64,000 nt of DNA, from the IMG/VR virus record IMGVR_UViG_3300023184_000024, positions 248,001 to 312,000 of that record; one strand, written 5' to 3'. Of this stretch, positions 1 through 64,000 are shown piece by piece. The position numbers were made by a program, and so were the translations under genes. How positions within the stretch are numbered: the first letter of the stretch is position 1; each line of letters begins with the position of its first letter. The notes under the pieces are model-generated. The model was not told the DNA's origin. It saw only the letters and a program-made list of their open reading frames with translations, and ran no database searches.

Positions 1-253
1 CAGGAGCATACGCTCGATCTCGATTTTCTAGTAGAAACAAGTCTTGAATAAACAAAGGACTTTCTACATTATAAACTGGTTGTGTGGCATCAAAGTTACT
101 GCTTTCCCCGCTGTCGTCACCGCCGATTTTTGGGCCAAGATATTTGTGTATATAAATGTCTAACCCCCCAACAGTGTACATTTCCGCAATAGTACGGTCA
201 AGGAATCGATAATCATTGGTTTTGTTGGGACGATAAAGTGATAAACGTGGCAT
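1..253 (-). CDS. Partial ORF running off the left edge; probable neck/head-closure protein (gp14-like)
   Basis: Not in the ORF track. Manual translation from the ATG at 253 gives MPRLSLYRPNKTNDYRFLDRTIAEMYTVGGLDIYIHKYLGPK..., open to position 1. Minus-strand TAAATA at 260-265; gp13-like gene 2 kb away. Confidence 0.55.
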   Translation of the reverse strand, partial: MPRLSLYRPNKTNDYRFLDRTIAEMYTVGGLDIYIHKYLGPKIGGDDSGESSNFDATQPVYNVESPLFIQDLFLLENRDRAYAP

Positions 254-273
254 AGCATATATTTATGGACGGA

Positions 274-302
274 TTGACACATAATTCAAAAGCTTGTATA
301 AT
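274..302 (+). promoter_or_regulatory. sigma70-type (early) promoter
   Basis: TTGACA (274-279), N17, TATAAT (297-302); AAGGAG RBS before the ATG at 331. Confidence 0.85.
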
Positions 303-330
303 TAGGGCTTAACTACACAAAGGAGCCACC

Positions 331-588
331 ATGCTTACAGATGTACAAAGCGCACAAATTAATAGTACTGAAGTATACACTTTAGATTATGAGGCAGAAG
401 CCCTGCAAAGTTACGAGGACACCGGTGAGGACTTAATGGACGAGCTGGAAGTTCGTGCCACTAATGTTATTTTGGAACAGACAGCATGGGACGCCCGCGA
501 GGATTTGGGCGGCATTACAGTGTATTTTCGAGATAATACTTTAGTAGCATTCTACGACTACGAGCAGTTTCGTGGCACTGTGTTCTAA
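331..588 (+). CDS. Small acidic hypothetical early protein
   Basis: 85-aa ORF with its own promoter and RBS. Confidence 0.8.
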   Translation: MLTDVQSAQINSTEVYTLDYEAEALQSYEDTGEDLMDELEVRATNVILEQTAWDAREDLGGITVYFRDNTLVAFYDYEQFRGTVF

Positions 589-606
589 AAACAACACCAG
601 CAAAGA

Positions 607-635
607 TTGACACCAAAATCAATCTTTGCTATAAT
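607..635 (+). promoter_or_regulatory. sigma70-type promoter overlapped by a 10-bp inverted repeat
   Basis: TTGACA (607-612), N17, TATAAT (630-635); CAAAGATTGA (601-610) pairs with TCAATCTTTG (619-628). Confidence 0.85.
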
Positions 636-662
636 ACTTGCTTGTACACTATAGGAGTAGCC

Positions 663-950
663 ATGAAAGCCGCTAATTTTGTTGCAAAGTACACGGGCCC
701 AAAGGGCAAGGGTTTTATACAGCCCTATGACAAAATAAAAGCCACAGAAAAGTGGGTGGAGTACGCACTGGACATTGTGGACATGAGCCGTATTATAATG
801 ACAGTGGACTTCAACACAAAATGGCGCCTAGCAGAAGCCCTGGAAGTAGCAGAACGCAAACGTGCATACATGTACAAGCACAAAAATTTTGACGTTAAAC
901 GTGCCGCCAAACTTTTTGACGCTGTAAAACACTTGCCCAAGACTAAGTAA
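663..950 (+). CDS. Hypothetical early protein (basic)
   Basis: Track ORF 642..950; the likely start is the ATG at 663, after TAGGAG. Confidence 0.75.
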   Translation: MKAANFVAKYTGPKGKGFIQPYDKIKATEKWVEYALDIVDMSRIIMTVDFNTKWRLAEALEVAERKRAYMYKHKNFDVKRAAKLFDAVKHLPKTK

Positions 951-959
951 GGAATAATT

Positions 960-2096
960 ATGATCGCAATCAAAACTATTAAACTTCTAAACCCACGTAG
1001 TGCAGATACCAATGCCCTGGGCATGGAACCCACTTGGAAAACCCAACCCACAGAAGGTCGCATCAGTGCCTTTAGTCATGCCTTTTCTTGGTACAACTAT
1101 TTTTACGGCAAAAAAGATGCTCGTGAGATGATTGTAAATTATCTAGAAACACATGGTCGTAAGGCAGACGTCCGTACACTCAAACGTATCCCAGATAGCT
1201 CAATCCGTTTGACCACAGGTTGGTTATGCCGCATGAGCATGGTAGGATTGGAGCTCACAGACCACGAGCAGATCAAATTGGACAATTTGCTAACAGAGAT
1301 TTTAGAATCCAAACAAGATGAAGTGGCAGAAGAAGTAGTAGTTGATGATACAGTGCCTCGCGTTACCATCCAAGACAGACTGCGAGAAAAAGTATCAGAG
1401 TGCGCAGGTGAACTAGATGGATTGTTTGACGACTTTATCACAGCCGGCGCCAAGCTCAACGCAGACTACAAACCTGTGGTGCTCATGCGTAGCCTAAACA
1501 TTGCCCCACAAATGGTCAATGACATCAAACAAATTTGGACACGCAAACTATCAGAGTTTGATGCCGCAGTTGAGGGCAAGGATGCTGATTTGGTACAGGG
1601 CTACAGCTACTTGACCAAAGTGCAGTTAAAGAATTGCGTGAAGTTCTGTGAGCTTGTGATTTCAGACTGTGGTGCTTACGTACAGATTAAAAAGGTTGAA
1701 CGCAAGCCACGTAAAGTTAAAGCAGTGCCGCCTGAGAAACGTGCCGCAAAGTTCAAACATGTCATGGAATTTGCTGAGCTCAAGCTCAAAGGATTGTCGG
1801 CCGCAAGTCTAGTGGACAAAGCAGAAGCTTGGCTATATGACACTAAAAAGCGCAAGTTGATACACCTTGTTGCTGACAGCCATACACAGGCATTTACTGT
1901 AAAGTCTAACTCAATTATTGGGTATAGCACAGTAGAAAGCCAGCAAAAAACCTTGCGCAAACCAGCTGATGTGCTTAAAGCACTAGGTGCCGCAGGCAAG
2001 CCGGCAGCAAGGAAAATCTACAAGGATTTGACTACCACAGAAACACCGTTTAATGGGCGTGGTACTGAGAATTTGATCATCCTTAAGAGTTGGTAA
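960..2096 (+). CDS. Hypothetical phage protein, 378 aa
   Basis: Long ORF with AAGGA RBS; no motif recognised. Confidence 0.8.
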   Translation: MIAIKTIKLLNPRSADTNALGMEPTWKTQPTEGRISAFSHAFSWYNYFYGKKDAREMIVNYLETHGRKADVRTLKRIPDSSIRLTTGWLCRMSMVGLELTDHEQIKLDNLLTEILESKQDEVAEEVVVDDTVPRVTIQDRLREKVSECAGELDGLFDDFITAGAKLNADYKPVVLMRSLNIAPQMVNDIKQIWTRKLSEFDAAVEGKDADLVQGYSYLTKVQLKNCVKFCELVISDCGAYVQIKKVERKPRKVKAVPPEKRAAKFKHVMEFAELKLKGLSAASLVDKAEAWLYDTKKRKLIHLVADSHTQAFTVKSNSIIGYSTVESQQKTLRKPADVLKALGAAGKPAARKIYKDLTTTETPFNGRGTENLIILKSW

Positions 2097-2118
2097 ATAT
2101 TAGGGACAGGAGTCCCTA

Positions 2119-2883
2119 ATGGCCGACCAAACACTAGACCCACTAAAAAAACAACTCATTGATTATGTGCAGTTACAACTTGCAAGTCAAATTATTGACA
2201 TTGAGTTAGACCCAGCACACTACGAAGCCGCATATCAAAAAACAATAGGCACTTATCGCCAACGTGCGCAAAATGCCTATGAAGAAAGCTACAGCTTCAT
2301 GGAGTTGTTAGATGGAGTCAACGAATATACACTACCGCAAGAAGTAACACAGGTTCGACAAATCTTCCGTCGAACAATTGGACTCGGCACTGGCGGCACC
2401 GCTTCTAGTTTTGATCCTTTTGGCGCAGCCACACTCAATGTGTATCTGTTAAACTTTAATCAAGCACAAGGTAGTTTGGCTACCTATGATTTTTATCAGC
2501 AATATGTAGAGCTAGCCGCAAGAATGTTTGGTGGCTACATCAATTACACATTTAACCCAGTTACTAAACGATTACAGTTGATCAGGGATCCACGAGGCAG
2601 CGGAGAAGTTGTACTATTGTGGACCTACAATTTGCGTCCGGAAATTGTGTTATTAAGCGACTTCCAAATTAGCCAATGGATACGTGATTATATGGTGGCG
2701 GCTTGTAAAATGATCATTGGCGAAGCACGTGAAAAGTTTGCCAGCATTGCCGGCCCACAAGGTGGATCAACTCTGAACGGTGCCGCAATGAAACAAGAAG
2801 CACAGACAGCAATGGATCGTTGCATTGAAGATCTCAAACTCTACGTTGACGGAAGTCAACCCTTGACATTGATAATTGGATAA
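2119..2883 (+). CDS. gp13: Neck / head-tail adaptor protein (T4 gp13-like)
   Basis: LKKQLIDYVQLQL...IDIELDPAHY N-terminus; C-terminal GEAREKFASIAGPQGG...LNG; TAAATA at 2094-2099. Confidence 0.75.
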   Translation: MADQTLDPLKKQLIDYVQLQLASQIIDIELDPAHYEAAYQKTIGTYRQRAQNAYEESYSFMELLDGVNEYTLPQEVTQVRQIFRRTIGLGTGGTASSFDPFGAATLNVYLLNFNQAQGSLATYDFYQQYVELAARMFGGYINYTFNPVTKRLQLIRDPRGSGEVVLLWTYNLRPEIVLLSDFQISQWIRDYMVAACKMIIGEAREKFASIAGPQGGSTLNGAAMKQEAQTAMDRCIEDLKLYVDGSQPLTLIIG

Positions 2884-3620
2884 TGACTTGTGATACACTG
2901 ATAGTTGGGTGTAGTTATATTGAAAATCTTTTTATACCGCCCGATCACAGGCCGTATCATAACAATATAATCAACTACAAAAAATACAACATAGTAGGCA
3001 CTTCAGGCAGTGGCAATACTGCCATTGCCGCCCGTGTACTGTACGAATGTGCAAAACATCAGTACAAAAAAGTCATTGTATTGTGGAGTGGTATTAATCG
3101 CATAGATTTGCCAGTGGGCTTAGATATACACAAAACATTTCCGTGTGATTCGGATGGCTACCCAACGTATACCTACTATACTGTGTTAGATCAAGTAGTT
3201 TGGTATCACTCAGGCGGCCATTCATTGTCGGGCACATCGGATGACTGCCCAGCAGAGATTAGAAAATTCTTTAAACTACAGTATCTGGGTGCAACTAAAA
3301 AATTTTTATCTGACTTGACATTGCAATCTGTGGTGTCTGTACAGAAATTCTTAGAAGCCAGTGGCATTGACTACAAAATGTCGTTCATCTACGATATTCA
3401 CAAACCCTACACCGAGTGGTATATTGAGCCCGGTTGTGGGTCAGTTGATGTCAACAGTAACTTTTATAGTTTGGTAAACTGGGAAAAACTGTCAAAACTA
3501 ACACCGTTTGAATGGTGCAGAATGAGATCCAAGTTCATGGACAACGATCAGTTTCATTGGAATTATTTGGGTGCAGTAAATTGGTTCAAAGAAGCATACA
3601 ATATAGATTTACTCTCTTGA
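2883..3620 (+). CDS. SGNH/GDSL-like protein (paralogue 1 of 4)
   Basis: IVGCSY, GSGN, LWSGINRID, C-terminal DQFH; TAATG overlap with gp13. Confidence 0.55.
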   Translation: MTCDTLIVGCSYIENLFIPPDHRPYHNNIINYKKYNIVGTSGSGNTAIAARVLYECAKHQYKKVIVLWSGINRIDLPVGLDIHKTFPCDSDGYPTYTYYTVLDQVVWYHSGGHSLSGTSDDCPAEIRKFFKLQYLGATKKFLSDLTLQSVVSVQKFLEASGIDYKMSFIYDIHKPYTEWYIEPGCGSVDVNSNFYSLVNWEKLSKLTPFEWCRMRSKFMDNDQFHWNYLGAVNWFKEAYNIDLLS

Positions 3621-3621
3621 C

Positions 3622-3650
3622 TAGACACAGCGTTTGTTTTTTAGTATAAT
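3622..3650 (+). promoter_or_regulatory. sigma70-type promoter
   Basis: TAGACA, N17, TATAAT, 5 nt before the ATG at 3656. Confidence 0.65.
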
Positions 3651-3655
3651 ATTGT

Positions 3656-4201
3656 ATGGACATAATGATTGATATTGAAACAGTTGGCACAGGACCCGAA
3701 GCCTGTATTTTAACCATTGCCGCCCAGACATTTGAACCACTGGAAACTGGCTACAACGAATTAAGCTACTATGCCAGAGTGGACTTCGAAAGCCAGCCAG
3801 GGCGCAACATTGAAGATGGGACTATTCAATGGTGGGCTACTCAACCGGCTGAAGCAAGAGAAGAAGCATTCAATGAAAAGGATCGCATTCCTTTGGGACA
3901 AGCACTTGAAGAGCTTGGCCGTATTATTTGGACTTGCAAACAAAGAACCAAAGACAACGCCGCTCGAATTTGGGCCAACGGTCCTACATTTGACATGAAT
4001 ATTTTAGAACACGCCTATAAAAGTTTTAAAATTCAACTACCTTGGCAGTATTATCGTGTAAGAGACGCTAGAACAATATATGGGCTCTGGCCCGACTTGC
4101 CAAAGTATCCAGCTAGCCATCATGCTTTAGAAGATTGTCGAAGACAAATTGACTTATTGCAAGCTACGCTAAAACATCTTGATGTTAAGGAATTGGCATG
4201 A
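3656..4201 (+). CDS. dexA: DEDDh 3'-5' exonuclease (T4 DexA-like)
   Basis: IMIDIET, WANGPTFD and HHALED motifs. Confidence 0.8.
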   Translation: MDIMIDIETVGTGPEACILTIAAQTFEPLETGYNELSYYARVDFESQPGRNIEDGTIQWWATQPAEAREEAFNEKDRIPLGQALEELGRIIWTCKQRTKDNAARIWANGPTFDMNILEHAYKSFKIQLPWQYYRVRDARTIYGLWPDLPKYPASHHALEDCRRQIDLLQATLKHLDVKELA

Positions 4202-4845
4202 TTATTGGGGTTTGCGGATTTATCGGGTCGGGCAAAGACACCGTGGCAGATTATTTGGTAAATTTTCATGAATTCAGAAGAGAATCATTTGCCAACACAT
4301 TAAAAGACGCTGTGGCCAACGTGTTTGGGTGGGACCGTACAATGCTGGAGGGGCGCACAAAGCAGGCCCGAGAGTGGCGTGAGCAAGTGGACCTGTGGTG
4401 GGCACAACGACTAAACATGCCCGATTTAACTCCTAGGCTAATGCTACAACTTTGGGGCACAGAAGTATGTCGTAAAGGATTCCATGATGACATATGGATT
4501 GCTAGCTTGGAAAACAAACTGCGTAATAGCCAAGACAATGTTGTCATCAGTGACTGCAGATTCCCCAATGAAATCAAATCAATACGGGAACAAGGCGGAA
4601 CAATTATCTGGGTCCAACGCGGCGAGTTACCGAGCTGGCATATCATGGCAGCCAAGGCAAATTCAGGTGATGCGTTTGCAGCCGAAAAACTCAAACATCT
4701 TGGAGTACATGCCAGCGAAAGTTCTTGGGTCGGAACAAATTTTGATTATGTAATTGACAACAATGGCAACTTAGATCAACTGTATACTCAGCTCAATGAT
4801 CTGGTTCAAGATCTCCGGGCTTCCACGGCAAGTCGCTCTTTGTGA
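4198..4845 (+). CDS. gp1: Deoxynucleoside monophosphate kinase (T4 gp1-like)
   Basis: P-loop GFIGSGKDT; R..LQ.WGTEV.R; ISDCRFPNE. Confidence 0.85.
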   Translation: MIIGVCGFIGSGKDTVADYLVNFHEFRRESFANTLKDAVANVFGWDRTMLEGRTKQAREWREQVDLWWAQRLNMPDLTPRLMLQLWGTEVCRKGFHDDIWIASLENKLRNSQDNVVISDCRFPNEIKSIREQGGTIIWVQRGELPSWHIMAAKANSGDAFAAEKLKHLGVHASESSWVGTNFDYVIDNNGNLDQLYTQLNDLVQDLRASTASRSL

Positions 4846-5137
4846 CCTCGGTGGCACAATTTAAACAAATTGTTTTTAGGTTTCTAAGATCGCAATTGTT
4901 AAGGTTGCCGTCAATGTGATACACCATAAGTTGAACTGAGTATCTTGCTTTAAAGCCGCACCTATCACAAGCGGCTTTTTTCTTATAACCACTGAGTTGC
5001 CATCTTGGTTTCTGTGCAGGAATTTTTTTTCCTTTTCTAATACAACTGTTGCACCTAGAACGATAGTAAATACGTTCGTTGTGATAGCCATTTATGGCCG
5101 AAAAGTTCTTGCCGCAGGTTTTACAAAGTGGTCTCAT
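4793..5137 (-). CDS. HNH endonuclease / Zn-finger protein
   Basis: CKTC..RCNSC and CDRC..HIDGNLNN...NLKTICLNC; perfect minus-strand TATAAATA at 5142-5149. Confidence 0.7.
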   Translation of the reverse strand: MRPLCKTCGKNFSAINGYHNERIYYRSRCNSCIRKGKKIPAQKPRWQLSGYKKKAACDRCGFKARYSVQLMVYHIDGNLNNCDLRNLKTICLNCATEVTKSDLPWKPGDLEPDH

Positions 5138-5237
5138 GCAGTATTTATAGCACCAAACCTTAATTAAGGCACTTCAACGGGCCATTCTTTTGTCATATAC
5201 GGTAAATATCAGTAACTATTTTTAGAAGGATAAAACC

Positions 5238-8200
5238 ATGGCACTAGTATCACCTGGCGTAGAAGTAAGCGTAATAGACGAATCTAACTACATTCCAGCA
5301 TCCACCAATTCAGTCCCTTATATTCTGTTAGCAACAGCTCAAAACAAAATATCAGGTACCGGGGTAGGAGTTGCACCCGGAACGTTGGCAGTTAATGCCG
5401 GCAAGGTATATCTGGTAACAAGCCAGAGAGATCTTGCCGCAACGTTTGGCAACCCGTTCTTTTATAAGACATCTAACGGAGTACCAATCAACGGTTACGA
5501 ACTCAACGAATACGGGTTGCTTGCGGCTTATTCAGTGTTGGGCATCAGCAATCGTGCATATATCCAGCGAGCAGACATTGATTTATCAGAATTGACAGCA
5601 TCGCTGACTCGTCCAGTTGGCAGCCCAACTGCTAACAGCTATTGGCTCGATACTTCGACATCTATTTGGGGTATTTTACAGTGGAATGTTACCACTGGTG
5701 CTTTTACAACACAAACACCAATCGTGATTACATCAGCATCGCAATTAGATGCCGGCATGCCTAGTGTCAGCGTTGGCTCAATTGGAAGTTATGCAGTTGT
5801 TGCAACAAATTCTAGCAATCCAGTTTATTATAAAAATACAAACAATCAATGGGTACTAGTCGGCAGCGATGATTGGAAATCATCTTGGCCAACTATCCAG
5901 GGCAGTGAATCAATTGATGGCACACTTTATGCTGGCAACTATATTATTATTAACGGTACCACCGTGACAGTTCCTGCTGGCCCAGACAACACATTGCAAG
6001 GCCTAGTAGATGAAATCAACAATGCCAACATTTTAGGTGTCACAGCCGAGTACGACAGTAGCGATCGTTTGGTAATTTATGCAACCAGCGAAGCTACCAA
6101 TGACGGTTCAACTGCAGATGGCGGGATGGTTTCGATTGATCCTGCTAGCACAGGCGCTTTGTTGACTACATTAGGCATTGCTCCAGATAATTATTATGCT
6201 CCTGCATTGCAACAAAGTGCAAATTATACTAACCCACGTTGGAGAAGCACTGACAGTTTTCCTAAACCCACAGGATCTGTTTGGAACATGATCACACCAG
6301 TTAACTTGGGCGCCAACATTTCTGTGAAGAAATATGACGCAGTGTTGGGTGCTTATATAACTCAAAACGCACCAATTTACGAAAATGATCAAAGTGCCAA
6401 CAAGTCGATGGATCCTTCAGGTGGCGGAAAGAACATACCAACCGGTACATTGTATATTCAATATAATGTAAGCCCAGAATTGTCTGGCAGTATGTTGTAC
6501 AATAATACATTTACATTGAAAGTATTTGAAAGATTGACGTCAGGATCGACCATCATCACAGGTGACGATACAACTCCTATTTTTGTAAATGGAAATACAT
6601 TTTCTATTCAGGCCAGTGCTGCCAACAGCAATACATTAACTTCTGCAGTGACAGCGACCATGGGCGGCACAACAGCCGCAGACTTTGTGTCTGCTGTTTC
6701 TGCTGCCGGTGTTCCATATGTTTCGGCTGCTGTAAATTCAGATGGTTCAATAGCAATGACGCACAGCCAAGGTGGCGTAATCGCTATTAAGAATTTAACA
6801 GGCAGCCCCGTAACTGCGGCAGGTTTCAACACAGATGTAACTGGTGTAAGAGCTGGCTCCGGCAGTTTAAATGGCGCATTAATCTTATCAAACTGGGTAC
6901 CGTTGGATTATGTTGCACAATCAACCGCACCCGATTCTGATCCAGTAGATGGCAGATATTGGTATTATTCAGCCACAGATCAAGTTGACATTATGATCAA
7001 TAATGGGTCTGATTGGTTAGGTTATAAAAATGTCAGCAACGATGCTCGTGGTTACAACTTAACTGTTACTAACTCAACTGGTCCTATTGTTTCTGCATCA
7101 GAACCCACTGCTCAAACTGATAAAACTGATCTTGAGTATGGCGATTTATGGATTGACACCAGCAATCTTGAGCTGTACCCAGTAATCAAGCGTTGGGAAA
7201 ACATCAGTGGAGTTGATCAATGGGTCACCATCAACAACACAGATCAAACAACATCAAATGGTATTTTATTCGGCGATGCACGTTGGGCAACAAATGGTTA
7301 TACCAACCCTTCGTCAGACGCTATCCCATCAATTGTTAGTTTATTAACCAGCAATTACTTGGACATTGATGCTCCTAACGCATCTTTATATCCAGCTGGG
7401 ACATTGTTGTGGAATACACGCCGAAGCGGATTCAATGTTAAATCGTTCCAAGTCAACTACTTTAATGGAACAGATTTTTCTATAGATCCATATTCGTCGG
7501 CAACGACTTATGTGACCGGTGATAAAGTATTGTACAATGGTGTAATCTATGTTGCATTGAGTACAACACAAAGCAATTTACCAATTGATACAGATTACTG
7601 GGATCTGTTAGAAACCAATGCATGGGTAACAGCTTCTGGTAATCGTGCAGATGGTAGTCCGTACATGGGACGACAAGCACAACGTGCGTTGATTGTACAA
7701 GCATTGAAGTCTGCAATTGATACACAAGATACACTGCGCGAAGAACAAAATCAATTTAATTTAGTTGCTTGCCCTCAGTATCCAGAGTTGATGACAAACA
7801 TGGTTGCTTTAAACAACGAGCGCAACAACACAGCATTTGTCATTGGTGATACACCGTTGCGTTTACCTCCAGAAGGTGCTGAGATCATTGCGTGGTCTAC
7901 AGACAACAACGGTCTTGGCTACAAATCTGGTGATGGCTTAAATGTAGGCGATGCTTACCTTGGTACATTCTATCCAAGTTGCCGTACCACAGATTTGTCA
8001 GGTAGTCAAGTTGTTCAACCTCCAAGTCACATGATGCTACGAACAATTGTTCGGAGTGACGAAGTTGCGTTCCCTTGGTTAGCACCAGCAGGTGTGCGTA
8101 GAGGTGTAGTTGACAATGCTGAACAGTTGGGTTATGTGAATTCACAGACTGGCGAATTCATAACTATTGCAACAGGCCAAGGCCTTCGCGATGTTTTGTA

Positions 8201-8633
8201 TGAAAACAGGATCAATCCAATTACGTTTATTCCAGGTGTCGGAATTACCAACTATGGTAACAAAACAGAAGCAGGACAACCAAGTGCATTAGATCGCATC
8301 AACGTTGCACGTTTAGTTGCATTTATACGTGGTAGATTAGAAGAAATTGGCAAGACATTTGTGTTTGAACCAAACGATCAAATCACACGCAACGAAATTA
8401 GCAATGCCATTGATGGTTTAATGATTGATCTAGTTGCCAAACGTGGTATCTACGATTACCTGGTAGTTTGCGATGAAAGCAATAACACACCAGCACGTAT
8501 TGATAGAAACGAATTGTACGTTGACATTGCAATTGAGCCAGTGAAAGCAGTGGAATTTATCTATATCCCAATGCGTATTAAGAATACCGGAGAAATTGCA
8601 TCCGGACAAGTTGCTTCATCAGCAACAACATGA
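5238..8633 (+). CDS. gp18: Tail sheath protein (gp18-like) with large insertions, 1131 aa
   Basis: MALVSPGVEVSVIDES N-terminus; C-terminal FPWLAPAGVRRG, RINVARL, FVFEPND, CDESNNTPARIDRNELYVDIAIEP; TAAATA at 5203. Confidence 0.92.
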   Translation: MALVSPGVEVSVIDESNYIPASTNSVPYILLATAQNKISGTGVGVAPGTLAVNAGKVYLVTSQRDLAATFGNPFFYKTSNGVPINGYELNEYGLLAAYSVLGISNRAYIQRADIDLSELTASLTRPVGSPTANSYWLDTSTSIWGILQWNVTTGAFTTQTPIVITSASQLDAGMPSVSVGSIGSYAVVATNSSNPVYYKNTNNQWVLVGSDDWKSSWPTIQGSESIDGTLYAGNYIIINGTTVTVPAGPDNTLQGLVDEINNANILGVTAEYDSSDRLVIYATSEATNDGSTADGGMVSIDPASTGALLTTLGIAPDNYYAPALQQSANYTNPRWRSTDSFPKPTGSVWNMITPVNLGANISVKKYDAVLGAYITQNAPIYENDQSANKSMDPSGGGKNIPTGTLYIQYNVSPELSGSMLYNNTFTLKVFERLTSGSTIITGDDTTPIFVNGNTFSIQASAANSNTLTSAVTATMGGTTAADFVSAVSAAGVPYVSAAVNSDGSIAMTHSQGGVIAIKNLTGSPVTAAGFNTDVTGVRAGSGSLNGALILSNWVPLDYVAQSTAPDSDPVDGRYWYYSATDQVDIMINNGSDWLGYKNVSNDARGYNLTVTNSTGPIVSASEPTAQTDKTDLEYGDLWIDTSNLELYPVIKRWENISGVDQWVTINNTDQTTSNGILFGDARWATNGYTNPSSDAIPSIVSLLTSNYLDIDAPNASLYPAGTLLWNTRRSGFNVKSFQVNYFNGTDFSIDPYSSATTYVTGDKVLYNGVIYVALSTTQSNLPIDTDYWDLLETNAWVTASGNRADGSPYMGRQAQRALIVQALKSAIDTQDTLREEQNQFNLVACPQYPELMTNMVALNNERNNTAFVIGDTPLRLPPEGAEIIAWSTDNNGLGYKSGDGLNVGDAYLGTFYPSCRTTDLSGSQVVQPPSHMMLRTIVRSDEVAFPWLAPAGVRRGVVDNAEQLGYVNSQTGEFITIATGQGLRDVLYENRINPITFIPGVGITNYGNKTEAGQPSALDRINVARLVAFIRGRLEEIGKTFVFEPNDQITRNEISNAIDGLMIDLVAKRGIYDYLVVCDESNNTPARIDRNELYVDIAIEPVKAVEFIYIPMRIKNTGEIASGQVASSATT

Positions 8634-8649
8634 TAGCATTTAATGCACT

Positions 8650-8677
8650 AAAACGGGGTTTAAGGCCCCGTTTTTTT
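8650..8677 (+). terminator. Rho-independent terminator
   Basis: AAAACGGGG...CCCCGTTTT stem followed by a T-run; looks bidirectional. Confidence 0.85.
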
Positions 8678-8719
8678 GGTTTGAAAAAGACTAAATAATA
8701 ACATAAAGGAGATATACAC

Positions 8720-9337
8720 ATGGCCGTTTCATCACTAACCAGATTGACAGTGCCTTTGGCCAGCGATCAAAGCAATCCTACCCAAGGTCTGTTAATGCCC
8801 AAATTAAAATATCGTTTCCGTGCGATATTTGAAAACTTTGGTGTAGCAACACCGAGAACAGAATTGACAAAACAAGTAATTGATTTTACTCGTCCATCAG
8901 TTTCGTTTGAAGAAATACCTATCGAAATTTACAATAGCCGATTATACCTGGCTGGTAAGCACACATGGGAAGCACTCACAGTTAACCTTCGCGATGATGC
9001 ATCAGGACAAGTTGCACGTCTTGTTGGTGAACAATTACAAAAACAACTTGACTTCATGGAGCAAGCTTCGGCAGCGTCAGGCATTGATTACAAGTTTACC
9101 ACCAAGTGCGAAGTACTTGATGGTGGCAACGGTACTTCTACTCCTACAGTTTTAGAAACTTGGGAAATGTATGGTTGCTACTTGAGTAGTGTAAATTACA
9201 ATGACTTGAACTATGGTAGCAGTGAGCCTGTAACAATTACATTAAACATTCGATTCGATAATGCGTTACAAACTCCTATTGGATCTGGTGTAGGTGCTGA
9301 AGTAGCAAGGACTGTAAACGACGTGATCACAGGATAA
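8720..9337 (+). CDS. gp19: Tail tube protein (gp19-like)
   Basis: Follows the sheath; P.L.YRF, F.EI.I, GK.TWE.LT, W.MYGC, L.Y.SSE...I..D pattern; TAAATA at 8692 and AAGGAG RBS. Confidence 0.85.
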   Translation: MAVSSLTRLTVPLASDQSNPTQGLLMPKLKYRFRAIFENFGVATPRTELTKQVIDFTRPSVSFEEIPIEIYNSRLYLAGKHTWEALTVNLRDDASGQVARLVGEQLQKQLDFMEQASAASGIDYKFTTKCEVLDGGNGTSTPTVLETWEMYGCYLSSVNYNDLNYGSSEPVTITLNIRFDNALQTPIGSGVGAEVARTVNDVITG

Positions 9338-9344
9338 ACCTGTT

Positions 9345-10499
9345 ATGGCGTTTGGGCAGGATTTTCTTAAGGCCTTCTTTGGGAATGATTATCTCAAAGA
9401 TTATACGCATGCGAGCAAAACTTTTCGAACCGCTGGGTACGAAAATGCACCTCGCTACAAATTCCTTTTCCATGTGTACTTCAACATTAACACAAGTCAA
9501 GTGCCTGCCTTGCGAAATGTTTTTAGTACGCCCGAGACCTCAACAATCGGGCTACTAGTTAAAAACATCGAATTACCAAAATACAGAATCGAAACAGAAA
9601 CTCTTAATCAGTATAATAGAAAACGTATTATACAAAAAAAGATCAACTACGAACCAATAAACATTGCATTCCACGACGATGGCGGCGACTTAATACGTAC
9701 CATGTGGTATAACTATTACGCTTACTATTACAAAGATCCAAATCAACCGTACAGAGGACAAAGTGCCACCAATGGCGAAATGGGCATGAATGCTAATAGA
9801 ACACAAGGGTTTGATTATAATAATAGAGACATCTATTCCAATTCTAGATTTGTAAACGACTGGGGCTATGTAGGCGAAAGCTACAGTGACGGAACAAACG
9901 GAACCACTGGTAGCGTATCTGGCAAGCCACCATTTTTTAGAGACATTTCAATTTATGGATTTAACCAGCATAAATTTGTTGAATATGTTTTGATCAATCC
10001 AATGATCAATGAATGGCAACACGACACCTATGACTACAGTCAAGACTCTGGAGTCATGGAAAATAAAATGACAGTGAGTTATGAAACTGTGAAATATTAC
10101 AGTGGCGGCATAGGTGCTGTTCGGCCCGATACCAATGCACAAGGATTTGCTGACCCAAACTATTACGACCAGACCAAGAGCCCGTTGTCAAGACCCGGCG
10201 GTACACGAAGTATATTGGGTCAAGGCGGATTGTTGGATGCTGGTATTGGAATATATGAAGATTTGCAGACAGGCAGTGTGGCCGGAGTTGTCGGAGCAGT
10301 ACAGAAAGCTGGCACTGTTTACAATACCTTTAAAGGGGCTAACCTCAAGGCTGTGGTAGGTGAAGAGGCAAATCAAGCATTAAAAGGTGTATTACGTAAC
10401 AATATTCCGGCGGCAGCAAGAAATACATCAATTGTCAATGGACAAACAACGCAACAATTGTTAAATTTTCCAGTGTTCAATAAACCACCAAAAGGCTGA
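9345..10499 (+). CDS. Tail-tube-fold baseplate protein (gp48/gp54-like)
   Basis: ELPKY...LNQYNRKRI.QKKINYEPINIAFHDD resembles the tube fold; position directly after the tube gene. Confidence 0.55.
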   Translation: MAFGQDFLKAFFGNDYLKDYTHASKTFRTAGYENAPRYKFLFHVYFNINTSQVPALRNVFSTPETSTIGLLVKNIELPKYRIETETLNQYNRKRIIQKKINYEPINIAFHDDGGDLIRTMWYNYYAYYYKDPNQPYRGQSATNGEMGMNANRTQGFDYNNRDIYSNSRFVNDWGYVGESYSDGTNGTTGSVSGKPPFFRDISIYGFNQHKFVEYVLINPMINEWQHDTYDYSQDSGVMENKMTVSYETVKYYSGGIGAVRPDTNAQGFADPNYYDQTKSPLSRPGGTRSILGQGGLLDAGIGIYEDLQTGSVAGVVGAVQKAGTVYNTFKGANLKAVVGEEANQALKGVLRNNIPAAARNTSIVNGQTTQQLLNFPVFNKPPKG

Positions 10500-10504
10500 T
10501 ATAC

Positions 10505-10864
10505 ATGGGTTCGATCAACGAATTTAATCCCAAGATTGATCAGACTGTTCAAGTCTACGATAACTTTTATAACTTTGGCATCGAAGTTGACGCCAATGAA
10601 TATGACGTAGTAAACAGTTTTTTTCAATCTGTTACTAAATCAAAAAAAACTGCCGAAAGTTTTACAACATCTATTTTTAGGATATCCAGTGAAACCAATG
10701 TTCCAGTGCTGACAATACTTGAACAACTCAATGGGCAAACTGAGATGGAACTAAATGTTACGTTGGCATACTACCTCAATGGTCTGCGTAGCCCAAGCAC
10801 TTTATTAGGTGTTAATCAAATTTACATACCCAACTACTACGCCGCACGAAACGTTTTATTATGA
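10505..10864 (+). CDS. Hypothetical protein in the tail/head module
   Basis: 119-aa ORF, ATGA-coupled to gp4. Confidence 0.75.
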   Translation: MGSINEFNPKIDQTVQVYDNFYNFGIEVDANEYDVVNSFFQSVTKSKKTAESFTTSIFRISSETNVPVLTILEQLNGQTEMELNVTLAYYLNGLRSPSTLLGVNQIYIPNYYAARNVLL

Positions 10865-11292
10865 GTAAGTTTGCGCAGGGAATCTATAAAGTACTCAACC
10901 CTACCAAATATGTTGGTAAACGAGAGCCAAGATATCGTAGCGGATGGGAACAAGCTTTTATGAGATTCTGTGACAACAACGATAATATACTACAATGGGC
11001 CAGCGAGTCTATTGTGATACCGTATAGACATCCGTTAACAGGCAAAACAACCAATTACATTCCGGATTTTTTCATAACTTATAGAACAAAACACAACAAA
11101 ATGTGTGCTGAAGTCATTGAAATTAAACCTAAAAAGCAAAGTGTAATTGAAAGCAAAATGCGTGACGTTGACAAAGCAATCGTGGCCGTCAATTACGCAA
11201 AATGGGATGCCGCACAAAAATGGTGTAAACGGCAAGGCCTTGTGTTTCGAGTCATCACCGAAGATGACATATTCCGCAATGGTTCTAAATAA
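10861..11292 (+). CDS. gp4: Head completion nuclease (T4 gp4-like)
   Basis: NPTKYVG..P.YRSGWE...WASE...Y.PDF...EIKP. Confidence 0.85.
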   Translation: MSKFAQGIYKVLNPTKYVGKREPRYRSGWEQAFMRFCDNNDNILQWASESIVIPYRHPLTGKTTNYIPDFFITYRTKHNKMCAEVIEIKPKKQSVIESKMRDVDKAIVAVNYAKWDAAQKWCKRQGLVFRVITEDDIFRNGSK

Positions 11293-11306
11293 GCGGTAAA
11301 TACCGC

Positions 11307-11903
11307 ATGACCCGAAAAATTTATCTTTATAAAAAGACACACCAGATTACAGGATTGCAATACTTAGGTAAGACTATTGCTAACGATCCCTACGTCTACC
11401 CGGGATCGGGCGTATACTGGACCAGGCATTTAGAAATGCATGGTAATAATGTCAAAACTGAAATACTCCGCGAATGTCTAACAGAAGAAGAACTTAAAAA
11501 GTGGGGATTGTATTACAGTAAACTATGGAATGTAGTCAAAAGTGATCAATGGGCCAACTTAATAGAAGAGGCAGGCCCAGGTGGTGCTTGGTCAAACAAA
11601 TCAAAACAAAAGTTGAGTCAGACTAAAAAACAAGAACTAGCAAAACTAACTCCTGAAGAAAAATTAGCAAGGATGAGAAATTCTTGCTGTGCACCTAACA
11701 GTTATACCCCCGAACGTATTAATAATATGAAAAAGGGGATGACCGGTAAAAAGAAAACTAAAACGCCTAAGTTATTGGCTGCAATTGCGGCAAGAAAAGA
11801 CAGAAGCATTGATAATATGCGTAAAGCCGCTGACAACCACCGTGGCAAAACTTGGAAACTTGTTAATGGTAAACGAGTTTGGATGATAAAGGATTCATTA
11901 TGA
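11307..11903 (+). mobile_element. Free-standing GIY-YIG (Seg-like) homing endonuclease gene
   Basis: IYLYKKT...YLGKT, Y.GSG..W, basic C-terminal tail ending GKTWKLVNGKRVW; lies between gp4 and the terS candidate. Confidence 0.75.
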
Positions 11904-12412
11904 CCCGGAAGTTAGAGGAGTTGTTTAACCTGCACACAGCAGAGCCCGATGGCACACTAGATAGCCCAGATAGTGAGTCAGGTAACGACATTGTTGACAA
12001 TCTTCCCACTGTCCCGGACTCCCTTTCTGCACTAGATGCGCTAGATAAAATAGAACAAGCATTGCCTGCAGTGCGAGGTCTAGAAGCCAGTGACAAAGAA
12101 ATGGATGATTTGGCATCAAAAGCCACAGAGAGTTTTGATAGTCTCATGGATCTTGGCATGCAGGTTGACAGCAGATACGCCAGCGAAATTTTTGCAGTTG
12201 CTGGAGCCATGCTGGGTCATGCTATCACTGCTAAAAATGCCAAGCTTAACAAAAAACTTAAAATGATTGAGTTACAGTTAAAAAAAGCCAAACTTGATCA
12301 AGATTTGGACAGTGATGATAAATTACCCACCGCAGAAGGCACAGTGTTAGATCGCAACGATTTGTTAAAACGCTTGCTGGAAAAAAATAACACCAACCCA
12401 TCAAAATCATAA
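11900..12412 (+). CDS. Probable terminase small subunit (gp16-like)
   Basis: Start corrected to the ATG at 11900 (MTRKLEELF). Helical/coiled-coil protein ending GTVLDRNDLLKRL; terL lies 6 kb downstream. Confidence 0.55.
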   Translation: MTRKLEELFNLHTAEPDGTLDSPDSESGNDIVDNLPTVPDSLSALDALDKIEQALPAVRGLEASDKEMDDLASKATESFDSLMDLGMQVDSRYASEIFAVAGAMLGHAITAKNAKLNKKLKMIELQLKKAKLDQDLDSDDKLPTAEGTVLDRNDLLKRLLEKNNTNPSKS

Positions 12413-12442
12413 CTGCGCTAAATATATGCATAGGACCTTAAC

Positions 12443-13042
12443 ATGAAAACATTTGCTCAATATCTAACCGAAAGTGTACAAACTTTTGATTATAGAATTA
12501 AAATCATTGGTGAGTTGCCACCAGGATTTATCAAAGACCTCAAGGAAAAACTAAAAAAGTTTGACCCAGTATCTGTTTCAGATCCAAAGTCGACACCAAT
12601 CTTAAGCAAGCACCCAGACTTTCCAGATTTTGCCAACGAAGCAGTCAACATCATTGATGCAACTTTTAAGTATCCAGCTACCCCACCCCAATTAGAGCAA
12701 ATGGTTAGATTAATGGGTCTTGATCCTAATAGAGTTGCCATGGTGCAAAAAGACTATGCTGAAGGCATGGACAAAGAACTCGTGGGCATTGCAGATCAAA
12801 CAGACTTGTTGACCACTGATTATCCTGCTCCTGATGCTGAACAAAAGAAGTTGAAGAAAGATTACTCTGCTGCCGCCGCTGACAAACAGGTAGTGAAAAA
12901 TTCAGCAGCCGACGCCAAGTTCACTGTAGCTGGTGGCAAAACACCTCCAGCTATGACCAGCAACGATTTACCAATGGGTATTAAAAGCCCAATGACCGCA
13001 GTTAAACGCCCACCCAAGCCAGCAACTGGCTTCCAGAAATAA
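12443..13042 (+). CDS. Putative prohead core/internal protein
   Basis: MKTFAQYLTES N-terminus (L-x-E); TAAATA at 12419. Confidence 0.6.
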   Translation: MKTFAQYLTESVQTFDYRIKIIGELPPGFIKDLKEKLKKFDPVSVSDPKSTPILSKHPDFPDFANEAVNIIDATFKYPATPPQLEQMVRLMGLDPNRVAMVQKDYAEGMDKELVGIADQTDLLTTDYPAPDAEQKKLKKDYSAAAADKQVVKNSAADAKFTVAGGKTPPAMTSNDLPMGIKSPMTAVKRPPKPATGFQK

Positions 13043-13052
13043 GGAAACAACA

Positions 13053-14819
13053 ATGACATTTTTTTACGACTTAAACAAAAAGCTTGATAGTATTCGTGCC
13101 AAGCCCGAAACTACACACACGCAACTCAACGAGCGTGACATGAGCCGTGCTGCCAAAGGCTACGAAAAGTACGGCAAACAAGGCATGGAGGCCTTGGCCA
13201 AGGCTGGTCGCGAAGGCAAAGCATTGGATCCAATCCGTGCCAAATACAACAAGTACGACAACGAAGTTGATGAAAGCATGGCTATGACTGACGAAGGCAA
13301 TGCGTTTTTGGGTGCAGTAGCAAAAGCCAAAGCTGACGGAATACAACCCGGCGAAAAAATTCGTGTAGGTGGCAAAGAAATGCCACTCAAAGAAAAAATG
13401 AGCCCAGCCAAACAAAAGTCATTTGCTAAACTTGCTCCACCAGCAGACAAAATTACTTTTGCCGACAAAATTGCTGGCGCTAAAAAAGAAGTTGACGAAA
13501 TGCTGGGCGATGTTGCTGCCGAAGCCATGAAAAAAGCACTGGGCGGTGGCATGGGTCGTAGTGCTGAAATGGAAGAAAAAGAAGATCTTAATCCATTTAC
13601 AAACTACAAAAAGCCACGTGCTGACCGACCCAAAGTTGGCTCAATTGAACACGGTACATTGCACGACATTGAGCACACGGCAACTGGTCGTCGAGTAACA
13701 CGTAGAGTTGATCCCAATACTGGACACAGTGTAGGTGCTGACGATGACACTCCGCAGACTGGAGAAAAGCGTGGCAAAGGCCGTCCCAAAGGCACAGGCA
13801 AAAGCATTGGCGCTAAAGGGCCTAGCGGCAACAGCAAGTTAATGAAACGTGAAGACGAGCACGATGTTGAAGATCAAGGCGAATATGATCAAGAAGGCGA
13901 TATGGCCAAAGACGACATCAAGACCATTGTTCGTCATGCGCAGGCCTTGAGCAAAGTATTGGGCGACAACGACAACTTACCCGAGTGGGTGCAATCAAAG
14001 TTGGCCAAGATTGAAGGCATGATGATTTCCATCGATGAATACATGCAGAATCAAGCCGGGGATAATGAAGAAGAACCCATTGCTGAAAAAGCAGTGAGCA
14101 AGAAGCAACAAAAATTCATGGGCATGGTACACGCCACACAAAAGGGTGCAAAGCCGGCAAGTAAAGAAGTTGGCAAAGCGGCCAAGTCAATGGGCAAGAA
14201 AGATGCTGAAGATTTTGCAAGTACCAAGCACAAAGGCTTGCCAGAAAAGAAAGCCAAGAAAAAAGAAGAGTCTGTGGAAGAAAACACAGTGGCTGGTTCA
14301 GTGGCCACATCATCAGGCACAGCCAACGACCCGGGCGCACCCAAAGCCAAGAAGAGTGGTGGTAGCATGTCGTTTGGCCAAGGTGTGTACGAAGGTGCAA
14401 TTGCCGAAAGCTTTAACAAAAAGCTTGGTGCTGTGTTAACGGAAGGTATGAATGTTAATATGAGCACTGATTCAGAAGGCCATCAAAGCTTGACTGTGAC
14501 AGCCACTGACGAAGATGCAGCCGCACTAGCTGATATGTTAAAAATGGCCGGACTTGGGCAAAATGAATCATGCAGTTCTTGTGGGCAGAGCCCATGTGGC
14601 TGCGACCACATTGATGAAGAACTTGCAAACAGTCCCAACACTGAGTACAGCAACACTGACACCATGGTCAACACACTGAGTGGTGGATTAAACGGTCGCA
14701 AGAGCACTGGTCAGACAGTTCTTGCTCCGGTTAACAGTCAGACGTCTCGTCAAGGCCCGATGTCCGAATCTAACGAAAAACGCCTCTGGGAGTTGTATAA
14801 TAGATACGAAACAAAATAA
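13053..14819 (+). CDS. Modular, highly charged internal head/core protein, 588 aa
   Basis: About ten [ILVM]-x-E sites (QLNE, VDES, LKE, IAEK, VYEG, IAES, LTEG, IDEE) separating short K-rich or acidic modules. Confidence 0.6.
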   Translation: MTFFYDLNKKLDSIRAKPETTHTQLNERDMSRAAKGYEKYGKQGMEALAKAGREGKALDPIRAKYNKYDNEVDESMAMTDEGNAFLGAVAKAKADGIQPGEKIRVGGKEMPLKEKMSPAKQKSFAKLAPPADKITFADKIAGAKKEVDEMLGDVAAEAMKKALGGGMGRSAEMEEKEDLNPFTNYKKPRADRPKVGSIEHGTLHDIEHTATGRRVTRRVDPNTGHSVGADDDTPQTGEKRGKGRPKGTGKSIGAKGPSGNSKLMKREDEHDVEDQGEYDQEGDMAKDDIKTIVRHAQALSKVLGDNDNLPEWVQSKLAKIEGMMISIDEYMQNQAGDNEEEPIAEKAVSKKQQKFMGMVHATQKGAKPASKEVGKAAKSMGKKDAEDFASTKHKGLPEKKAKKKEESVEENTVAGSVATSSGTANDPGAPKAKKSGGSMSFGQGVYEGAIAESFNKKLGAVLTEGMNVNMSTDSEGHQSLTVTATDEDAAALADMLKMAGLGQNESCSSCGQSPCGCDHIDEELANSPNTEYSNTDTMVNTLSGGLNGRKSTGQTVLAPVNSQTSRQGPMSESNEKRLWELYNRYETK

Positions 14820-14840
14820 TTATAGTAAAAGGAAAATAAA

Positions 14841-15116
14841 ATGCCGCAAGCAAATGTATACACCTCTGCATCAGCACAGGTAATTTATACCGACAAAGTG
14901 AGAATTGTTGCCGGCACTAGCCCAGTGACCTTTCAGGTGGATGTATTGTACCCGTCGGCAATTGGCAATTTATATTCTAATCCTCCTTCGGTTCCGGCCA
15001 ACAACCGCATGGATGTGTTTGTAGGAGTTGGGAATAAACTCACATTGGTCGGGACAGCAACTATTACTGAAATAGGAACTACCACCTCAGGCAAGTACGC
15101 AGTAAGACAAGTTTAA
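14841..15116 (+). CDS. Hypothetical small beta-rich protein (possibly virion)
   Basis: 91-aa ORF with AAGGA RBS in the late block. Confidence 0.7.
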   Translation: MPQANVYTSASAQVIYTDKVRIVAGTSPVTFQVDVLYPSAIGNLYSNPPSVPANNRMDVFVGVGNKLTLVGTATITEIGTTTSGKYAVRQV

Positions 15117-15120
15117 TTTA

Positions 15121-15492
15121 ATGAGAGCACGTGAATTCATTGCGGAAAGAGATGGCACCATAGGCAAACGAAGACAAGCTGCCACTGTGGGGCTTAACAC
15201 GTTTGGCGACTCTGAACGGCAAAACAGTGACTATACTCTCAACCGAGTGATGATGGCAGCGGCCTGCGCTGACGGAACAAACAAACCCATTGACATGGAT
15301 GCCAACAGTTGGGTTGGCAAAAAACGTTCTGCACATCCTTACACCAAAGTTGAACAAAACATGCTCAAACAGGCCTTCAAAGCCGCAGGCGCAAACTGGA
15401 AAGATTTAAACCACGGTGACCTGGACTCAGAAGAACATCCTGCAGTTAACACCACAAGCCCTGTGGTAAGCTTCAAGGGCTATCCAAGATGA
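15121..15492 (+). CDS. Hypothetical protein, tandem paralogue A
   Basis: Starts MRAREFIAE, ends SPVVSFKGYPR. Confidence 0.8.
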   Translation: MRAREFIAERDGTIGKRRQAATVGLNTFGDSERQNSDYTLNRVMMAAACADGTNKPIDMDANSWVGKKRSAHPYTKVEQNMLKQAFKAAGANWKDLNHGDLDSEEHPAVNTTSPVVSFKGYPR

Positions 15493-15878
15493 GAGCTCGC
15501 GAGTTTATCACAGAACAAGCTGCCCAGTTGCCGGCTGAGCAAGCTGATCCCATGCGCTATACCTATGTAATTCCTGGACTCAGTGCATCAGACCCTTATA
15601 ACAACTATAGATTTGGGGTGGCACTGGCACGAGCAAGAAGTGAAGCTGTCAAAGATGGAGTAAACCCCAACCTGCCCGAGTGGCATGATGAAACTGCATT
15701 TGGTGAGCATGGTATTGTGGCTGGAATGAACCCAGGTATTGCGCAATTAATAGACGCCGCATTGTCAATGACCAAAACACCCGGCGGTAAACGAATGGTT
15801 TCTACTCCCGCAAGCACAGAGCCTGGCTTTGTAGACACACAAAGTCCTATCAAGGCATTTAAAGGCTATCCCCGATAA
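15489..15878 (+). CDS. Hypothetical protein, tandem paralogue B
   Basis: Starts MRAREFITE, ends SPIKAFKGYPR; ATGA overlap with paralogue A. Confidence 0.8.
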   Translation: MRAREFITEQAAQLPAEQADPMRYTYVIPGLSASDPYNNYRFGVALARARSEAVKDGVNPNLPEWHDETAFGEHGIVAGMNPGIAQLIDAALSMTKTPGGKRMVSTPASTEPGFVDTQSPIKAFKGYPR

Positions 15879-17461
15879 TGGCAACACCTGATCCAACCCA
15901 AGTAGCACCATGGTATCTAAGAAATATCAATCAAGCTCTAGCACTCGATGAAGCAAGTGGTAATGTGTATGTACGCACTGGGTTCGAAGGCGACATTATC
16001 ATTAGTGGTAATGTTAACATTCCGGGCAACATTGACGCACACATCTCAGAAATAGGCACATCAGGTAACTTAACAGTACCTTGGATGCCAGTCAGCATAG
16101 ACGGTAATAGTGCTGTAACTGTAACAAGCGGTAATATCACAGTTGCTCAGGGAACAAGTCCTTGGGTTGTGTCTGGCAATGTCAACGCTAATATCACTGG
16201 TGGTAACATCACTGTAGCTCAAGGCACTAACCCTTGGGTTGTGTCTGGCAATGTTGTAACTACGTTATCGGGCTCCCCGCAAGTGACACTTGGCGGCAAT
16301 AATCTAGACGCATTTGCAAGATTGCGTGTTTCTAATCCATACACATTCTTTGATTCAGCACTAACGGGTGATCGTAGATATGATTGGTCAAGTTCTACTG
16401 CCACTAGTGGTAATGTAACATTTGACTATAACGCCAATGTCAGAAACTTAAATGTAACTGCGGCAAGCGGTAGTGAAGTTATCCGTGAAAGTATTTGGTG
16501 CTTCCCTTATCAAGCAGGTAAGAGTTTACTAGTAATGTCAAGTTTCTGTATGTCACCTAGCAAGACAGGATTAAGACAACGAGTTGGATACTTTGGCGCA
16601 AGCAATGGCGTATATTTTGAGCAGGCTAATGGCACTAAGAACCTAGTTATTCGTTCAAGCAGTTCAGGTAGTTTAGTAGAAGAAAGAATCGCACAAATAG
16701 ATTGGAATACTGATAAACTAAATGGCACTGGCCCAAGTGGATTAACATTAGATACAAGTGCCACACAGATTTTCTGGTGTGACATTGAATGGTTGGGCGT
16801 AGGCACAGTTCGCACTGGATTTGTCATCAACGGTCAGTTCATTACTTGCCACACCTTCAATCACGCAAACGACCCGGCATTCACTACAACATATATGGGT
16901 AGTGCTACATTACCTTGTAGATATGAAATAACTAATACGGGTGCTACATCAGGCGCAAGCACGATGAAGCAAGTCTGTACCACTGTTATTAGTGAAGGTG
17001 GGTACAATATGCCAGCATTAACAAATACTGCTGGTACTGACATAAATGTTAAGCGATTGGCAACTGCTGGCACATACTATCCAATAGTAAGTATCAGATT
17101 GAATAGTTCATATTTGAATAGTGTTGTAAAAGTTAATCAAGTTGATTTATTAAGCCCTACTGTTAACTACTATCGTTGGGTATTATTGCGTAATGCTACA
17201 CTGACCGGTGCAACTTGGGCAGGAACAGGATCTACCACAAGAGTAGATGTTGACACAGCCGCAACAGCAGTTAGTGGTGGAACGCCAGTTCAAAGCGGAT
17301 ATGCAAGTTCAAGAGAAGTGGCTCAACTTCAGGCTGAAAATATATATGCTCAGTTAGGTAGAACATTGGCAGGAGTAAGTGATACTTACACTTTGGCAAT
17401 AACAGCAACTTCAAACAATGCTGATTTGTTAGCACAACTTGGTTGGCAAGAAATACTTTAA
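15878..17461 (+). CDS. Putative virion structural protein (beta-rich, T/S/G-rich)
   Basis: Repeated GNITVAQGT.PWVVSGNV; DAFARLRVSNPYT.FDS segment; composition typical of surface proteins. Confidence 0.6.
   Translation: MATPDPTQVAPWYLRNINQALALDEASGNVYVRTGFEGDIIISGNVNIPGNIDAHISEIGTSGNLTVPWMPVSIDGNSAVTVTSGNITVAQGTSPWVVSGNVNANITGGNITVAQGTNPWVVSGNVVTTLSGSPQVTLGGNNLDAFARLRVSNPYTFFDSALTGDRRYDWSSSTATSGNVTFDYNANVRNLNVTAASGSEVIRESIWCFPYQAGKSLLVMSSFCMSPSKTGLRQRVGYFGASNGVYFEQANGTKNLVIRSSSSGSLVEERIAQIDWNTDKLNGTGPSGLTLDTSATQIFWCDIEWLGVGTVRTGFVINGQFITCHTFNHANDPAFTTTYMGSATLPCRYEITNTGATSGASTMKQVCTTVISEGGYNMPALTNTAGTDINVKRLATAGTYYPIVSIRLNSSYLNSVVKVNQVDLLSPTVNYYRWVLLRNATLTGATWAGTGSTTRVDVDTAATAVSGGTPVQSGYASSREVAQLQAENIYAQLGRTLAGVSDTYTLAITATSNNADLLAQLGWQEIL
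16130..16256 (+). repeat. Intragenic tandem repeat of about 72 bp (2 copies)
   Basis: GNITVAQGTSPWVVSGNV and GNITVAQGTNPWVVSGNV; ccttgggttgtgtctggcaatgt is present twice. Boundaries approximate. Confidence 0.8.
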
Positions 17462-17467
17462 TAACAC

Positions 17468-18277
17468 ATGAAAAAACTTTTAATTTCCTTACTACTGGTA
17501 TCCTCACAGGCCTGGGCCTGGGAACAACGTGCCCCACTACCACCACAAGCCTGTCAAGTACACAGCCCATATGGCTTTGCCCAAACAAAAAGACCAACTC
17601 AGCCCATTTGTCGCGAAGCATATCTAGTGGCATATGACGCTCCTGTAAAGATTCCTGCGTATGTTGCTTATACATTAACACCTCCAAATGCACTGGGATG
17701 CTGGCCAAGAACAAATGCTTTTGTAGCTGATCGTTCAGTACAAGGTGGTGCTAGACCAGATGACTATGCCGGTACAGGCTACGACAAAGGTCATGCTGCC
17801 CCCGATGGTGATTTATCTTGGAGTGAGATTGTTGAGTACGAATCGTTCTTGATGACCAACATGTATCCACAACACGGATCACTTAATCGCGGTATTTGGA
17901 AACTGTTAGAGACGTCTATAAGAGGTTGGGCAGTGCAACTTAATCAGTCTTTTACCATCTACGTTGGCGCATTGTATGGCGCTGGCGACGAGTCGATTGG
18001 CAACGGTGTTATTGTGCCACACGGCTTTTACAAGATTGTGATCAACAATGCTACAAAAGAAATTGCAGGATGGAGTTTTCCCCACACCAAACCCTATGTT
18101 AACCTTGGCAACGACTTAACCAGCTTCCGTACAATGATTTCTAACATTCAAAGTCAAGCAGGTGTGCAATTTAAGTTTCCCAAGAACGCAAAAGAAATTA
18201 CCCCAGGCACTGAATGGCCTGTGAATTACGGCGCATTGACCAATGCAAAACGTGCCAAATGTGGCCGTGCCGACTAA
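17468..18277 (+). CDS. DNA/RNA non-specific endonuclease (NucA/Serratia family) with signal peptide
   Basis: YDKGH, MTNMYPQ...NRGIW..LE; N-terminus MKKLLISLLLVSSQAWA. Confidence 0.88.
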   Translation: MKKLLISLLLVSSQAWAWEQRAPLPPQACQVHSPYGFAQTKRPTQPICREAYLVAYDAPVKIPAYVAYTLTPPNALGCWPRTNAFVADRSVQGGARPDDYAGTGYDKGHAAPDGDLSWSEIVEYESFLMTNMYPQHGSLNRGIWKLLETSIRGWAVQLNQSFTIYVGALYGAGDESIGNGVIVPHGFYKIVINNATKEIAGWSFPHTKPYVNLGNDLTSFRTMISNIQSQAGVQFKFPKNAKEITPGTEWPVNYGALTNAKRAKCGRAD

Positions 18278-18281
18278 GAAC

Positions 18282-18363
18282 ACCCTTAGGACCGCACTAG
18301 TTGCGAGGGTACCCGGCTGCTGGGTTGGCCAAGCGATTCGCTACCGCAAAGTCTAAAGTGAGC
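18282..18363 (+). ncRNA. Candidate structured, pseudoknotted non-coding RNA upstream of terL
   Basis: About 58% GC (48/82) in an otherwise AT-rich intergenic context; three stems and two possible pseudoknots (see findings); no U-tract. Confidence 0.5.
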
Positions 18364-18386
18364 ATTAATATCAGTTAAATATTACT

Positions 18387-19952
18387 ATGTCTACAACTGA
18401 TATTTCGCTTATTAAAACCCCGTACAAGTCTGTCCTGTACAATGATCAACAACTTGAAGAATTTGCTCGATGTGCCGATGCAGTAGATGGTCCTATCTAC
18501 TTCATGGACAATTTCTTTTACATACAGCATCCTACACAAGGTCGAATGTTGTACCATCCGTTTGAATATCAACAGCGATTGATACACACATACCATAACT
18601 ATCGTTATTCGATTAGCTTGATGCCTCGACAAACAGGTAAGTCAACAAGTGCTGCCGGGTACTTGTTGTGGTATGCCATGTTTGTGCCAGATTCGACCAT
18701 TCTTGTGGCCGCACACAAGTATACTGGAGCACAAGAGATCATGCAACGTGTGCGTTATGCATATGAAAGTGTGCCTGATCATATCAGAGCTGGAGTCACA
18801 AGTTACAACAAAGGTAGCCTAGAGTTCGACAACGGAAGTCGTATTGTAAGTGCTACTACCACAGAAAATACCGGTCGTGGTATGAGTATATCACTGCTGT
18901 ACGCTGACGAGTTTGCATTTGTGCGCCCCACTATTGCCAGAGAATTCTGGACATCAATCAGTCCCACACTATCAACTGGTGGTAAAGCAATTATCACCAG
19001 TACACCCAACAGTGACGAAGATCAATTTGCCTTCCTATGGAAAGGTGCCAACAAGTGTGAAGATGAATACGGCAACCCCACAGAAGTGGGACAAAATGGA
19101 TTCAAAGCATACAGATCATTTTGGAACGAGCACCCTGACCGTGATGAGCGTTGGGCGCAGGAACAAAGAGCCGCGTTGGGAACTGATCGTTTCCGTCGAG
19201 AAATGGACTGCGAGTTCATCATCAATGATGAAACGTTGATAGCGCCAGCCAAGCTGATTGACCTACAGGGCGTAGATCCTTTGTACAAAACAGGTGAAGT
19301 ACGTTGGTATAAACGCCCAGAAAAAAACAAAATATATGTGGTGGGTCTGGATCCAAGTCTTGGCACAGGTGGCGACCCTGCCGCAATTCAAGTGTTTGAA
19401 GCAGACAGCACAGAGCAAATTGCTGAATGGCGGCACAATAGAACAGATATACCGACACAAATTAGGATACTTGCTGACATTATCAAACAGTTAAACGAAA
19501 CAGTCAACGACCCAAAAAGCATTTACTACAGTGTGGAAAATAACACCATTGGTGAAGCCGCATTGATCAGCATTGCTGAGTACGGTGAGCAAAATATACA
19601 AGGCTATTTTTTAAGTGATTCAAACAGTGGCAGCTCGGGACGTAGATTTAGAAAAGGGTTTAATACCACAAACAAGTCTAAATTATCTGCTTGTGCCAAG
19701 TTTAAACACTTGATCGAAAGCGGGCGTTTAAAAATCAAAAGTAGAAGTTTAATTTCAGAATTAAAGACGTTTGTTGCAATGGGAATCAGCTACGAAGCAA
19801 AAGCAGGCGAAACTGACGACCTTGTAATGTCCTCATTGTTGGTTGTGCGAATGATGCAAGTTTTACAAAGCTACCACAGCAATCTTGACGAACACATGCG
19901 AGATCATCAAGATACTATAATTGAACCATTGCCCTTTGTGATGACTATTTAA
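18387..19952 (+). CDS. terL: Terminase large subunit (gp17-like)
   Basis: PRQTGKST Walker A, YADEFAF Walker B, STPN, GLDPSLG nuclease motif, DDLVM; TAAATA at 18376. Confidence 0.95.
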   Translation: MSTTDISLIKTPYKSVLYNDQQLEEFARCADAVDGPIYFMDNFFYIQHPTQGRMLYHPFEYQQRLIHTYHNYRYSISLMPRQTGKSTSAAGYLLWYAMFVPDSTILVAAHKYTGAQEIMQRVRYAYESVPDHIRAGVTSYNKGSLEFDNGSRIVSATTTENTGRGMSISLLYADEFAFVRPTIAREFWTSISPTLSTGGKAIITSTPNSDEDQFAFLWKGANKCEDEYGNPTEVGQNGFKAYRSFWNEHPDRDERWAQEQRAALGTDRFRREMDCEFIINDETLIAPAKLIDLQGVDPLYKTGEVRWYKRPEKNKIYVVGLDPSLGTGGDPAAIQVFEADSTEQIAEWRHNRTDIPTQIRILADIIKQLNETVNDPKSIYYSVENNTIGEAALISIAEYGEQNIQGYFLSDSNSGSSGRRFRKGFNTTNKSKLSACAKFKHLIESGRLKIKSRSLISELKTFVAMGISYEAKAGETDDLVMSSLLVVRMMQVLQSYHSNLDEHMRDHQDTIIEPLPFVMTI

Positions 19953-19964
19953 TAAATACAAAAT

Positions 19965-22109
19965 ATGGAAAATACTGCCAACTCTGCCCTTTACAATTTG
20001 TTAATTACTCATGATTTTGACCCAGAAACCAAAGATGTTGCTGGGAACGATGTTGATGACCCAACAGAAGCAGAACTGTTTAGTTTTGATTGGGTCGGAC
20101 CATCGGGTAAAAACTACGGTACTGTGGTTATTTTATTAACACCTTCCAGAGAGCTCACACTATTCTCTGGGGACAACATTGGTAGAACCATGGAACCCGA
20201 AGATAAAACGGCCTGGTACGGTACTGGTAGAAAAAATCCAGGATTTCTGGGACAACTGAAGTCGTTTGCTGTGAGAAGCAATCTTGGCAAATTTGATATC
20301 CAGGATATTTCTCGACTCAAATATACCATGCAAGGCATGGCAGCCATCAAAGAAGGATTGTTTGAAGGCTACTATGGTAAAAAGAATATCAGCTACAGCG
20401 ATCAACCCAAACAAGTTCGTTTGATGATCAAACACAATCGCAACATTGAAGAAGGGGAAGCACGTTATCGTGCCATTGAAGGATTGTTTGTAGAAACAGC
20501 CGACGGTGAAAGATTTAAAGTACCTAGCCGTAGTCTAGCGCACGGTCGGATGTTGGCAAGGCATGTGGCCGAAGGCGGAAACCCCTATGATGCATTTGGC
20601 CAACACATCAACAACGTTGTTGTTGAATTGGCTACATTGGGCAGATTTATACGTGCTGCCAAACATAAAAAATTAAATGGGCCGGCAGCCGAAATGGCAG
20701 AAGATGCTGTGCGACACTACAGCGATTTAAAAGCAAAAGCCAAACACATGATCAGTCAACGAGGATATCACGAAGCCCGTGAAACGTTTGACCCAGCAGA
20801 AATAACCGAAACTGATGTTGCAGTAGAAAACATTCGAAATATGTTCATTGAACAGACCATTGATAATCGCATCGAAGAGGCATTACCAATACTAGCTAAA
20901 TTACAAGGACCCAAAATGAGAGAAGCAGAAGAATTTGAAAATTGGACAGATCGTGTCATGGAAGGCACTTGGGCATTGCCAGACACACCAGAGTCAGATG
21001 CCAAACTCAAAGAGCTAATGGCCAAACCATTGATAGTAGGCGCCGACGCCACAAACGCCACAGAACAACTGTACGACCTAATTGGCGACGACATCTTGTT
21101 TGACCGTTTAAACGATTTGGCTGACCAAGATCCCAATGCCAACTGTTGGGAAAACCCTGAAGTGATTAATCGCCTAGGCGAGCTTGGAATTGATATTAAC
21201 CCTACTGTAAACAGCATGGCACAAGATGCTGAACAAAATGACGCTGAAGAAGTAAATGAAGATGAAAATCATAACCCAGTGGCCGGTGCTATTACTCGTA
21301 GAATATTATCACAGCGACTAGACTTGGTAAAGAAATACGGCCCTTTGGCAATTACTCAAGCCATTGACGACGTTGCAGATTTTGTAGGTGATGTTGAAGA
21401 AATTGGATCAAGTGATGTCAGTGGCTGGGTTCGCCAAGTAGAACAATCATTGGGCGGTGTTGATGAAGGGTTTGGCGACACAGTTAAAAAAGTCGGCGGC
21501 GCTATTGCACACGGTGCCAGCAAAGCTTTTGACAAATTAGGCGGTGGCACCAACCAAGAGTTGCTGGATAAGCTACGCAAAGATGCAGGCTTGCCATCTT
21601 CAATGGCTGTGCCTAACAAAGACAAAGAAGAACAAGACATGGCCGAAGCCGGTTATGGCAGCACCAATCCTGATCTGATGAGCCCCGGCGATTATGACCG
21701 CTACCAACAAGACCAAATGGATGGCAGCAAGCGTGATTTCAAACGCCAAGAGCATGATGCCGAATGGGAACAAGAAAAAGCACACAGCCAAAAACTTGCA
21801 ACTCAAGCCGCCGGTCCTTGGTATGTACGTATCAACGGAAAAATTGTCAAAGATCAACAAGGCAATGCTTTTACATTTGACAGCAAAGACAAAGCTAACA
21901 AGGCAGCAATTACCATGCGAGCCAAACCTTTTAACAAAAATAAAGTATTCATGTTGTCTGTTAACCCCAACGACAAATCGGATGCACCAACTGAAGACCT
22001 AGACACTGATGGTGTTATGATGACACAACCTTCAAACATGAGCAGTGAGTCGGTTAATCGCGATTTGGCTAAATTAAAACAACTAATTGAACACATTACT
22101 ACTAAATAA
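19965..22109 (+). CDS. Large acidic putative internal head/core protein, 714 aa
   Basis: Many [ILVM]-x-E sites (IKEG, LFEG, MREA, VMEG, VNED, VDEG, MAEA); TAAATA at 19953. Confidence 0.6.
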   Translation: MENTANSALYNLLITHDFDPETKDVAGNDVDDPTEAELFSFDWVGPSGKNYGTVVILLTPSRELTLFSGDNIGRTMEPEDKTAWYGTGRKNPGFLGQLKSFAVRSNLGKFDIQDISRLKYTMQGMAAIKEGLFEGYYGKKNISYSDQPKQVRLMIKHNRNIEEGEARYRAIEGLFVETADGERFKVPSRSLAHGRMLARHVAEGGNPYDAFGQHINNVVVELATLGRFIRAAKHKKLNGPAAEMAEDAVRHYSDLKAKAKHMISQRGYHEARETFDPAEITETDVAVENIRNMFIEQTIDNRIEEALPILAKLQGPKMREAEEFENWTDRVMEGTWALPDTPESDAKLKELMAKPLIVGADATNATEQLYDLIGDDILFDRLNDLADQDPNANCWENPEVINRLGELGIDINPTVNSMAQDAEQNDAEEVNEDENHNPVAGAITRRILSQRLDLVKKYGPLAITQAIDDVADFVGDVEEIGSSDVSGWVRQVEQSLGGVDEGFGDTVKKVGGAIAHGASKAFDKLGGGTNQELLDKLRKDAGLPSSMAVPNKDKEEQDMAEAGYGSTNPDLMSPGDYDRYQQDQMDGSKRDFKRQEHDAEWEQEKAHSQKLATQAAGPWYVRINGKIVKDQQGNAFTFDSKDKANKAAITMRAKPFNKNKVFMLSVNPNDKSDAPTEDLDTDGVMMTQPSNMSSESVNRDLAKLKQLIEHITTK

Positions 22110-22141
22110 ACATTGACAGTAACAGGAAATGCGCATATACT
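22103..22141 (+). promoter_or_regulatory. Tandem late-type (TAAATA) and sigma70 promoters for ssb
   Basis: TAAATA 22103-22108; TTGACA 22113-22118, N17, TATACT 22136-22141. Confidence 0.75.
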
Positions 22142-22237
22142 ACACATGTGTATGCGTTTTCTAGATATTGTATAGGCATCATGCTGTTACAGGCATACAC
22201 AAAGGCTAAACTTAGGCATATTAAAGGAGAAATCATT

Positions 22238-23230
22238 ATGGCATCATTAGCAGAAATCCGCGCAAGACTTCAGTCCGCAGAGTCAGGCAAAAACGGAAAA
22301 ACAACAAGCGGCGACAACGCAATTTACCCCCACTGGAACATGGAAGAAGGACATTCGGCAACAATCCGATTCCTGCCCGACGGCAATTCAAAGAACACAT
22401 TTTTCTGGGCCGAACGAGCAATGATTAAATTGCCATTCAACGGAATCAAAGGTGAGATGGATGCAAAAAACGTACAGGTACAAGTTCCGTGCGTTGAAAT
22501 GTGGGGAGAACAATGCCCGATCCTGGCAGAAGTTCGTACATGGTTCAAAGACAAAAGTCTTGAAGACATGGGCCGTAAGTATTGGAAAAAACGCAGTTAT
22601 GTGTTCCAAGGTTTTGTTCGTGAAAATCCGTTGAGTGATGATAAGCCAACAGAGAATACAATTCGTAGATTTATCATTGGTCCACAAATCTTTACAACAA
22701 TCAAGGGTGCATTGATGGATCCTGAGTTGGAAGAATTGCCAACAGACTTATTGCGTGGCCTGGATTTCCGTATCACTAAAACCACCAAAGGCGGCTATGC
22801 TGACTACAGCACTAGTAAGTGGGCACGTAAAGAATCTGCATTAACTGAAGCAGAACAAGAAGTACTTACAAAATTTGGACTATTCGACTTGTCAGAATTT
22901 TTGCCAAAGAAGCCGACTGATGTTGAGCTACGTGTAATGAAAGAAATGTTTGAAGCGTCAGTTGATGGTCAGCCATATGATCCTGATCGTTGGGGAGCCT
23001 ACTTTCGTCCAAACGGACTGGCAATGCCCAGCACCGCTGAAGTCAAACGATCTGGAGTTGACCCAACAAGGGTAGATGTTCCTAGTGCTGTAGCAGACAG
23101 TGTAGAGACAACTTCTAATCCGTTTGACGATGACACATCTGTAGCAACAGCACCAGTTAAAGCACCAGCATCAAGTCAGAAGGCCGAAGACATTTTGGCC
23201 ATGATTAGATCAAGACAAAACAAGTCGTAA
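22238..23230 (+). CDS. gp32: Single-stranded DNA-binding protein (gp32-like)
   Basis: Start corrected to 22238 (AAAGGAG RBS; MASLAEIRARL). IRFLP, CPI, YWKKR motifs, acidic tail ending ILAMIRSRQ. Confidence 0.85.
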   Translation: MASLAEIRARLQSAESGKNGKTTSGDNAIYPHWNMEEGHSATIRFLPDGNSKNTFFWAERAMIKLPFNGIKGEMDAKNVQVQVPCVEMWGEQCPILAEVRTWFKDKSLEDMGRKYWKKRSYVFQGFVRENPLSDDKPTENTIRRFIIGPQIFTTIKGALMDPELEELPTDLLRGLDFRITKTTKGGYADYSTSKWARKESALTEAEQEVLTKFGLFDLSEFLPKKPTDVELRVMKEMFEASVDGQPYDPDRWGAYFRPNGLAMPSTAEVKRSGVDPTRVDVPSAVADSVETTSNPFDDDTSVATAPVKAPASSQKAEDILAMIRSRQNKS

Positions 23231-23239
23231 TTAACAAAA

Positions 23240-23268
23240 GCCCATAGTACTACACTATGGGTTTTTTT
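23240..23268 (+). terminator. Rho-independent terminator
   Basis: GCCCATAGT-actac-ACTATGGGT followed by a T-run. Confidence 0.85.
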
Positions 23269-23269
23269 C

Positions 23270-24217
23270 ATGAACTTAGGTTTTCCTTATCCCAAGATAA
23301 ATCTAGCCCAGACTTTGCCAGCAGAAGTCACTATCACTGATCATTTGACTGGGTTTGATTTACACTTTAATAATGCTGTTTTAGAAAACCTAAACTGGCA
23401 TGGAAAATCTACAGACTTGTGCCACACACTTGTTTACCATCAGAAACTCGATGATGAAGTGCATAAAAAATATCGCAGTTTAAATCTTGTATTTTCTCCG
23501 GAATTGCAAGATAACATGCACTTTCGGCATTTTCATGATTATCGTATACACCCAGAGTTAACTTTTAAAAATTTTTTATGTTCATTCAATGGCACTGTTC
23601 ACATATCAAGATATCTATTAGTGGCAATGTTGGATAAGTTTGGATTGTTTGACCCACAGTACTCAAGTAAAAATTTTAGTTTAACCAACAACGAACTCAA
23701 CGGGCATCTTAGTAACCTTGCTAATAATAATTTAACATATCTTGGAAAGTTTTTTTCTAACAATTCAGAATTTCTGGAAACAAAATACACATTTGGACAT
23801 ACTAGATTTGATCACAACAAAAACATTTACAACCTGGAATCTAAGTTAACAGATAGTTTTGTCAACATTGTATCTGAAACAATGGCAACTAGTTACGTGC
23901 CATTTATCACAGAAAAATTTTTATATAGCATTGTGACTCGTGGATTGTTTGTGGCCTATGCACAACCAAGATGGCACGAATATTTAGAAAATATCTGGGG
24001 CTTCCGTCCGTACAGAATTTTATTTGACTACAAGTTTGACAGCATAGCCGACCCAGTTGAAAGATTACTAGAGTTAATATCGATGGTATCAAAATACAAT
24101 ATTTTAAATGCCGACGATCTCAGAGACTTGTATCAGTTAGAGCACGAGACCATTGAGTACAATTATGATCACTACTTTAGTAAAAATTACATTAAGTCAG
24201 CACTAAAACATGTATAA
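23270..24217 (+). CDS. Glycosyltransferase-like protein with a GT10-type ...ET...F.TEK motif (paralogue 1 of 2)
   Basis: NIVSETMATSYVPFITEKFLYSI...GFRPY...DYKFD. Confidence 0.5.
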   Translation: MNLGFPYPKINLAQTLPAEVTITDHLTGFDLHFNNAVLENLNWHGKSTDLCHTLVYHQKLDDEVHKKYRSLNLVFSPELQDNMHFRHFHDYRIHPELTFKNFLCSFNGTVHISRYLLVAMLDKFGLFDPQYSSKNFSLTNNELNGHLSNLANNNLTYLGKFFSNNSEFLETKYTFGHTRFDHNKNIYNLESKLTDSFVNIVSETMATSYVPFITEKFLYSIVTRGLFVAYAQPRWHEYLENIWGFRPYRILFDYKFDSIADPVERLLELISMVSKYNILNADDLRDLYQLEHETIEYNYDHYFSKNYIKSALKHV

Positions 24218-25013
24218 CAAAGTCACAGTATCCGGTTGTAGTTTTACATACAATGCCACTTGGCCAGACTATTTGTTCAGTGGTAGCAAGATACGTAATT
24301 TAGCCCGCGCCGGAGCCGGCAATCGATTCATTGGACATAGTGTAATTTCTTCTGTGCTGGAAGACCGACCGGACTTTGTGTTTATACTCTGGAGTGGTGT
24401 GAATCGTTGTGACCTAGCAATAACTGACGGGAGCGTGGCCAAAGAACTTACCGGCCAAACTCAATACCACGGCCAAGTTGATTCAACTTGTTATCTTTTC
24501 AGTGGAGGTGACAAATACAACAGTAGTATTGTTAGGAATTATCAAAATATAAGAGATGACTCTTGGCCCGATGTTGGGTCGCTGGATGACTTTTTGTTAT
24601 TGCCAAAAAAATTGCAAGAAGAGTGTACTAACTCAAATTTGTTTTGGTGGAACAACTATGGCGCAGACAACGTAATGCACAATGCATTTATGTCTAATTA
24701 TATAGAAAACGGCAAATCGTTGGAAGATCAGACGTATCTAACTATTATGCAAACATTGGATTTTTTAGATAAACAAAAAATCCCCCACAAGTTTGGATTC
24801 ATATATAACCCATTCGATGCAGACAATCAAAAACATTTTGGTTGTCTTAGCCATAATAGCAAGTATCATGGTTGCATTGACTGGGGGAAGTATGTTACAA
24901 TTACACCATACGAGTTCGGGATAAAGTACAATTATCTAAGCAACGATCAGTACCACCTAACCAAAGATGGCATGGAACAATGGGCTGATAACATTCGTAA
25001 ATTTATTTTTTAA
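24210..25013 (+). CDS. SGNH/GDSL-like protein (paralogue 2 of 4)
   Basis: VSGCSFT, GAGN, LWSGVNRCD, DQYH. Confidence 0.55.
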   Translation: MYNKVTVSGCSFTYNATWPDYLFSGSKIRNLARAGAGNRFIGHSVISSVLEDRPDFVFILWSGVNRCDLAITDGSVAKELTGQTQYHGQVDSTCYLFSGGDKYNSSIVRNYQNIRDDSWPDVGSLDDFLLLPKKLQEECTNSNLFWWNNYGADNVMHNAFMSNYIENGKSLEDQTYLTIMQTLDFLDKQKIPHKFGFIYNPFDADNQKHFGCLSHNSKYHGCIDWGKYVTITPYEFGIKYNYLSNDQYHLTKDGMEQWADNIRKFIF

Positions 25014-25025
25014 AGGCAAAAAATT

Positions 25026-26081
25026 ATGGCAAAACCTTTTGACGTATCAAAATTCCGCAAGGAAATCACAAAAAGTATTGACGGACTGTCAATAGGATTC
25101 AATGACCCCACTGATTGGATTAGCACAGGCAACTATGCGCTAAACTATCTTATCTCTGGCGACTTTAACCGCGGTATTCCCTTAGGCAAGGTCACAGTGT
25201 TTGCCGGGGACTCGGGTGCAGGTAAATCGTATATTTGTTCGGGTAACATTGTTAAACACGCACAGGAGCAAGGTATCTTTGTGGTGTTGATCGACAGTGA
25301 GAACGCTTTAGATGAAGATTGGCTCAAAGCACTTGGTGTTGACACCGGACAAGATAAACTTCTTAAACTAAGCATGGCCATGATTGATGACGTTGCTAAA
25401 ACAATCTCAACATTCATGAGTGATTACAAAGCCTTGCCAGATGGCGAACGCCCCAAAGTGTTGTTTGTGATTGACAGCCTGGGCATGTTGTTAACACCCA
25501 CAGATGTAAACCAGTTTGAAGCTGGTGAGATGAAGGGCGACTTGGGCCGCAAGCCCAAGGCACTAACAGCACTTGTTCGTAATTGTGTCAACATGTTTGG
25601 CAGTTACAATGTAGGGTTGGTTTGTACCAACCACACATACGCAAGCCAGGACATGTTTGACCCAGATGACAAGATCAGCGGCGGTCAAGGCTTTATCTAT
25701 GCATCAAGTATTGTTGTTGCCATGAAGAAGATGAAGCTCAAAGAAGATGAAGACGGAAACAAAGTAAGCGAAGTTAATGGTATTCGTGCAGGCTGTAAGG
25801 TCATGAAAACTCGTTACGCAAAACCGTTTGAAGGTGTGCAAGTTAAGATTCCATACACAACAGGCATGAGTCCGTATTCGGGGCTAACTGATTTGATCGA
25901 GAAAAAAAGCCTACTCAAGAAAGAAGGCAACAGTCTTGTGTTTACAACCAGTGCAGGTGAAATTATCAAGAAGTTTCGCAAGGGTTGGGAACGCAACGAT
26001 GACTCATGTTTAGATATAGTAATGAAAGACTTTGCAAATCAGAAGGCAGAGGTAAGTACCTCAGAGGAGGACTCAGAATGA
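25026..26081 (+). CDS. uvsX: RecA-like recombinase (UvsX)
   Basis: AGDSGAGKS, LIDSENA, VIDSLG, TNHTY, ISGGQG. Confidence 0.92.
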   Translation: MAKPFDVSKFRKEITKSIDGLSIGFNDPTDWISTGNYALNYLISGDFNRGIPLGKVTVFAGDSGAGKSYICSGNIVKHAQEQGIFVVLIDSENALDEDWLKALGVDTGQDKLLKLSMAMIDDVAKTISTFMSDYKALPDGERPKVLFVIDSLGMLLTPTDVNQFEAGEMKGDLGRKPKALTALVRNCVNMFGSYNVGLVCTNHTYASQDMFDPDDKISGGQGFIYASSIVVAMKKMKLKEDEDGNKVSEVNGIRAGCKVMKTRYAKPFEGVQVKIPYTTGMSPYSGLTDLIEKKSLLKKEGNSLVFTTSAGEIIKKFRKGWERNDDSCLDIVMKDFANQKAEVSTSEEDSE

Positions 26082-26347
26082 GTGAAGTAGTAGCAAGTGA
26101 AATTTGGGGCGAACTCAAACGTTTTGTAAACACAGTTGATCGTGCAGAAGCCGCAGAGACTGTGGTACAGATCTTGATGGACAATGATTCAGACGTGGAA
26201 GATATTCGCAATGCGTTTAAAGGTGATTCTGATATCAAACGTGCGTTGACTGCATACCTCGACGATGACAAGAACTATGTAGAAGACGAAGATGTAGAAG
26301 AAGACGAAGATTTTGATGACTTCAACGACGAAAACTGGGAAGAGTAA
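26078..26347 (+). CDS. Small acidic hypothetical protein
   Basis: Start corrected to 26078 (GGAGG RBS, ATGA overlap); D/E-rich tail. Confidence 0.75.
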   Translation: MSEVVASEIWGELKRFVNTVDRAEAAETVVQILMDNDSDVEDIRNAFKGDSDIKRALTAYLDDDKNYVEDEDVEEDEDFDDFNDENWEE

Positions 26348-26799
26348 TGTGGTATAGTCGAGTAGTCAGTGACCTAAGTCTTCTTCCAGACTTTGTTGCT
26401 CACTACGAGAAAGAATTGACCACGGCTAAAAATGATTGTCGAATTGGCGGCGTTGTAGAAAAAAATATCACTGCATTGCCGGGCGTGACAGAACACCGGT
26501 TTAATCAATTGCAAGAGATTGAGGCAGTACTCAATTTTCTCAATATTCAGCTACGAAAAATTCGTCGTAGACATTTTCAAAAGTACCTGGAAGGGTACGC
26601 TAGAGCATTGACAAGCAGAGATGCCGAGAAATATGTTGACGGTGAGGATGAAGTTATTGATTTTGAAACTTTGATCAACGAAGTAGCACTGTTGCGTAAC
26701 AAATGGTTAGGTATCATGAAAGGCCTGGATACCAAGCAGTGGCAAATGGGGCATATTGTTCGTTTGCGCACAGCCGGTATGGAAGATATACAAGTTTAA
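26347..26799 (+). CDS. uvsY: Recombination mediator UvsY-like
   Basis: FQKYLEGYARALTSRDAEKYVDGE...KGLDTKQWQMGHIVRLRTAGM; follows uvsX. Confidence 0.8.
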   Translation: MWYSRVVSDLSLLPDFVAHYEKELTTAKNDCRIGGVVEKNITALPGVTEHRFNQLQEIEAVLNFLNIQLRKIRRRHFQKYLEGYARALTSRDAEKYVDGEDEVIDFETLINEVALLRNKWLGIMKGLDTKQWQMGHIVRLRTAGMEDIQV

Positions 26800-27294
26800 A
26801 TGTCCGATAACAACAGCAATCAAGCAAAGGGTCGTAACAGCATTGACGGCAAAGTTAACAACTCGTTGATCACGTTTATTAATCGAAACGTATCAGAGTA
26901 CCCTACAGAAGTAGGCGGCCCTAAGTTTGATCTAGTGCCTGTTGAAAAACAAAAAGATATCATGCTTAATGTGGCTCGTATGCACGGCCAGCAAGAGTAT
27001 AATCGTATCATGGAACTAGTGTCTGTGCTACAAAAACAGGCCGACAGCATAAAACGTAGACTTGAAATAACTGACATGGTACACCAGGCTGTTTATCAGT
27101 TTCAGACATACCACGGACAGATATATTGGTTAGTGTACGATTCGAGAAAAAATTTTACAAGATTGGTGTTAACAGGACCAACAGATTGGTGCACAGGTAA
27201 ACCCCAAGAATATGACTATATTTGTCGAGTAAAATGGTTGGGCGATTATACCTGGATTGAAGTCAATGATAAAGGAAATCCAATAAATGACTAA
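26800..27294 (+). CDS. Hypothetical protein (possibly DUF2452-like)
   Basis: Coiled segment followed by YQFQTYHGQIYWLVY; family call from memory only. Confidence 0.5.
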   Translation: MSDNNSNQAKGRNSIDGKVNNSLITFINRNVSEYPTEVGGPKFDLVPVEKQKDIMLNVARMHGQQEYNRIMELVSVLQKQADSIKRRLEITDMVHQAVYQFQTYHGQIYWLVYDSRKNFTRLVLTGPTDWCTGKPQEYDYICRVKWLGDYTWIEVNDKGNPIND

Positions 27295-28048
27295 TATACT
27301 TTTTTCCAATACAGAAAACAGTCACACGCATAGCTTAGAAACACTTGAAGCACTGTATGAGTTTGATGACTTTATGCAAAGCATTGTCAGCATGGTTGAC
27401 ATGGGATGTGGCTCGGGCCTCGATCTTGAATGGTGGGCAACACGCACTACCAGAGATGAAAATCCCGAGCCGTTAAACATTCAATGCACAGGAATAGATA
27501 TAAAAGATCGATTAGGCCTTCCTCGGGCATATGGAAATATTCGTTACCAAAAACAAGATTTTGAAGAAACGATTGTGGGAAGACAACGCTATGATTTAGT
27601 ATGGGCACACGATAGTTTTCAATATGTTGTTGATGTGTTTGGCACTCTAAAAAATTGGCACAAAGTCATGAACGAAAACGCCATGTTGGTAATCACTATT
27701 CCACAAACAACTAACCTAGTTGGAAATAAGCAGGTGTTTGATCAGCATGATGGATCTTATTATAATTGGACAATGCCCAGTTTAATACACGCTCTGGCAG
27801 TCTCGGGATTTGATTGTAGAGACGGGTTTTTTAAAAAAGAAGTGAACGATCCTTGGCTACATGCCATTGTTTATAAAGGCACTGTGGAGCCCTTGGATCC
27901 AAGAAAAACACGTTTGTATGACTTGGTAGATCTCAAAGTCTTGCCTGAGACTGCTGAAAAAAGTGTAGTAAAATATGGATTTCTACGGCAACAAGATTTG
28001 GTGTTGCCCTGGGTAGACCGCAGTCTCCGATGGATGGGGCAGGAATAA
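27287..28048 (+). CDS. Class I SAM-dependent methyltransferase
   Basis: VDMGCGSG, TGIDI, YDLVWAHDSFQY. Confidence 0.8.
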   Translation: MTNILFSNTENSHTHSLETLEALYEFDDFMQSIVSMVDMGCGSGLDLEWWATRTTRDENPEPLNIQCTGIDIKDRLGLPRAYGNIRYQKQDFEETIVGRQRYDLVWAHDSFQYVVDVFGTLKNWHKVMNENAMLVITIPQTTNLVGNKQVFDQHDGSYYNWTMPSLIHALAVSGFDCRDGFFKKEVNDPWLHAIVYKGTVEPLDPRKTRLYDLVDLKVLPETAEKSVVKYGFLRQQDLVLPWVDRSLRWMGQE

Positions 28049-28082
28049 TAAATATAATTCAACTCAAGTTGAATTATCTATA

Positions 28083-28652
28083 ATGAACAATGAAAATTAT
28101 CAACAAATTCAAACCATGCATGCCGATGGTATGTTTGACAACGGTGAAAAACAATTCAAGATAATACAACCGTTCATTGCTGAACACACCCCACCTAATA
28201 TTTTAATTTCAGGATGCGGCAACGGCGCATTAATATCTGCTATTAAACATACACATCCTGAAATTAAAGTGCACGGATATGAGCCTACAAATCCTAGATT
28301 TAATATACTGCCATTGGGGACATTTGATTCAGTGATATCAATAGATGCATTGGAATACATCAATCCTGATCACATTGAAGACACACTAGAAATAATCAGT
28401 GAAAAAATACAACGTCTTGGATTTTTTACCATTGCTTGTCATCCTTCTAGGAAGTCATTGCCCGATGGGCAAAATTTTCATTCAATAATCAAAGAACCGG
28501 ACTGGTGGCGCCACAAAATACTAAGACACATGGATGTAAGTATTGTCAACGAGTGTATCGAGGTTTTTGATAAACGAGATAAGTGGCCAGAAGTTTTTGG
28601 TAGCAAATATAGTGTTGTAGTTAGAAAAAATGAGCTAAAAAGTTATTATTAG
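28083..28652 (+). CDS. Methyltransferase-fold protein
   Basis: ISGCGNG, GYEP, FDSVISIDALEYI; TAAATA at 28049. Confidence 0.65.
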   Translation: MNNENYQQIQTMHADGMFDNGEKQFKIIQPFIAEHTPPNILISGCGNGALISAIKHTHPEIKVHGYEPTNPRFNILPLGTFDSVISIDALEYINPDHIEDTLEIISEKIQRLGFFTIACHPSRKSLPDGQNFHSIIKEPDWWRHKILRHMDVSIVNECIEVFDKRDKWPEVFGSKYSVVVRKNELKSYY

Positions 28653-28680
28653 ACCAATGTCTAATAATATTAAATAACTC

Positions 28681-29439
28681 ATGCAAAATATTGTAATTGT
28701 AACCGGCGGGTTTGACCCCATCCATTCTGGACATATCTCTTATCTTAATCATGCTGATCACCTAGGCGATTACCTAGTGGTGGGATTAAATTCCGACGCA
28801 TGGCTTGCCCGTAAAAAAGGCCGCCCTTTTATGCCATGGCGTGAACGTATGACGGTGTTGGGCAACCTGCACATGGTTGACGAAGTAATTGAGTTCAACG
28901 ACGACGATGGGTCTAGTGTTGATGCCATACGTCAAGTCCGAGAAAAATATCCAGATGCACGTATTATCTTTGCCAATGGCGGAGATAGAACCAAGGACAA
29001 CATTCCAGAAATGGTGTTCGATGATGTGGAGTTTGTGTTTGGTGTTGGAGGAGAAGATAAAGCCAATTCCTCGTCCTGGATTTTAGAAGATTGGAAAAAG
29101 CCCCGAACAACTCGTGCATGGGGTTACTATCGTGTGCTACACGAAGTAGGCACTCATACCAAACTCAAAGAACTAACAGTAACACCCAAGACATGCTTGA
29201 GCATGCAACGTCACGAACACCGTGCTGAGTTTTGGTTTGTAGCCGAAGGTGAGGCTGCAGTCTATACCTTGGATTCGTCGAGCGACCATGACCTAGTCGG
29301 GCACTACAAACTGCATGAGCACATTTTTATTAACTTAGGGCAATGGCACATGTTGTGCAATGAAACTGACCAACCACTTAGATTAATTGAAATACAATAC
29401 GGCAATAATTGTATAGAAGAAGACATCGAACGTCAATGA
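28681..29439 (+). CDS. Cytidylyltransferase (RfaE-II/TagD-like) fused to a cupin (PMI type II-like)
   Basis: VTGGFDPIHSGH (HxGH), GLNSD, ANGGDR; C-terminal LSMQRHEHRAEFW...IEIQYG...EEDIER. Confidence 0.88.
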   Translation: MQNIVIVTGGFDPIHSGHISYLNHADHLGDYLVVGLNSDAWLARKKGRPFMPWRERMTVLGNLHMVDEVIEFNDDDGSSVDAIRQVREKYPDARIIFANGGDRTKDNIPEMVFDDVEFVFGVGGEDKANSSSWILEDWKKPRTTRAWGYYRVLHEVGTHTKLKELTVTPKTCLSMQRHEHRAEFWFVAEGEAAVYTLDSSSDHDLVGHYKLHEHIFINLGQWHMLCNETDQPLRLIEIQYGNNCIEEDIERQ

Positions 29440-30122
29440 AGCCAATTCCTGTATTTGTCGGCTACGATCCTAGAGAAGCTATAGCGTATCATACTTGTGT
29501 TAATAGTATTATACGTAATGCCAGTAAACCGGTGGCTATTATTCCTGTAGCATTAAACTTATTCAAAGACTACAAAGAAACACACACTGATGGCAGCAAT
29601 CATTTTATCTACACACGTTTTCTTGTGCCACACTTAATGGACTACACTGGATGGGCAATTTTTATTGACGGTGACATGATTGTGCGTGGAGACATTGTTG
29701 AGTTATGGGATTTGCAAAACCCTTACATGGATGTTATGGTAGTCAAACACGATTACAAAACACGCATGCCTGTTAAATATCTAGGAGCACGAAATGAAGA
29801 CTATCCTCGAAAAAATTGGAGTAGTGTTATTCTGTGGAATTGTAATAGTTTTCCTAACCGGCGACTTACTCCCGAGTTTATACAGAAATCCACAGGCAGT
29901 GAGCTCCACCGCTTCTCGTGGCTAGATGATGATCGCATAGGTGAACTGCCTTCGGAATGGAATTGGTTGGATGTTGAATACGAGTGGAACCCATCGGCCA
30001 AGTTGATTCATTACACACTAGGAACTCCGTGCTTTCATGAATTTTCCAATCAAGGCAACTTTGCCAATGACTGGCACAGAGAACGCATACTCACTGAGTA
30101 CTGCCAGCAACGCAGTATATAA
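29436..30122 (+). CDS. GT-A glycosyltransferase (GT8-like)
   Basis: Start corrected to 29436. VFVGYDPRE, FIDGDM, KNWSSV, WNWL, IHYTLGTP. Confidence 0.8.
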   Translation: MKPIPVFVGYDPREAIAYHTCVNSIIRNASKPVAIIPVALNLFKDYKETHTDGSNHFIYTRFLVPHLMDYTGWAIFIDGDMIVRGDIVELWDLQNPYMDVMVVKHDYKTRMPVKYLGARNEDYPRKNWSSVILWNCNSFPNRRLTPEFIQKSTGSELHRFSWLDDDRIGELPSEWNWLDVEYEWNPSAKLIHYTLGTPCFHEFSNQGNFANDWHRERILTEYCQQRSI

Positions 30123-30123
30123 A

Positions 30124-30930
30124 ATGAGTCCAACTGACTTTGTTTATCTCAGTGACAACGGCAACGATGAGTACATAAACATGTTGGCCAAAGCTGTTGG
30201 CGCCAATGTAACAGACACCAAGAAGTTTGATTTTTTAAAAACACACAATCCTATAGTTCTGCGTAGTATTCTTAAGAACAAAATTATGAATCGATGCAGA
30301 GAGACAGGTAGAGATTTTTACTATGTTGACTCGGGATATCTGGGCAATACTGTATCACCCAGGAATCGATTTGGAAATAAACTTTGGCATCGTATAGTTA
30401 AGAACGGGCTACAACACACAGAAATTCGTAAAAGACCAGCAGATAGATTAGATCAAATTGGCACGACATGGTCTAGAAAAAAATTGTCAGGTAGTAAAAT
30501 AATTGTGGCTGCGCCTGACGATAAACCTTGTCGACATTATGGAATTGATCTTGACACTTGGATCAATGACACTGTTTCTAAACTTAAACAGCACACTGAT
30601 CGAGAAATAGTTGTCCGACAACGAGTCAAGCACAAAACAGTGCGCATGGTTCACGACCCACTGTCAACTGTGTTGACACAGGATGTGCATGCTCTAGTAA
30701 CATTCAACAGTAACGCGGCTGTAGAAGCTGTAATTGCAGGAGTACCGGCATTCGTGCTGGCTCCAGAACACGTAGCAATGCCAGTGGCATCCTGCGATTT
30801 GTCAACAATAGAAGATCCATTTTGGCCAGACCAGGATTTAATGCATGACTGGCTATGCCACTTGGCGTACTGTCAGTTTCATGTAAAAGAACTCCAGCAC
30901 AAAAATATTTGGAACATCCTTAATGAATAA
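30124..30930 (+). CDS. GT-B / capsule-synthesis-like protein (paralogue 1 of 3)
   Basis: VDSGY, VVRQR, VTFNSNAAVEAVIAGVP; start uncertain. Confidence 0.6.
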   Translation: MSPTDFVYLSDNGNDEYINMLAKAVGANVTDTKKFDFLKTHNPIVLRSILKNKIMNRCRETGRDFYYVDSGYLGNTVSPRNRFGNKLWHRIVKNGLQHTEIRKRPADRLDQIGTTWSRKKLSGSKIIVAAPDDKPCRHYGIDLDTWINDTVSKLKQHTDREIVVRQRVKHKTVRMVHDPLSTVLTQDVHALVTFNSNAAVEAVIAGVPAFVLAPEHVAMPVASCDLSTIEDPFWPDQDLMHDWLCHLAYCQFHVKELQHKNIWNILNE

Positions 30931-31849
30931 GATATCAGTGGTTGTTTATCAAGATTGCTTGCCAAAGAATAACAACAACCCAGAAAAAATACAGGCCTTG
31001 CAAAAATTCTGGAAAGGTGTTCGCGTGTGTGGTGATAATGCAGTGATGTTGCCGGGCACAGATCTAGTAGACTGTGATGTTGCTGTTATACTTGGGTGGG
31101 TGCATAGTAATTCTAAAAACTCAAAACATCTTAATTTACGAAGACAAGTGATTGACACACAGCTGGCAAAAAACCGACATGTAGTTGTCATTGACAGCAA
31201 TTTGTTTTTATATAAAGACACGGCTAACCCAACTCATTATCTAAGATACAGTTTCAATGGAGTTTTTCCTGATACTGGCATATACTGCGACAGCAAGCCA
31301 ACACAGTCAAATTGGGACCAACTGGCTAAAAAACTGCAACTAGAAATCAAACCTTATCGCACACACGGAAACCATTTGCTTATTTGTTTGCAAAGAAATG
31401 GTGGGTGGAGCATGGGAGGGCAATCTGTGGTATCATGGATAGATGAAACATTGACCGAGATTAGACAACACTCAGATCGTCCTGTTGTACTGCGACCGCA
31501 CCCTGGCGACAAAACCATTTATGATTTTAGCAAGCACTTAAAACAGTTTGACAATGTCACTGTGTCGAGCCCCACAGATTCTTTGGTTGATAATCTTAAA
31601 GATTGCTGGGCTGTGGTTAATCATAATTCTAGCCCAGCTGTGGCAGCCGCTATTGAAGGATTTCCGATATTTTTAACAGACCCTGATAACAGCCAGTGTA
31701 GAGAAATTGCAAATACTGATTTCTCACTGTTAGAAAACCCAACATTGCCCGAAAGACAGGCTTGGCTCAACCGACTAGCAATGTTTCATTGGGATTTTGA
31801 CGATCTTCAACAAGGCCACTGCTGGAATCACATGCGGAAGTACCTGTAA
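30923..31849 (+). CDS. GT-B / capsule-synthesis-like protein (paralogue 2 of 3)
   Basis: VIDSN, LRPHPGD, VVNHNSSPAVAAAIEGFP. Confidence 0.6.
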   Translation: MNKISVVVYQDCLPKNNNNPEKIQALQKFWKGVRVCGDNAVMLPGTDLVDCDVAVILGWVHSNSKNSKHLNLRRQVIDTQLAKNRHVVVIDSNLFLYKDTANPTHYLRYSFNGVFPDTGIYCDSKPTQSNWDQLAKKLQLEIKPYRTHGNHLLICLQRNGGWSMGGQSVVSWIDETLTEIRQHSDRPVVLRPHPGDKTIYDFSKHLKQFDNVTVSSPTDSLVDNLKDCWAVVNHNSSPAVAAAIEGFPIFLTDPDNSQCREIANTDFSLLENPTLPERQAWLNRLAMFHWDFDDLQQGHCWNHMRKYL

Positions 31850-32555
31850 TATATTCCTGGAGTTTCTGAGCCCACTCGTGCCTAACCTGGCGCATCTCAT
31901 CTGACTTGTAGATCTTTTTTCGATAATCACGATTTAGATATGTAGAGTCTTGGTTATTGCCAGTTACGTCATATCGATCATGTATCACTGTTGCCGAGAT
32001 TGCACGAACTGCACCAATCTCATAACAAATATCTTGTATCCACGAATCGCATAAATTGCACAAACTTAATTTTCCAAAGATATCTATCCAGACCCGTGGC
32101 ACCAATGGAAACAGTGTAAGCTCACTTCTAAATTTTTCAGTGGCCATGTGTAACATTCCAATAAAATCTATGTTTTCTTTTACTTGGGTGTCCCAGTTTT
32201 CACTGACCATTATACAATCATCATTCCATAGCAACAGCCACTGACCGTTGGCAGTTTTGGCTAACAAGTTATAATAGTTATGTAATTCACTGTACCCCCA
32301 GGTCGGGGTACGATGTAGTTGTGAAGTTGCTCCAAACGTACCCAATAGCTCTGGCCAAAGACTAGAATTTAAGTACTTGTGTGTTTCAACATCGTCCTGG
32401 TCGTAGGCCACAGTGATTTCAATCAACTTTGGATTGGCAGCCTTTTCTAACAGTGAGCGCACAGTGCGCTCTAATAGGTGTACTCGTTGTCGTGTTGGTA
32501 ACATCACTGAAATTAATGTGTGTGGCTTCATGAAAATACTTAGCAGTGTGCCCAT
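31767..32555 (-). CDS. GT2-like glycosyltransferase
   Basis: ISVMLPTRQR, AYDQDD, LLWNDD. Confidence 0.75.
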   Translation of the reverse strand: MGTLLSIFMKPHTLISVMLPTRQRVHLLERTVRSLLEKAANPKLIEITVAYDQDDVETHKYLNSSLWPELLGTFGATSQLHRTPTWGYSELHNYYNLLAKTANGQWLLLWNDDCIMVSENWDTQVKENIDFIGMLHMATEKFRSELTLFPLVPRVWIDIFGKLSLCNLCDSWIQDICYEIGAVRAISATVIHDRYDVTGNNQDSTYLNRDYRKKIYKSDEMRQVRHEWAQKLQEYITGTSACDSSSGLVEDRQNPNETLLVG

Positions 32556-32557
32556 AC

Positions 32558-32569
32558 TATAAATATTTA
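32558..32569. promoter_or_regulatory. Bidirectional late-type promoter (palindrome TAAATATTTA)
   Basis: TATAAATA on + (32558-32565) and TAAATA on - (32564-32569), between divergent GT genes. Confidence 0.6.
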
Positions 32570-32571
32570 AT

Positions 32572-33228
32572 ATGAAAGCTTATGTAATTGGATTGTCTCG
32601 CATACCATCGTCGAGTTCTAGTGCACAACGTGTCATCAATGATCTTAAACAATTTGGTGTAGATGCTGAGTTTTTTGAAGGAACGTATGGAGATAAAGTC
32701 GCAAAGATCTTTGCCAAAGAACATCGCACACTATACCACACCAGTTTTAAAGGAAACCCAGTTGATGATGAATATCGTGCCTCGTGCATGCGACCGGGTG
32801 TAATGGGGTGTTTTCACAGTCATTACCGTCTCTGGGAACAATGTGCAAAAAACAAAGAACCAATATTAATTTTTGAAGATGATGTGATTTTTGAACGTGG
32901 ATTTATTCCAGTAGACTGGCATGATGTTTTGTTGTTGGCCACTGGCAAAGAAGTGTACACCAATGAGTTCTACGCCTCTAAACTTTATACCCCAGAAGGT
33001 GAACCACAGGCGGGCAAGTTCAAAGGCAAGGTAATGCCCGGCGCAGTGGGCTATGGACTCACGCCCACAGGGGCTAACAAACTGATCAACTTTTACAAAA
33101 CTACGTTCTTGCCAGCTGACAATGCCATGAATATTCGTGTTGTAACTCTACAATGTCACAATTATCTCATGGGCCGTGCTGATACCAATAAAAAAAGCTT
33201 GACTAAAAGCAACCAATGGGTTACTTAG
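32572..33228 (+). CDS. GT25-family glycosyltransferase
   Basis: YVIGL..R, FFEG, GCFHSHYRLW, ILIFEDD, PAD. Confidence 0.8.
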   Translation: MKAYVIGLSRIPSSSSSAQRVINDLKQFGVDAEFFEGTYGDKVAKIFAKEHRTLYHTSFKGNPVDDEYRASCMRPGVMGCFHSHYRLWEQCAKNKEPILIFEDDVIFERGFIPVDWHDVLLLATGKEVYTNEFYASKLYTPEGEPQAGKFKGKVMPGAVGYGLTPTGANKLINFYKTTFLPADNAMNIRVVTLQCHNYLMGRADTNKKSLTKSNQWVT

Positions 33229-34039
33229 AAGCAAGATGTTGCCAGTAAGGCTCACGGCGAGCAACTTTTAGATCTTTGAGTTTACTGTGGCCCAGTGATT
33301 TTCGATCTCCTTTGAGATGATCTAAATAACTCCCCCAACTACTGTTGATCAACGGGTGTCCTTCTCCGTTAATCAGCCCTGCACTCCAATTAAATTCCTG
33401 ACACGGCACGCTGTCACGTACTTTGTCAAATACATAACTGTCATGCCACTCGGCAAATTCAAATATAAAATCCTGATCATAGTATTCTTGGAATCTGTGC
33501 AAAAACATTTGCCCAAGACTTGACTGTAAGTTAACTGCGTATAAGCCACATTCGGTGTATTTTGCTTCCCTGCCAAGAAAACAAATGTCTTTGCCAGCAG
33601 GGCACATGGTTGTTAAAAATTTCATTCCGACCGGTCCGTGGCAAACCATATCGGCATCCATCCAAATTAACCAATCTGCATCTGTATTTTTAGCGGCATG
33701 AAAAATTGAATACACTTTATGTGAAAATCTCACAGCGTCCCATTTAAAACCTTTACCAGCATCTTTTCGTTTTGATCGTATTGGGTCATTGCCTACATCG
33801 CCATTGGCTTTGGGAACCCCACGCCACCGAGTTTTAAATGCTGTCAACTCGGGCACCGAAGAGTCAAGGTCAACCACAGTGAGATTATCAGCAGTTTCTA
33901 AAACGGTACAACCTTCAGCATAGACACGCAATTCAACTTCAGCGGGCCAGTTCTTTACAAATGTTGATATCATTCGTTGACCGTACTGTTGATAGCCTTG
34001 CTTGTTAAACGTTGTTACAACTATAAATTTTTGTGGCAT
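33221..34039 (-). CDS. GT-A-like nucleotide-sugar transferase
   Basis: VVTTFN...YG, RFSHKVYS, IWMDAD (DxD), EWHDSYVFD; minus-strand TAAATA at 34078-34083. Confidence 0.6.
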   Translation of the reverse strand: MPQKFIVVTTFNKQGYQQYGQRMISTFVKNWPAEVELRVYAEGCTVLETADNLTVVDLDSSVPELTAFKTRWRGVPKANGDVGNDPIRSKRKDAGKGFKWDAVRFSHKVYSIFHAAKNTDADWLIWMDADMVCHGPVGMKFLTTMCPAGKDICFLGREAKYTECGLYAVNLQSSLGQMFLHRFQEYYDQDFIFEFAEWHDSYVFDKVRDSVPCQEFNWSAGLINGEGHPLINSSWGSYLDHLKGDRKSLGHSKLKDLKVARREPYWQHLASK

Positions 34040-34083
34040 AGGTTTTAGATTAAGTAGTTAATGTTATTATATAGGGTTATTTA

Positions 34084-34944
34084 GTGATTAAAACAATGGC
34101 ATATTTTCCCACACAATGCGCCAGGAACAGCGTTGATGTATTGCCTGCGGTGCTGGCTAGTTTAAAAAATGCAGGAATTCAGTTAATTGAAAATTCAATG
34201 GACTGTGATGCCGCAATAATTTGGTCAGTGCTGTGGCAAGGCAGAATGGCCGCAAATCAGTTTGTGTATGAACAGTACCGACAACAAGGCAAGCCGGTTA
34301 TCATAGTTGAAGTGGGTGCATTGCATCGTGGCATTACATGGAAAGTAGCAGTCAACAATGTAACCGCCGACGGGTATTACGGACATCGTGATAATTTAGA
34401 TCTTGATCGTCCAAGGAAACTTGGTATTGCACTAAAACAAAAATCTGTCAACAACCCTAACATATTACTAACTGCCCAGCATTCAAAGAGTCTGCAACTA
34501 TCTGGTATAACAAGCATTGAACATTGGTTACTTGATCAAATTAAAGAAATAAGAAAAGTAACAGATCGACATATATTGATACGGCCCCACCCTAGATCTC
34601 CGATCAACAGACTCATGTTTGACAAATTCGTTAAATGGCAAAACCCTACCAAAATAGCAAATACCTATGACGATTTTGATTTTGGCACAGACTATCATGC
34701 CATAGTAAATTATAACAGCGGCCCCGGAATTCAGGCAGCACTTAATGGAACACCAGTTGTGGTTGACCAAACCAGCTTGGCCCACCCTGTGTCTATAAGT
34801 ATTGATACCATTGAGAATCCTGGGAATGTTGACAGAGAGCAATGGTTAATTGAACTTTGCCACACAGAATATACTTTAGAAGAATTGAAACAAGGACTAT
34901 GGTTAAAAAGGCTGCGCCGATCAGCACTCCAAGAACTGGCATAG
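34084..34944 (+). CDS. GT-B / capsule-synthesis-like protein (paralogue 3 of 3)
   Basis: VEVG, IRPHPRS, VNYNSGPGIQAALNGTP. Confidence 0.6.
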   Translation: MIKTMAYFPTQCARNSVDVLPAVLASLKNAGIQLIENSMDCDAAIIWSVLWQGRMAANQFVYEQYRQQGKPVIIVEVGALHRGITWKVAVNNVTADGYYGHRDNLDLDRPRKLGIALKQKSVNNPNILLTAQHSKSLQLSGITSIEHWLLDQIKEIRKVTDRHILIRPHPRSPINRLMFDKFVKWQNPTKIANTYDDFDFGTDYHAIVNYNSGPGIQAALNGTPVVVDQTSLAHPVSISIDTIENPGNVDREQWLIELCHTEYTLEELKQGLWLKRLRRSALQELA

Positions 34945-35645
34945 ATTGTGCGTGTGTAATACATGGCGATGTTTACAGTTGGGAGTATGTAGAAAAACTC
35001 TATTCTGCATTACAACGAAATTTCAGTGTGCCAGTGACACTTCATGTATTCACTGAACACAACAGACCAGTTCCTGCACACATGGTAAAGCATGTTCTAG
35101 AAGATTGGCCCAACATCAAAGGTGCTAGAAAGGCCTGGTGGTACAAGATGCAATTGTTTAATCAAAAAAACTTTCAAGGACAATTGCTTTATTTTGATTT
35201 GGATGTAGTGATAACAGGAAGTCTCGATTGGATATTGGGATTAAGCCCAAGCCACTTCTGGACCATACACGATTTTAGATTTTTATGGAAACCAAATTGG
35301 ACCGGCATGAACTCCAGTGTGATGTATTGGGATACTTCAAAATGGAATCAAATTTGGGTAGACTTTGCTGAAAAAACTGTGGACAATGTCAGCAAACAAC
35401 ATCCGGGCGACCAAGACTACATTGGCTCGGTCATTACTGAAAGCCAGAGACGTTTCTTTAATAAAAAATTTGTAAAAAGTTGGCGATGGGAAGTCAAAGA
35501 TGGCGGCCTAGACATGACTACTCGTGCTTATCGTAAACCCAACGCTGGTTCATCTCTGTTGCCAGAGACCAGCATTGTTGTTTTCCACGGCAACCCCAAG
35601 CCACATCAAATCCAAGACAGTGTGATAACCACGCATTGGGTGTGA
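34899..35645 (+). CDS. GT-A glycosyltransferase (GT8-like)
   Basis: Start corrected to 34899 (AAGGA RBS). WWYKMQLF, YFDLDVVI, NSSVM, GDQD, FHGNPKP. Confidence 0.75.
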   Translation: MVKKAAPISTPRTGIDCACVIHGDVYSWEYVEKLYSALQRNFSVPVTLHVFTEHNRPVPAHMVKHVLEDWPNIKGARKAWWYKMQLFNQKNFQGQLLYFDLDVVITGSLDWILGLSPSHFWTIHDFRFLWKPNWTGMNSSVMYWDTSKWNQIWVDFAEKTVDNVSKQHPGDQDYIGSVITESQRRFFNKKFVKSWRWEVKDGGLDMTTRAYRKPNAGSSLLPETSIVVFHGNPKPHQIQDSVITTHWV

Positions 35646-35685
35646 CAGTCATGAAAAGTGTGTGTTTTTAACCACACTGGTCTGG

Positions 35686-35714
35686 TTGACCAGAAATTGC
35701 CCATTTTGTATAAT
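35686..35714 (+). promoter_or_regulatory. Early sigma70 promoter
   Basis: TTGACC, N17, TATAAT followed by ACTAGT. Confidence 0.85.
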
Positions 35715-35745
35715 ACTAGTATTGTAAATTAATAAGGAGTCGATA

Positions 35746-36021
35746 ATGTCCGTTATTGAATATGCCGATTATGATACTAGATTAATATTAGAATGTGATA
35801 ATGGTCCCAATATTGATTCAGACGATTATGTAAATACTACAAAATCAGTTGATTGGAATATCAGTAATCTTTATGTCATGGGCGATTTTGAACCCGAGGA
35901 TATTGCTGAAATATTAGGCATTACCCTATTTAGAGTGGCTCAATGTCTAGCCCCACACGGCCTGGATTTTCCCGAGTTTAATGAGCCTGTGTGCTTTGAT
36001 CACAACGGAAATGTGTTGTAA
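35746..36021 (+). CDS. Small acidic hypothetical early protein
   Basis: Own promoter and AAGGAG RBS. Confidence 0.75.
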   Translation: MSVIEYADYDTRLILECDNGPNIDSDDYVNTTKSVDWNISNLYVMGDFEPEDIAEILGITLFRVAQCLAPHGLDFPEFNEPVCFDHNGNVL

Positions 36022-36041
36022 AAACACAACACACATTTCGG

Positions 36042-36070
36042 TTGACCGATATTTCCCAATTTGCTATAAT
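36042..36070 (+). promoter_or_regulatory. Early sigma70 promoter
   Basis: TTGACC, N17, TATAAT followed by ACTTGTAT. Confidence 0.85.
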
Positions 36071-36101
36071 ACTTGTATAGTAATTAAAAAGGAGCTCAGG
36101 C

Positions 36102-36281
36102 ATGCAAATGCGCACAGCAATCAAAGTTATTAAAAAAGAGGCAAATTTTTTGGGCATGGGCTTTTTGGAAACTCTGCAATTCATCCAGAAAAACCCCTTG
36201 GCTCAGCCCCATCAAGCTCTGGAAGCTTATAAGGTTGTTATGGGCGAGGGCACCAAGTTGTTTGTGCCACTTGACCAATAA
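36102..36281 (+). CDS. Small hypothetical early protein, 59 aa
   Basis: Not in the track. MQMRTAIKVIKKEANFLGMGFLETLQFIQKNPLAQPHQALEAYKVVMGEGTKLFVPLDQ; AAGGAG RBS and promoter. Confidence 0.75.
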   Translation: MQMRTAIKVIKKEANFLGMGFLETLQFIQKNPLAQPHQALEAYKVVMGEGTKLFVPLDQ

Positions 36282-36299
36282 TTCAACTAGTGCTATAAT
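36271..36299 (+). promoter_or_regulatory. Early sigma70 promoter
   Basis: TTGACC, N17, TATAAT followed by ACTTGTAT. Confidence 0.85.
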
Positions 36300-36329
36300 A
36301 CTTGTATAAACTAAAAAAAGGAGCTGGCA

Positions 36330-37361
36330 ATGACTCAAGTTGTAATACACAAAGGCACTTACCGCAATCAAACTGTGCGTGGTATTGCGTTTACCCTTGT
36401 CAAAGATTTTGCACAAGGTGCAAAAGGTGGTTTTGTGACTGTGGACAGTGACGGCCATTTCGGACCCGACCATGACGTAGTTCGAGTCAAAGTCGATAAC
36501 ATTGAAGATATTGAAATTGTTGGAGAATCCATGACATCTACTAAGCCCGCGAAAGTGGTAGAATTCAAACAGACACTGTCTGTCGAAACCGAAGAACAAG
36601 CAATGGCTCGTATCCGCGAGCGTTTTGAAATCCTTACAGAGATGACCAAGGCATGCACTGCCGGCGACATCCGTGCTATGATTGTGAGTGGCCCTCCTGG
36701 TGTAGGCAAGAGCTTTGGTGTTGAGAAAGAAGTTGACAAAGCCTGTTTGTTTGACAAGATTGCAGACAAGCGCCTCCGTGCAGAGGTAGTCAAAGGCAGT
36801 GCCACTCCAATTGGCCTATACCAGACTCTGTACAAATACAGTGATGCCAATTGTGTGTTGGTGTTTGACGACTGTGACAGCATCTTGTTAGATGACGTTG
36901 CACTCAACTTGCTGAAAGGTGCTTTGGACTCAGGCAAGAAACGTAAAATTAGTTGGTTGTCAGAGAGTAGTACTCTGCGCAGAGAAGGTATCCCAGACAG
37001 TTTTGAGTTTAAAGGCAGTGTGATCTTTATCACTAACTTAAAGTTTGACAAGATGAAGTCGCAAAAATTGCGTGACCACTTGGATGCATTGCAGAGTCGT
37101 TGTCACTATCTGGACTTGACGCTTGACACCATGCGTGACAAGATCCTGCGCATCAAGCAAATTGCCAAAGATGGTGTGTTGTTCCAGGACTACGAGTTCT
37201 CAGAGATGCAACAAGATGACATTATTGAGTTCATGAACACCAACCAAGCTCGCCTGCGTGAGATGAGCTTGCGCATGGCGTTGAAGATTGCAGACTTGGT
37301 CAAGAGCTTCCCTGCAAAGTGGAGACTCATGGCCGAGACAACTTGCATGAAGAGTGCCTAA
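36330..37361 (+). CDS. P-loop (AAA-like) ATPase, early
   Basis: IVSGPPGVGKS Walker A; VLVFDDCD Walker B; FITN; SRC. Confidence 0.8.
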   Translation: MTQVVIHKGTYRNQTVRGIAFTLVKDFAQGAKGGFVTVDSDGHFGPDHDVVRVKVDNIEDIEIVGESMTSTKPAKVVEFKQTLSVETEEQAMARIRERFEILTEMTKACTAGDIRAMIVSGPPGVGKSFGVEKEVDKACLFDKIADKRLRAEVVKGSATPIGLYQTLYKYSDANCVLVFDDCDSILLDDVALNLLKGALDSGKKRKISWLSESSTLRREGIPDSFEFKGSVIFITNLKFDKMKSQKLRDHLDALQSRCHYLDLTLDTMRDKILRIKQIAKDGVLFQDYEFSEMQQDDIIEFMNTNQARLREMSLRMALKIADLVKSFPAKWRLMAETTCMKSA

Positions 37362-37514
37362 ATGACTTGGGGCATTTTATTAAATGCCATATTCATGGTA
37401 TTGTGTTGGAGTTGGGCCACTGACGCCTTTAAAGAAGAACGCAATACCATGGGTTGGCTCAATATATTTGTGTCGGCCTGGAATGCGGCATCGATTGCCA
37501 GTGCCGTTTTATAA
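37362..37514 (+). CDS. Small membrane protein, 50 aa
   Basis: Not in the track. MTWGILLNAIFMVLCWSWATDAFKEERNTMGWLNIFVSAWNAASIASAVL; two hydrophobic segments. Confidence 0.65.
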   Translation: MTWGILLNAIFMVLCWSWATDAFKEERNTMGWLNIFVSAWNAASIASAVL

Positions 37515-37524
37515 AGGAATCACT

Positions 37525-37698
37525 ATGTTTGAAAAATTTGCAGTTTGGTTTGGGACATATCGCCGTCCCATTGGCTACACAATTGGCGGCATCAATGTAC
37601 TAGGTGGACTACAGTATTTTGCGCAAGGTAATACAGCGCAAGGTTGGTTGTTTTTTATGATTGGATACATTATACTTCTTGATACTTGGGACAACTAA
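37525..37698 (+). CDS. Small membrane protein, 57 aa
   Basis: Start corrected to 37525 (AAAGGA RBS); two hydrophobic segments. Confidence 0.7.
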   Translation: MFEKFAVWFGTYRRPIGYTIGGINVLGGLQYFAQGNTAQGWLFFMIGYIILLDTWDN

Positions 37699-37923
37699 AT
37701 GAATCAACTTATCGATAAACTAAAAAGTCAGTGCATTGTGCGTGAACAGCGTGGTACCAATGCCTTCGACAGTTATATGGTAGATAGATTTGACACTGAA
37801 AAGTTTGCCGAGTTGATTGTTAGGGAATGTGACCGTTATGCAAGAAGTGCCTGGGAACATGGTCCGTTGCTGGGCAGGGACTTGCTTATTCATTTTGGAA
37901 TTGTAGAGTTAACAGATGAATGA
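37699..37923 (+). CDS. Hypothetical protein, EKFAELIV family copy 1
   Basis: EKFAELIVREC...HFG. Confidence 0.75.
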   Translation: MNQLIDKLKSQCIVREQRGTNAFDSYMVDRFDTEKFAELIVRECDRYARSAWEHGPLLGRDLLIHFGIVELTDE

Positions 37924-38302
37924 AATTATTAAGGCAGGTGCTGACATCAATGCCGGTGACGGTGGTTATAGTATAGGCACCGAAGAAAAGTATAACGAGT
38001 TTGCGAAAGGTCGCAATCAATCCATGGGTAAGATGCGAATTAAAGAACTTGCTTTACAGTCTGCTAACGAAATTGCGGATTTGTTTAGTACCGGTTTTTT
38101 TGATGACAGAATGATCAATGATGTGGCAGAGATTAATAAAAAGTTCGCCGAGTTGATTGTGCAAGAATGTATTGACAAGATTGAAACACATCGTATTCCT
38201 GTTGGCAATAGTGCCGCAGGTGAAATGGCATGTGAATGGACTTATGCCGCGTTGAAAGAGATTAGGGACGAGATTAAACAACATTTCGGAGTTGAAGAAT
38301 GA
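37916..38302 (+). CDS. Hypothetical protein, EKFAELIV family copy 2
   Basis: KKFAELIVQEC...IKQHFGVEE. Confidence 0.75.
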   Translation: MNEIIKAGADINAGDGGYSIGTEEKYNEFAKGRNQSMGKMRIKELALQSANEIADLFSTGFFDDRMINDVAEINKKFAELIVQECIDKIETHRIPVGNSAAGEMACEWTYAALKEIRDEIKQHFGVEE

Positions 38303-38496
38303 ACAAACGAATTCGACAACTTGCCGAACAGGCTGGTTACTCAAAAGATTATTTGGAAATAGGACTACCCAGTAATATGGAAAAGTTCGCCGAGTTGATT
38401 GTTCGGGAAATGTTAGTGACTTGTGAAGAACATCCTGCTTGGACTGGTCGTATGATTGCTGAACAGATTAAACAACATTTCGGAGTTGATAACTAA
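38299..38496 (+). CDS. Hypothetical protein, EKFAELIV family copy 3
   Basis: EKFAELIVRE...IKQHFGVDN. Confidence 0.75.
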   Translation: MNKRIRQLAEQAGYSKDYLEIGLPSNMEKFAELIVREMLVTCEEHPAWTGRMIAEQIKQHFGVDN

Positions 38497-38517
38497 AGAT
38501 AGCAAGGACAACAAATC

Positions 38518-38715
38518 ATGGATGTAAGCAAAGTTACCACCTACAACAACGAAATGTACCAGCGCACACAATGCAACCGGCTGGAGCAACGCCACGAAGA
38601 ACGTAGATTAGAAGAACGCCGCAACAAACAATTGGCAGAAATTAGTGAACAAAAACGCATTGAAATGAATCGTCAAATGAACAGAGCAGGTCAGAATGTT
38701 GATCGCATGGCATAA
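38518..38715 (+). CDS. Small charged hypothetical protein
   Basis: 65-aa ORF with AAGGA RBS. Confidence 0.7.
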   Translation: MDVSKVTTYNNEMYQRTQCNRLEQRHEERRLEERRNKQLAEISEQKRIEMNRQMNRAGQNVDRMA

Positions 38716-38766
38716 TAGTTTCCCCGGATAGCCATTATAGTCTAGCTCCTAGGCTATCCGTTTTAT

Positions 38767-38798
38767 ACAGGCGCCCCTAAAAAGGTGCCTGTTTTTTT
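38767..38798 (+). terminator. Rho-independent terminator closing the early block
   Basis: ACAGGCGCC...GGTGCCTGT followed by a T-run; a second 9-bp hairpin CGGATAGCC/GGCTATCCG at 38725-38760. Confidence 0.85.
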
Positions 38799-38829
38799 AT
38801 TTGTAAATATACGACGTGGTAACTATACA

Positions 38830-39369
38830 ATGCAAACAGAATTCCAAGGAAAAACATTTACTGTAGCAGGTCCCACAAACTTGTACAAATGGGCAAAGAA
38901 TTTTGGCAGGCTACAAAGAAATTTCTTTGATGAGGAAGTGGTACTGCGTCGTGACAAACAAATATCTGACTTTGTAAAATTAAATGGGTTTAGTAAACCA
39001 TATCTTGTGATTGACACAGATATATTGCAGTGCCTTGAAGAGTCGGAAGTGCCAACGGTGGACAAAGCAGACATTGTAATAGTCACAGACCAAAAATTTA
39101 GTAGGTATCCTTGTCCAATTATAGTTGAACACATACACCAGTATCTTGACCAATGCGCCAGCTTGTATGTGTGCTTTAACAGTACATACATTAATATAGA
39201 CAATAGTTTTCATGACACCACTTTAAACAATGAATACAACATGGCCATCACAGAGTGGTTAAAAAAGAATGTTGCAGCCACAGTCATTGATTTAAGTTTG
39301 GACATTGAAGAAAAAGGCAAGGCGTTTACTTGGGTAGTGCCAGATAGACATTACTACATCTTTAGATGA
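38830..39369 (+). CDS. Hypothetical protein
   Basis: Likely start 38830; TAAATA at 38804. Confidence 0.7.
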   Translation: MQTEFQGKTFTVAGPTNLYKWAKNFGRLQRNFFDEEVVLRRDKQISDFVKLNGFSKPYLVIDTDILQCLEESEVPTVDKADIVIVTDQKFSRYPCPIIVEHIHQYLDQCASLYVCFNSTYINIDNSFHDTTLNNEYNMAITEWLKKNVAATVIDLSLDIEEKGKAFTWVVPDRHYYIFR

Positions 39370-40058
39370 CAAAAATCATTGAATTCTACAATCACGCAAG
39401 TGTCAAGGATGACTGGAAAACACAGTACATCAAATATCGCATTGGCCGGATTAGACATTATTATTGGTTGTGGAATCGTAAACGCCCAAACAATCTAGTA
39501 ATTGACCAACATGATTTGTTTGTATTACAGAATTGCCAACCTGGCTTTACAGTGTTTTACGGAAGTGCCGGTTATTACCTGCAAGACTTGTTCCCAAACA
39601 TACAAGCAATTGAACATTTTTCCATAGTAAAAAGTTTTTATCCCAACGCAATAGTGTGCCAAGACAAAGATAAACTGGCCGAATCATTGCCACAGTTGGC
39701 CGATAACTTTGCAGTGGTCAACAACAGAGGAGACCATTGGGTAGACAGTGACGGGCTAACTGAGTGGATCAAGCAATACATCAAGGCAATGAACCCTGGT
39801 TGCAGATTTTTTTATAGTTTTAGAGATACGCAAATAACAGGAGTTAACCGTTTACTAGTGGACATTGAACAACACTATTTGGAATGGGCTCAGTCTTTGG
39901 AAGCACTTGGGTTAACATTGGTTTGGTCAGACATCAATTTTAGAAAAAAATTGCCTGATGCCAACGGAAATTACGACACGTTTGAAAACCCAGACTCCAC
40001 AAATGGAAATATCAAGTTTGCTTTTGTCTATCAAGGACAGCCATGGACAATAGTTTAA
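39366..40058 (+). CDS. Hypothetical protein (weak methyltransferase-like hint)
   Basis: ATGA-coupled; MNPGCRFFYSF loosely resembles the LKPGG-type MTase segment. Confidence 0.65.
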   Translation: MTKIIEFYNHASVKDDWKTQYIKYRIGRIRHYYWLWNRKRPNNLVIDQHDLFVLQNCQPGFTVFYGSAGYYLQDLFPNIQAIEHFSIVKSFYPNAIVCQDKDKLAESLPQLADNFAVVNNRGDHWVDSDGLTEWIKQYIKAMNPGCRFFYSFRDTQITGVNRLLVDIEQHYLEWAQSLEALGLTLVWSDINFRKKLPDANGNYDTFENPDSTNGNIKFAFVYQGQPWTIV

Positions 40059-40600
40059 GCATTGTGTGCTACACAGGCGGCACCTGCGGCGATCTTATAA
40101 CTGCACTAATAGATCCCACAGATGTAGTTTTTAGAAACAATGCAATTGTGCATAGCCCAGATCGAATTCGACTAAAACGTCCAGACTTGTTTGACAGCGA
40201 CATAGACAAATCTCTGTACATTGACCAAGTCTCAGAAAAGTACTCTAGTATACCCAGTCACGATCTTGCATATCATATTGCCTGCGACCATTCTTTTGTG
40301 TCTATTGTTGTTGAAGACTTTTCAACAGCATTGTGGGCCGCTCAGAGATTTAAAAAATTACATAGGTCAGAATCCTGGACCAGAATGACAGACAGTTGTG
40401 GAGCAAGCTCAGTAGAGGATTATGCGCAAATACTTGTTGACTATGGACAGTTGGTATCCAACTACACAGACAAAATTATAAAACTCGAATCAATTGTGCA
40501 AGGGCATGCCATACAACAATTAGGCAAAATTGACCTGCCCGTTTCTGACCAAGGCCGGGCTATATATAAAGCCTGGTTAGAAAAACAGCATGACAACTAA
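40043..40600 (+). CDS. Hypothetical protein
   Basis: IVCYTGGTCGDLI N-terminus; overlaps both neighbours. Confidence 0.7.
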   Translation: MDNSLSIVCYTGGTCGDLITALIDPTDVVFRNNAIVHSPDRIRLKRPDLFDSDIDKSLYIDQVSEKYSSIPSHDLAYHIACDHSFVSIVVEDFSTALWAAQRFKKLHRSESWTRMTDSCGASSVEDYAQILVDYGQLVSNYTDKIIKLESIVQGHAIQQLGKIDLPVSDQGRAIYKAWLEKQHDN

Positions 40601-41720
40601 ACCCTTTTGCTACGCCCCTTGGAACAACATTGAAATATTGCCGTCAGGTAATATGTTGCCTTGTTGTAAATTTAAACAGAGTCCTGACGTTTTAAATATT
40701 ACCAAACACAGCATCGAAGACTATCGTAACAGCCCAATGCTGGAATCAGTCAAGACTGATTTTGTAAACGGACAATGGCCAGCAGGATGCGAGCGTTGCC
40801 AAATTGAAGAATCTGTTGGAGTTAAAAGTAAGCGACAACTAGATTATGATAGGTTTAAACACGAGTACGACAGCTACGATTTCAACAACAACCAACTGTT
40901 GACAGCAAGTATTGCCATTGGCAACGTTTGCAATCTCAAATGCATTATGTGTAATCCCTATGCCAGTAGCAAATGGCAAAAAGAGTACAACGACATTTAC
41001 AATGTTAAAATACCTTCTATCGAACGTGTACGGCAAGATTTAATTGATACCTTGGTTGAAATTGCACCTGGACTAATACACATTGATATTCACGGCGGCG
41101 AACCTTTTTTGTCCAACATTGATCAACATCATGCATTGTTGGACCACTACATTCAATCAGGGCAAGCACACAACATCAGTATACATTACACCACAAACGG
41201 CAGCACTTGGCCAAGTCAGGAGTGCTTGGAAAAATGGCCCAACTTCAAAGAAATAGATCTACAACTCAGCATAGACGGAGTTGGTAAACGCTACGAGTAC
41301 ATCAGGTATCCTGCTGATTGGGCAACGTTGCAGAATAACGTTAAAAGATTTTTAGAATATCAGACCAAAAATATAAATTTTAAGATCAGTGTGTCTTGCA
41401 CAGTTAGTGCATATAATATTTTATACCTTGATGAATTAATTGGTTGGTGTCAAAGTGTGGGATTGCCAACTCCGTGGATGGGCAAACTGCACAATCCAGA
41501 ACCACTTCGTCCCACGGTATGGGCAGATCCTGCTCGCACCTATATCATTGACAGCTTGAACAAAAGCCAGTATAATGAAGTAATTAAATGGGCCAATCTA
41601 TTGGAAAGCACTGATGATAGTGCACTGTTTAATGAATTTAAAACAAGAACACAGGTCCATGACCAATACAGAGGACTGTGTTTTACTTCTGTATTTCCCG
41701 AACTAGCCACCTATATATGA
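40590..41720 (+). CDS. Radical SAM protein with an N-terminal twitch/SPASM-like Cys cluster
   Basis: CNLKCIMC (CxxxCxxC), GGEPF, TTNG, LSIDG; N-terminal FCYAPW...PCC...C..C. Confidence 0.88.
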   Translation: MTTKPFCYAPWNNIEILPSGNMLPCCKFKQSPDVLNITKHSIEDYRNSPMLESVKTDFVNGQWPAGCERCQIEESVGVKSKRQLDYDRFKHEYDSYDFNNNQLLTASIAIGNVCNLKCIMCNPYASSKWQKEYNDIYNVKIPSIERVRQDLIDTLVEIAPGLIHIDIHGGEPFLSNIDQHHALLDHYIQSGQAHNISIHYTTNGSTWPSQECLEKWPNFKEIDLQLSIDGVGKRYEYIRYPADWATLQNNVKRFLEYQTKNINFKISVSCTVSAYNILYLDELIGWCQSVGLPTPWMGKLHNPEPLRPTVWADPARTYIIDSLNKSQYNEVIKWANLLESTDDSALFNEFKTRTQVHDQYRGLCFTSVFPELATYI

Positions 41721-43186
41721 AACACTGCACTATTGTAATCAAAGACGAAGTGAATGTCAAGCTCGAAGGGCTTGATTTAGACATGCGTCAAAGATTAACA
41801 AAACAATTCAAATACGAAATACCTTATGCTAGGTATTTGCCGGCAGTGAGACTTGGTCGGTGGGACGGCAAGATGGCCTACTTCCAACTTGGAGGCAGCA
41901 CATTCACTAACTTGTTGCCTGAAATCATTCCCATACTTGATCAGTATAACTACAATGTTGATCTAGATGATCAACGTGACTACTCGGTGTCTTTTGAGTT
42001 TGCACCAATCAAAGAAACTTCATTTGCACACAAGTGTTGGCCCAAAGGCCATCCACAAGCTGGTGAACCAGTTATGATGCGTGACTACCAAGTTGAAATT
42101 GTCAACAACTACTTGAACAATCCGCAATGTATCCAGGAGGTGGCCACTGGCGCAGGCAAAACAGTTATGACTGCTGCCTTGAGTCACAGTATTGAACCGT
42201 ATGGTCGAAGCATTATCATTGTACCAAATAAAAGTTTAGTAACACAAACAGAAAAAGATTATGTTAACTTGGGTCTGGATGTGGGGGTGTACTTTGGCGA
42301 TAGAAAAGAATATGGCCGAACACACACTATCTGCACTTGGCAAAGTCTAAACAACATGATGAAGAACACCAAGTCTGGTGAAGCAGAAGTCAGCATACAG
42401 GACTTTATTGAAGGGGTGATATGTGTCATTGTTGACGAAGTACACATGGCCAAGGCGGATGCGCTAAAAACTCTGTTAACAGGTGTAATGTCTAGAGTGC
42501 CAATCCGTTGGGGTTTAACAGGCACAATACCCAAAGAGAAATTTGAAAGCGTGAGTTTGTTGGTCAGCCTAGGACCAGTCATTAGCCGACTGGCTGCCAG
42601 TGAACTACAGGATCGCGGTGTACTAGCACAGTGTCATGTGAACATTGTGCAGTTGGTAGATCACGTGGAGTACAATGACTATCAAAGTGAGCTTAAATAC
42701 TTGCTTGAAGAATCTGGCCGTTTAGACACAATGGCCAATCTCGTACAACAAGTTAATTTAACTGGCAATACGCTAGTACTAGTAGACCGCACCGAGTGTG
42801 GGCGCCAACTGGTAGAACGCCTGGGAGACAAATCAGTGTTTGTGTCCGGAGCAACCAAGGCAAAAGACAGACAAGATGAATATGATCAGGTGGCGGACAG
42901 TGTTGATAAGATTATTGTGGCTACCTATGGTGTTGCCGCTGTGGGCATTAATATCCCTAGGATTTTTAATTTGGTTCTTGTGGAACCCGGAAAAAGCTTT
43001 GTCCGCGTTATACAAAGCATTGGGCGTGGCATAAGAAAAGCCGAAGACAAGGATCATGTTCAGATCTGGGACATAACAAGCACTTGTAAGTTTGCCAAAC
43101 GTCACTTGACCAAACGCAAACAGTTCTACAAGGAAGCCAACTATCCTTTCACACAAGAAAAGTTGGAATGGATGCGTATTAAATGA
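41717..43186 (+). CDS. uvsW: SF2 DNA helicase (UvsW-like)
   Basis: Start corrected to 41717. MRDYQ, ATGAGKT, DEVH, GLTGT, QSIGRGIR. Confidence 0.9.
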   Translation: MKHCTIVIKDEVNVKLEGLDLDMRQRLTKQFKYEIPYARYLPAVRLGRWDGKMAYFQLGGSTFTNLLPEIIPILDQYNYNVDLDDQRDYSVSFEFAPIKETSFAHKCWPKGHPQAGEPVMMRDYQVEIVNNYLNNPQCIQEVATGAGKTVMTAALSHSIEPYGRSIIIVPNKSLVTQTEKDYVNLGLDVGVYFGDRKEYGRTHTICTWQSLNNMMKNTKSGEAEVSIQDFIEGVICVIVDEVHMAKADALKTLLTGVMSRVPIRWGLTGTIPKEKFESVSLLVSLGPVISRLAASELQDRGVLAQCHVNIVQLVDHVEYNDYQSELKYLLEESGRLDTMANLVQQVNLTGNTLVLVDRTECGRQLVERLGDKSVFVSGATKAKDRQDEYDQVADSVDKIIVATYGVAAVGINIPRIFNLVLVEPGKSFVRVIQSIGRGIRKAEDKDHVQIWDITSTCKFAKRHLTKRKQFYKEANYPFTQEKLEWMRIK

Positions 43187-43196
43187 CTGCCATAGG

Positions 43197-43225
43197 TTGA
43201 CATTTCTAGATTATTAGTTTACAAT
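43197..43225 (+). promoter_or_regulatory. sigma70-type promoter
   Basis: TTGACA, N17, TACAAT. Confidence 0.7.
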
Positions 43226-43231
43226 AAGATT

Positions 43232-43732
43232 ATGAGAATATTAACACTTGACAACATTGCTTACGACTTAGATACACTTCCTGAGGAAGTTGATGATATG
43301 CGTTTTTCCATCCTTGACAATTCTGATCCTACCAATCCAGACTACCATTACATACCGTTGATATTTTTGGAAAGCTTTAATGCACCTGCTTTGGTGTTAC
43401 GCATTGGGGAAGAACAAATACGCATGCCGGTTGATTGGCAAATACTAATTGGCGAGCCCGAAGTGGGTGATTTAGAAATGTTGCCACTAACGTCAATCAA
43501 TGATCGCGGCTTTAAAGCATTTCAATTTAATCCACTAAGTAGTTTCAGGCCCAGTTTTCCTGACATCGAGATTGTGGATGTGTATCACGAAGTGGCATGG
43601 TACGCACCTAAGTTAAAAAATGGACAAATACTTGCTGTGCCATTAAGCAATGATCCCAAGCCAGAGTGTGTGTACTTTGTCAAAGACATTAGCCGTAACT
43701 GTGAGATAGTCGATTACAACAAAGCATGGTAA
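43232..43732 (+). CDS. Hypothetical protein in the replication block
   Basis: 166-aa acidic ORF with its own promoter. Confidence 0.8.
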   Translation: MRILTLDNIAYDLDTLPEEVDDMRFSILDNSDPTNPDYHYIPLIFLESFNAPALVLRIGEEQIRMPVDWQILIGEPEVGDLEMLPLTSINDRGFKAFQFNPLSSFRPSFPDIEIVDVYHEVAWYAPKLKNGQILAVPLSNDPKPECVYFVKDISRNCEIVDYNKAW

Positions 43733-43845
43733 CATGCCTTACACTGGACTGGAAATTTTTGAAGTGATTGCTAGAATTTATTCGGAGAGTTATCCTGACA
43801 ATCGAGAAGGACGCTAGCGGCATTGTTGCCGGGCATGTTTGTAGT

Positions 43846-44127
43846 ATGGCTCTTAAACCAGGCGTCACTTACATCTATGAACGAGCAGATGGCATAGTAT
43901 ATGCCAGAGAATTTGGCGCAAATCCAGATACACGTCAGGTTGTCGGGTATGCAAGAGATCATATTGTGTTCCCCAATGGTGTTGGAAACGGAACAGTATT
44001 TGGCACAGACATACACAAAGTCGGCGAAATGGTTCAAATTTTAGAAGCCGCAAAAACCAATCCTGCTTTACAAGATGCACTTGACCGTGCTATAATAATT
44101 TATAAACTAGCCAACAAAAATGAGTGA
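43846..44127 (+). CDS. Hypothetical protein
   Basis: Likely start 43846 (MALKPGVTYIYERADG). Confidence 0.7.
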   Translation: MALKPGVTYIYERADGIVYAREFGANPDTRQVVGYARDHIVFPNGVGNGTVFGTDIHKVGEMVQILEAAKTNPALQDALDRAIIIYKLANKNE

Positions 44128-44569
44128 CAAACTAAGCATTGCCAATGAGATGAGAATGTTTGACCGAAAGGTTAGAACTTTCTATGATGATCTCACCGAT
44201 GAAGAACGCAAAAAATTCAGTAACTATCTTATGATACGTTGGGGTTCCTGTGTTGATGGCAGCAGAGACATGCAAGAGTTTTATGTGATCTCTACTAATG
44301 AACGATTGAACAAACATTTTTTTAGTATTAATAAACATCCCAAGCTTCAATGGCTTTGCGCTACTTCGGTTAGTCCAGGACTAGGAAGTCAACACCACAA
44401 CTGGATACCCAATAAGAAAAAAGAAGACGGCAGCAATGCTGTAAAAAAAGCCTTGATGGAGTTAATGCCAACTACAAAAATGTCTGATATAGAAACATTG
44501 TGTAAGCTTATCAGTAAAAAAGAACTAAGAGAACTACTCCGTGAGCACGGCGACACCCCCGACATCTGA
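44120..44569 (+). CDS. Possible clamp-loader small subunit (gp62-like)
   Basis: FSNYLMIRW...NERLNKH...HPKLQW...W..KK pattern loosely parallels gp62 family members. Confidence 0.45.
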   Translation: MSDKLSIANEMRMFDRKVRTFYDDLTDEERKKFSNYLMIRWGSCVDGSRDMQEFYVISTNERLNKHFFSINKHPKLQWLCATSVSPGLGSQHHNWIPNKKKEDGSNAVKKALMELMPTTKMSDIETLCKLISKKELRELLREHGDTPDI

Positions 44570-45239
44570 TTACACCTGCAAGTACTGCGAAAAATCTTTT
44601 AGTAGAGAAACCAGTCTGGCAGTGCATGTGTGCGAACAAAAACGGCGCCGCCAAGAAGAAAAAGAAACAGGAGTGCAACTGGGATTACAGTCTTATCTAA
44701 GATTCTACGATCTCACACAAGGGTCGTCAAAGTTTAAAACATTTGATGATTTTGCAAAGAGTCCATACTATCGAGCATTTGTAAAATTCGGCCGGCATGT
44801 ACAAGCAATACGAGCAGTTAACCCAACAAGATTCATTGACTGGGTGATCAAAGAAAATAAAAAAATTGACCACTGGTGTAAAGAAACAGTGTATGCTGAA
44901 TATCTTAATCAGTACATACGTGTAGAAAATGTAGCCGACGCACTTGAGCGTGCAATCAAGCAAGGACTAGCCTGGCACGACGAAACAGGCAATCCACCAC
45001 ACGACTATTTGAGATTTGCCAACCCAAATTTGGTATGCTTTGCTATTACAACAGGTCGGATCAGTCCTTGGATAGTGTATAATTGTGATTCGGGCACACA
45101 GTTTTTAAATTCAATAAATCAAGATCACATAGGAATGATCTGGTCTATCATTGACGCAGATTTTTGGAGTAAAAAATTCAAAGACTATCCAGCTGATACT
45201 GAATACGTTCGTGAAATAATGACCAAGGCTGGCTGGTAA
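44541..45239 (+). CDS. Hypothetical protein with an N-terminal C2H2-like zinc finger
   Basis: YTCKYCEKSFSRETSLAVHVC; TAATG-coupled to the mini-DnaE. Confidence 0.7.
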   Translation: MSTATPPTSDYTCKYCEKSFSRETSLAVHVCEQKRRRQEEKETGVQLGLQSYLRFYDLTQGSSKFKTFDDFAKSPYYRAFVKFGRHVQAIRAVNPTRFIDWVIKENKKIDHWCKETVYAEYLNQYIRVENVADALERAIKQGLAWHDETGNPPHDYLRFANPNLVCFAITTGRISPWIVYNCDSGTQFLNSINQDHIGMIWSIIDADFWSKKFKDYPADTEYVREIMTKAGW

Positions 45240-45808
45240 TGAGTGCAGATATCGACATTGACATGCCGGATAGACAGGTGTTATTAAACTTGATTCGGCA
45301 CACTCCTGCTCGGCAACAAGTAAACGGCACAACTAAAAAACACAACTCCGGGGTGTATGTTACAAAAATACCCTATGATCCTATTAACAACTGCGCTGCC
45401 ATTGAATACCAGGAAGCAGAACAACGTGGGTATTTCAAAATTGATTTATTGAATATGAGTGTGTATCAGTTGATTCGCGACCCTGACCACTACGCCGATG
45501 TGTTACACAGTCCACCGCCGTGGAGTAGGTTATGGGAAGATTCTGAGTGGGCCAAGCAATTAGTACATGTGGGGAACTACTCTGAATTGCTTAAGTCAAT
45601 GCGCCCAGATACCATTCCTAGAATGGCAGCGTTTATCAGTATTATCCGACCAGGCAAAGCACACTTACAAAATAAAGATTGGAAAGAAGTGTTTGATACT
45701 GTTTGGGACGGGGACTCAAGTCAGGGATTTGTGTTTAAAAAGAGTCATGCATTAAGCTATGCGCAGTTGGTTGCATTGCATATGAATTTAACTAGTCAAC
45801 TTTCCTGA
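45239..45808 (+). CDS. dnaE: Miniature DNA polymerase III alpha (family C)-like protein, 189 aa
   Basis: ADIDID, KHNSGVYV, GYFKIDLL, RPDT...ISIIRPG and FKKSHALSY, in the same order as the DnaE motifs. Confidence 0.8.
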   Translation: MSADIDIDMPDRQVLLNLIRHTPARQQVNGTTKKHNSGVYVTKIPYDPINNCAAIEYQEAEQRGYFKIDLLNMSVYQLIRDPDHYADVLHSPPPWSRLWEDSEWAKQLVHVGNYSELLKSMRPDTIPRMAAFISIIRPGKAHLQNKDWKEVFDTVWDGDSSQGFVFKKSHALSYAQLVALHMNLTSQLS

Positions 45809-46169
45809 CTAGTGTGATTGACTTACGCTTACTTTTGCGTTTTATAATGTCATTAAGACTACAAATAGGCCCGTGAAGTATTTCTAAATCTCGATTAGTA
45901 AACGTTCTAAGAGAACTACGAAATGGTTCCCAATCTGATTTTAAAAAGATGTTTATTGGGATAGATCTATTGCTTTCCCACCACCAAACATTGGCTAGTT
46001 CGATGAACAAAGCCTTGAGTACTGGGTCTTGTATGTTACCAAAGTCGTAGATAGTGGTAATAGCATCGTCTCTATTCTGTATAATTCCCACATACTCTGT
46101 GCCGGCGTGAGTGCACAATGTTATAAACGGATATTTTTCGCTTAGTTTCTTAAAGATGTTGTCACCCAT
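45792..46169 (-). CDS. Hypothetical protein
   Basis: 125-aa ORF (WWWESNRSIPINIFLK); minus-strand TATAAATA at 46208-46215. Confidence 0.75.
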   Translation of the reverse strand: MGDNIFKKLSEKYPFITLCTHAGTEYVGIIQNRDDAITTIYDFGNIQDPVLKALFIELANVWWWESNRSIPINIFLKSDWEPFRSSLRTFTNRDLEILHGPICSLNDIIKRKSKRKSITLVRKVD

Positions 46170-46189
46170 AAATATTACTGGAGATTCCT

Positions 46190-46975
46190 ATGTATTCAAC
46201 CACTGCCTATTTATATCAACAAATTCAACAAGTTTTATTGATAGACACCAGTGGGTCTTATTTCAACGTGAGGTGGCAACCAGTGTATGCAAAAAACTTA
46301 AAACTCAACATTGGGGTAGATAATGTTATTCTATTCCAGTTCTTAAATCAGGATCAGAAGCCAGTAAACATCACTGGTGCAACTTTTACTTTTCGGATTA
46401 TCAGTCAGAATGGTGAGAACTTGCTGTATGCCAAAGAAATGGTCAGTCTAAGCAATACTCTTGGGCGGGCAAAAGTAACTATACCTGCCAGTGATTCCGT
46501 TACTTTTCAACAACAGCCTGCTAGCTGGAGCATCGAAGTAAGTTCGGGTGTGCTCAATCAAGCCGTGTTCACTGACGACTATTCAGGCGCTAGGGGAGAC
46601 ATTGACATTGTCAACAGTGTGTTTCCAGCTTTTGTTGCAAGTCAAACATTGACAATACCCAGTCAAGCACCTGAATCGGATACTTATTATTCAAGCACAC
46701 TGACCACTAATGGCTCACGATTGACTACCATGCAAATTGATTCCTTGGACTTCACTGGTAATTTAAGTGTACAAGGATCGTCTGATGCCACAGCAAACAC
46801 AGTAGAGTGGTATAACGTAGATTTCCAAGACTTGGCCACGGGCAACACAGTCAGCGAGCTTGCTTTTACACACAGCACAGAAAAATTAGGCATTAATATT
46901 CAAGGTTACCATCCTTATATTAGATTGGAATTTGGCATCAACAACGGTAACATAGATCTTATCAAGTATCGATGA
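46190..46975 (+). CDS. Putative structural (baseplate/Ig-like) protein
   Basis: Beta-rich, DNVILFQFLNQDQKPVNITG; TAAATA at 46169. Confidence 0.55.
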   Translation: MYSTTAYLYQQIQQVLLIDTSGSYFNVRWQPVYAKNLKLNIGVDNVILFQFLNQDQKPVNITGATFTFRIISQNGENLLYAKEMVSLSNTLGRAKVTIPASDSVTFQQQPASWSIEVSSGVLNQAVFTDDYSGARGDIDIVNSVFPAFVASQTLTIPSQAPESDTYYSSTLTTNGSRLTTMQIDSLDFTGNLSVQGSSDATANTVEWYNVDFQDLATGNTVSELAFTHSTEKLGINIQGYHPYIRLEFGINNGNIDLIKYR

Positions 46976-47703
46976 AATTTAAAAAAATTGTGGGGTTCGG
47001 TGACAGTTGGATGTGGGGCGACGAGTTACTTGACCCAAAACTGCTCACACACGAGCGTGCACACCCAGTTCTAATAGAAAATGTTCCTTATCGTGAAAGC
47101 AATTGTTTTCTTGGACAATTGGGCACATACTACGGAGTACCAACAGAAAACTTTGGTATACCGGGCGGTAGTTTACAAAGTACCATCTGGACTTATCTAT
47201 GGTGGCGCCAACACGAAACTGTGCCACTTGACCAGTGTGTTGTACTAGTAGGACTAACTGATCCCAATAGACAAACATTTTACAATCCCAATCATGTGGC
47301 TTACTCTAACGACCCGCCGTGGAACCGATTTGTTCACAGTTCCTGGATTCACAGTGGTGGAACAACACCGGGAGATCCCTGGACACAAATGGTCAAGTCA
47401 CACATGGTGTTGTCCGACTGCGATGCTGTGCACAAATTGAATTACCAACAAACTGTGCTGTTTTTTCAAGGACAGGCCCAATATGAAACCGGACCGTTGT
47501 TGCAATTTAACACCATGTTTGGTATATTAGACATGCCTTGCTCAACTCTGATTTGGCCAACCCAGTCATTGGATCATGTGGTACGATCGGAGCCGGGCAA
47601 CGCCGACTTGTTTGCGCCAATGGGTCACCCAAATGAAAAAGGACATGCGGTTCTCCGAGATCGCTTGATTACTGAGATTGATCGTGCTATAATAGCACAA
47701 TGA
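46972..47703 (+). CDS. SGNH/GDSL-like protein (paralogue 3 of 4)
   Basis: GFGDSWMWG, PGGS, GLTDPNR, GHPNEKGH. Confidence 0.6.
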   Translation: MKFKKIVGFGDSWMWGDELLDPKLLTHERAHPVLIENVPYRESNCFLGQLGTYYGVPTENFGIPGGSLQSTIWTYLWWRQHETVPLDQCVVLVGLTDPNRQTFYNPNHVAYSNDPPWNRFVHSSWIHSGGTTPGDPWTQMVKSHMVLSDCDAVHKLNYQQTVLFFQGQAQYETGPLLQFNTMFGILDMPCSTLIWPTQSLDHVVRSEPGNADLFAPMGHPNEKGHAVLRDRLITEIDRAIIAQ

Positions 47704-48680
47704 TTGATCTGATCCAATACCTGCCAGCAAAACGTAAACAAACGCCATCAGGGTGGATCAGTTTCAACGCAGTTTGTTGCACCCATAATGGTAATAGTTT
47801 AGACAAGCGTCAACGTGGTGGCCTTAAGGCCACAGACCAGGGCTGGAGTTATCATTGCTTTAATTGTGGGTACACCGCTAGTTTTATACTTGGTCGCCAG
47901 CTGTCACTTAAAGCCCGTAGACTCCTGACTTGGCTGGGCGTACCAGATGCGGAAATTGATTATCTCAATTTAGAAAGCCTCAAGCATCGTAACATACACG
48001 GCATACTAGAAGATCGCAACAAAACATTCAACACTTTGGCAGCAATTGAGTTTGAAGAATGTGACTTGCCGCCCTATGCTGAACTGCTAACAGACGAAGG
48101 CGACTACAGAGACTATGTGCGTAGTCGACATGTGCCCAACGACTTTCCTGTCATGGCACAGATGCAAAATGATGGTATCCATTGGACAAGGCCGCACGTA
48201 ATAATTCCATTTACTCACAATGACCACATTGTGGGTTATACATGTAGATTTCTTGACAACAAAACGCCTAAGTACATTTCCAACAGTCAGCCTAACTATG
48301 TGTTTGGCACAGACCTGCAACACACTGATTGGGAACATGTACTGGTAATGGAAGGTATATTTGATGCGCTCTGCATTGGCGGCCTAGCAGTGATGCACAA
48401 TGCCATCAGTGATGGGCAAGCAAGACTCATACGTAGTCTAGGTAGGCCAGTTACTGTAGTGCCTGATCAAGACCGGGCAGGATTAGAGTTAATTGATCGT
48501 GCAGTGGAACTAGGCTGGGCAGTTAGTATCCCTGTGTGGCCCAGCCATATCAAAGACGTAAATGATGCTGTGATTGAATACGGTCGGTTGGGGGCCTTAC
48601 TAACTATAATGCAGGCAAGGGAAACCAGTCGTATCAAGATTGAATTAAAAAGGAAGCACCTTGAAAAAAGAATACAATAA
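47700..48680 (+). CDS. gp61: DNA primase (gp61/DnaG-like)
   Basis: Zn-binding CC.H...HCFNC; KY.NS; TOPRIM MEGIFDA, PDQDRAG, KDVND. Confidence 0.88.
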   Translation: MIDLIQYLPAKRKQTPSGWISFNAVCCTHNGNSLDKRQRGGLKATDQGWSYHCFNCGYTASFILGRQLSLKARRLLTWLGVPDAEIDYLNLESLKHRNIHGILEDRNKTFNTLAAIEFEECDLPPYAELLTDEGDYRDYVRSRHVPNDFPVMAQMQNDGIHWTRPHVIIPFTHNDHIVGYTCRFLDNKTPKYISNSQPNYVFGTDLQHTDWEHVLVMEGIFDALCIGGLAVMHNAISDGQARLIRSLGRPVTVVPDQDRAGLELIDRAVELGWAVSIPVWPSHIKDVNDAVIEYGRLGALLTIMQARETSRIKIELKRKHLEKRIQ

Positions 48681-49386
48681 ACTTTGGGTGCTTGGCGACA
48701 GCTTTACAACACCGGGTTATTGTGTTGAACCAAAAGATAGCTTTTGGGGGCTAACAGCACAACATTTAAACGTCAAGCAAATAATGAATTGTTCTTGGGT
48801 GGGCAATAGCTTTGGCAGTGTACAGCACATGCTAATCAATCAACAGTTGCAATTTAACTGGAAACATGATTTTTTAATAATTGGAATTCCGCCATTGGAA
48901 AGACTCACAGTGTTTGACAATTACAAAGATACCAGACACAATGGCCATTGCATTGACCCGGCAACATGGGATAACAGTTTGTTTCAAATTGATTGTCACA
49001 CCGGGTTAGACATCATTCGCGGGCATGACGCACAAATCATGGTAATCCATCAGGATCGCAGTTGGGTTGAAACACAGACTTTGAATTCTATATTTTTATT
49101 AACTTCTTGGTTAGACTCAGTGGATGCTAATTATGTAATAGTTAACTTGAGTAAGTCATTGAACGAACATTGTACGTGGAACCCCAATGCGTTTGTACTG
49201 CCGTATGTTGCAGAACATTCAAAATGTATTGTGTTTCGTGATACGTATTACGGAGTTAATTTTGAAAAAATTAAACCAGTGGATTTTGATCAGTATAGTT
49301 GGTCGGGGCATCACGGCCCAGCTGGGAATCAAAACTTTTTTGAGAATTCTCTATTGCCCACATTAAAAAGGAATAAATTTTGTTAA
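48661..49386 (+). CDS. SGNH/GDSL-like protein (paralogue 4 of 4)
   Basis: VLGDSFT, GNSFG, GIPPLER, GHHGPAGN. Confidence 0.6.
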   Translation: MKKEYNKLWVLGDSFTTPGYCVEPKDSFWGLTAQHLNVKQIMNCSWVGNSFGSVQHMLINQQLQFNWKHDFLIIGIPPLERLTVFDNYKDTRHNGHCIDPATWDNSLFQIDCHTGLDIIRGHDAQIMVIHQDRSWVETQTLNSIFLLTSWLDSVDANYVIVNLSKSLNEHCTWNPNAFVLPYVAEHSKCIVFRDTYYGVNFEKIKPVDFDQYSWSGHHGPAGNQNFFENSLLPTLKRNKFC

Positions 49387-50861
49387 AAGAATATGGACTT
49401 GATGTCCAACGTTTGTTTTTAGAAATGATGTTAGAAGATGCACAAAGTTATGTGCGTGTTCAGAACATCTACAACCCTGCAAATTTTGACAAGAGCCTTA
49501 GACCTGCTGCCGAATTTTTCAAAGAACACAGCGACAAACATAAAACATTGCCGGACCGTAATCAAATCTCTGCCACAACCGGAATCAAACTTGCACCAGT
49601 TCCTGATTTAAATGATGGTCACTATGATTGGTTCATGGAAGAGTTTGAAGCTTTTACACGCAGGCAAGAACTTGAACGAGCAATTTTAAAAGCCGCTGAT
49701 CTACTTGAAAAAGGAGAATTTGAGCCAGTTGAAAAGTTAATCAAAGATGCTGTACAGATTAGTCTAACCAAGGACATGGGCACAGACTACTTTGCTGACC
49801 CTGCTGGCCGTATCAACAAATACTTCAACAGTGGCGGGCAAGTCAGCACAGGCTGGCCACAATTGGACAAATTATTGTATGGTGGATTCTCTCGTGGAGA
49901 GCTTAATATTTTTGCAGGCGGTTCGGGGTCAGGCAAAAGCTTGGTCATGATGAACATTGCACTGAGTTGGTTGCAATCTGGCTTAAGTGGTGTATACATC
50001 ACATTAGAATTGAGCGAAGAGTTGACTAGTTTGCGCACAGACGCAATGTTAACCAGTATGAGTACCAAAGAAATTCGCAGAGACATTGAAACCACAGAAC
50101 TCAAAGTCAAATTGATTTCCAAGAAATCAGGGCAGTATCGCGTCAAGGGACTGCCAGCACAAAGTAATATCAATGATATTAGAAGTTACCTAAAAGAAGT
50201 ACAAATACAAACAGGCATCAAAGTCGACTTTGTCATGGTTGACTACCTTGATTTGTTAATGCCAGTGAGCGCAAAAGTTAGTCCCAATGACTTGTTTGTC
50301 AAAGACAAGTATGTGAGTGAGGAATTGCGTAACCTGTCCAAAGAACTCGGAGTGCTACTAGTTACAGCAAGTCAGTTAAACCGTAGTGCAGTTGAGGAAA
50401 TTGAATTTGACCATAGTCATATCAGCGGCGGCATTAGTAAAATTAACACTGCTGATAATGTGTTTGGTATTCTTACCAGCAGACAAATGCGTGAGCGAGG
50501 CAAATATCAAATTCAGTGCATGAAGTCACGTAGCAGTACTGGGGTTGGCCAAAAAATTGATCTAGAGTACAACATTGAAACTATGCGTATCACAGACCCG
50601 GGCATAGATGAAAATGCATATAATAGACCACAGAGTTCAATTATGGACAGTATCAAGGCCAAGAGTCAGGCCAGACAGGCCGATGAACTTGAAGGCAACG
50701 CTTCAAAAAGTATCACATGGGAAAAACCAACGGGAACACCTGCCTGGGATTACATGTCGGGCGGCAAAGAATTAAAGCCAGAGGTCGCAGGAAAAATTCC
50801 AGCCGAAGTACAAAGCGCCAAACTCAAACAATTATTAAGTCAAATTAAACCAACAACTTGA
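49380..50861 (+). CDS. gp41: Replicative DNA helicase (gp41/DnaB-like)
   Basis: STGW..LD, AGGSGSGKS, TLELSE, VDYLDL, ASQLNRS, KSR. Confidence 0.92.
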   Translation: MLKEYGLDVQRLFLEMMLEDAQSYVRVQNIYNPANFDKSLRPAAEFFKEHSDKHKTLPDRNQISATTGIKLAPVPDLNDGHYDWFMEEFEAFTRRQELERAILKAADLLEKGEFEPVEKLIKDAVQISLTKDMGTDYFADPAGRINKYFNSGGQVSTGWPQLDKLLYGGFSRGELNIFAGGSGSGKSLVMMNIALSWLQSGLSGVYITLELSEELTSLRTDAMLTSMSTKEIRRDIETTELKVKLISKKSGQYRVKGLPAQSNINDIRSYLKEVQIQTGIKVDFVMVDYLDLLMPVSAKVSPNDLFVKDKYVSEELRNLSKELGVLLVTASQLNRSAVEEIEFDHSHISGGISKINTADNVFGILTSRQMRERGKYQIQCMKSRSSTGVGQKIDLEYNIETMRITDPGIDENAYNRPQSSIMDSIKAKSQARQADELEGNASKSITWEKPTGTPAWDYMSGGKELKPEVAGKIPAEVQSAKLKQLLSQIKPTT

Positions 50862-51898
50862 TGAGAATTTTGTCTACATTAAAGTTTGGTCGCAATCTTG
50901 ATCAAATTGATAAACTAGATCACAATGACGTTGTGCATATCTATGACGTGTTTGATGAAGCCACAATAGATAATTGGCTAGCAACCAAAGGCACCCCTGC
51001 ATACATCCTGGCAGATCATCATGTCCTGCCCGGCAAATACAACAATTTATACTGTGTTCCGTTGTACATCGAACACTGGGCCACTAAACAAGTTCCTAGA
51101 CTTGTACTCGAGGAATACAGTACAAACTACGCATTTAATTTTAACATTAAAACCACCACAATTAATCGATTTCTTTGCATCAAGCTAGTAGAACTATTCA
51201 ACCTTGACAGCTTTGACTATACCTGGAGCGGGGATCATCCCAAGTTCAATCTGGCATCAGTGATTGATGAACTAAATTCGCTGGACAAAGACTTTTTAAC
51301 TTTGGAACAGCGTACACAATTGCTAGGTCCAGTTCTGCGCACTACTAAAAAATTCTTAGAAATTGCCGATATACCAATCCCTGCTGGCGATGAAACTACC
51401 GCCAGAGATTTTAAAAATTCAGTTTGGGCATGGAGTACAGGCCCGTGGAATTATAGACTGCGACATGTGGTGGGACAATCGGCTATAAGCTTGATCACAG
51501 AAACAGTTAACCATCAACAAACTGCTGTGTTTACAGAAAAAACATTGTTTGCAATTCTGGGTCTTACATTCCCAATTTGGGTTGGTGGATATAAACAAGC
51601 TGAACAATTACAATCTCTGGGATTTGATATATTTGACGACGTTGTTGATCACAGTTATCAACATTATGGTACTCTGGTAGAACGATGTTATTATGCTTTT
51701 AGAAAAAATATTGCATTATTACAAAATGTAGATCTTTGTCAAGAATTAAGAGAAAAACATCGAGATAGATTGATTTCTAATAGAAATCTACTGACCAGCG
51801 ATCATTTAAAATTGAAAAATTTAGAAATTATAAACTCCTGGCCCACGGATCTAATAAATTGTGCAGTAGAAATTAGAAAATCACTGTCATTGGTTTAA
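50858..51898 (+). CDS. Glycosyltransferase-like protein with a GT10-type motif (paralogue 2 of 2)
   Basis: SLITETV...VFTEKTLFAI...GFDIFDDVVDHSY. Confidence 0.5.
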   Translation: MMRILSTLKFGRNLDQIDKLDHNDVVHIYDVFDEATIDNWLATKGTPAYILADHHVLPGKYNNLYCVPLYIEHWATKQVPRLVLEEYSTNYAFNFNIKTTTINRFLCIKLVELFNLDSFDYTWSGDHPKFNLASVIDELNSLDKDFLTLEQRTQLLGPVLRTTKKFLEIADIPIPAGDETTARDFKNSVWAWSTGPWNYRLRHVVGQSAISLITETVNHQQTAVFTEKTLFAILGLTFPIWVGGYKQAEQLQSLGFDIFDDVVDHSYQHYGTLVERCYYAFRKNIALLQNVDLCQELREKHRDRLISNRNLLTSDHLKLKNLEIINSWPTDLINCAVEIRKSLSLV

Positions 51899-51947
51899 TA
51901 CTCAATAGCCAAAATCCGCTAAATAATTCAAAGGCCAATATCACAAA

Positions 51948-52208
51948 ATGCAAAAAAAGACTCGCAGTATTTTAGAAGAGCTTGATTCTGTATACGATGC
52001 CCACAATAAAAACAGGGATCGTCAATACATCATTGAAAGTCGTGCTAGCAATGCAATTGCTTCCGCTGTTCGTGTGGTGGAACAAATTGAATCTAGTTAT
52101 ACGCCGGATCAAGCTGAAATACTGGTGCGTAAATTGTTGAATGCAATACGTGATAAAGATCCTAACAAGTTTATGAGAACGTTAAGGCGATCAAATGCAG
52201 ATATATGA
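51948..52208 (+). CDS. Hypothetical late protein
   Basis: TAAATA at 51920; contains YIIES. Confidence 0.75.
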   Translation: MQKKTRSILEELDSVYDAHNKNRDRQYIIESRASNAIASAVRVVEQIESSYTPDQAEILVRKLLNAIRDKDPNKFMRTLRRSNADI

Positions 52209-52872
52209 TATTACCAATAGAAAACAACAGTTAACTGAAGCCAGCTTTACAGATTATGTAAAGGCTGCGTTTACCAAAGATCCCAACATGGCAAACTTAC
52301 CCTTGGATCAACGTGCCGCTGCCATGATGAAAGACACAGCCATGCAAAATGTAGCTAAACTTGCGCTACAACAATGGCAATCCAAAGTGCTGACACTGAT
52401 TCGTGCAAATCAAAACATGCCAATCACTGACCGTGAATACACTGATAACCTCAAAGATTTTATTGAAAAAACTCTGTTGCAAAAACCATTGACCACGCTA
52501 GATCAGCTCAGTCGACAACGCCTGGGTGTACAGATCAACAATGTATTGGCCAGTCGCAATGACCCTAAAAAACTGCAACAAACATTCCAAGAATTAGCGG
52601 TCAACACAGCGGCCGCACGTCAAGACCCAACAAGGGTGGGACGACAGTACGCACAGGCTGCCGCACAAGCGCCCACAGGCTCGGCTCAAGCCGGCAGTGC
52701 TCAACAAACATCTCCGCTGATTAAAAGATTCATGCAATCCACAGTCAATGCATCACAGCTGGCAGGACTACAACAATTTCTAGCACAAAACGTACAAGGC
52801 GGCATTGTTCGCAGTACTGGCAATGCCGTGGTAGATGCATTTATCAATCATTTGGGTGTTAAAACAAGATGA
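52195..52872 (+). CDS. Putative internal head protein (Q/A-rich)
   Basis: MQIYDITNRKQQLTEA N-terminus (L-x-E). Confidence 0.6.
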   Translation: MQIYDITNRKQQLTEASFTDYVKAAFTKDPNMANLPLDQRAAAMMKDTAMQNVAKLALQQWQSKVLTLIRANQNMPITDREYTDNLKDFIEKTLLQKPLTTLDQLSRQRLGVQINNVLASRNDPKKLQQTFQELAVNTAAARQDPTRVGRQYAQAAAQAPTGSAQAGSAQQTSPLIKRFMQSTVNASQLAGLQQFLAQNVQGGIVRSTGNAVVDAFINHLGVKTR

Positions 52873-54821
52873 AGCTAACTGAAGGCGGCAATGTATTCAA
52901 AGATGCACAAGGAAAACCTTTAACACAGCGTATCAACAAGGCTGATGTTCCTGCCACTATTAAATGGATTGAAGGAGTATCGGGTGTTGATTTTAGCGCA
53001 GAAATTGACCCAGCCACAAAAACTCCAGCCAAGTGGTTGGGCAGTACAGGCAAAGCTGCCAGCAGTGGCGACTTAGATCTTGCAGTGGATCTCAGCCAGG
53101 TAAGCAAAGAAGCCTTGGCTGCAAAATTAACTCAGTACATACAAAGCCAAGGATTAGACCCACGTGAATGGGTGGTTAAAAAAGGTGAAGTGCATTTAAA
53201 AACGCCCATCGCTGGTGATCCTAAAAAAGGTTACGTACAAACAGACTTTATGTTTTTCCCTAACTTAGACTGGGGACAATTCTTTTATGCTGGCGGCACA
53301 GACAGCGCCTACAAAGGTGTGTATAGAAATATCTTAATGAGCTCGATTGCCAAGCAACTGGGACTCAAAGTTGGTGCCAATGGCATGATTAGTCGCACTA
53401 CAAATCAACTGGTCAACGGTGGTATGGATCCTGATTATGTGGCCAGTGTGTTGCTGGGCAAAGGTCATGACCGTAAGAGTCTAAAGAATGTTGAAACCAT
53501 ATACCAGAATCTAGCCAAAGATCCAAACCGTGATGCTAAACTAGCAGACTTCCGCGAATATCTAGCTAGGGAAGGACTGCAGGAACCAGGACAAGTGCAA
53601 GAAAGCGAAGTTGGGTTCATGGCACGCTTGCGTGATAGAATTGTCAATCAAGGTTATCATATCATCATTGAAGACGAAGCGCCAGCAAAGAAAAAAGATC
53701 CAAGAATCCCGCATCCTGAAGATGCGTTCTTCATGGGCGGAAGTGCAGTCGCCAACAAGGCCATACGAGATCTCGAAGGAGCCATTGCCAGTGCTGGCAA
53801 AACTACTATTAAGTGGGATGGTAAACCTGCGCTGATTTGGGGCAGAATGCCCAATGGTCAACTAGCAGTCATGGACAAGTACATGTTTGATGCCAAGTAT
53901 CCAGCACAGAGTCCCGAAGATTGGATCAAGTATGATCAACAAAAAAAATCTGGTAATCTAAGAACTGACTTGTACCCTAAAATCAAAGCCATATGGTCTG
54001 GCCTGGATGCTGCCACAGTGGGTCCCGGATTCTACTGGGGTGATTTGATGTGGGCCGGGGAACTACAACCACAAGGTGGCAAGTACGTGTTCAAACCCAA
54101 CCTTGTACAATATTCAATACCAGCCAACAGCGAACTCGGGCAAACCATACCCGGCAAAACTGGTGGCATTGTAGTGCATCAACAATTTGCTAACTTGGGT
54201 GATCAAACAGCCCAAACTTGGAATGGTCAAGGACTACAGAACGTCCGTGGTGGTGTTGACATTATTAGGCCCAACATTGGTATTTCGTTTACATTAAAAG
54301 CACCAGCCAATTTAATTGCTGCCGCTAAAAAAGCAGTCAGCACTTATGGTGCGGCTGTAGATCAGTTATTGAATTCTTTGCCGGCCAGTACACGAGCACA
54401 AATGCAAACGTATTTTAACCAACGCATAATCGGTGGTACAACATTGAGCATGCCCAATTGGTTAAAAACCAAAGCCAGTGCTCGACAATACAGCGAGCTA
54501 GTAACCGGCAACCCTGATGTCAACGGACAGTACAATGCCGAAACTGGCAACATACCTGGAAAATTGTACACGTTAGATGCCAACAATAAACCAGTTCCTA
54601 GTCCTGCACATCTTGGATTGTTGGCAATCTGGACCTCAATTTATAATTTAAAGTTGGACTTGGCACAACAGTTGGAACAACAAGTGCAGGGACTTGAACA
54701 AAGTACAGCAGGGCAGGCCGAGGGCGAAGGATTTGTTGTACCTACCCCAACTGGATTAGTCAAGCTGGTGAACCGCGGAGTGTTTTCAGCAGGAAACGCC
54801 CAGCAAAACAATCCCAAGTAA
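52869..54821 (+). CDS. Fusion of a pol-beta-type nucleotidyltransferase and a KxDG ligase-like domain, 650 aa
   Basis: N-terminal LGSTGK...SGDLD (G58-S59, D68, D70) and QTDF (D126); C-terminal IKWDGKP (K315), WGDLMW, EGEGFVV, VKLVNR; MKLTE start and VQES/IIED linker. Confidence 0.6.
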   Translation: MKLTEGGNVFKDAQGKPLTQRINKADVPATIKWIEGVSGVDFSAEIDPATKTPAKWLGSTGKAASSGDLDLAVDLSQVSKEALAAKLTQYIQSQGLDPREWVVKKGEVHLKTPIAGDPKKGYVQTDFMFFPNLDWGQFFYAGGTDSAYKGVYRNILMSSIAKQLGLKVGANGMISRTTNQLVNGGMDPDYVASVLLGKGHDRKSLKNVETIYQNLAKDPNRDAKLADFREYLAREGLQEPGQVQESEVGFMARLRDRIVNQGYHIIIEDEAPAKKKDPRIPHPEDAFFMGGSAVANKAIRDLEGAIASAGKTTIKWDGKPALIWGRMPNGQLAVMDKYMFDAKYPAQSPEDWIKYDQQKKSGNLRTDLYPKIKAIWSGLDAATVGPGFYWGDLMWAGELQPQGGKYVFKPNLVQYSIPANSELGQTIPGKTGGIVVHQQFANLGDQTAQTWNGQGLQNVRGGVDIIRPNIGISFTLKAPANLIAAAKKAVSTYGAAVDQLLNSLPASTRAQMQTYFNQRIIGGTTLSMPNWLKTKASARQYSELVTGNPDVNGQYNAETGNIPGKLYTLDANNKPVPSPAHLGLLAIWTSIYNLKLDLAQQLEQQVQGLEQSTAGQAEGEGFVVPTPTGLVKLVNRGVFSAGNAQQNNPK

Positions 54822-54888
54822 CCGTTTTTTTGTGAATTGACTAAATAAAAGTAGGCCCAAAAGGGCCACTAACTTAGGAGATTCTAAA

Positions 54889-55353
54889 ATGGCATATTTT
54901 CCACCCTTTAATGGTGACGCACAACCAGTATTTGCAATGGACATCAACAATGGTCCACAAACTGGTAACATTGGTTCCACAGCTGCCTTGGTGCAGATGG
55001 ACGGCCCCAAGCTTGACTTTTTCAAAGTAATTGTGCAAAACGGTTCTAACCAAGCAATCGATTTGCGCACACAATTGGGTTCTTACAGTGCCGGCGTGTT
55101 TACGCCTGGTGTTGTGGTGCAACTCAACCAAGCTATTCAACGTACAGCAACTATTGCCAAGTACCAAGTCGAAGGCGATGCAACTGGTCAAATCAGCTAT
55201 GCTGTGTACCCACAAGGTGCATGGACAGCCGCTACTCTTGACGCAGCCTTGAAGGCTCTAGGTAACGTTCAGATTACAGCCAGCGATGGTACAGTGACTG
55301 GCGTTAATGTGTCTGGCACAGACGCTACAGACCCAGGCTTCAAACTAGCTTAA
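54889..55353 (+). CDS. Probable abundant virion protein (capsid decoration-like)
   Basis: Stand-alone unit: TAAATA at 54842, 5' hairpin GGCCC-AAAA-GGGCC, AGGAGA RBS, own terminator. Confidence 0.55.
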   Translation: MAYFPPFNGDAQPVFAMDINNGPQTGNIGSTAALVQMDGPKLDFFKVIVQNGSNQAIDLRTQLGSYSAGVFTPGVVVQLNQAIQRTATIAKYQVEGDATGQISYAVYPQGAWTAATLDAALKALGNVQITASDGTVTGVNVSGTDATDPGFKLA

Positions 55354-55370
55354 TCAAATTTAATTTGATG

Positions 55371-55398
55371 CAGGCCCCAGATTTATTCTGGGGCTTTT
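55371..55398 (+). terminator. Rho-independent terminator
   Basis: GCCCCAG...CTGGGGC followed by a T-run. Confidence 0.8.
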
Positions 55399-55420
55399 TC
55401 TTGGCCGTTAAATACACGAT

Positions 55421-56047
55421 ATGTTATCGTTCCCACAATGGCCCACATTATTTTATTCGTTCGACTGGCCCGAGCATAGAAAATATGCAGAAAAGCTAAA
55501 ACAAGTATGTCGCGACTTGGAGTCTCAGAACAAAGTCAGCAACGTCAGTTCAGCAATAAAACACAATCTGTATGAAAGTGCATTTAACTTTGTTGAGCAC
55601 AAAAGCACCGCAGTTGAAGAGTGGAGCCACTGGGTCAAAGACTGTATATTCAAAGCCAGCACAGCCGCCAACAAAACTTACTGGCCTTCAGGATTAAATC
55701 TGCAAATTGAGTTACACGAGTCCTGGTGCCACATTACCAGAGATGGTGGTTATCATGATGTGCACCTGCACCCGGGTAGTTCTTGGAGTTGCATTTATTA
55801 TCTTGACACTGGCGACATGGAAACTGACTCAAAAAATGGAGTCAATCGTTTTTACAACCCAGTGACACCAATGTACACTGATGCAGGTACTGTGTATACA
55901 AACAGCGCCACCAACTTTGATGTCAATGGCAAAAACGGCATGTTGTTTGTGTTTCCAAGTTGGATAAACCATTCGGCTTTGCCCTACATTGGTGCCAAAG
56001 ATCGTTATGTTCTCAGCGCCAACAGCAGGATAACGGTGTCAGAATGA
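55421..56047 (+). CDS. 2OG-Fe(II) oxygenase-like protein
   Basis: ESWC, HDVHLHPGSSWSCIYY, FPSWINH, RYVLSAN; TAAATA at 55409. Confidence 0.78.
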   Translation: MLSFPQWPTLFYSFDWPEHRKYAEKLKQVCRDLESQNKVSNVSSAIKHNLYESAFNFVEHKSTAVEEWSHWVKDCIFKASTAANKTYWPSGLNLQIELHESWCHITRDGGYHDVHLHPGSSWSCIYYLDTGDMETDSKNGVNRFYNPVTPMYTDAGTVYTNSATNFDVNGKNGMLFVFPSWINHSALPYIGAKDRYVLSANSRITVSE

Positions 56048-56481
56048 CTCATAGAATTCGTTGCACCACCAAGTTTGACATCACAGCTACAGGGGTGCGA
56101 AGTCAATTTAAACTTTCGCATGTTCCTTTTGTTGATAACAACGGAAATAAAATTGTTGACGTAAGCACCTGGAATAAAGCAAGAAATCAACAACGCAATT
56201 GGGAAACTATTATACAGGTTATTAGTCTAAGAACTTTGCCAGATAATATTGTGCCGCCAGTTGAAATCATAAAAAACAATGAAAAACATTGGCAATCTGA
56301 ATTTGAAATAAATGACATTGCAACACTGACCACCAATGGCACCACATTCAATGAATTATTGGCCGATTGCCAGGATGTTCCTATGTTGATAAATCTAGAC
56401 GAAGACCCCGGAGTTGAAACAAGTTTAAAGGGCATCGGGGACAAAATCAATATTTGGTTTGAGCTTGTAGATACTAAATAA
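56044..56481 (+). CDS. Hypothetical protein
   Basis: Start corrected to 56044 (ATGA overlap). Confidence 0.7.
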   Translation: MTHRIRCTTKFDITATGVRSQFKLSHVPFVDNNGNKIVDVSTWNKARNQQRNWETIIQVISLRTLPDNIVPPVEIIKNNEKHWQSEFEINDIATLTTNGTTFNELLADCQDVPMLINLDEDPGVETSLKGIGDKINIWFELVDTK

Positions 56482-56498
56482 TGTCAAAGGGCAATAGA

Positions 56499-56762
56499 AT
56501 GGCTGATCCAACCGACATAGAAAAAAAGAGCTTAGAAGCCCACGTAGAGCTGTGTGCAGAACGCTATCGTTCATTGGAACTTAAAGTATCTGATGTAAGA
56601 AACGACATTGCTTCGGTAAAAGGAGTTTTGCAAGAAACTCACGAGTTGGTACACAACATGTCTGACAAACGCAATAGTCAGCTAATACAATGGGGCAGTA
56701 GTCTGATATTAGTTTTAATTGGATCTGTTGGGTATTTGCTATCCACGTATGTGATAAAATGA
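56499..56762 (+). CDS. Coiled-coil protein with a C-terminal TM helix (holin/XhlA-like)
   Basis: LEAHVELCAERY...; hydrophobic SLILVLIGSVGYLL; TAAATA at 56475. Confidence 0.5.
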   Translation: MADPTDIEKKSLEAHVELCAERYRSLELKVSDVRNDIASVKGVLQETHELVHNMSDKRNSQLIQWGSSLILVLIGSVGYLLSTYVIK

Positions 56763-57262
56763 TCAACGACAAGCAGTTACGTAAATTAGAACAAATTGTT
56801 CGACCCGAATTTGATGCAATTGAACACAACAGCATTTTAGAAAACGCCCACGGATACACAGTATTTAAAAACTATCTAATTAACACTGATGCGAACACAG
56901 TTACAGTGACAAAACACGGTCAGGATATTGGTAATTTCACCAGCCCAAGGATAGCCATAAGCTGGTGTATTGCTGACAAGTATAATCAACAGCGTTTGGC
57001 TCGCGAGATTAAAAATATAGATTTACAACGCAGATTGTTAACCGATGATGTGCATGTAAGAACACAGATTGCTAAGAAATGTTCTGATTCAGAACGCAGG
57101 GAAACCATGTTTCTTAAGGTGAGTAGTAAACAGTTAATTCTGTCAACACTTAATCATCAAATAGATAAATGTGTAAAATTAACTAAATATTGGCAAATAA
57201 GAGGATTTGATAATGAAATTGCACGAATTAAGCGCACACAACCGCTCCGAACAAATCGCTAA
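56759..57262 (+). CDS. Hypothetical protein
   Basis: 167-aa ORF, ATGA-coupled. Confidence 0.7.
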   Translation: MINDKQLRKLEQIVRPEFDAIEHNSILENAHGYTVFKNYLINTDANTVTVTKHGQDIGNFTSPRIAISWCIADKYNQQRLAREIKNIDLQRRLLTDDVHVRTQIAKKCSDSERRETMFLKVSSKQLILSTLNHQIDKCVKLTKYWQIRGFDNEIARIKRTQPLRTNR

Positions 57263-58079
57263 GATTTTCGAGAGTCACCTAGGTGGAAAAATTGATTTTA
57301 ATCGATTTGCTCCTGCACACGCCCGTCAACTACTGACCAAGGTTCGTGCACTGGTACGTGAACACCAAAGTACTCCCAAATTTTACACCAGCGAAAATAA
57401 TCCAGCCTACCTTAAACTTGTAATGATGGAACAAGCATTGGTTTCCAAGATTGAAGAAATGGAAGCGCCGATGATTGGCATTGACATGAATGATCCCAAG
57501 ACCAAGCAAATCATGGACAAGGCCGGCAAAGGGCAAAATTTAACTCCCGATGAGCAAAAAGTTATCACTGCTGTTGCTACCATGAAAAAAGAAGGCACCA
57601 AGCCTGGCATGAAACGCATGGTCAAAGAAAGTGAATTGCAACAAGCACAAGTTGTGTTGGCTGCACAAGACATGATTGATCGTATTCAGAAAATGACTGA
57701 AGAGATCAGTGAAATGCAGTTCAAGGACCTGCCAGCATTGGCAGACTCAATTAAAAATGATCCTGCACAAGGTCCAGAAAAAGCAACCCAGTTCCAGTCC
57801 ACAGCATCGGCTGCGTTAAGCACACTGTTGACCAGTGTACAACAAGGCAAGACTGAATTAGAGGCCGCACAAAATGTATTGACTGGCCAAGCCCCATCGG
57901 TTCCGGGTCAAGACGATCTCGGATTACCGCCCGGCGGAGCAGCCGAGCCTGATGACAGCATGGATAACTTAGACATTGATGCTGACTTAGAAGTAGATGC
58001 AGATGCGGATACAACATTGGTTCCACCCGACGATGAACCGGTAGACAACAAGGCAGCCTTGGGTCGCGGCCGCAGATAA
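57213..58079 (+). CDS. Putative prohead core/scaffold-like protein
   Basis: MKLHEL start, MVKES site, coiled coil, very acidic P/D-rich tail; TAAATA at 57184 and GAGGA RBS. Confidence 0.55.
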   Translation: MKLHELSAHNRSEQIAKIFESHLGGKIDFNRFAPAHARQLLTKVRALVREHQSTPKFYTSENNPAYLKLVMMEQALVSKIEEMEAPMIGIDMNDPKTKQIMDKAGKGQNLTPDEQKVITAVATMKKEGTKPGMKRMVKESELQQAQVVLAAQDMIDRIQKMTEEISEMQFKDLPALADSIKNDPAQGPEKATQFQSTASAALSTLLTSVQQGKTELEAAQNVLTGQAPSVPGQDDLGLPPGGAAEPDDSMDNLDIDADLEVDADADTTLVPPDDEPVDNKAALGRGRR

Positions 58080-58080
58080 A

Positions 58081-58416
58081 ATGCGCATTAACGAAGTCGA
58101 GACTCAGAACGCTAATCCTGAAAAGTTATTGGCGTTATCTCAATTCCTGCTTGATCGAGCAAAAGATGAATCTGCTGTTAAAAAAATATCAACTGATGCT
58201 TTTTTAAATATAGCACAAGGGATGAAAATTAATTTAACTGCTGATCAACTGACCAGATTGGCACAACAAGAACCGTTGAACAATGTCATTGCCAGCATCA
58301 ACAACGGTGAAATTATTTTCAAAGGTGGCGAAGTTCCGGCCGACGACATGTCAGTGGACAAGGCCAGAGATACTGTGAATAAAATGGCCAAACGGGCCGC
58401 AAGTAAAGGACTGTAA
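58081..58416 (+). CDS. Putative internal/core protein
   Basis: MRINE start (I-x-E). Confidence 0.6.
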   Translation: MRINEVETQNANPEKLLALSQFLLDRAKDESAVKKISTDAFLNIAQGMKINLTADQLTRLAQQEPLNNVIASINNGEIIFKGGEVPADDMSVDKARDTVNKMAKRAASKGL

Positions 58417-58417
58417 T

Positions 58418-58534
58418 ATGTTAGAAACTTTATTTTGGTTATTGATAGGAGCCTTGATTGGTTGGCATTTTCCCGAACCATCGTGGGCAAAAACACTAAA
58501 ACAAAAAGTACTTGACTTATTCCAAAAAAAATAG
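58418..58534 (+). CDS. Small membrane protein, 38 aa
   Basis: Not in the track. MLETLFWLLIGALIGWHFPEPSWAKTLKQKVLDLFQKK. Confidence 0.65.
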   Translation: MLETLFWLLIGALIGWHFPEPSWAKTLKQKVLDLFQKK

Positions 58535-58540
58535 TATAAT
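58512..58540 (+). promoter_or_regulatory. sigma70-type promoter upstream of the isc-containing gene run
   Basis: TTGACT, N17, TATAAT. Confidence 0.8.
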
Positions 58541-58546
58541 AACTCT

Positions 58547-59170
58547 ATGAACAGTTATTGTGCCATTGATGGAATACTACTTTGGGCCATGCTACCCGAT
58601 ATACCTGTGATGCCACAACATGTAGTGGATGACATATTGGGGAAAACAGAAACCAATACAACCGAACGCACCTATCATGCTCGTGGCCAAGTAGTCTCTG
58701 AATCCAAATTGGTCACTCATGACATGAGCCCGATTGTTAATTTAGGATTTGAATGGGTGCGAGAACACATTGATGCAGATGCCAAAAGTGTTTGGCGAGC
58801 AGACTTTCCTGGCGATTCTAAGAAAGTACCTGCACACACAGATGCTCGTCGAGAGCACGGAGTTAATTGTATTTTTACCACTGGCAGTTTGCAACCGGTT
58901 AAAACACAATTTTACAAACCTCGTGGTAGCAAAGAACTTGCTTTATCACAAAAAGGTTTGTGGTTCATTGACGAGTCTGAACTAGAAGTAATTGAAGAAG
59001 TAGAATTTCCGCTCAGCAAGTGGTGGTATATTAACACTCGTGTTATACATGGTACCAACCTTGCCAACTTAACCAGTGTTAGAAGTACTTGTGGTATTGG
59101 GTATAATAACGCTCTTGGCACTAACGTGCAACAAATGCTAGATCCAATTTACAAAAGGATTAAATTATGA
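58547..59170 (+). CDS. Cupin/2OG-oxygenase-like hypothetical protein
   Basis: VPAHTD (HxD) and a distal INTRVIHG. Confidence 0.5.
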   Translation: MNSYCAIDGILLWAMLPDIPVMPQHVVDDILGKTETNTTERTYHARGQVVSESKLVTHDMSPIVNLGFEWVREHIDADAKSVWRADFPGDSKKVPAHTDARREHGVNCIFTTGSLQPVKTQFYKPRGSKELALSQKGLWFIDESELEVIEEVEFPLSKWWYINTRVIHGTNLANLTSVRSTCGIGYNNALGTNVQQMLDPIYKRIKL

Positions 59171-59505
59171 AAAAAGCAATCGCAGTAGTATTTTTAACAG
59201 TGTTATCTTTGTCAGCGTTTGCTGGGCCACACGGATATCATGGATCCGGACTCAGAGTGCAACATCACGGACACGTTGTACATAGTAGCCATTGGAGACA
59301 TCACAGCGGAGGTTGGAACTGGATGGTGCCAGCAATCATTGGCGGCGCAGTTGTTTATGAAATATCTAAAAATCAACCACCGCAATCACCGCCGCCTGTT
59401 ATAGTACAACAACAAACAGTGCTGCCACAGCAAAATTGTAGTCCTTGGACCGAGACTCAACACTCTGACGGTTCAATAACACGGACAAGAACATGCGCAC
59501 AATGA
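59167..59505 (+). CDS. Exported/membrane His-rich protein
   Basis: Signal peptide MKKAIAVVFLTVLSLSAFA; HGYHG...HHGH...HWRHH; hydrophobic WMVPAIIGGAVVY. Confidence 0.7.
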   Translation: MKKAIAVVFLTVLSLSAFAGPHGYHGSGLRVQHHGHVVHSSHWRHHSGGWNWMVPAIIGGAVVYEISKNQPPQSPPPVIVQQQTVLPQQNCSPWTETQHSDGSITRTRTCAQ

Positions 59506-59609
59506 CATTAAACAAAATAGCCATTGTTCCTGTTGCAGTAATCAGCACTTATCTTTTATATAAGATAGGACTCGAGCTATGGTGCATAGCATATGGATTG
59601 GTAAATTAA
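59502..59609 (+). CDS. Small membrane peptide, 35 aa
   Basis: Not in the track. MTLNKIAIVPVAVISTYLLYKIGLELWCIAYGLVN; fills the gap exactly. Confidence 0.55.
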   Translation: MTLNKIAIVPVAVISTYLLYKIGLELWCIAYGLVN

Positions 59610-60002
59610 ATGTCATACTCAGAAAAAGTTATTGACCACTATGAAAATCCCAGGAATGTCGGATCTTTTGACAAGAGTGATACTGATATTGGTACTGGTA
59701 TGGTTGGCGCACCTGCTTGCGGCGATGTAATGAAATTACAAATAAAGGTGGACAATGTTACAGGTATTATTACAGATGCAAAATTTAAAACGTATGGCTG
59801 CGGATCGGCTATTGCGAGTTCGAGCCTCATCACAGAATGGGTCAAAGGAAAAACCATTGACGAAGCCGGATCAATCAAAAACTCCGAAATTGCCGAAGAA
59901 CTAGCGTTACCCCCAGTTAAGATACATTGTAGCATATTAGCAGAAGATGCCATCAAAGCCGCAGTAGCAGACTACAAACTACGTCATGATATCGGTAACT
60001 GA
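59610..60002 (+). CDS. iscU: Fe-S cluster scaffold IscU
   Basis: YSEKVIDHYENPRNVG, GAPACGDVM, YGCGSAIASSS, LPPVKIHCS. Confidence 0.95.
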   Translation: MSYSEKVIDHYENPRNVGSFDKSDTDIGTGMVGAPACGDVMKLQIKVDNVTGIITDAKFKTYGCGSAIASSSLITEWVKGKTIDEAGSIKNSEIAEELALPPVKIHCSILAEDAIKAAVADYKLRHDIGN

Positions 60003-60309
60003 AAAAGCCGCATGCCGGATTAAAACAGCATTAGCAAAAAGAGGCCAAGGCCTAGGCATACAAGTTGGAGTTAAAACCACTGGATGCTCAGGACTTGCGT
60101 ATGTGTTAGAGTATGTGGATAACCCTAATTTACATTGTGTTCAGCACTATGACAGCAATGGTGTACGAGTGTTTATAGATCCTAAAAATCGTCCTTACCT
60201 TGAAGGAATGACCATTGATTTTGTACGCAATGGTCTTAATGAAGGGTTTGAATTTGTTAACCCCAATGAACGCGATCGATGTGGTTGCGGAGAAAGTTTC
60301 AGAGTTTAA
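59986..60309 (+). CDS. iscA: Fe-S cluster carrier IscA
   Basis: GVKTTGCSGLAY, IDF...G..EGF.F.NPN, CGCGESF. Confidence 0.95.
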   Translation: MISVTEKAACRIKTALAKRGQGLGIQVGVKTTGCSGLAYVLEYVDNPNLHCVQHYDSNGVRVFIDPKNRPYLEGMTIDFVRNGLNEGFEFVNPNERDRCGCGESFRV

Positions 60310-60310
60310 T

Positions 60311-61024
60311 TTGTATAATCCAAAATTTGATTATAAGTCCATACCAAGAGTCACAATTGAAGGAAAAAGATTTTATTCCACGCCCGATGGCAACAATCTG
60401 CCAAGTGTGACAACGATACTTGACAAAACCAAAAGCGAAGAAAAAAAGCAGATTCTAGAGCAGTGGCGCCGCCGTGTTGGATATGAAAAGGCACAGCAAA
60501 TCACCACGGAAGCTGCCAATCGCGGCACACGTATGCATACGTATCTAGAACAGTATGTGCGTGATGGTGCTATCAAAGATCCAGGCAGCAATCCCTATAC
60601 ATGGCCCAGCCATGCCATGGCCAAAGTTGTTGTAGACAAAGGTTTAAAGAATGTAAGTGAGTTCTGGGGCATTGAAGTACCCTTGTACTTTCCGGGGATC
60701 TATGCAGGCACAACAGATGGCGCTGGCATCCATTTAAATGAAGAAGCCATACTAGATTACAAGCAAACCAACAAACCCAAAAAACGCGAATGGATTGACG
60801 ATTATTTTGTGCAATTGTGTGCGTATGCCGAAGCACACAACGAAATACACGGAACAAAAATACGCAAAGGTGTGGTACTGATGTGCGTTAAACCTGATCT
60901 AGACGAACAGTTTAACATTATTAAACCCCCGGAGTATCAGGAGTTTGTATTAGAAGGCGCAGAGTTTGACAAATATCGCGATTTGTGGTGGCGCAAGGTC
61001 GAAGAATTTTATCTTCAACACTGA
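60311..61024 (+). CDS. PD-(D/E)xK exonuclease
   Basis: Likely TTG start at 60311. PSVTTIL, RGTRMH, AGTTD, ILDYKQ, QLCAY. Confidence 0.8.
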   Translation: MYNPKFDYKSIPRVTIEGKRFYSTPDGNNLPSVTTILDKTKSEEKKQILEQWRRRVGYEKAQQITTEAANRGTRMHTYLEQYVRDGAIKDPGSNPYTWPSHAMAKVVVDKGLKNVSEFWGIEVPLYFPGIYAGTTDGAGIHLNEEAILDYKQTNKPKKREWIDDYFVQLCAYAEAHNEIHGTKIRKGVVLMCVKPDLDEQFNIIKPPEYQEFVLEGAEFDKYRDLWWRKVEEFYLQH

Positions 61025-61086
61025 ATAGTGTTGTCTGTTTGGGATTGAAATCCTGAATAAATAACAACACAATACGGATCTCAAAC

Positions 61087-62640
61087 ATGGCAATATTACA
61101 AATATCGCGGATTACCAATAGAAAAGGGCTAACCGAAAACCTACCACAGCTCTCTGGTGCTGAATTAGGCTGGTGCATCGATAGCCGCCGTTTATTCATC
61201 GGCAATGGAACATTACAAGACGGCGCACCTGTAATTGGAAATACTGAACTTTTAACTCAATTTTCTGATATCTCGGGACTCAGCACTTACACTTACAAAG
61301 ATGTGGTAGTCGGCTACACTGCACAAACAGGCCCTACTCCCAACACTCCAGTGGTAAGAACAGTACAAGCAAAACTTGATGACTTTGCTGATGTGCGCGA
61401 CTTTGGAGCAGTGGGTGATGGAGTCGCCGATGATACAGATGCTATCAATCGTGCATTGTATCAATTGTACTGCCGTGAAAACAATTCGCAAATTAGAAGA
61501 ACTTTGTATTTTCCAGCAGGAACATACCGCGTCAGTGAATCTATTGTCATTCCCACTTATGCAAAATTAGTAGGTGAAGGCGCCAATTGTTCAATAATCT
61601 ACTTAGACGTGCAGGGCGGCACTGTTCCTGACTACGTGGCCAGATACGGCGACAGTCGCCAGCAGACTGGTCCTAACATTGGCAACAATGGAGCCGTTGC
61701 ACCAAGAAACATTGAAATATCTAGCATGACATTTCAAAGTTTGGAGTACACTGATATTTTCTTTGTTGAAATGGCAAGTCAGTGTTATTTTGATAGCGTA
61801 AATTTCATTGGTATTGTTACCACAGAAGAAATCATTGACCCTGGATTTAATCCAGCATTTGACAATTACTCTGGAGTGAAATTTAACAGCAATGGAACAC
61901 TGATAACCAATCAACTTACATTTGACAAATGTTTATTTTCAAATTTAACTTATGGTATTTACGGAGACGTTGTCACTGAAAGTATCACAGTAAGCAATGG
62001 CAAGTTTGACACACTGTACCAAGGAATATATCTTGACATTGATATCACTGGTTTCCGTGCTCTGAGCAACATGTTTGACAACATCTATGCTGAAGGTGTT
62101 TACTTCAACGATGTCAGTATGAATATGACTGCACACAACGCATTTTATAATGTGGGATGCGCGATAGGCAGTAGCTCTCCGACATCACCAATGATTACAT
62201 TTTACAACGACAACAATGTATCACTCAGTGACATGTTTGAAAGATCCGATGTTGATGCTAACACGTACCCAAGAGTAAGTATTTTAGGCAGCACGTCAGT
62301 GACTGGCGGCACACAAATTCAACTTGGAAGATATGCTCGAGAAGTTGGTCACACTGCCAGCTTGACCAACAACACACTCAGCGCCACAACAATTTTTACT
62401 ATTAATACTTTGTTTATTAAGGCATTCACAATTGATTATACAATTACTCGTACCGGTATTACAAGGACCGGGGCAATGAAAGTAACAGGTTCTAACTATG
62501 ATGACGAGTTTTCACAAGATGGGGCCACTGGCGTTACTCTTTCGGCTACAAAATCGGGAAACACAGTGTCAGTAAAATACACAACCACCAACACTGGCGA
62601 TAACGCTATTTTCACTTACTCTATATCACACCTTGCTTGA
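61087..62640 (+). CDS. Tail fibre/spike-like protein with a pectate-lyase-3 beta-helix
   Basis: GAELGWCIDSRRLFIGNG N-terminal module; VRDFGAVGDGVADDTDAINRA, LYFPAGTY; TAAATA at 61058. Confidence 0.75.
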   Translation: MAILQISRITNRKGLTENLPQLSGAELGWCIDSRRLFIGNGTLQDGAPVIGNTELLTQFSDISGLSTYTYKDVVVGYTAQTGPTPNTPVVRTVQAKLDDFADVRDFGAVGDGVADDTDAINRALYQLYCRENNSQIRRTLYFPAGTYRVSESIVIPTYAKLVGEGANCSIIYLDVQGGTVPDYVARYGDSRQQTGPNIGNNGAVAPRNIEISSMTFQSLEYTDIFFVEMASQCYFDSVNFIGIVTTEEIIDPGFNPAFDNYSGVKFNSNGTLITNQLTFDKCLFSNLTYGIYGDVVTESITVSNGKFDTLYQGIYLDIDITGFRALSNMFDNIYAEGVYFNDVSMNMTAHNAFYNVGCAIGSSSPTSPMITFYNDNNVSLSDMFERSDVDANTYPRVSILGSTSVTGGTQIQLGRYAREVGHTASLTNNTLSATTIFTINTLFIKAFTIDYTITRTGITRTGAMKVTGSNYDDEFSQDGATGVTLSATKSGNTVSVKYTTTNTGDNAIFTYSISHLA

Positions 62641-63065
62641 TGTGGCCTGTACTATTTGAAGAACGACTCAGTAGTTGGGTCCATCTTCGCCAGCATGCAC
62701 CAACTCAGGACATTGAGTCAATGTTGCACGATGTTAATCTTTGGTGGGGGTGTTGTCCGACAGTAAATAGACATTTACACTGGGACGACAAGTCAAATTG
62801 GCCAAGTCCCTGGGAATTATTATCCGATAATAACTTTTGTAATCTTGCAAAAGCACTAGGAATAGTGTATACTTTATTAATGGTAGAGCATCCAGATGTA
62901 AAACAAATACAAATAGCACAGACCGATGAAGACAATTTAGTCCTGGTCAACAATGGGAAATATACACTGAATTGGGCACCACGAGAAGTTGTAAATATCG
63001 AATCCGTTAATACTAGCATCAAGAAAACCATTGATGCCAGTGAGCTCATCCATTTTATCAAATAA
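62637..63065 (+). CDS. Hypothetical protein
   Basis: 142-aa ORF (WPSPWELL..N.FC), coupled to the previous gene. Confidence 0.7.
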   Translation: MMWPVLFEERLSSWVHLRQHAPTQDIESMLHDVNLWWGCCPTVNRHLHWDDKSNWPSPWELLSDNNFCNLAKALGIVYTLLMVEHPDVKQIQIAQTDEDNLVLVNNGKYTLNWAPREVVNIESVNTSIKKTIDASELIHFIK

Positions 63066-63072
63066 AACAACA

Positions 63073-64000
63073 ATGACACAAATACAAGTACAAAAAAGAG
63101 ACGGGCAACGAGAGCCGTTAGACATAGAAAAGCTTCACAAAGTAGTTTTTTGGGCCACACAAGGAATCACAGGAGTATCAGCAAGCGAAGTTGAAATAAA
63201 AAGCCACATTCAATTTTACAATGGCATTAAAACCGCAGACATACAAGAAACATTAATTAAATCTGCCGCTGATCTTATCAGTGAAGAAACACCAAATTAT
63301 CAATATGTAGCCGGCCGACTAATCAGTTATCACATTCGTAAACAAGTGTATGGTACCTATCAACCTTGCAGTGTTTATGAACTAGTCAAACAGAACGTAG
63401 ACAATGGATTTTATGATCCTGAATTATTGCAATCATACACTGAAGAAGAATGGAATAGAATCAACGGATTTGTTCGACATGACAGAGATGAAGAGTTAAC
63501 GTATGCTGCCATGGAACAATTTCGTAGCAAGTATCTAGTTCAAAACAGAGTGACCAAGGTATTGTACGAAACTCCGCAGATGGCTTACATCTTAATTGCT
63601 GCCACATTGTTTAGCAGTTACTCCAAAGACACTCGATTGATGTGGATCAAAGATTATTATGATGCAATCAGCACACATCAGATTAGCCTGCCAACTCCGG
63701 TCATGGCCGGTGTAAGAACACCGCAACGACAATTTTCCAGCTGTGTGTTGATTGAAACAGATGATAGTCTTGACAGCATCAACGCCACTGTGGCCAGTGT
63801 GGTCAAGTATGTGAGTCAAAAAGCTGGAATTGGAATTGGCGGTAGCAGAATACGTGCACTCGGCAGCCCCATTCGCAACGGAGATGCTTACCATACAGGA
63901 GTCATTCCTTTTTATAAATTGTTTCAAGCAGCCACTCGTAGTTGCAGTCAAGGCGGAGTGCGCAACGGTGCCGCGACACTTTACTATCCAATCTGGCACT
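63073..64000 (+). CDS. nrdA: Ribonucleotide reductase class Ia alpha subunit (partial, runs off the right edge)
   Basis: Not in the track. Manual translation gives the ATP-cone MTQIQVQKRDG, then PTPVMAGVRTP.RQFSSCVLI, AGIGIG, CSQGGVRNGAATLYYPIWH; frame uninterrupted. Confidence 0.93.
   Translation, partial: MTQIQVQKRDGQREPLDIEKLHKVVFWATQGITGVSASEVEIKSHIQFYNGIKTADIQETLIKSAADLISEETPNYQYVAGRLISYHIRKQVYGTYQPCSVYELVKQNVDNGFYDPELLQSYTEEEWNRINGFVRHDRDEELTYAAMEQFRSKYLVQNRVTKVLYETPQMAYILIAATLFSSYSKDTRLMWIKDYYDAISTHQISLPTPVMAGVRTPQRQFSSCVLIETDDSLDSINATVASVVKYVSQKAGIGIGGSRIRALGSPIRNGDAYHTGVIPFYKLFQAATRSCSQGGVRNGAATLYYPIWH

What the first reader, a model, noticed from the sequence alone, without database searches (positions are those of the whole stretch)
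18282..18363. GC-rich candidate multi-pseudoknot RNA immediately upstream of terL
Seen: ~82 nt at ~58% GC. P1 ACCCT(18282-86)/AGGGT(18306-10) encloses a TAGGAC bulge and a CGCA/TGCG hairpin. P2 is ACCCGG/CTGGGT (18311-25). P3 is GCG/CGC (18333-47) with loop ATTCGCTAC. The P1 bulge can pair with GTCTA (18351-55), and the P3 loop TTCGCT can pair with AGTGAG (18357-62), giving two pseudoknots. There is no U-tract, and terL has its own TAAATA downstream, so it is not a plain terminator or the terL leader. Inference: a ribozyme, riboswitch-like or packaging-associated RNA. I cannot assign it to a known family.
Basis: partly seen in the sequence, partly recalled or inferred. Interest (0 to 1): 0.7.

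Follow-up and report, generated by a model that had tools for sequence, protein, structure and literature searches.

The report
Phage RNA antisense to 23S rRNA
The GC-rich stretch upstream of terL is a real, widely conserved, pseudoknotted phage RNA of about 87 nt that matches no Rfam family, and its two invariant loops are exact antisense to adjacent parts of the universally conserved helix-69 region of bacterial 23S ribosomal RNA, which suggests a previously undescribed way for large phages to act on host ribosomes.

Summary
Window 18278-18364 (+) belongs to an RNA family found in more than 200 uncultured, mostly freshwater phage contigs and in Pseudomonas jumbo phage PA5oct. There is one intact copy per genome. 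Rfam 15 has no match, and no cellular genome holds it except one phage-like contig binned into a MAG.

Single-sequence folding is no better than shuffles. Comparison of 100-180 distinct sequences, however, shows compensatory changes in every helix: P1, the optional P1b, P2, P3a and P3.

GTC 18351-53 pairs with GGC 18327-29 (P3a). The 3' tail 18357-63 pairs with the P2 loop 18316-21.

The element is not specific to terL. In most relatives it lies upstream of an 87-aa gene and the DNA polymerase gene. This genome keeps a degenerate copy in that slot.

The two invariant loops, CCUUAGGACCG and UUCGCUACC, are perfect antisense to 23S rRNA nt 1920-1930 and 1929-1937. The strand after loop 1 also pairs with helix 69 (1909-1916).

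Best reading: a trans-acting structured antisense RNA against the H69 region of host 23S rRNA. Binding, transcription in this phage and the effect on the host are untested.

The parts
18278..18364 (+). Whole RNA element (about 87 nt), from the conserved 5' flank to the end of the pseudoknot tail
   Evidence: Covariance models R1 and R2 match 18277-18368 at 107 and 105 bits. A homologous element occurs in more than 200 IMG/VR contigs.
18276..18281 (+). Conserved single-stranded 5' flank AAGAAC. It overlaps the TAA stop codon (18275-77) of the nuclease gene.
   Evidence: The flank (A/U)A(A/G)GAAC recurs directly after stop codons of unrelated upstream genes.
18282..18287 (+). P1 5' strand ACCCUU. 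It pairs with 18305-18310.
   Evidence: 38 distinct P1 helix versions, always abutting P2. Compensatory changes are seen in A4.
18284..18294 (+). Loop-1 motif CCUUAGGACCG, partly inside P1 in this variant. It is perfect antisense to 23S rRNA nt 1930-1920.
   Evidence: Ten positions are invariant or show only A>G or C>U changes in 142 sequences. The antisense match is shown.
18294..18304 (+). P1b hairpin GCA-CUAGU-UGC. It is optional in the family. Its 3' half plus G18305 (UAGUUGCG, 18298-18305) can pair with 23S nt 1916-1909 (helix 69).
   Evidence: It covaries where present (helix 3) and is absent in minimal variants. 92 of 98 inserts carry GUUGC, GUUAC or GUUAU, all of which can pair with 23S 1910-1914. 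The duplex is shown.
18305..18310 (+). P1 3' strand GAGGGU. It directly abuts P2.
18311..18325 (+). P2 hairpin: stem 18311-14/18322-25 and loop 18315-21 (GGCUGCU). Loop nt 18316-21 form the pseudoknot with 18357-63.
   Evidence: Three of the 4 stem pairs show compensatory changes.
18327..18329 (+). P3a 5' strand GGC. It pairs with GUC 18351-53.
   Evidence: All 4 family positions of this helix covary. In the window 3 of them pair: G-C, G.U, C-G.
18333..18347 (+). P3 hairpin: GCG/CGC closing the invariant loop AUUCGCUAC (18336-44). UUCGCUACC (18337-45) is perfect antisense to 23S nt 1937-1929.
   Evidence: All 3 stem pairs covary. The loop is invariant even in sets collected without requiring it. 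The antisense match is shown.
18351..18353 (+). P3a 3' strand GUC.
18357..18363 (+). Pseudoknot 3' strand AGUGAGC. It pairs with the P2 loop GCUGCU (18316-21), with G18360 bulged.
   Evidence: Covariation: GCU/AGC versus GGU/ACC (15 of 39) and GCCAC/GUGGC. Further versions are GCCCCCA/UGGGGG, GCUACU/AGUAGC, GAACCC/GGGUUC, UCUCCCU/AGGGAGA and GCCCCAU/AUGGGGC.
18376..18381 (+). TAAATA, 5 nt before the terL ATG. It resembles a T4-type late promoter and is not part of the RNA fold.
   Evidence: (G)ATAAATAYTA followed by ATG recurs downstream of many copies: 46 of 142 have TAAATA within about 30 nt. The promoter reading rests on knowledge of T4-type late promoters.
17468..18277 (+). Upstream gene: DNA/RNA non-specific endonuclease. 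The element begins at its stop codon.
   Evidence: Pfam PF01223, E = 8e-36.
18387..19952 (+). Downstream gene: terminase large subunit. No Shine-Dalgarno sequence is visible upstream.
   Evidence: Pfam Terminase_6N and Terminase_6C, and PHROG terminase families.

Best explanation

**Fold**
- P1 presents loop 1, with or without an inner hairpin P1b.
- P2 follows directly and probably stacks on P1.
- The P2 loop forms an H-type pseudoknot with the 3' tail.
- The P3a/P3 hairpin sits inside that pseudoknot and presents loop 3.

**Proposed mechanism**
The scaffold holds two invariant loops whose sequences are exact antisense to adjacent segments of host 23S rRNA. Loop 1 matches nt 1920-1930/31, which is the 3' strand of helix 69 and the linker after it. 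Loop 3 matches nt 1929-1937. In most variants the strand after loop 1 is also antisense to the 5' strand and loop of helix 69 (1909-1916). I propose that the RNA is made as the tail of the upstream mRNA and acts in trans. It would work as a two-pronged antisense clamp on this region of 23S rRNA. The target is most plausibly nascent or unassembled 23S, or free 50S subunits, where the site is not buried. The consequence would be altered host ribosome assembly or function during infection.

**Shown**
- Conservation and covariation of all helices and of the pseudoknot.
- Strand polarity.
- One intact copy per genome.
- Restriction to phages.
- The complementarity to 23S rRNA.

**Inferred**
- Transcription in this phage.
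- Actual binding to 23S rRNA.
- The state of the target.
- The benefit to the phage.
For: **Family and fold**
- The exact 27-mer occurs in 60 IMG/VR contigs. There are about 180 distinct sequences.
- Covariation: 95.0% of cells are paired against 31-46% for slid partners, with 12 pairs changed on both sides. On 100 diverse sequences, 93.9% are paired against 28-44%, with 17 of 19 pairs compensatory and 0 of 500 shuffles reaching the score. That alignment is fitted to the model.
- P1 occurs in 38 versions. The pseudoknot occurs in at least 8 sequence versions.
- G.U pairs outnumber A.C pairs 67 to 21, so the + strand is the folded one.

**Not a known family, and limited to phages**
- Rfam 15 has no match for the window or for 17 variants.
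- Among 185,579 species genomes there is one hit. It is a contig with the phage 87-aa and polymerase context.

**Copy number and position**
- There is exactly one copy in each of 5 contigs of 156-300 kb.
- The window's own genome has one intact copy plus one copy with a degenerate 5' domain at C1:76944-77020. That copy lies in the canonical slot next to the Dps, 87-aa and polymerase genes.
- Immediate neighbours differ between contigs. This argues against control of one particular gene.

**23S rRNA complementarity**
- The target sequence is 100% identical in all 5,426 E. coli genomes, where it is annotated as 23S rRNA. It is also identical in Listeria, Staphylococcus, Acinetobacter, Klebsiella and Dickeya 23S fragments.
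- The longest antisense runs of the 142 elements map to 1920-1931 and 1929-1937.
- The predicted duplex of the window's 5' domain with 23S is -31.4 kcal/mol, 11 + 8 bp.
- Loop substitutions are almost all A>G or C>U, which keep pairing as wobbles.
- 92 of 98 inserts carry GUUGC, GUUAC or GUUAU, all able to pair with 23S GUAAC 1910-1914.
- 121 of 200,000 shuffles show an 11-mer antisense match plus a nearby 8-mer match.

**Distant homolog**
- PA5oct keeps both loops although its stems differ.
Against: **No evidence of binding.** No experiment or read-level data shows that the RNA binds 23S rRNA.

**Weak evidence of transcription.** Only assembled contigs of 3-4 metatranscriptomes hold relatives of the element, and DNA carry-over is possible. 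For the window's phage, only the shared 33-mer was found.

**Accessibility of the target.** From established ribosome structure, nt 1906-1924 form helix 69 and the region makes intersubunit bridges. In mature 70S ribosomes the site is therefore paired and buried.

**Steric strain.** Loops of 9-13 nt closed by a stem cannot form 8-11 bp without strain, or without opening P1 and P3.

**No covariation test is possible for the loops.** The target is universally conserved, so the loops cannot covary with it. Their invariance could equally reflect a protein, a ligand or a catalytic core.

**Benefit unclear.** It is not obvious what a phage gains by acting on rRNA.

**An alternative origin.** The loops overlap by 2-3 nt on the target and lie in permuted order. 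This could mean descent from a captured antisense rDNA fragment rather than present-day pairing.
Confidence: 0.45

Rival explanations
1. Cis-acting element at the end of a transcription unit. It would be a 3'-UTR structure that protects the upstream mRNA from 3' exonucleases, defines a processing or termination point, or tethers the terminating ribosome (through the 23S match) so that it re-initiates on a nearby start codon that lacks a Shine-Dalgarno sequence, such as terL's.
For: - It always lies on the coding strand and starts within a few nt of the upstream stop codon.
- It is followed by sigma70-like promoters (22 of 142), TAAATA motifs (46 of 142) or U-runs (19 of 142).
- Genes starting 10-25 nt downstream, terL included, show no Shine-Dalgarno sequence, whereas promoter-led neighbours carry AGGAG.
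- One metatranscriptome contig runs from the upstream gene through the element.
Against: - There is only one copy per genome of 156-353 kb, although each genome has many operon ends.
- Flanking genes differ between contigs.
- In L211 a canonical terminator hairpin follows the element, so the element is not itself the terminator.
- In many loci a promoter separates it from the next gene, which rules out re-initiation there.
- In this genome the copy in the ancestral slot decayed while a copy elsewhere stayed intact. That fits a function independent of position.
Confidence: 0.2
2. Self-cleaving ribozyme or ligand-binding aptamer. The invariant loops and junctions would form a catalytic or binding core, and the match to 23S rRNA would be incidental or only historical.
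For: - Its size, pseudoknot and invariant unpaired nucleotides between covarying stems are typical of small ribozymes and riboswitch aptamers.
- Scattered phage contexts resemble those of twister, hatchet and pistol, from knowledge of those classes.
- It matches no Rfam family, so it would be a new class.
Against: - No consistent downstream gene, which argues against a riboswitch.
- In many loci a promoter lies between the element and the next gene.
- A chance match of two pre-defined loops to abutting 23S segments is improbable: about 1e-7 by simple counting, and 6e-4 in a loose shuffle test.
- The extension of the match into helix 69 in most variants has no explanation under this reading.
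Confidence: 0.13
3. Protein-binding RNA: a scaffold, decoy or guide for a phage or host protein such as an rRNA-modifying enzyme or a nuclease. The loops would be read by the protein, or would guide it to 23S rRNA.
For: - Single-copy and position-independent.
- Invariant loops are displayed on a variable scaffold.
- Bipartite recognition of adjacent target segments recalls guide RNAs, from knowledge.
Against: - No protein gene is consistently adjacent. The most frequent neighbours (87-aa protein, DNA polymerase, deaminase-like and Dps-like genes) are absent from the window's locus.
- The loops are antisense to rRNA rather than identical to it, so they cannot be an rRNA decoy.
Confidence: 0.12
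4. DNA-level signal, such as a packaging site, a recombination site or an origin, or simply a GC-rich spacer with chance stems.
For: - In the window it lies next to terL.
- It sits in a region where genes are gained and lost.
- The single-sequence fold is no better than shuffles.
Against: - Compensatory changes include many G.U pairs on one strand only.
- Pseudoknot covariation is present.
- The element is absent upstream of terL in 76 or more relatives.
- An exact 27-mer in 60 contigs excludes chance.
Confidence: 0.03

Closest known systems
Two-loop kissing sRNAs and hairpin antisense RNAs (OxyS-fhlA; CopA-CopT; RNA I-RNA II)
   Same: - A structured RNA presents antisense sequence in hairpin loops.
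- Two separate loops contact two nearby target segments, as in OxyS-fhlA.
- An antisense hairpin faces a target hairpin (P1b against helix 69), as in CopA-CopT and RNA I-RNA II.
   Different: - The proposed target is ribosomal RNA, not an mRNA or a primer.
- The loops are held by a pseudoknotted scaffold.
- No terminator-type 3' end and no Hfq-type features are evident.
- Binding is untested.
H-type pseudoknot with an embedded hairpin (HLout type), as in preQ1-II and preQ1-III riboswitch aptamers
   Same: In the 3' domain, the P2 hairpin loop pairs with a 3' tail. A hairpin (P3a/P3) is inserted in the last loop, and conserved A residues precede the tail.
   Different: - No sequence or Rfam match.
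- No consistent downstream gene.
- An additional 5' domain.
- The invariant loops match rRNA.
EBS2/EBS1-IBS2/IBS1 recognition by group II introns
   Same: Two loops in 5'-to-3' order pair with two adjacent target segments in the same 5'-to-3' order. The 23S 1917-1951 region is a known hot spot for mobile introns, from knowledge.
   Different: The element is only about 87 nt, with no domain V or other intron domains and no intron-encoded protein. The surrounding sequence is ordinary phage genes.
Viral RNA elements that bind ribosomes or rRNA (calicivirus TURBS, BYDV-type 3' translation elements, TCV T-shaped structure)
   Same: A viral non-coding structure next to a stop codon, with complementarity to rRNA or affinity for the large subunit.
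   Different: Those are eukaryotic and act in cis on translation. TURBS and the BYDV-type element pair with 18S rRNA. Here the element is single-copy, often separated from the next gene by a promoter, and matches 23S helix 69.
phi29 pRNA (packaging RNA)
   Same: A phage-encoded structured RNA whose loop-loop pairs covary.
   Different: - No sequence or structural similarity.
- The host phages have T4-type terminases.
- The element is not linked to terL in most relatives.

Membership tests
Any Rfam 15 family (4,227 covariance models, including hammerhead, twister, pistol, hatchet, HDV-like, preQ1, SAM-II/V, glnA, ykkC-III, tRNA-like and phage motifs) | A covariance-model score at or near the family's gathering threshold | tested here: not met
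   - No hit at gathering thresholds in the 64-kb window.
- With E up to 10 on 18100-18560, only a chance miRNA match at 15.9 bits against a threshold of 74.
- Seventeen other variants gave only chance hits outside the element.
Intrinsic (Rho-independent) terminator | A GC-rich hairpin immediately followed by a U-tract | tested here: not met
   - The window has no U-tract after 18364.
- Only 19 of 142 relatives have at least 5 U within about 12 nt.
- L211 has a separate canonical terminator after the element.
Riboswitch or cis-regulatory leader | A consistent position in the 5' UTR of functionally related genes | tested here: not met
   Directly downstream genes fall into many unrelated clusters. 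In 22 or more loci a sigma70-like promoter lies between the element and the next gene.
Riboswitch or cis-regulatory leader | Specific ligand binding | not testable with these tools
   This needs in-line probing or ITC.
Small self-cleaving ribozyme | Site-specific self-scission | not testable with these tools
   The RNA runs are held only as assembled contigs, so molecule ends cannot be read.
HDV-like ribozyme | Nested double pseudoknot in which the segment after the P1 5' strand pairs with the 3' end (P2) | tested here: not met
   The 3' tail covaries with the P2-hairpin loop, not with the loop-1 segment. The proposed partner GTCTA is not conserved.
phi29-type packaging RNA | Present in phi29-like phages and functionally tied to the packaging motor | tested here: not met
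   The terminase is T4-type. The element is absent upstream of terL in 76 or more of 80 terL relatives and sits near the DNA polymerase gene in most loci.
Trans-acting antisense RNA | Extended complementarity to a defined target RNA | tested here: met
   There are 11-12 nt and 9 nt perfect antisense runs to 23S nt 1920-1931 and 1929-1937, plus 8 bp to 1909-1916. The target sequence was verified in real 23S genes.
Trans-acting antisense RNA | Expressed as RNA and bound to its target in vivo | tested here: inconclusive
   Relatives occur in contigs of 3-4 metatranscriptomes. There is no read-level or interaction data, and nothing specific for the window's phage.
Group II intron (EBS/IBS recognition) | Six-domain ribozyme with domain V | tested here: not met
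   No Rfam group II hit. The element is about 87 nt and lies between ordinary ORFs.

The most novel reading that the evidence does not exclude
Large T4-related phages, both PA5oct-like and many uncultured freshwater jumbo phages, carry a dedicated, pseudoknot-scaffolded RNA that base-pairs with helix 69 and the adjoining strand of host 23S rRNA. Through it they would interfere with, or reprogram, 50S assembly or ribosome function. This would be an RNA-based attack on, or takeover of, the ribosome, directed at a site identical in every 23S gene checked here and regarded as universal in bacteria.
Probability: 0.4. Interest if true: 0.95.

Novelty: categorically new. Interest (0 to 1): 0.85.

Why it matters
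If the RNA really pairs with 23S rRNA, it would be the first phage-encoded RNA known to target ribosomal RNA. It would be aimed at helix 69, one of the most conserved and functionally central parts of the ribosome: bridge B2a, tRNA contacts, release and recycling factors.

That would add an RNA mechanism to the emerging picture of huge phages manipulating translation. It would also explain the extreme sequence conservation of the loops, and give a natural lead for sequence-based interference with a universal bacterial target.

Even if that mechanism fails, this is a new, abundant RNA family with a well-supported pseudoknot fold. It is ready for structural and biochemical work, and a culturable model exists in PA5oct and P. 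aeruginosa.

One caveat on novelty: the motif may already sit unnamed among the 8,495 IMG/VR candidate structured RNAs of Fremin et al. 2023 (PMC10690425). I could not check that list.

Tried and rejected
- **Single-sequence folding** of both strands was no better than shuffles. It is useless as evidence here.
- **tRNA/tmRNA scan** found none in the window.
- **Nucleotide BLAST against GenBank phages.** The terL region (near mode) and two element variants (distant mode) gave no real match. The PA5oct homolog was found only with the covariance model.
- **Stop-codon read-through stimulator** was rejected. The reading frame relative to the element differs between loci, and two of the three frames hit a stop inside the conserved 27-mer (sequence inspection).
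- **HDV-like topology** was rejected (see membership test).
- **tRNA-like anticodon or T-loop mimicry** was considered and dropped. The loops are 9-13 nt, and the T-loop consensus is not met.
- **Integration (attP-like) identity to rDNA** was rejected. The segments are antisense, permuted and embedded in a covarying RNA fold.
- **A target inside the phage itself** does not exist. The genome has no GGTCCTAAGGTAGCGAA or sub-words beyond the element.
- **Literature string and keyword searches** found no description. The four ncRNAs annotated in PA5oct lie elsewhere. The Minerva preprint's phage ncRNA arrays are unrelated.
- **RNA evidence.** No RNA run holds the window. Runs found with a relative are stored only as contigs, and contig ends coincide with the borders of the shared sequence, so they say nothing about cleavage.
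- **Haliscomenobacter MAG** has no assembled 23S, so no host inference was possible.

Full report
**Setting.** The window is bases 248,001-312,000 of a complete 352,754-bp phage genome with direct terminal repeats. The finding lies in the 109-nt gap between a DNA/RNA non-specific endonuclease gene (17468-18277) and the T4-type large terminase gene (18387-19952). The closest cultured relatives by TerL are Pseudomonas phage PA5oct (54% identity), Sinorhizobium phage Phosso, Agrobacterium phage Atu_ph07 and the Rak2-like jumbo phages. The 82-nt span is 58.5% GC, the local maximum in a genome of about 43% GC.

**Checking the observation.** Folding the sequence alone gives nothing: the minimum free energy is no better than that of dinucleotide shuffles on either strand (z = +0.6, +0.9 and 0.0). 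Rfam 15 has no match at gathering thresholds in the whole window. At E up to 10 around the site it gives only a chance miRNA hit. There are no tRNAs.

**Relatives.**
- Of 80 loci encoding TerL at 74-85% identity, only two carry a homologous element upstream of terL.
- In one of them (L003) the upstream gene is different, yet the first 32 nt of the element are identical to the window.
- The exact 27-mer at 18283-18309 then turned up in 60 IMG/VR contigs in many gene contexts.
- Together these give about 180 distinct sequences.
- A scan of one genome for each of 185,579 prokaryotic species found a single hit. It is a 183-kb contig binned into a Haliscomenobacter MAG, and it carries the phage's own 87-aa and DNA polymerase context.
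- No GenBank phage matches by BLAST. The covariance model, however, finds a diverged member in PA5oct at NC_071039.1:115,467-115,565, between gp295 and gp294. It is not one of that phage's four annotated ncRNAs.

**Structure.**
- On 39 sequences sharing the 27-mer, 95.0% of cells form pairs against 31-46% when partners are slid. Twelve pairs show changes on both sides.
- On 100 diverse sequences aligned to the model, 93.9% pair against 28-44%. Seventeen of 19 pairs are compensatory, and no shuffle of 500 reaches the score. That alignment is fitted to the model.
- P1 (window 18282-87/18305-10) occurs in 38 helix versions and always abuts P2.
- The inner hairpin P1b (18294-18304) is optional.
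- The outer 4 bp of P2 covary.
- The 3' tail (18357-63) pairs with the P2 loop (18316-21). This pseudoknot covaries as GCU/AGC versus GGU/ACC and GCCAC/GUGGC. Further versions include GCCCCCA/UGGGGG, GCUACU/AGUAGC, GAACCC/GGGUUC, UCUCCCU/AGGGAGA and GCCCCAU/AUGGGGC.
GTCTA is partly P3a and is not conserved. When the tail varies, it follows the P2 loop while the P3 loop stays fixed.
- G.U pairs outnumber A.C pairs 67 to 21, so the + strand is the folded strand.

**Context and copy number.**
- The element starts within a few nucleotides of the stop codon of whatever gene precedes it.
- It is followed by sigma70-like promoters with AGGAG ribosome-binding sites, by (G)ATAAATAYTA motifs just before a start codon, or by U-runs. 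In one case a canonical terminator follows it.
- Immediate neighbours are diverse.
- A wider view shows conserved synteny. An 87-aa gene lies downstream in 91 of 142 loci, a family-B DNA polymerase in 47, a deaminase-like gene upstream in 83, and a Dps-like gene in 35.
- Each of five contigs of 156-300 kb has exactly one copy.
- The window's genome has the intact copy before terL. It also has a second copy at C1:76,944-77,020 whose 5' domain has decayed (29.6 bits).
- That second copy sits in the canonical slot between the Dps-like gene and the 87-aa and polymerase genes.
- An intact copy kept at a new site while the ancestral one decays argues for a function that does not depend on the neighbouring genes.

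**The loops.**
- Two unpaired segments are invariant even in sets collected without requiring them: CCUUAGGACC(G) in the P1 loop and AUUCGCUAC in the P3 loop.
- They are the reverse complements of adjacent parts of 23S rRNA, 5'-GGUCCUAAGG-3' followed by 5'-UAGCGAA-3'.
- I recalled this stretch from memory and then verified it. A 42-nt query is 100% identical in all 5,426 complete E. coli genomes at seven places each, annotated as 23S rRNA.
- It lies at position 1915 of the annotated gene, which is nt 1921 in standard numbering. The landmarks U1939 and C1962 fit.
- The same 42-mer is identical in 23S fragments of Listeria, Staphylococcus, Acinetobacter, Klebsiella and Dickeya.
- Across the 142 elements, the longest perfect antisense runs against 23S map to nt 1920-1930/31 (11-12 nt) and 1929-1937 (9 nt). 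Everything else is 7-mer background.
- In most variants the antisense continues into helix 69. In the window, 18298-18305 pairs with nt 1916-1909, and the predicted duplex for the 5' domain is -31.4 kcal/mol. Other variants reach -37 to -38 kcal/mol.
- Ninety-two of 98 inserts after loop 1 contain GUUGC, GUUAC or GUUAU, all of which can pair with 23S GUAAC 1910-1914.
- The rare loop substitutions are almost all A>G or C>U, which keep pairing as wobbles.
- In a loose test, 121 of 200,000 shuffles of the window element have an 11-mer antisense match plus a nearby 8-mer match.
- For two loops defined beforehand by conservation, simple counting gives about 1e-7 (my calculation).
- The phage genome itself holds no such target.
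- PA5oct keeps both loops although its stems differ.

**Interpretation.** The most economical reading is a trans-acting, scaffolded antisense RNA that grips the helix-69 region of host 23S rRNA with two loops. The nearest formal precedents are the two kissing loops of OxyS on fhlA and the hairpin-to-hairpin pairing of CopA with CopT.

The loop order (5' loop to 5' target segment) is that of EBS2/EBS1 in group II introns, not that of a plain antisense copy.

From established ribosome structure, the target is paired and buried in 70S ribosomes. Nascent 23S, assembly intermediates or free 50S subunits are therefore the plausible substrates.

What the phage gains is inference only. The possibilities include blocking new ribosome assembly, changing subunit association, guiding a modification or cleavage, or protecting the site.

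**Rivals.** These are a cis-acting 3'-end or re-initiation element, a new ribozyme or aptamer, a protein-binding RNA, and a DNA-level signal. Their evidence is given in the corresponding fields. The single copy per genome, the shifting neighbours and the extended rRNA match weigh against the first two. Strand-specific covariation excludes the last.

**Limits.**
- Expression evidence is weak. No RNA run holds the window. Contigs from three or four metatranscriptomes contain relatives. Only the shared 33-mer is seen for the window's type.
- No binding, cleavage or phenotype data exist.
- Literature searches by sequence string and by topic found no description.
- The motif may be among the thousands of unnamed IMG/VR candidates of PMC10690425, whose tables I could not read.

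Noticed in passing
Outside the window: G000:C1:76944-77020 (+) = L143:1491-1567: A second copy of the element whose 5' domain has decayed (CCUUAAAC instead of CCUUAGGACC) and whose P3 loop is shortened (UCGCUAC). P2, P3a and the pseudoknot are kept. It sits in the canonical slot, between the Dps-like gene on one side and the 87-aa and DNA polymerase genes on the other. A SPASM-domain ORF follows it directly.
   Followed up: partly
NC_071039.1:115467-115565 (+) (L265:1501-1599), Pseudomonas phage PA5oct: A diverged but complete homolog (25.7 bits) in the gp295/gp294 intergenic region of a cultured jumbo phage that has published RNA-seq data. It is unannotated and is not one of the four reported ncRNAs.
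   Followed up: partly
window 18376-18386, and downstream of many related elements: A recurrent (G)ATAAATAYTA motif lies 2-10 nt before start codons that lack a Shine-Dalgarno sequence. It looks like a T4-type late promoter giving near-leaderless mRNAs. Other neighbours have strong TTGACA-N17-TATACT promoters plus AGGAG.
   Followed up: no
window 17468-18277: The Endonuclease_NS gene immediately upstream of terL is found at that position in only a few terL relatives (L005, L019, L069, L076). In others it lies further away or is absent, so the region upstream of terL is variable.
   Followed up: partly
L259 (NZ_JBBAKG010000001.1, 183-kb contig of a Haliscomenobacter MAG): This contig carries the element with the phage 87-aa and DNA polymerase genes (85% and 77% identity). 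It is probably a jumbo-phage contig binned into the MAG. At most it is a weak hint about the host.
   Followed up: partly
L273:6597-6652 (-) and flanks: A variant with both invariant loops but no recognisable P2-loop/tail pseudoknot. Its long P3 hairpin is followed directly by a U-run, like a terminator.
   Followed up: no
L201:2446-2552 and L216:6138-6245; also PA5oct: In these variants the loop-1 motif CCUUAGG is paired within the RNA to a downstream CCUAAGG. The antisense sequence would then be masked inside a helix, which suggests an alternative or regulated conformation.
   Followed up: no
Loci around the element (clusters): Up to several paralogous 211-aa genes lie upstream of the element in 83 loci. 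They are deaminase-like (HxE...PCxxC-type motif seen by eye). Variable genes are inserted between the element and the 87-aa gene, so this is a hot spot of gene gain and loss.
   Followed up: no
GenBank 'phage' records H46-H55: Several short records filed as phages (for example Klebsiella phage Kpn_R1 and Listeria phage WIL-3) consist of host 23S rRNA sequence. They are probably host contamination in the phage collection.
   Followed up: no

What the first reader, a model, noticed from the sequence alone, without database searches (positions are those of the whole stretch)
27287..35645. Eleven-gene glycan-building island under late-type promoters
Seen: two methyltransferase-fold genes, a cytidylyltransferase-cupin fusion, two GT8-like, one GT2, one GT25, one other DxD GT-A and three paralogous capsule-synthesis-like GT-B genes. 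TAAATA motifs lie at 28049, 28671, 32560, 32564(-) and 34078(-). No flippase or exporter gene is present. Known: these families build LPS and capsule oligosaccharides. Inference: a cytoplasmic pathway that glycosylates and methylates the virion (e.g. the S/T-rich sheath, spike and 15878 protein), or remodels host surface glycans. Late timing favours virion decoration over DNA modification.
Basis: partly seen in the sequence, partly recalled or inferred. Interest (0 to 1): 0.65.

Follow-up and report, generated by a model that had tools for sequence, protein, structure and literature searches.

The report
Swappable sugar-chain gene island in giant phage
A giant freshwater bacteriophage carries an 11-gene set of soluble sugar-adding and methylating enzymes that is real and apparently switched on late, is reshuffled between close relatives, and includes an undescribed virus-only relative of bacterial Kdo-transferases, but what the sugar chain is attached to is still unknown.

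Summary
Window 27287-35645 carries eleven genes: two SAM methyltransferases, a cytidylyltransferase-cupin fusion, five GT-A-type glycosyltransferases and three paralogous GT-B enzymes.

The genome is a complete 352.8-kb lake-water phage of the Rak2/GAP32/CBB group. The island fills a variable slot between uvsX/uvsY and a UvsW-like helicase. Isolated relatives have no island there. Uncultured relatives keep g3 in the slot, and usually g4 and g6, but swap or invert the other glycosyltransferases.

The three GT-B paralogs fold like the CMP-Kdo-dependent transferases KpsC, WbbB and KrkA. Two keep the CMP-binding RxHP motif. None keeps the catalytic Asp of QxxxD, so they are not ordinary members of those families.

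TAAATA is a genuine positional signal. It precedes virion genes and not replication genes, and five island genes carry it.

The phage encodes no exporter, flippase or initiating transferase, and no island protein has a membrane segment. It also lacks every known enzyme that makes a hydroxylated DNA base.

My best reading is late cytoplasmic glycosylation of virion proteins (about 0.4). Host lipopolysaccharide or glycolipid remodelling (0.25) and DNA glycosylation (0.2) remain open. Late timing does not exclude DNA.

The parts
26800..27294 (+). DUF2452-family gene. It is the first occupant of the variable slot after uvsY and overlaps the g1 start by 8 nt. Any role in the glycan pathway is unknown.
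   Evidence: Pfam PF10504, 29 bits. It is absent from this slot in relatives.
27287..28048 (+). g1: class I SAM-dependent methyltransferase of the small-molecule / O-methyltransferase type, not a DNA methyltransferase family.
   Evidence: Above cut-off for Methyltransf_11, _12 and _23, with BioC/UbiG-like NCBIfam hits. Homologues sit next to uvsY in relatives.
28049..28054 (+). TAAATA late-type motif, 34 nt upstream of g2, lying inside a 16-nt inverted repeat (28049-28082).
28083..28652 (+). g2: methyltransferase-like protein.
   Evidence: PHROG methyltransferase phrog_24759 at 8e-19. Pfam hits are below cut-off. A 31%-identical region lies under the gene annotated FkbM-family methyltransferase in Caulobacter phage CcrSC.
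28671..28676 (+). TAAATA motif 10 nt upstream of the g3 ATG, with no Shine-Dalgarno sequence. It is the probable promoter of the g3-g6 operon, in the leaderless-type spacing class.
28681..29439 (+). g3: fusion of a HIGH-motif nucleotidyltransferase (closest to RfaE domain II / HldC / TagD) with a type II phosphomannose-isomerase cupin. It is the conserved sugar-activation core of the island.
   Evidence: Pfam PF01467 and PF01050. TIGR02199 at 6e-23. PDB hits to ECT, HldC and TagD. The HxGH motif and the cupin metal ligands are visible in the sequence. More than 8000 homologues, of which the top 120 are 76-92% identical.
29436..30122 (+). g4: retaining GT8 glycosyltransferase, WbbM-like.
   Evidence: Pfam GT8, 31 bits. 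WbbM (6u4b) at 6e-4. 79-83% identical in close relatives and 44% in Pelagibacter phage Mosig.
30124..30930 (+). g5: KpsC-like GT-B paralog that lacks the RxHP motif (it reads RQRV) and the Gln of QxxxD. It may be degenerate or use another donor.
   Evidence: Weak PF05159 and DUF6716 hits.
30923..31849 (+). g6: KpsC/WbbB/KrkA-fold GT-B with R191-x-H193-P194, S236-S237 and E245 as CMP-binding elements. Q157 is kept, but Gly161 stands where the QxxxD nucleophile Asp should be.
   Evidence: Model pLDDT 89. Foldseek top hits are all beta-Kdo transferases, down to 1e-9. VIA Z 12.8-14.1 against 10.7 for the next hit. Motifs. 3900 homologues.
31767..32555 (-). g7: GT2-like GT-A (weak call). It converges on g6 with an 83-nt overlap that is conserved in relatives. 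A paralog lies in a second locus of the genome.
32558..32569 (.). A 16-nt divergent intergenic region holding TATAAATA on the plus strand (12 nt before g8) and TAAATA on the minus strand (14 nt before g7). Both are in the leaderless-type spacing class.
32572..33228 (+). g8: GT25 glycosyltransferase.
   Evidence: Pfam PF01755, 69.6 bits. PDB hits to procollagen galactosyltransferase 1, bacterial GT25 and Mimivirus R655.
33221..34039 (-). g9: retaining GT-A of the GT6/GT8 fold type, with an invariant DxD (D128-A-D130).
   Evidence: Model pLDDT 92. Foldseek hits to alpha-1,3-GalT, blood-group GTA/GTB, glycogenin and WbbM at about 3e-7. Alignment. Homologues in Mosig and podovirus MW202713.
34078..34083 (-). 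TAAATA motif 44 nt upstream of g9.
34084..34944 (+). g10: third KpsC-like GT-B paralog (alternative ATG start at 34096). It keeps RPHP and the Gln, but has Ser in place of the nucleophile Asp. There is no TAAATA on its own strand upstream.
34899..35645 (+). g11: virus-type GT8-like GT-A. It stays in backbone orientation in relatives where g3-g10 is inverted.
   Evidence: phrog_1962 at 2e-23. Atlas structural TM 0.94 to viral GT8 clusters. Orientation.
35686..36325 (+). Right-hand transcriptional boundary: three copies of a 55-nt sigma-70-type promoter cassette (TTGACC-N17-(TG)CTATAAT...AAGGAG) driving small genes and a conserved AAA ATPase.

Best explanation
The island is a phage-encoded, wholly cytoplasmic glycan-assembly line.

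Proposed mechanism:
- Late in infection, TAAATA promoters switch it on. Several of them sit 10-14 nt from the ATG with no Shine-Dalgarno sequence.
- g3 makes one activated sugar. Its cupin half isomerises a ketose phosphate to a manno-configured aldose phosphate. Its HIGH-motif half couples the corresponding sugar-1-phosphate to a nucleotide, with host kinase, phosphatase or mutase steps in between. The product is most likely an NDP-heptose or NDP-mannose.
- The host supplies the other donors, CMP-Kdo and UDP-hexoses.
- The GT-B paralogs add an ulosonic acid of the Kdo type. g6 and g10 have a CMP-binding site; g5 may be degenerate.
- Five GT-A enzymes (GT8 g4 and g11, GT6/8-like g9, GT25 g8, GT2-like g7) add hexoses.
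- g1 and g2 O-methylate the product.
- The acceptor is a phage-made macromolecule. I think it is most likely virion proteins, decorated before or during assembly.
- The glycosyltransferase set is exchanged between close relatives, so different strains should display different glycans, much as bacterial O-antigen loci do.

Shown: gene families, folds, motifs, paralogy, promoter-motif statistics, lack of exporters and membrane segments, conservation and turnover in relatives.

Inferred: donor identities, the order of steps, methylation of sugars, and above all the acceptor.
For: - Family and fold assignments.
- CMP-site motifs in g6 and g10 (RxHP, then SS 43 residues later, then E) match the spacing described for KrkA in PMC12887879.
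- TAAATA is positionally enriched (44% against 4-13% for controls). It precedes sheath, tube, terminase and structural genes but not replication genes. The same type of motif was proposed as the late promoter in relatives CBB and GAP32 (PMC5259590). No sigma-70-type cassette lies inside the island, while three follow it immediately.
- All eleven proteins lack transmembrane-like segments. The whole phage lacks ABC-2, Wzx and Bac_transf genes.
- In two relatives with 94-95% identical RecA, g3 and g4 stay at 79-85%. The other glycosyltransferases drop to 27-65% or are replaced.
- A quartet of KpsC-like GT-B, GT8, g9-like GT-A and methyltransferase recurs in unrelated phages of different hosts: Pelagibacter phage Mosig, Caulobacter phage CcrSC beside its tail-fibre genes, and a podovirus beside terminase and portal together with a gene annotated tibC.
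- Precedent for virion glycosylation comes from mycobacteriophage capsid and tail-tube glycans, as summarised in PMC12619734.
- Against DNA as the target: no ThyA-type hydroxymethylase or hydroxylase, TET/JBP dioxygenase or C5 DNA methylase. ThyX is present. Restriction-site palindromes are avoided.
Against: - There is no direct evidence for any acceptor.
- The island sits in the replication and recombination module, not among structural genes.
- A stand-alone homologue of the g3 N-domain lies between DNA polymerase and uvsX in cyanophage P-TIM68.
- One relative (L016) keeps only g1 and g3 in the slot, with no glycosyltransferase within about 10 kb downstream.
- The virions that carry the shared quartet are structurally unrelated, so a common protein acceptor is not obvious. 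By contrast, lipid A-Kdo and phosphatidylglycerol are common to all Gram-negative hosts.
- S/T enrichment of structural proteins is unremarkable.
- No RNA data exist for this phage, so 'late' rests on a motif alone.
- g1, g10 and g11 lack their own TAAATA.
Confidence: 0.4

Rival explanations
1. Remodelling of the host envelope. The soluble glycosyltransferases work at the inner face of the membrane on lipid A-core or on a (lyso)phosphatidylglycerol anchor, as KpsS and KpsC do. Host MsbA/Lpt or a host ABC transporter then exports the altered glycolipid. This would change the receptor landscape, for example to stop progeny or competing phages adsorbing to infected cells and debris.
For: - The enzyme set mirrors a lipopolysaccharide core and capsule-linker toolkit: Kdo-transferase fold, RfaE-domain-II-like nucleotidyltransferase, GT8 of the WbbM/Waa type and GT25 of the LOS type.
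- In ABC-transporter-dependent pathways, methyl or beta-Kdo caps terminate chains. This is my own knowledge; WbbB is described as adding a terminal beta-Kdo in PMC9587256.
- The acceptor would be common to all Gram-negative hosts, which fits the spread of the quartet across phages of different hosts.
- A phage-encoded exporter is not needed for this route.
Against: - A late-type motif and the absence of early promoters fit poorly with superinfection exclusion.
- g3 is conserved as strongly as RecA and is present throughout a very large lineage, which is unusual for a host-specific accessory function.
- There are no membrane-anchoring segments, although a simple hydropathy scan could miss amphipathic C-terminal helices such as that of KpsC.
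- The phage is apparently lytic. No integrase search was done.
Confidence: 0.25
2. DNA hypermodification. The island builds a glycan on a modified base of the phage genome, after replication and before packaging, to block host nucleases. Turnover of the glycosyltransferases would reflect an arms race with modification-dependent restriction.
For: - The island lies between uvsX/uvsY and the UvsW-like helicase.
- From my own knowledge of the T4 map, beta-gt and gene 42 lie next to uvsX.
- In cyanophage P-TIM68 the homologue of the g3 N-domain lies between DNA polymerase and uvsX.
- Phage DNA glycosyltransferases have been shown to add Kdo and heptose to 5hmC, the heptose route needing a cytidylyltransferase-like enzyme. 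Such gene clusters often neighbour replication genes, helicases and methyltransferases (bioRxiv 10.1101/2023.12.21.572611).
- Such transfers are reported to happen late (abstract of PMC13326640).
- A conserved core with variable glycosyltransferases fits an arms race.
Against: - The phage has no known route to a hydroxylated base: no ThyA homologue, no TET/JBP and no C5 methylase. It uses ThyX.
- GC-rich palindromes are avoided. AGCGCT occurs 0 times against 17.9 expected, and palindromes are ten times more often depleted than non-palindromes. This argues that cytosines are exposed to restriction.
- Eight glycosyltransferases plus two methyltransferases far exceed the mono- to trisaccharides described on DNA so far.
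- The Kdo DNA glycosyltransferase in that study is T4 beta-GT-like, not KpsC-like.
- g1 and g2 are not DNA methyltransferase families.
Confidence: 0.2
3. Another cytoplasmic product: a soluble or lipid-linked oligosaccharide or glycoconjugate that is neither on the virion, nor on DNA, nor exported. It might act as a sink for host nucleotide sugars. Alternatively, g1 and g3 might have a nucleotide-metabolic role unrelated to the neighbouring glycosyltransferases.
For: - L016 keeps g1 and g3 without nearby glycosyltransferases.
- The CTP_transf_like family also contains NMN, FMN and pantetheine adenylyltransferases, which give weak hits.
- Sequestration of lipopolysaccharide sugars is discussed as a possibility in bioRxiv 10.1101/2023.12.21.572611.
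Against: - The best matches of g3 are sugar- and polyol-phosphate nucleotidyltransferases, and it is fused to a sugar-phosphate isomerase cupin.
- In most relatives g3 is directly followed by g4 and other glycosyltransferases in one operon.
- Eight distinct transferases suggest a defined structure rather than a sink.
Confidence: 0.12

Closest known systems
Retaining beta-Kdo glycosyltransferases: KpsC (GT107), WbbB (GT99), KrkA (named KrkA-GT140 in PMC12887879)
   Same: g6 has the same modified GT-B fold; it is the best match by two independent aligners. It has the (K/R)xHP CMP-binding motif, a Ser-Ser pair about 43 residues later and a following Glu, and it keeps the Gln of QxxxD (motif definitions from PMC10148158 and PMC12887879).
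   Different: The nucleophile Asp of QxxxD is Gly in the whole g6 family (28 of 28 sequences) and Ser in g10. g5 lacks both HP and Gln. There is no detectable sequence similarity to any solved chain. The proteins are single-module and about 270-310 aa, with no membrane-anchoring region. The family is almost entirely viral. The double-displacement mechanism is therefore unlikely; an inverting or otherwise different mechanism is implied.
Type II phosphomannose isomerase / GDP-mannose pyrophosphorylase (ManC/AlgA type), and HldE / HldC heptose-1-phosphate adenylyltransferase
   Same: Like ManC-type enzymes, g3 combines a PF01050 cupin isomerase domain with a sugar-phosphate nucleotidyltransferase in one chain. 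These would be the first and last steps of an NDP-sugar pathway. Its transferase half is most similar to RfaE domain II / HldC.
   Different: The transferase half is a small HIGH-motif (PF01467) domain placed N-terminally, not the PF00483 fold. Scores are far below the equivalog cut-offs (81 against 181 bits for TIGR02199). The fused form was found only in uncultured phages. No phage in the isolate-based phage collection has it; isolates carry only separate halves. The substrate is unknown.
Glycosylation gene sets of mycobacteriophages, and the glycan machinery of giant viruses (chloroviruses, mimiviruses, CroV)
   Same: These are virus-encoded soluble glycosyltransferases acting in the cytoplasm on virion proteins without host secretory machinery. 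PMC12619734 summarises glycans on mycobacteriophage capsid and tail-tube subunits. The co-occurrence of methyltransferases in those gene sets is my own recollection and was not checked here. g8 resembles Mimivirus R655 and collagen galactosyltransferase. g9 resembles proteins of Tetraselmis virus, CroV and mimiviruses.
   Different: No glycan has been shown on these virions. The island lies in the replication module. The Kdo-transferase-like triplet and the g3 fusion are not part of the described systems.
Phage DNA glycan hypermodification gene clusters (T4 alpha/beta-GT; 5hmC/5hoC-dependent clusters)
   Same: Clusters of glycosyltransferases with a cytidylyltransferase-like gene next to replication genes. 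Kdo and heptose have been seen on DNA. Transfer occurs late.
   Different: There is no ThyA-type, TET/JBP or C5-methylase gene anywhere in the genome. Palindromes are avoided. The glycosyltransferase folds differ from the T4 beta-GT-like Kdo/heptose enzymes. There are many more transferases than any described DNA glycan needs.
'LPS gene' clusters of T4-like cyanophages and pelagiphages
   Same: Pelagibacter phage Mosig carries g9-, g4-, g5/g6- and g11-like genes, in that order, with two annotated methyltransferase genes just upstream; one gene annotated as a sulfotransferase sits between the two g5/g6-like copies. Cyanophages carry the g3 N-domain at about 50% identity. Their function is equally unresolved.
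   Different: Here the set sits at a fixed slot in a jumbo Rak2-like backbone, has the fused g3 and three GT-B paralogs, and shows documented inversion and allele replacement between near-identical backbones.

Membership tests
Retaining beta-Kdo glycosyltransferases (GT99 / GT107 / KrkA type) | Modified GT-B fold shared by KpsC, WbbB and KrkA | tested here: met
   g6 model has pLDDT 89. The top Foldseek hits are all KpsC, WbbB or KrkA (E 1e-9 to 2.5e-6). VIA Z is 14.1, 13.8, 12.9 and 12.8 over 238-254 residues, against 10.7 for the next fold.
Retaining beta-Kdo glycosyltransferases (GT99 / GT107 / KrkA type) | [quoted passage not shown] | tested here: met
   g6 has R191-P-H193-P194 (R in 30 of 30 and HP in 29 of 30 alignment rows). 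g10 has RPHP. g5 has RQRV, so the feature is not met for g5. Motif definition from PMC12887879.
Retaining beta-Kdo glycosyltransferases (GT99 / GT107 / KrkA type) | Invariant QxxxD motif with the Asp nucleophile | tested here: not met
   Q157 is conserved in g6 and g10, but position +4 is Gly in the g6 family (28 of 30 rows) and Ser in g10. g5 reads PDDKP. Motif definition from PMC10148158 and PMC12887879. The correspondence rests on position after the first strand of the C-domain, not on a residue-level structural superposition.
Retaining beta-Kdo glycosyltransferases (GT99 / GT107 / KrkA type) | Use of CMP-beta-Kdo as donor and formation of a covalent Kdo adduct | not testable with these tools
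   This needs enzyme assays or intact-mass MS. The phage encodes no CMP-Kdo synthetase, KdsA or SIS isomerase, so any CMP-sugar must come from the host.
Pfam PF05159 Capsule_synth (KpsC/KpsS) | Score above the family's gathering cut-off | tested here: not met
   The only hit is on g5, at 13.5 bits against a cut-off of 20, E = 0.007. In the Atlas, one related viral cluster has 18% of members carrying PF05159.
GT8 | Pfam PF01501 above cut-off, with a retaining GT-A fold | tested here: met
   g4 scores 31.2 bits against a cut-off of 24.3 and hits WbbM. g11 is GT8-like only through PHROG phrog_1962 (2e-23) and viral GT8 clusters in the Atlas.
GT25 | Pfam PF01755 above cut-off over the full domain | tested here: met
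   g8 scores 69.6 bits against a cut-off of 24, covering profile positions 4-199 of 199. PDB GT25 hits.
GT2 | Pfam PF00535 above cut-off | tested here: not met
   g7 scores 19.7 bits and g9 scores 20.0 bits against a cut-off of 23.3. By fold, g9 is closer to the retaining GT6/GT8 families. g7 was not modelled.
HldE domain II / HldC (heptose-1-phosphate adenylyltransferase) | Equivalog-level score to TIGR02199, and heptose-1-phosphate specificity | tested here: inconclusive
   It is the best NCBIfam hit, but at 81 bits against a cut-off of 181.5. The HxGH motif is present. Substrate specificity cannot be tested here.
Type II phosphomannose isomerase cupin (PF01050) | Family score above cut-off, with cupin metal ligands intact | tested here: met
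   74.2 bits against a cut-off of 23.6. An RxWGxY-type motif, HxH...E and G..H...N ligand motifs are visible in the translation. The expected motif patterns are from my own knowledge.
Phage DNA glycosylation systems | An enzyme that creates a hydroxylated or hydroxymethylated base (ThyA homologue, or C5-methylase plus TET/JBP dioxygenase) | tested here: not met
   PF00303, PF12851 and PF00145 all give no hit in the complete genome, while the control genomes gave hits for PF00303 and PF00145. ThyX is present. A PhyH-like protein and a QueE-like radical SAM enzyme elsewhere were not resolved.
Wzx/Wzy- or ABC-transporter-dependent surface polysaccharide loci | An initiating phosphoglycosyl transferase and a flippase or ABC-2 exporter | tested here: not met
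   PF02397, PF01943 and PF01061 are absent from the whole genome. ABC ATPase hits are only below cut-off.
T4-type late promoters | A TATAAATA-like -10 element upstream of virion genes, dependent on a gp55-type sigma factor | tested here: inconclusive
   The TAAATA core is positionally enriched and tied to virion genes. The full 8-mer is rare: 7 in the genome, 3 in the window, at chance level. A gp55-like sigma factor was reported in relative CBB (PMC5259590) but was not searched for here. No transcript data exist.

The most novel reading that the evidence does not exclude
An abundant lineage of freshwater jumbo phages coats its virions with a methylated, Kdo-containing oligosaccharide that resembles a lipopolysaccharide core. 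It is built by a virus-specific family of CMP-ulosonic-acid transferases that have lost the Asp nucleophile of KpsC and WbbB, so they would use a different mechanism. A hypervariable, invertible locus with a conserved sugar-activation core encodes the pathway, giving in effect an 'O-antigen locus' that defines phage serotypes.
Probability: 0.22. Interest if true: 0.8.

Novelty: new variant of a known kind. Interest (0 to 1): 0.55.

Why it matters
Phage-encoded glycosylation is known for DNA, for a few virions and for host O-antigens. In aquatic phages the many 'LPS-like' genes have never been given a target.

This island offers a well-defined and very widespread test case. g3 has more than 8000 cluster representatives and g6 and g9 have 3400-3900 each. 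The locus has a conserved activation core and fast-changing transferases at a fixed slot.

It also exposes two enzyme types worth biochemical study:
- a viral branch of the Kdo-transferase fold that keeps the CMP site but lacks the catalytic Asp;
- a compact cytidylyltransferase / phosphomannose-isomerase fusion conserved as tightly as RecA.

If the glycan is on the virion, it implies serotype-like diversity in phage particles. That would affect adsorption, aggregation, grazing and host recognition in lakes. If it is on DNA, it implies a route to base glycosylation without any known hydroxylating enzyme.

Tried and rejected
- Megablast of the island against isolated phages found nothing.
- A pattern-based scan of IMG/VR with g6 found no relative, although the word-based protein search then found thousands.
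- Sequence searches of g6, its family profile, g7 and g9 against PDB chains gave nothing useful. Only fold comparison placed g6 and g9.
- The full T4 octamer TATAAATA is at chance level in the window, so I tested the 6-mer core by position instead.
- I looked for inverted repeats flanking the invertible g3-g10 block and found none convincing.
- S/T-richness of virion proteins as a pointer to acceptors gave only modest enrichment, and the sheath is similar in length to sheaths of phages that lack an island at this slot. I dropped this line.
- No RNA run holds the phage. The contigs I laid on the island confirm its presence and identity in a second study but say nothing about expression.
- The 'moraphage' paper (PMC12619734) describes a different lineage and does not cover this island.
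- The Freeman et al. mycobacteriophage paper is not held in the library, so I cite it only through PMC12619734.
- I did not run the complex-prediction tool or the large representative-protein search. No binding claim is made, and the word search already answered the question of relatives.
- The isoelectric points of the transferases (5.1-9.4) do not discriminate between DNA and other acceptors.

Full report
**What the window is.** The window is bases 248001-312000 of a single 352,754-bp virus record with direct terminal repeats, rated 100% complete. Its RecA/UvsX is 62-68% identical to that of the Rak2/GAP32/CBB-like jumbo myoviruses (Sinorhizobium phage Phosso, Vibrio phage 2.275.O, Pectobacterium phage CBB, Agrobacterium phage Atu_ph07). 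The island DNA occurs in lake and freshwater metagenomes. Contigs from an independent study match it with no differences and bridge its gene junctions. It is therefore a real, uncultured freshwater jumbo phage, and the island is not an assembly artefact.

**The observation.** Eleven ORFs fill 27287-35645.
- Pfam, PHROGs and NCBIfam confirm a class I SAM methyltransferase (g1) and a weaker methyltransferase-like gene (g2).
- g3 is a fusion of a CTP_transf_like domain with a phosphomannose-isomerase-type cupin.
- g4 is GT8 and g8 is GT25. g7 is weakly GT2-like. g11 is a virus-type GT8-like enzyme.
- g9 had only a sub-threshold GT2 hit. Its model (pLDDT 92) is a retaining GT-A of the GT6/GT8 type, with an invariant DxD.
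- g5, g6 and g10 are paralogs (blastp 1e-14 to 1e-17).
- Better starts are 29436 for g4, 30124 for g5 and 34899 for g11. These agree with homologue lengths and with the public gene call for g11.

**The three GT-B paralogs.** No sequence method links them to a solved structure. A high-confidence model of g6 (pLDDT 89) is closest, by both Foldseek and an independent aligner, to the CMP-beta-Kdo-dependent retaining transferases KpsC, WbbB and KrkA. These stand clear of ordinary GT-B enzymes, at Z 12.8-14.1 against 10.7.

The literature defines these enzymes by a (K/R)xHP CMP-binding motif and an invariant QxxxD motif whose Asp is the nucleophile (PMC10148158, PMC12887879). How the paralogs compare:
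- The g6 family and g10 have RxHP, a Ser-Ser pair 43 residues later and a following Glu. This matches the spacing of the CMP-contacting residues described for KrkA.
- The Gln is kept, but the Asp position is Gly in all 28 g6-family sequences in the alignment and Ser in g10.
- g5 lacks both motifs.

These proteins therefore probably bind a CMP-activated ulosonic acid. CMP-Kdo is the one every Gram-negative host supplies. They cannot use the Asp-adduct mechanism and should not be filed in GT99 or GT107. The family is almost exclusively viral. The phage has no CMP-Kdo synthetase, KdsA or SIS isomerase of its own.

**g3.**
- The N-terminal half carries the HxGH signature. It is closest to RfaE domain II / HldC, then to TagD and ECT.
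- The C-terminal half is a confident PF01050 cupin with intact metal ligands.
- The architecture parallels ManC-type enzymes, which hold the first and last steps of GDP-mannose synthesis in one chain.
- By analogy, I infer a ketose-phosphate isomerase plus sugar-1-phosphate nucleotidyltransferase that makes an NDP-heptose or NDP-mannose. This is inference; the substrate is untested.
- g3 is the most conserved island gene. It has more than 8000 homologues, and the best 120 are 76-92% identical. That is as conserved as RecA and more so than terminase in the same relatives.
- Isolated phages carry only the separate halves.

**Genomic setting and turnover.** The backbone order is terminase, structural gene, SSB, UvsX, UvsY, UvsW-like helicase. 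It is shared with Vibrio phage 2.275.O, Phosso and CBB, where only 1-3 kb separate uvsY from the helicase. Here about 15 kb is inserted at that point.

Uncultured relatives on contigs of up to 369 kb carry a glycan island in the same slot.
- Two relatives have RecA 94-95% identical to the window's. In them g3 and g4 are 79-85% identical, while the other transferases are 27-65% identical, replaced by other families, or absent.
- The replacing families include Methyltransf_21, GT17, epimerases and a UDP-glucose dehydrogenase.
- The block g3-g10 is inverted relative to the backbone in three relatives and not in five loci (two of them near-duplicates of others). g11 keeps backbone orientation in the inverted locus where it could be placed.
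- One relative keeps only g1 and g3 in the slot.

This is the pattern of a surface-polysaccharide locus: conserved sugar activation with diversifying transferases.

A smaller module recurs in unrelated phages. It consists of a KpsC-like GT-B, a GT8, a g9-like GT-A and a methyltransferase.
- Pelagibacter phage Mosig carries it.
- Caulobacter phage CcrSC carries it between tail-fibre genes and lysozyme.
- A 42.7-kb podovirus carries it beside terminase and portal, together with a gene annotated tibC.

**Promoters.** The count of TAAATA is not above chance, but its placement is. It is the rarest A4T2 hexamer in the genome, yet 44% of copies lie in sense within 60 nt upstream of a start. The 14 composition-matched controls reach 4-13%.

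It precedes sheath, tube, terminase and two structural genes. It does not precede SSB, UvsX, UvsY, UvsW, primase, DnaB or RNaseH (Fisher p = 0.011). An ATAAATA motif was proposed as the late promoter in CBB and GAP32 (PMC5259590).

Inside the island it stands before g2, g3 (heading g3-g6), g7, g8 and g9. g1 overlaps the upstream DUF2452 gene, which follows uvsY. g10 and g11 have no own motif. Three copies of a sigma-70-type cassette begin 40 nt after g11. 'Late-type' is therefore reasonable for most of the island, but it rests on a motif. No RNA data exist.

**What the glycan is attached to.** All eleven proteins lack transmembrane-like stretches. The complete genome has no ABC-2 permease, Wzx flippase or initiating phosphoglycosyl transferase.

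This excludes a self-contained surface-polysaccharide pathway. It does not exclude action on lipid A-core or a phospholipid anchor followed by host export, because that is how GT8, GT25 and KpsC-type enzymes normally work.

DNA is a serious rival.
- Phage transferases can put Kdo and heptose on 5hmC with the help of a cytidylyltransferase-like enzyme. Such clusters neighbour replication genes, and transfer is late.
- A homologue of the g3 N-domain sits between DNA polymerase and uvsX in cyanophage P-TIM68.

Against DNA:
- The genome has no ThyA homologue, TET/JBP dioxygenase or C5 methylase, and it uses ThyX.
- It avoids GC-rich palindromes. AGCGCT occurs 0 times against 17.9 expected.
- Eight transferases plus two methyltransferases are far more than any described DNA glycan needs.

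For virion proteins I count four points:
- the promoter class shared with structural genes;
- the precedents in mycobacteriophages (via PMC12619734) and giant viruses;
- the position of the module next to tail-fibre or packaging genes in two other phages;
- the universal, strongly conserved presence of g3 in the lineage.

My weights are 0.4 for virion glycosylation, 0.25 for host envelope remodelling, 0.2 for DNA and about 0.12 for something else. The general statement has a confidence of about 0.85. That statement is: a late-motif, exporter-less, hypervariable glycan-assembly locus with a conserved activation core.

**Novelty.** Phage glycosyltransferase clusters are a known kind. Four things are new here:
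- the viral Kdo-transferase-fold family without the nucleophile, present in triplicate;
- the RecA-level conservation and fused architecture of g3;
- the fixed-slot, invertible, allele-swapping organisation in a very abundant uncultured lineage;
- the recurrence of a core module across phage families.

I rate it a new variant of a known kind, with moderate interest. The interest is limited mainly because the acceptor is unknown.

Noticed in passing
whole genome; in the window e.g. 18376 (terminase), 19953, 28671, 32560, 32564(-), 55409: The spacing from TAAATA to the start codon is bimodal. 27 genes have it at 10-14 nt (peak 12), none at 15-20 nt and 46 at 21-54 nt. None of the 27 near-class genes has a Shine-Dalgarno-like motif, against 65% of the far class. 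If transcription starts about 6 nt after the motif, as in T4 (my own knowledge), these would be leaderless late mRNAs.
   Followed up: partly
window 35686-35740, 36042-36096, 36271-36325: Three copies of a 55-nt promoter cassette, TTGACC-N17-(TG)CTATAAT...AAGGAG, immediately after the island. 'TGCTATAAT' is also enriched upstream of genes across the genome. This is probably the early or middle promoter class.
   Followed up: partly
genome 105.4-112.4 kb (L014:7412-14374), outside the window: A second sugar or modification locus. It holds a class II aldolase, a Bax1-I membrane protein, a GT2-like paralog of g7 (35% identity), a Methyltransf_24 gene, a weak PhyH-like dioxygenase hit, a QueE-like radical SAM enzyme (phrog_2076, 1e-49), a stand-alone cytidylyltransferase (phrog_7878) and an SGNH-like protein. 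It lies next to the RNaseH / 5'-3' exonuclease gene.
   Followed up: partly
window 40590-41720: A radical SAM enzyme with an N-terminal SPASM-like domain lies just upstream of the UvsW-like helicase. Radical SAM genes also sit in the uvsX-uvsW region of several relatives. Any link to the glycan pathway is unknown.
   Followed up: no
whole genome: Selective palindrome avoidance. AGCGCT occurs 0 times against 17.9 expected, CGTACG 8 against 21.7, GGGCCC 10 against 24.2 and GTGCAC 49 against 91. 12.5% of 6-mer palindromes have O/E below 0.6, against 1.2% of non-palindromes.
   Followed up: partly
window 28681-34944 compared with L007, the P0003 contig and the P0218 contig: The g3-g10 block occurs in both orientations relative to the backbone among relatives. 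g11 and the backbone keep their orientation. No flanking inverted repeats were found in the window.
   Followed up: partly
window 31767-31849: g6 and g7 converge and overlap by 83 nt. A similar overlap of 53-92 nt is kept in relatives.
   Followed up: no
window 23270-25013: Two genes with no family hit (315 and 267 aa) lie between SSB and UvsX. They have no counterpart in the isolated relatives at that position.
   Followed up: no
L021 (Prochlorococcus phage P-TIM68, 132805-134930): A stand-alone homologue of the g3 N-domain lies between DNA polymerase and UvsX and is followed by a 2OG-Fe(II) oxygenase. Several T4-like cyanophages carry the same domain at about 50% identity.
   Followed up: no
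L009/L010 8544-10004 and L011/L012 (486-490 aa gene): In more distant relatives the g4-like GT8 is the N-terminal part of a 486-490-aa protein, so it is fused to a further unidentified domain.
   Followed up: no

Follow-up and report, generated by a model that had tools for sequence, protein, structure and literature searches.

A predicted fusion of a minimal family X DNA polymerase and a ligase-like enzyme in a jumbo phage

Within the analyzed window (64,000 nucleotides, positions 248,001 to 312,000 of IMG/VR record IMGVR_UViG_3300023184_000024), a unit of three genes on the plus strand follows the primase and DnaB-type helicase genes of a 352-kb marine-type jumbo phage. A CTAAATA motif resembling late promoters of T4 (51919–51925, +) is located 22 nt before the first gene of the unit, and an NTAAATA motif is kept at that place in all seven related phages examined. 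The same class of motif lies 23–36 nt before the tail sheath and tail tube genes of this phage, and ATAAATA is enriched 15-fold upstream of genes. The exact T4 late promoter, TATAAATA, is not enriched in the window, but the looser NTAAATA is, and sigma-70-type promoters and terminators around the third gene do not exceed chance. A second CTAAATA motif followed by a GGCCC-AAAA-GGGCC stem-loop (54841–54867, +) heads the next gene (154 aa, 54889–55353), an arrangement that is also conserved in seven related phages. The original prediction that the unit belongs to a late-type run is therefore borne out.

The first gene (51948–52208, +) encodes an 86-aa basic helical protein that is the constant upstream partner of the fusion gene. 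In all seven related metagenomic loci that were compared (designated L007–L009 and L016–L019), this gene lies directly upstream of, or overlaps, the fusion gene or the optional middle gene, and its product has 57–70% identity. Homologues in Phosso and PA5oct are located after the helicase gene, and the corresponding family, PHROG 11854, is labelled "virion structural protein." Complex prediction of this protein with the fusion protein gave no answer, which is evidence neither way. The middle gene (52195–52872, +) encodes a 225-aa Q/A-rich protein and is optional: a gene of 165–246 aa is present at this place in L007, L009, L018, and L019 and absent in L016 and L017. No family was found for it, and a search of the ESM Atlas gave no lead.

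The third gene (52869–54821, +) is a 650-aa ORF that starts with ATG, encodes a protein beginning with MKLTE, and is translationally coupled, as its ATG overlaps the TGA stop of the upstream 225-aa ORF in the sequence ATGA. The original prediction described a pol-beta superfamily signature in the first half of the protein and the covalent nucleotidyltransferase motifs KWDG, WGDLM, EGFVV, and VKLVNR in the second half, and this observation is confirmed. In an alignment of 35 full-length homologues at 45–92% identity, G58, S59, T60, G61, S66, G67, D68, D70, and D126 of the N-domain and K315, W316, D317, G318, D392 (in WGDLM), E620 and G621 (in EGFVV), and K632, V634, and R636 (in VKLVNR) of the C-domain are invariant. 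When 12 stand-alone N proteins (47 sequences in total) and 32 stand-alone C proteins (67 sequences in total) are added, G58, G61, S66, G67, D68, D70, and D126 and K315, D317, G318, D392, E620, G621, and K632 remain invariant, which is far beyond chance.

The N-domain (aa 1–236; 52869–53576, +) is predicted to form the palm and thumb of a minimal family X DNA polymerase (PolX), with catalytic Asp codons at 53070–53072 (D68), 53076–53078 (D70), and 53244–53246 (D126). The model has a pLDDT of 90.6. In a PDB-wide VIA search, the top ten hits are all PolX, with Z scores of 7.7–10.7 over 153–177 residues, including Pol beta (Z 10.7) and African swine fever virus (ASFV) Pol X (Z 9.5 over 158 of 176 residues). 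In contrast, TUTases, PAP, CD-NTases, CCA enzymes, and MenT score Z 4.0–6.2 over ∼85 residues and align only over model residues 23–138, corresponding to the palm; OAS likewise matches far worse than PolX does. The palm superposes on those of Pol beta, lambda, and mu, and model residues 2/11–209 align with Pol beta residues 102/139–335, through to its C-terminus, over 164 residues at Z 10.7–10.8, indicating a PolX-type thumb directly after the palm. The 8-kDa (dRP lyase) domain and the helix-hairpin-helix fingers are absent, because only about 57 residues precede the GS motif and alignments start at Pol beta residue ∼102–142. ASFV Pol X shows the same lack, so their absence does not bar membership of the minimal subgroup. 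The assignment is based on structure and conserved residues alone, as no Pfam PolX model hit at E up to 1 and a profile of 47 sequences searched against all PDB sequences found no PolX. The suggestion that the N-domain could be of the RNA-tailing, cyclic-nucleotide synthase, or AMPylase kind is not supported.

A linker (aa 237–275; 53577–53693, +) separates the two domains. It consists of two disordered stretches that carry LQE, VQE, and IIE and flank a conserved helix (FMARLRDRIVNQG); pLDDT is low at residues 243–245 and 266–275. The VQES (243–246) and IIED (266–269) sequences that were originally noted as joining the domains are present and lie in these low-confidence segments.

The C-domain (aa 276–650; 53694–54821, +) matches Pfam DUF6267 (E 4.6e-28) and is predicted to have the nucleotidyltransferase fold of ATP-dependent RNA/DNA ligases (model pLDDT 92.6). 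The codons of K315, E620, and K632 are at 53811–53813, 54726–54728, and 54762–54764, respectively. K315 lies in a loop before a strand, D392 lies in a strand, E620 and G621 lie at the start of a strand, and K632 lies in the next strand, 12 residues on; the mapping of motifs III, IV, and V rests on order, spacing, and secondary structure. Support for the fold is moderate. In a second VIA comparison, all top 50 chains are RNA or DNA ligases, at Z 5.5–7.3 over 161–205 aligned residues, and the best is NgrRnl (Z 7.3 over 185 aa). The same families are the only hits in the wide search that are not helical bundles, whereas Foldseek E-values are weak (0.08–0.5). The protein ends 18 residues after K632, where the model shows only one helix, so there is no C-terminal OB domain with motif VI, and the protein should not be filed as a canonical DNA ligase or a capping enzyme. 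Naegleria NgrRnl (Rnl5, PDB 5cot/6vt3), T4 Rnl1 and Rnl2, Trl1, and REL1, which are nick-sealing RNA ligases without an OB domain, are the best structural matches (Z 6.2–7.3 over 173–205 residues) and share the KxDG, EG, and K motifs in the same order, and the phage protein likewise ends soon after motif V. The C-domain differs from them in a ∼125-aa helical insert between motifs III and IV (about aa 480–603), in a conserved H-P-E-D block before motif I, and in its accessory domains, and there is no sequence-profile similarity. Searches of Pfam, PHROGs, and NCBIfam gave only DUF6267 and an unnamed PHROG, single-sequence and profile searches of all PDB sequences gave nothing relevant, and hhalign of the C-domain profile against the phage's own DNA ligase gave nothing. 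Language-model features do point to RNA-ligase families as the nearest named ESM Atlas clusters (PF09414, PF09511, and PF17720; scores of 0.70–0.77), but this is a lead only.

The two modules also occur apart. About 3,125 clusters at 50% identity match the two-module profile, and among the 150 best representatives the architectures are N-C (31), C-N (4), HUP-N-C (7), N-C-HUP (11), and C-HUP (3), plus singles, where HUP is our label for an HxGH nucleotidyltransferase module. The HUP gene lies next to DUF6267 in cyanophage P-HM1 and in Melnitz. Domain permutation of this type identifies the fusion as a pathway fusion, and the polyprotein that was originally proposed is not needed to explain it. 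The HxGH module is the commonest fusion partner and has weak likeness to NMNAT/PPAT, and one family member is fused to an Acb1-like domain. These associations raise the possibility that the modules do not act on polynucleotides and instead make or recycle a dinucleotide or nucleotide cofactor or signal, for example one related to NAD, possibly as a counter-defense. We consider this very unlikely because both catalytic modules have the shapes of enzymes that act on polynucleotide ends, CD-NTases and OAS are poor matches, and the HxGH orthologue in this genome (63411–64469 of the genome) sits among DnaJ, ClpB-like, and radical-SAM genes rather than NAD salvage genes.

The genomic position of the fusion gene is conserved. 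In this phage and in the seven related metagenomic loci, the gene lies just after the primase and DnaB-type helicase genes, and cyanophage P-HM1, Melnitz, PA5oct, Phosso, and Atu_ph07 carry the ligase-like or PolX-like module in the same position; Atu_ph07 and Phosso have both PolX-like and ligase-like genes. Among neighbors in these phages, the 361-aa protein of Melnitz is not a homologue of the N-domain. Phosso gene 446 showed no BLAST similarity, but it and PA5oct gp256 carry KxDG and EGxV motifs, and gp256 gives a weak HMM hit. We considered whether the fusion might be the DNA ligase that T4 phages of the cyanophage type appear to lack but rejected this for this phage because a canonical ATP-dependent DNA ligase (PF01068) is encoded at positions 321655–323028 of the genome. 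No AP endonuclease (Nfo- or Xth-type) and no Ku, as potential partners in base excision or end joining, was found in the genome.

The interpretation offered with the original prediction, a capsid-packaged polyprotein of two enzymes, is partly supported. A two-enzyme fusion of a pol-beta-fold nucleotidyltransferase and a KxDG covalent nucleotidyltransferase of the ligase type, in a late-type and translationally coupled unit, is supported. We suggest, with moderate confidence, that the gene encodes a bifunctional enzyme that repairs breaks in nucleic acid. Structure prediction, fold comparison, and residue conservation show a minimal PolX palm and thumb with the GS...GDxD...D carboxylate triad, and the nucleotidyltransferase domain of an ATP-dependent polynucleotide ligase with K315 as the presumed AMP acceptor. 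The activities, by contrast, are inferred, as are the substrate and the timing: the polymerase module would extend a 3'-OH across a short gap and the ligase module would then seal the remaining nick. The most likely substrate is the phage's own DNA, with gaps and nicks left by replication, recombination, damage, or host nucleases, from late infection onwards, because the gene lies behind a conserved late-type promoter motif and next to the primase/helicase genes. In this view, the enzyme works within a wider module set that includes the conserved 86-aa partner and the HxGH nucleotidyltransferase encoded elsewhere in this genome. Rare fusions of family members to HAD (NT5C-like) and 2H (Acb1-like) phosphoesterases fit end-healing. 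However, the ligase module is closer in shape to RNA ligases than to DNA ligases, its fold match is only middling, no sequence or profile method links either domain to PolX or ligase families, and the presence of a canonical DNA ligase means that sealing DNA nicks is not an obvious unmet need. The lack of any AP endonuclease or Ku hit in the genome also counts against this reading. Cyanophages keep the ligase-like and HxGH modules without the PolX module, so the core activity may not need a polymerase, and this reading leaves the role of the HxGH module unexplained.

There is precedent for pairing these activities. [quoted passage not shown] PgVPolX has the full Pol beta core with the 8-kDa dRP-lyase domain and a LigA-type ligase recognizable by sequence, whereas the phage protein has only palm and thumb, no LigA-type domain by Pfam, and a Rnl-shaped DUF6267 domain, and neither half is detectable by sequence profiles. 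The host is also a bacterium rather than an alga. The resemblance is in architecture and logic, not homology of the ligase half. ASFV Pol X (174 aa, PDB 5hr9) is likewise a minimal viral repair polymerase of palm and thumb that works with a ligase, and model residues 19–208 align with the whole of it, but sequence identity is only about 14%, the ASFV polymerase and ligase are separate proteins, and the ASFV ligase is a DNA ligase with extra domains. Bacterial LigD joins polymerase, phosphoesterase, and ligase for NHEJ, its modules also occur separately and in different orders, and its polymerase and ligase cooperate at breaks. Its polymerase, however, belongs to the archaeo-eukaryotic primase family, its ligase has an OB domain, and it works with Ku.

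Alternatively, the protein could repair or remodel RNA ends, with the pol-beta-fold module adding nucleotides to RNA 3' ends and the Rnl-like module joining RNA ends, for example those of tRNAs or mRNAs cut by host ribonuclease defenses, or nicks in RNA/DNA hybrids such as primer junctions. The ligase module is nearest in shape and language-model features to RNA ligases, including NgrRnl, T4 Rnl1, Rnl3, Trl1, and REL1, and lacks the OB domain that DNA ligases use. One family member is fused to a 2H phosphoesterase and two to HAD phosphatases, the phage carries 29 tRNAs and a tmRNA, and some PolX enzymes, Pol mu and TdT, accept ribonucleotides. Nevertheless, we regard this as doubtful. The N-module carries the PolX-specific thumb, which reads a templated base pair, and RNA-specific nucleotidyltransferases match only the palm. 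No polynucleotide kinase is fused in any of the 61 extra regions scanned, no polynucleotide kinase/phosphatase for anticodon-nuclease repair passed its cut-off in this genome, and the conserved position is beside DNA replication genes, not tRNA genes.

The remaining part of the original prediction, that the protein is made late, cut by the prohead protease into two enzymes, and ejected with the DNA to act before phage gene expression starts, for example on the incoming genome or on host-cut nucleic acids, is neither shown nor excluded, and we consider it unlikely. The genome has a gene for a T4 gp21-type protease (Peptidase_S77) at positions 224622–225053 of the genome. The only four [LIV]xE sites in the protein lie at residue 3 and in the linker, against about 3.5 expected in the domain cores (P about 0.02), and they are conserved in 27–35 of 35 homologues; those at 3, 243, and 266, which would allow cuts after E5, E245, and/or E268, are kept in 29–35 of 35 and lie in disordered segments. 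In addition, the conserved late-type motif and the coupling to a small protein whose PHROG is labelled virion structural are consistent with packaging, and in PA5oct the genes after the homologue of this small protein were detected in virions by mass spectrometry. ASFV virions are said to carry Pol X and ligase in a similar way. However, PA5oct gp256, the distant ligase-like homologue in the same gene position, is not flagged among the 93 virion proteins found in that phage although two neighboring genes are, and DUF6267 genes in cyanophage records are annotated as hypothetical while other genes in those records are marked as virion structural. The depletion of [LIV]xE in domain cores is seen in the close clade only and disappears in the more distant half of the family, so it is not a family-wide signature of exposure to a protease. 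E5 belongs to an invariant EGGNVFK block of the folded domain, which is internal when other domains precede it. The linker helix and the "hhhE" site that follows it are also kept in stand-alone C proteins, where no domains need separating.

A broader and unlikely possibility is that the PolX-like, DUF6267 ligase-like, and HxGH modules together form a previously unrecognized, phage-wide break-repair system, running from jumbo phages to the conserved gene set of T4-like cyanophages. In this lineage, it would be made late, cut at the conserved [LIV]xE linker sites by the prohead protease, and carried in the capsid, so that the incoming genome could be patched or host nicking defenses undone before any phage gene is expressed. 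The HxGH module would supply NAD+ or remove the 5'-adenylate left by failed ligation.

A 2022 review of phage DNA polymerases names only ASFV Pol X as the viral example of family X (PMC8775771), whereas in the family described here a predicted minimal PolX is widespread in phages. The family is very large and uncharacterized, and DUF6267 does not appear in any searchable paper. The assignment suggests a testable function for a gene present in many T4-like cyanophages, labelled T4-GC 71 in P-HM1, and the family offers a new, compact predicted polymerase–ligase pair and a ligase type without an OB domain for enzymology and biotechnology. It also raises the question of how big phages keep very long genomes free of gaps and nicks before packaging or after entry.

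The ORF at window 52869-54821 (+) encodes a 650-aa protein that starts MKLTE, and its ATG overlaps the TGA stop of the upstream 225-aa ORF as ATGA. That ORF in turn overlaps an 86-aa ORF by 14 nt. A word-indexed search found 3,781 homologues. In an alignment of 35 full-length homologues (45-92% identity), every residue named in the original prediction is invariant, including G58, S59, T60, G61, S66, G67, D68, D70, and D126 in the N-domain and K315, W316, D317, G318, D392, E620, G621, K632, V634, and R636 in the C-domain. The core residues remain invariant when stand-alone N proteins (47 sequences) and stand-alone C proteins (67 sequences) are added. The features originally described at this gene are confirmed.

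Sequence methods are nearly silent on the identity of the two domains. Pfam recognizes only DUF6267, over residues 281-643 (E 4.6e-28), PHROGs gives an unnamed family, and NCBIfam gives nothing. Single-sequence and profile searches of all PDB sequences find no polymerase or ligase, and no paper in the library searched mentions DUF6267.

Structure prediction and fold comparison identify the N-domain as a predicted minimal family X DNA polymerase (PolX). An AlphaFold2 model of residues 1-272, built on 47 sequences, has a mean pLDDT of 90.6. Against the PDB, Foldseek returned 114 hits at E of 0.001 or better, and the 50 listed are all Pol beta, lambda, mu, or Thermus PolX. In a search of 48,161 PDB representatives that is independent of Foldseek, the first ten places all go to family X polymerases with 153-177 aligned residues: Pol beta (Z 10.7), Pol lambda (9.7), Thermus PolX (9.6), African swine fever virus (ASFV) Pol X (9.5, 158 of its 176 residues), Leishmania Pol beta (9.4), TdT (9.0), Pol mu (8.5), and Deinococcus PolX (7.7). 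A clear step follows, as TUTases, CutA, Trf4, GLD-2, poly(A) polymerase, CD-NTases, OAS, CCA-adding enzymes, MenT, and aminoglycoside NTases score Z 4.0-6.2 and align over only ∼80-98 residues (one outlier, NF90-NF45, aligns 144 at an rmsd of 8.8 Å). For nearly all of these, the match stops at or before model residue ∼150, that is, the palm alone. In contrast, the alignment with Pol beta runs from its residue 102/139 to its C-terminus at 335, which is the palm plus the thumb. Comparison to AlphaFold-Swiss-Prot gives the same order, with PolX or TdT as the top 22 hits and HESO1, Cid1, CdnC, and CCA1 appearing only at E of 0.013 or worse. Among viral models, the nearest named ones are giant-virus PolX proteins and the entomopoxvirus AP-endonuclease-PolX fusion. 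The local sequence GSTGKAASSGDLDLAV resembles the PolX triphosphate/metal motif of Pol beta, which we consider only a lead. The 8-kDa lyase domain and the fingers are absent, as in ASFV Pol X. RNA tailing, cyclic-nucleotide synthesis, and AMPylation, the activities originally proposed for this domain, are much less likely than templated gap filling.

The C-domain is predicted to be a ligase-type nucleotidyltransferase without an OB domain. The model of residues 242-650, built on 67 sequences, has a mean pLDDT of 92.6. Foldseek hits are weak (E 0.08-0.5) but are mostly DNA ligases I and IV, archaeal ligases, and a tRNA ligase. In the second-look VIA search, all 50 listed chains are RNA or DNA ligases, with NgrRnl at Z 7.3 over 185 residues, T4 Rnl1, Rnl3, Trl1, and REL1 at 6.2-6.6, and DNA ligases at 5.5-5.8. 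In the wide search, the same families are the only hits that are not generic helical bundles. When DUF6267 clusters are excluded, the nearest named clusters by language-model features are all RNA-ligase families. The invariant residues sit where ligase motifs should: K315 is in a loop before a strand, D392 is in a strand, and E620-G621 and K632 are on the two strands of a hairpin, 12 residues apart. The protein ends 18 residues after K632, so there is no OB domain or motif VI, and a helical insert of about 125 residues lies between motifs III and IV. We regard this fold assignment as moderately strong, because the match is middling in Z but consistent across methods and backed by the motif pattern.

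The distribution of the two halves suggests that they are modules of one pathway, without the need to invoke the polyprotein originally proposed. A profile search of 1.84 billion representative proteins found 3,125 matches. Domain mapping of the best 150 revealed C alone in 38, N-C in 31, N alone in 15, N-C-HUP in 11, HUP-N-C in 7, C-N in 4, C-HUP in 3, C-N-HUP in 1, and HUP-N in 1, where HUP is our label for a third module, a divergent HxGH nucleotidyltransferase with the motif GxFKPxHxGH. The HUP module is found in at least 31 of the 61 extra regions, and its likeness to NMN or phosphopantetheine adenylyltransferases is weak and below the family cut-offs. In cyanophage P-HM1 and in Melnitz, the DUF6267 gene lies beside or near a gene of this HUP family. 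The phage studied here has a stand-alone orthologue far away, at genome 63411-64469 (6412-7470 of L020, a locus from the same genome; E 2e-22), and a 542-aa ORF with no family match overlaps its end. In the same locus, a DnaJ-type co-chaperone and a ClpB-like double-AAA ATPase are encoded side by side (genome 57624-60743; L020 625-3744). Two further cytidylyltransferase-like genes are present, at genome 48661-49464 and window 28681-29439, of which the first also has a weak P-loop (AAA_33) match that suggests a NadR-like kinase/adenylyltransferase. Rarer fusion partners are HAD (NT5C-like) phosphatases, one 2H (Acb1-like) domain, DUF5661, and an amidoligase, and no kinase was seen.

The fusion gene lies beside replication genes. 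The window is bases 248001-312000 of a 352,754-bp phage genome with direct terminal repeats. In it, a primase (window 47700-48680) and a DnaB-type helicase (window 49380-50861) lie upstream of the fusion gene, and tail sheath, tail tube, large terminase, and gp32-type SSB genes are elsewhere in the window. Seven related metagenomic loci keep the order of helicase ... small protein, optional 165-246-aa gene, and fusion gene. The small protein is 57-70% identical across these loci and is always directly upstream. Several relatives also have radical-SAM genes between the helicase gene and the cassette, and two adjacent ORFs at window 59610-60309 look like the Fe-S cluster assembly proteins IscU and IscA, the matching genes of which carry Pfam NifU_N and Fe-S_biosyn in related loci. 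Distant jumbo phages keep the same position after the helicase. Phosso and Atu_ph07 have a small protein (homology is shown for Phosso; a gene of similar size, 83 aa, sits at that place in Atu_ph07), a ∼240-aa protein, a 324-411-aa protein shown to be ligase-like only in Phosso, and a separate PolX-like protein. PA5oct has the small protein and a ligase-like gp256 with KIDG and EGYV motifs. Both gp256 (8119-9459 of the PA5oct locus L006) and Phosso gene 446 (2806-4041 of the Phosso locus L002) are annotated as hypothetical yet carry KxDG, EGxV, and K-x-V-x-K motifs in ligase order in the same post-helicase position, so they are probably very divergent relatives of the DUF6267 module. The genome also has a canonical ATP-dependent DNA ligase and the fusion is therefore not the replicative ligase by default. 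No Nfo-type or Xth-type AP endonuclease and no Ku was found in the genome, and no polynucleotide kinase passed its cut-off. A cluster of 29 tRNA genes plus a tmRNA gene with the tag ANDEQFALAA is located outside the window, at genome (G000) 120386-137133.

Promoter-like motifs suggest that expression of the unit is likely late. CTAAATA lies 22 nt before the ATG of the 86-aa gene, and in all seven related loci an NTAAATA motif stands at the same place within otherwise diverged spacers. A second copy heads the next gene: at window 54841-55353, a CTAAATA motif, a GGCCC-AAAA-GGGCC stem-loop, and a strong Shine-Dalgarno sequence precede a 154-aa ORF (MAYFPPFNGD...) that matches no family. The whole arrangement is conserved in 7 related phages and looks like a highly expressed late gene. 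Across the genome, two promoter-like word classes are enriched upstream of genes, the sigma-70-like GGTTGAC / TGCTATAAT and the T4-late-like NTAAATA, with ATAAATA enriched 15-fold. NTAAATA lies 20-62 nt upstream of 39 of the 419 ORFs called, and the motif class lies 23-36 nt before the tail sheath and tail tube genes and before several very large ORFs. It resembles the T4 late promoter TATAAATA. Nevertheless, read-through from the replication genes upstream is not excluded, because no terminator-like site lies between them and the unit.

The original prediction also held that the protein is packaged in the capsid and split by the prohead protease. Consistent with this, the genome has a Peptidase_S77 (gp21-like) gene, and the protein has only four [LIV]xE sites, at residues 3, 237, 243, and 266, none of which is in the domain cores, where about 3.5 are expected (P about 0.02). 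Sites 3, 243, and 266 are conserved in 35, 29, and 34 of 35 homologues, respectively, and these three lie in poorly ordered segments. In addition, the PHROG of the small partner is labelled virion structural, and two PA5oct neighbours were found in virions by MS. Conversely, the core depletion vanishes in the distant half of the family, E5 belongs to the invariant EGGNVFK block and becomes internal when other domains precede it, and the hhhE element is also kept in stand-alone C proteins. PA5oct gp256 is not among the flagged virion proteins, although 93 were detected, and cyanophage DUF6267 genes are annotated only as hypothetical. We consider packaging unlikely. Overall, the original interpretation is partly supported.

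The analyses show a PolX-type active site and thumb and a ligase-type active site, both under strong conservation, in two modules linked by fusion in all orders and by gene position beside the replication genes. The activities themselves are inferred: the polymerase would fill short gaps from a 3'-OH, and the ligase module, adenylylated on K315, would seal the nick. The substrate is most likely phage DNA late in infection, for example gaps and nicks in replicated or recombined concatemers, or damage. The closest worked example is PgVPolX, in which a PolX-ligase fusion fills and seals a gap in vitro (PMC5537341), and ASFV Pol X with its ligase and bacterial LigD are similar in logic. However, because the ligase module looks more like nick-sealing RNA ligases, a ribonucleotide-containing or hybrid nick is a serious alternative, as is RNA repair.

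Polymerase-ligase fusions and minimal viral PolX enzymes are already known. But a 2022 review of phage DNA polymerases lists only ASFV as the viral example of family X, and our literature searches found no paper on phage PolX or on DUF6267. What is new is the occurrence of such a predicted fusion in phages, an OB-less DUF6267 ligase type, a three-module system with an HxGH transferase, the constant small partner, and the late-type promoter.
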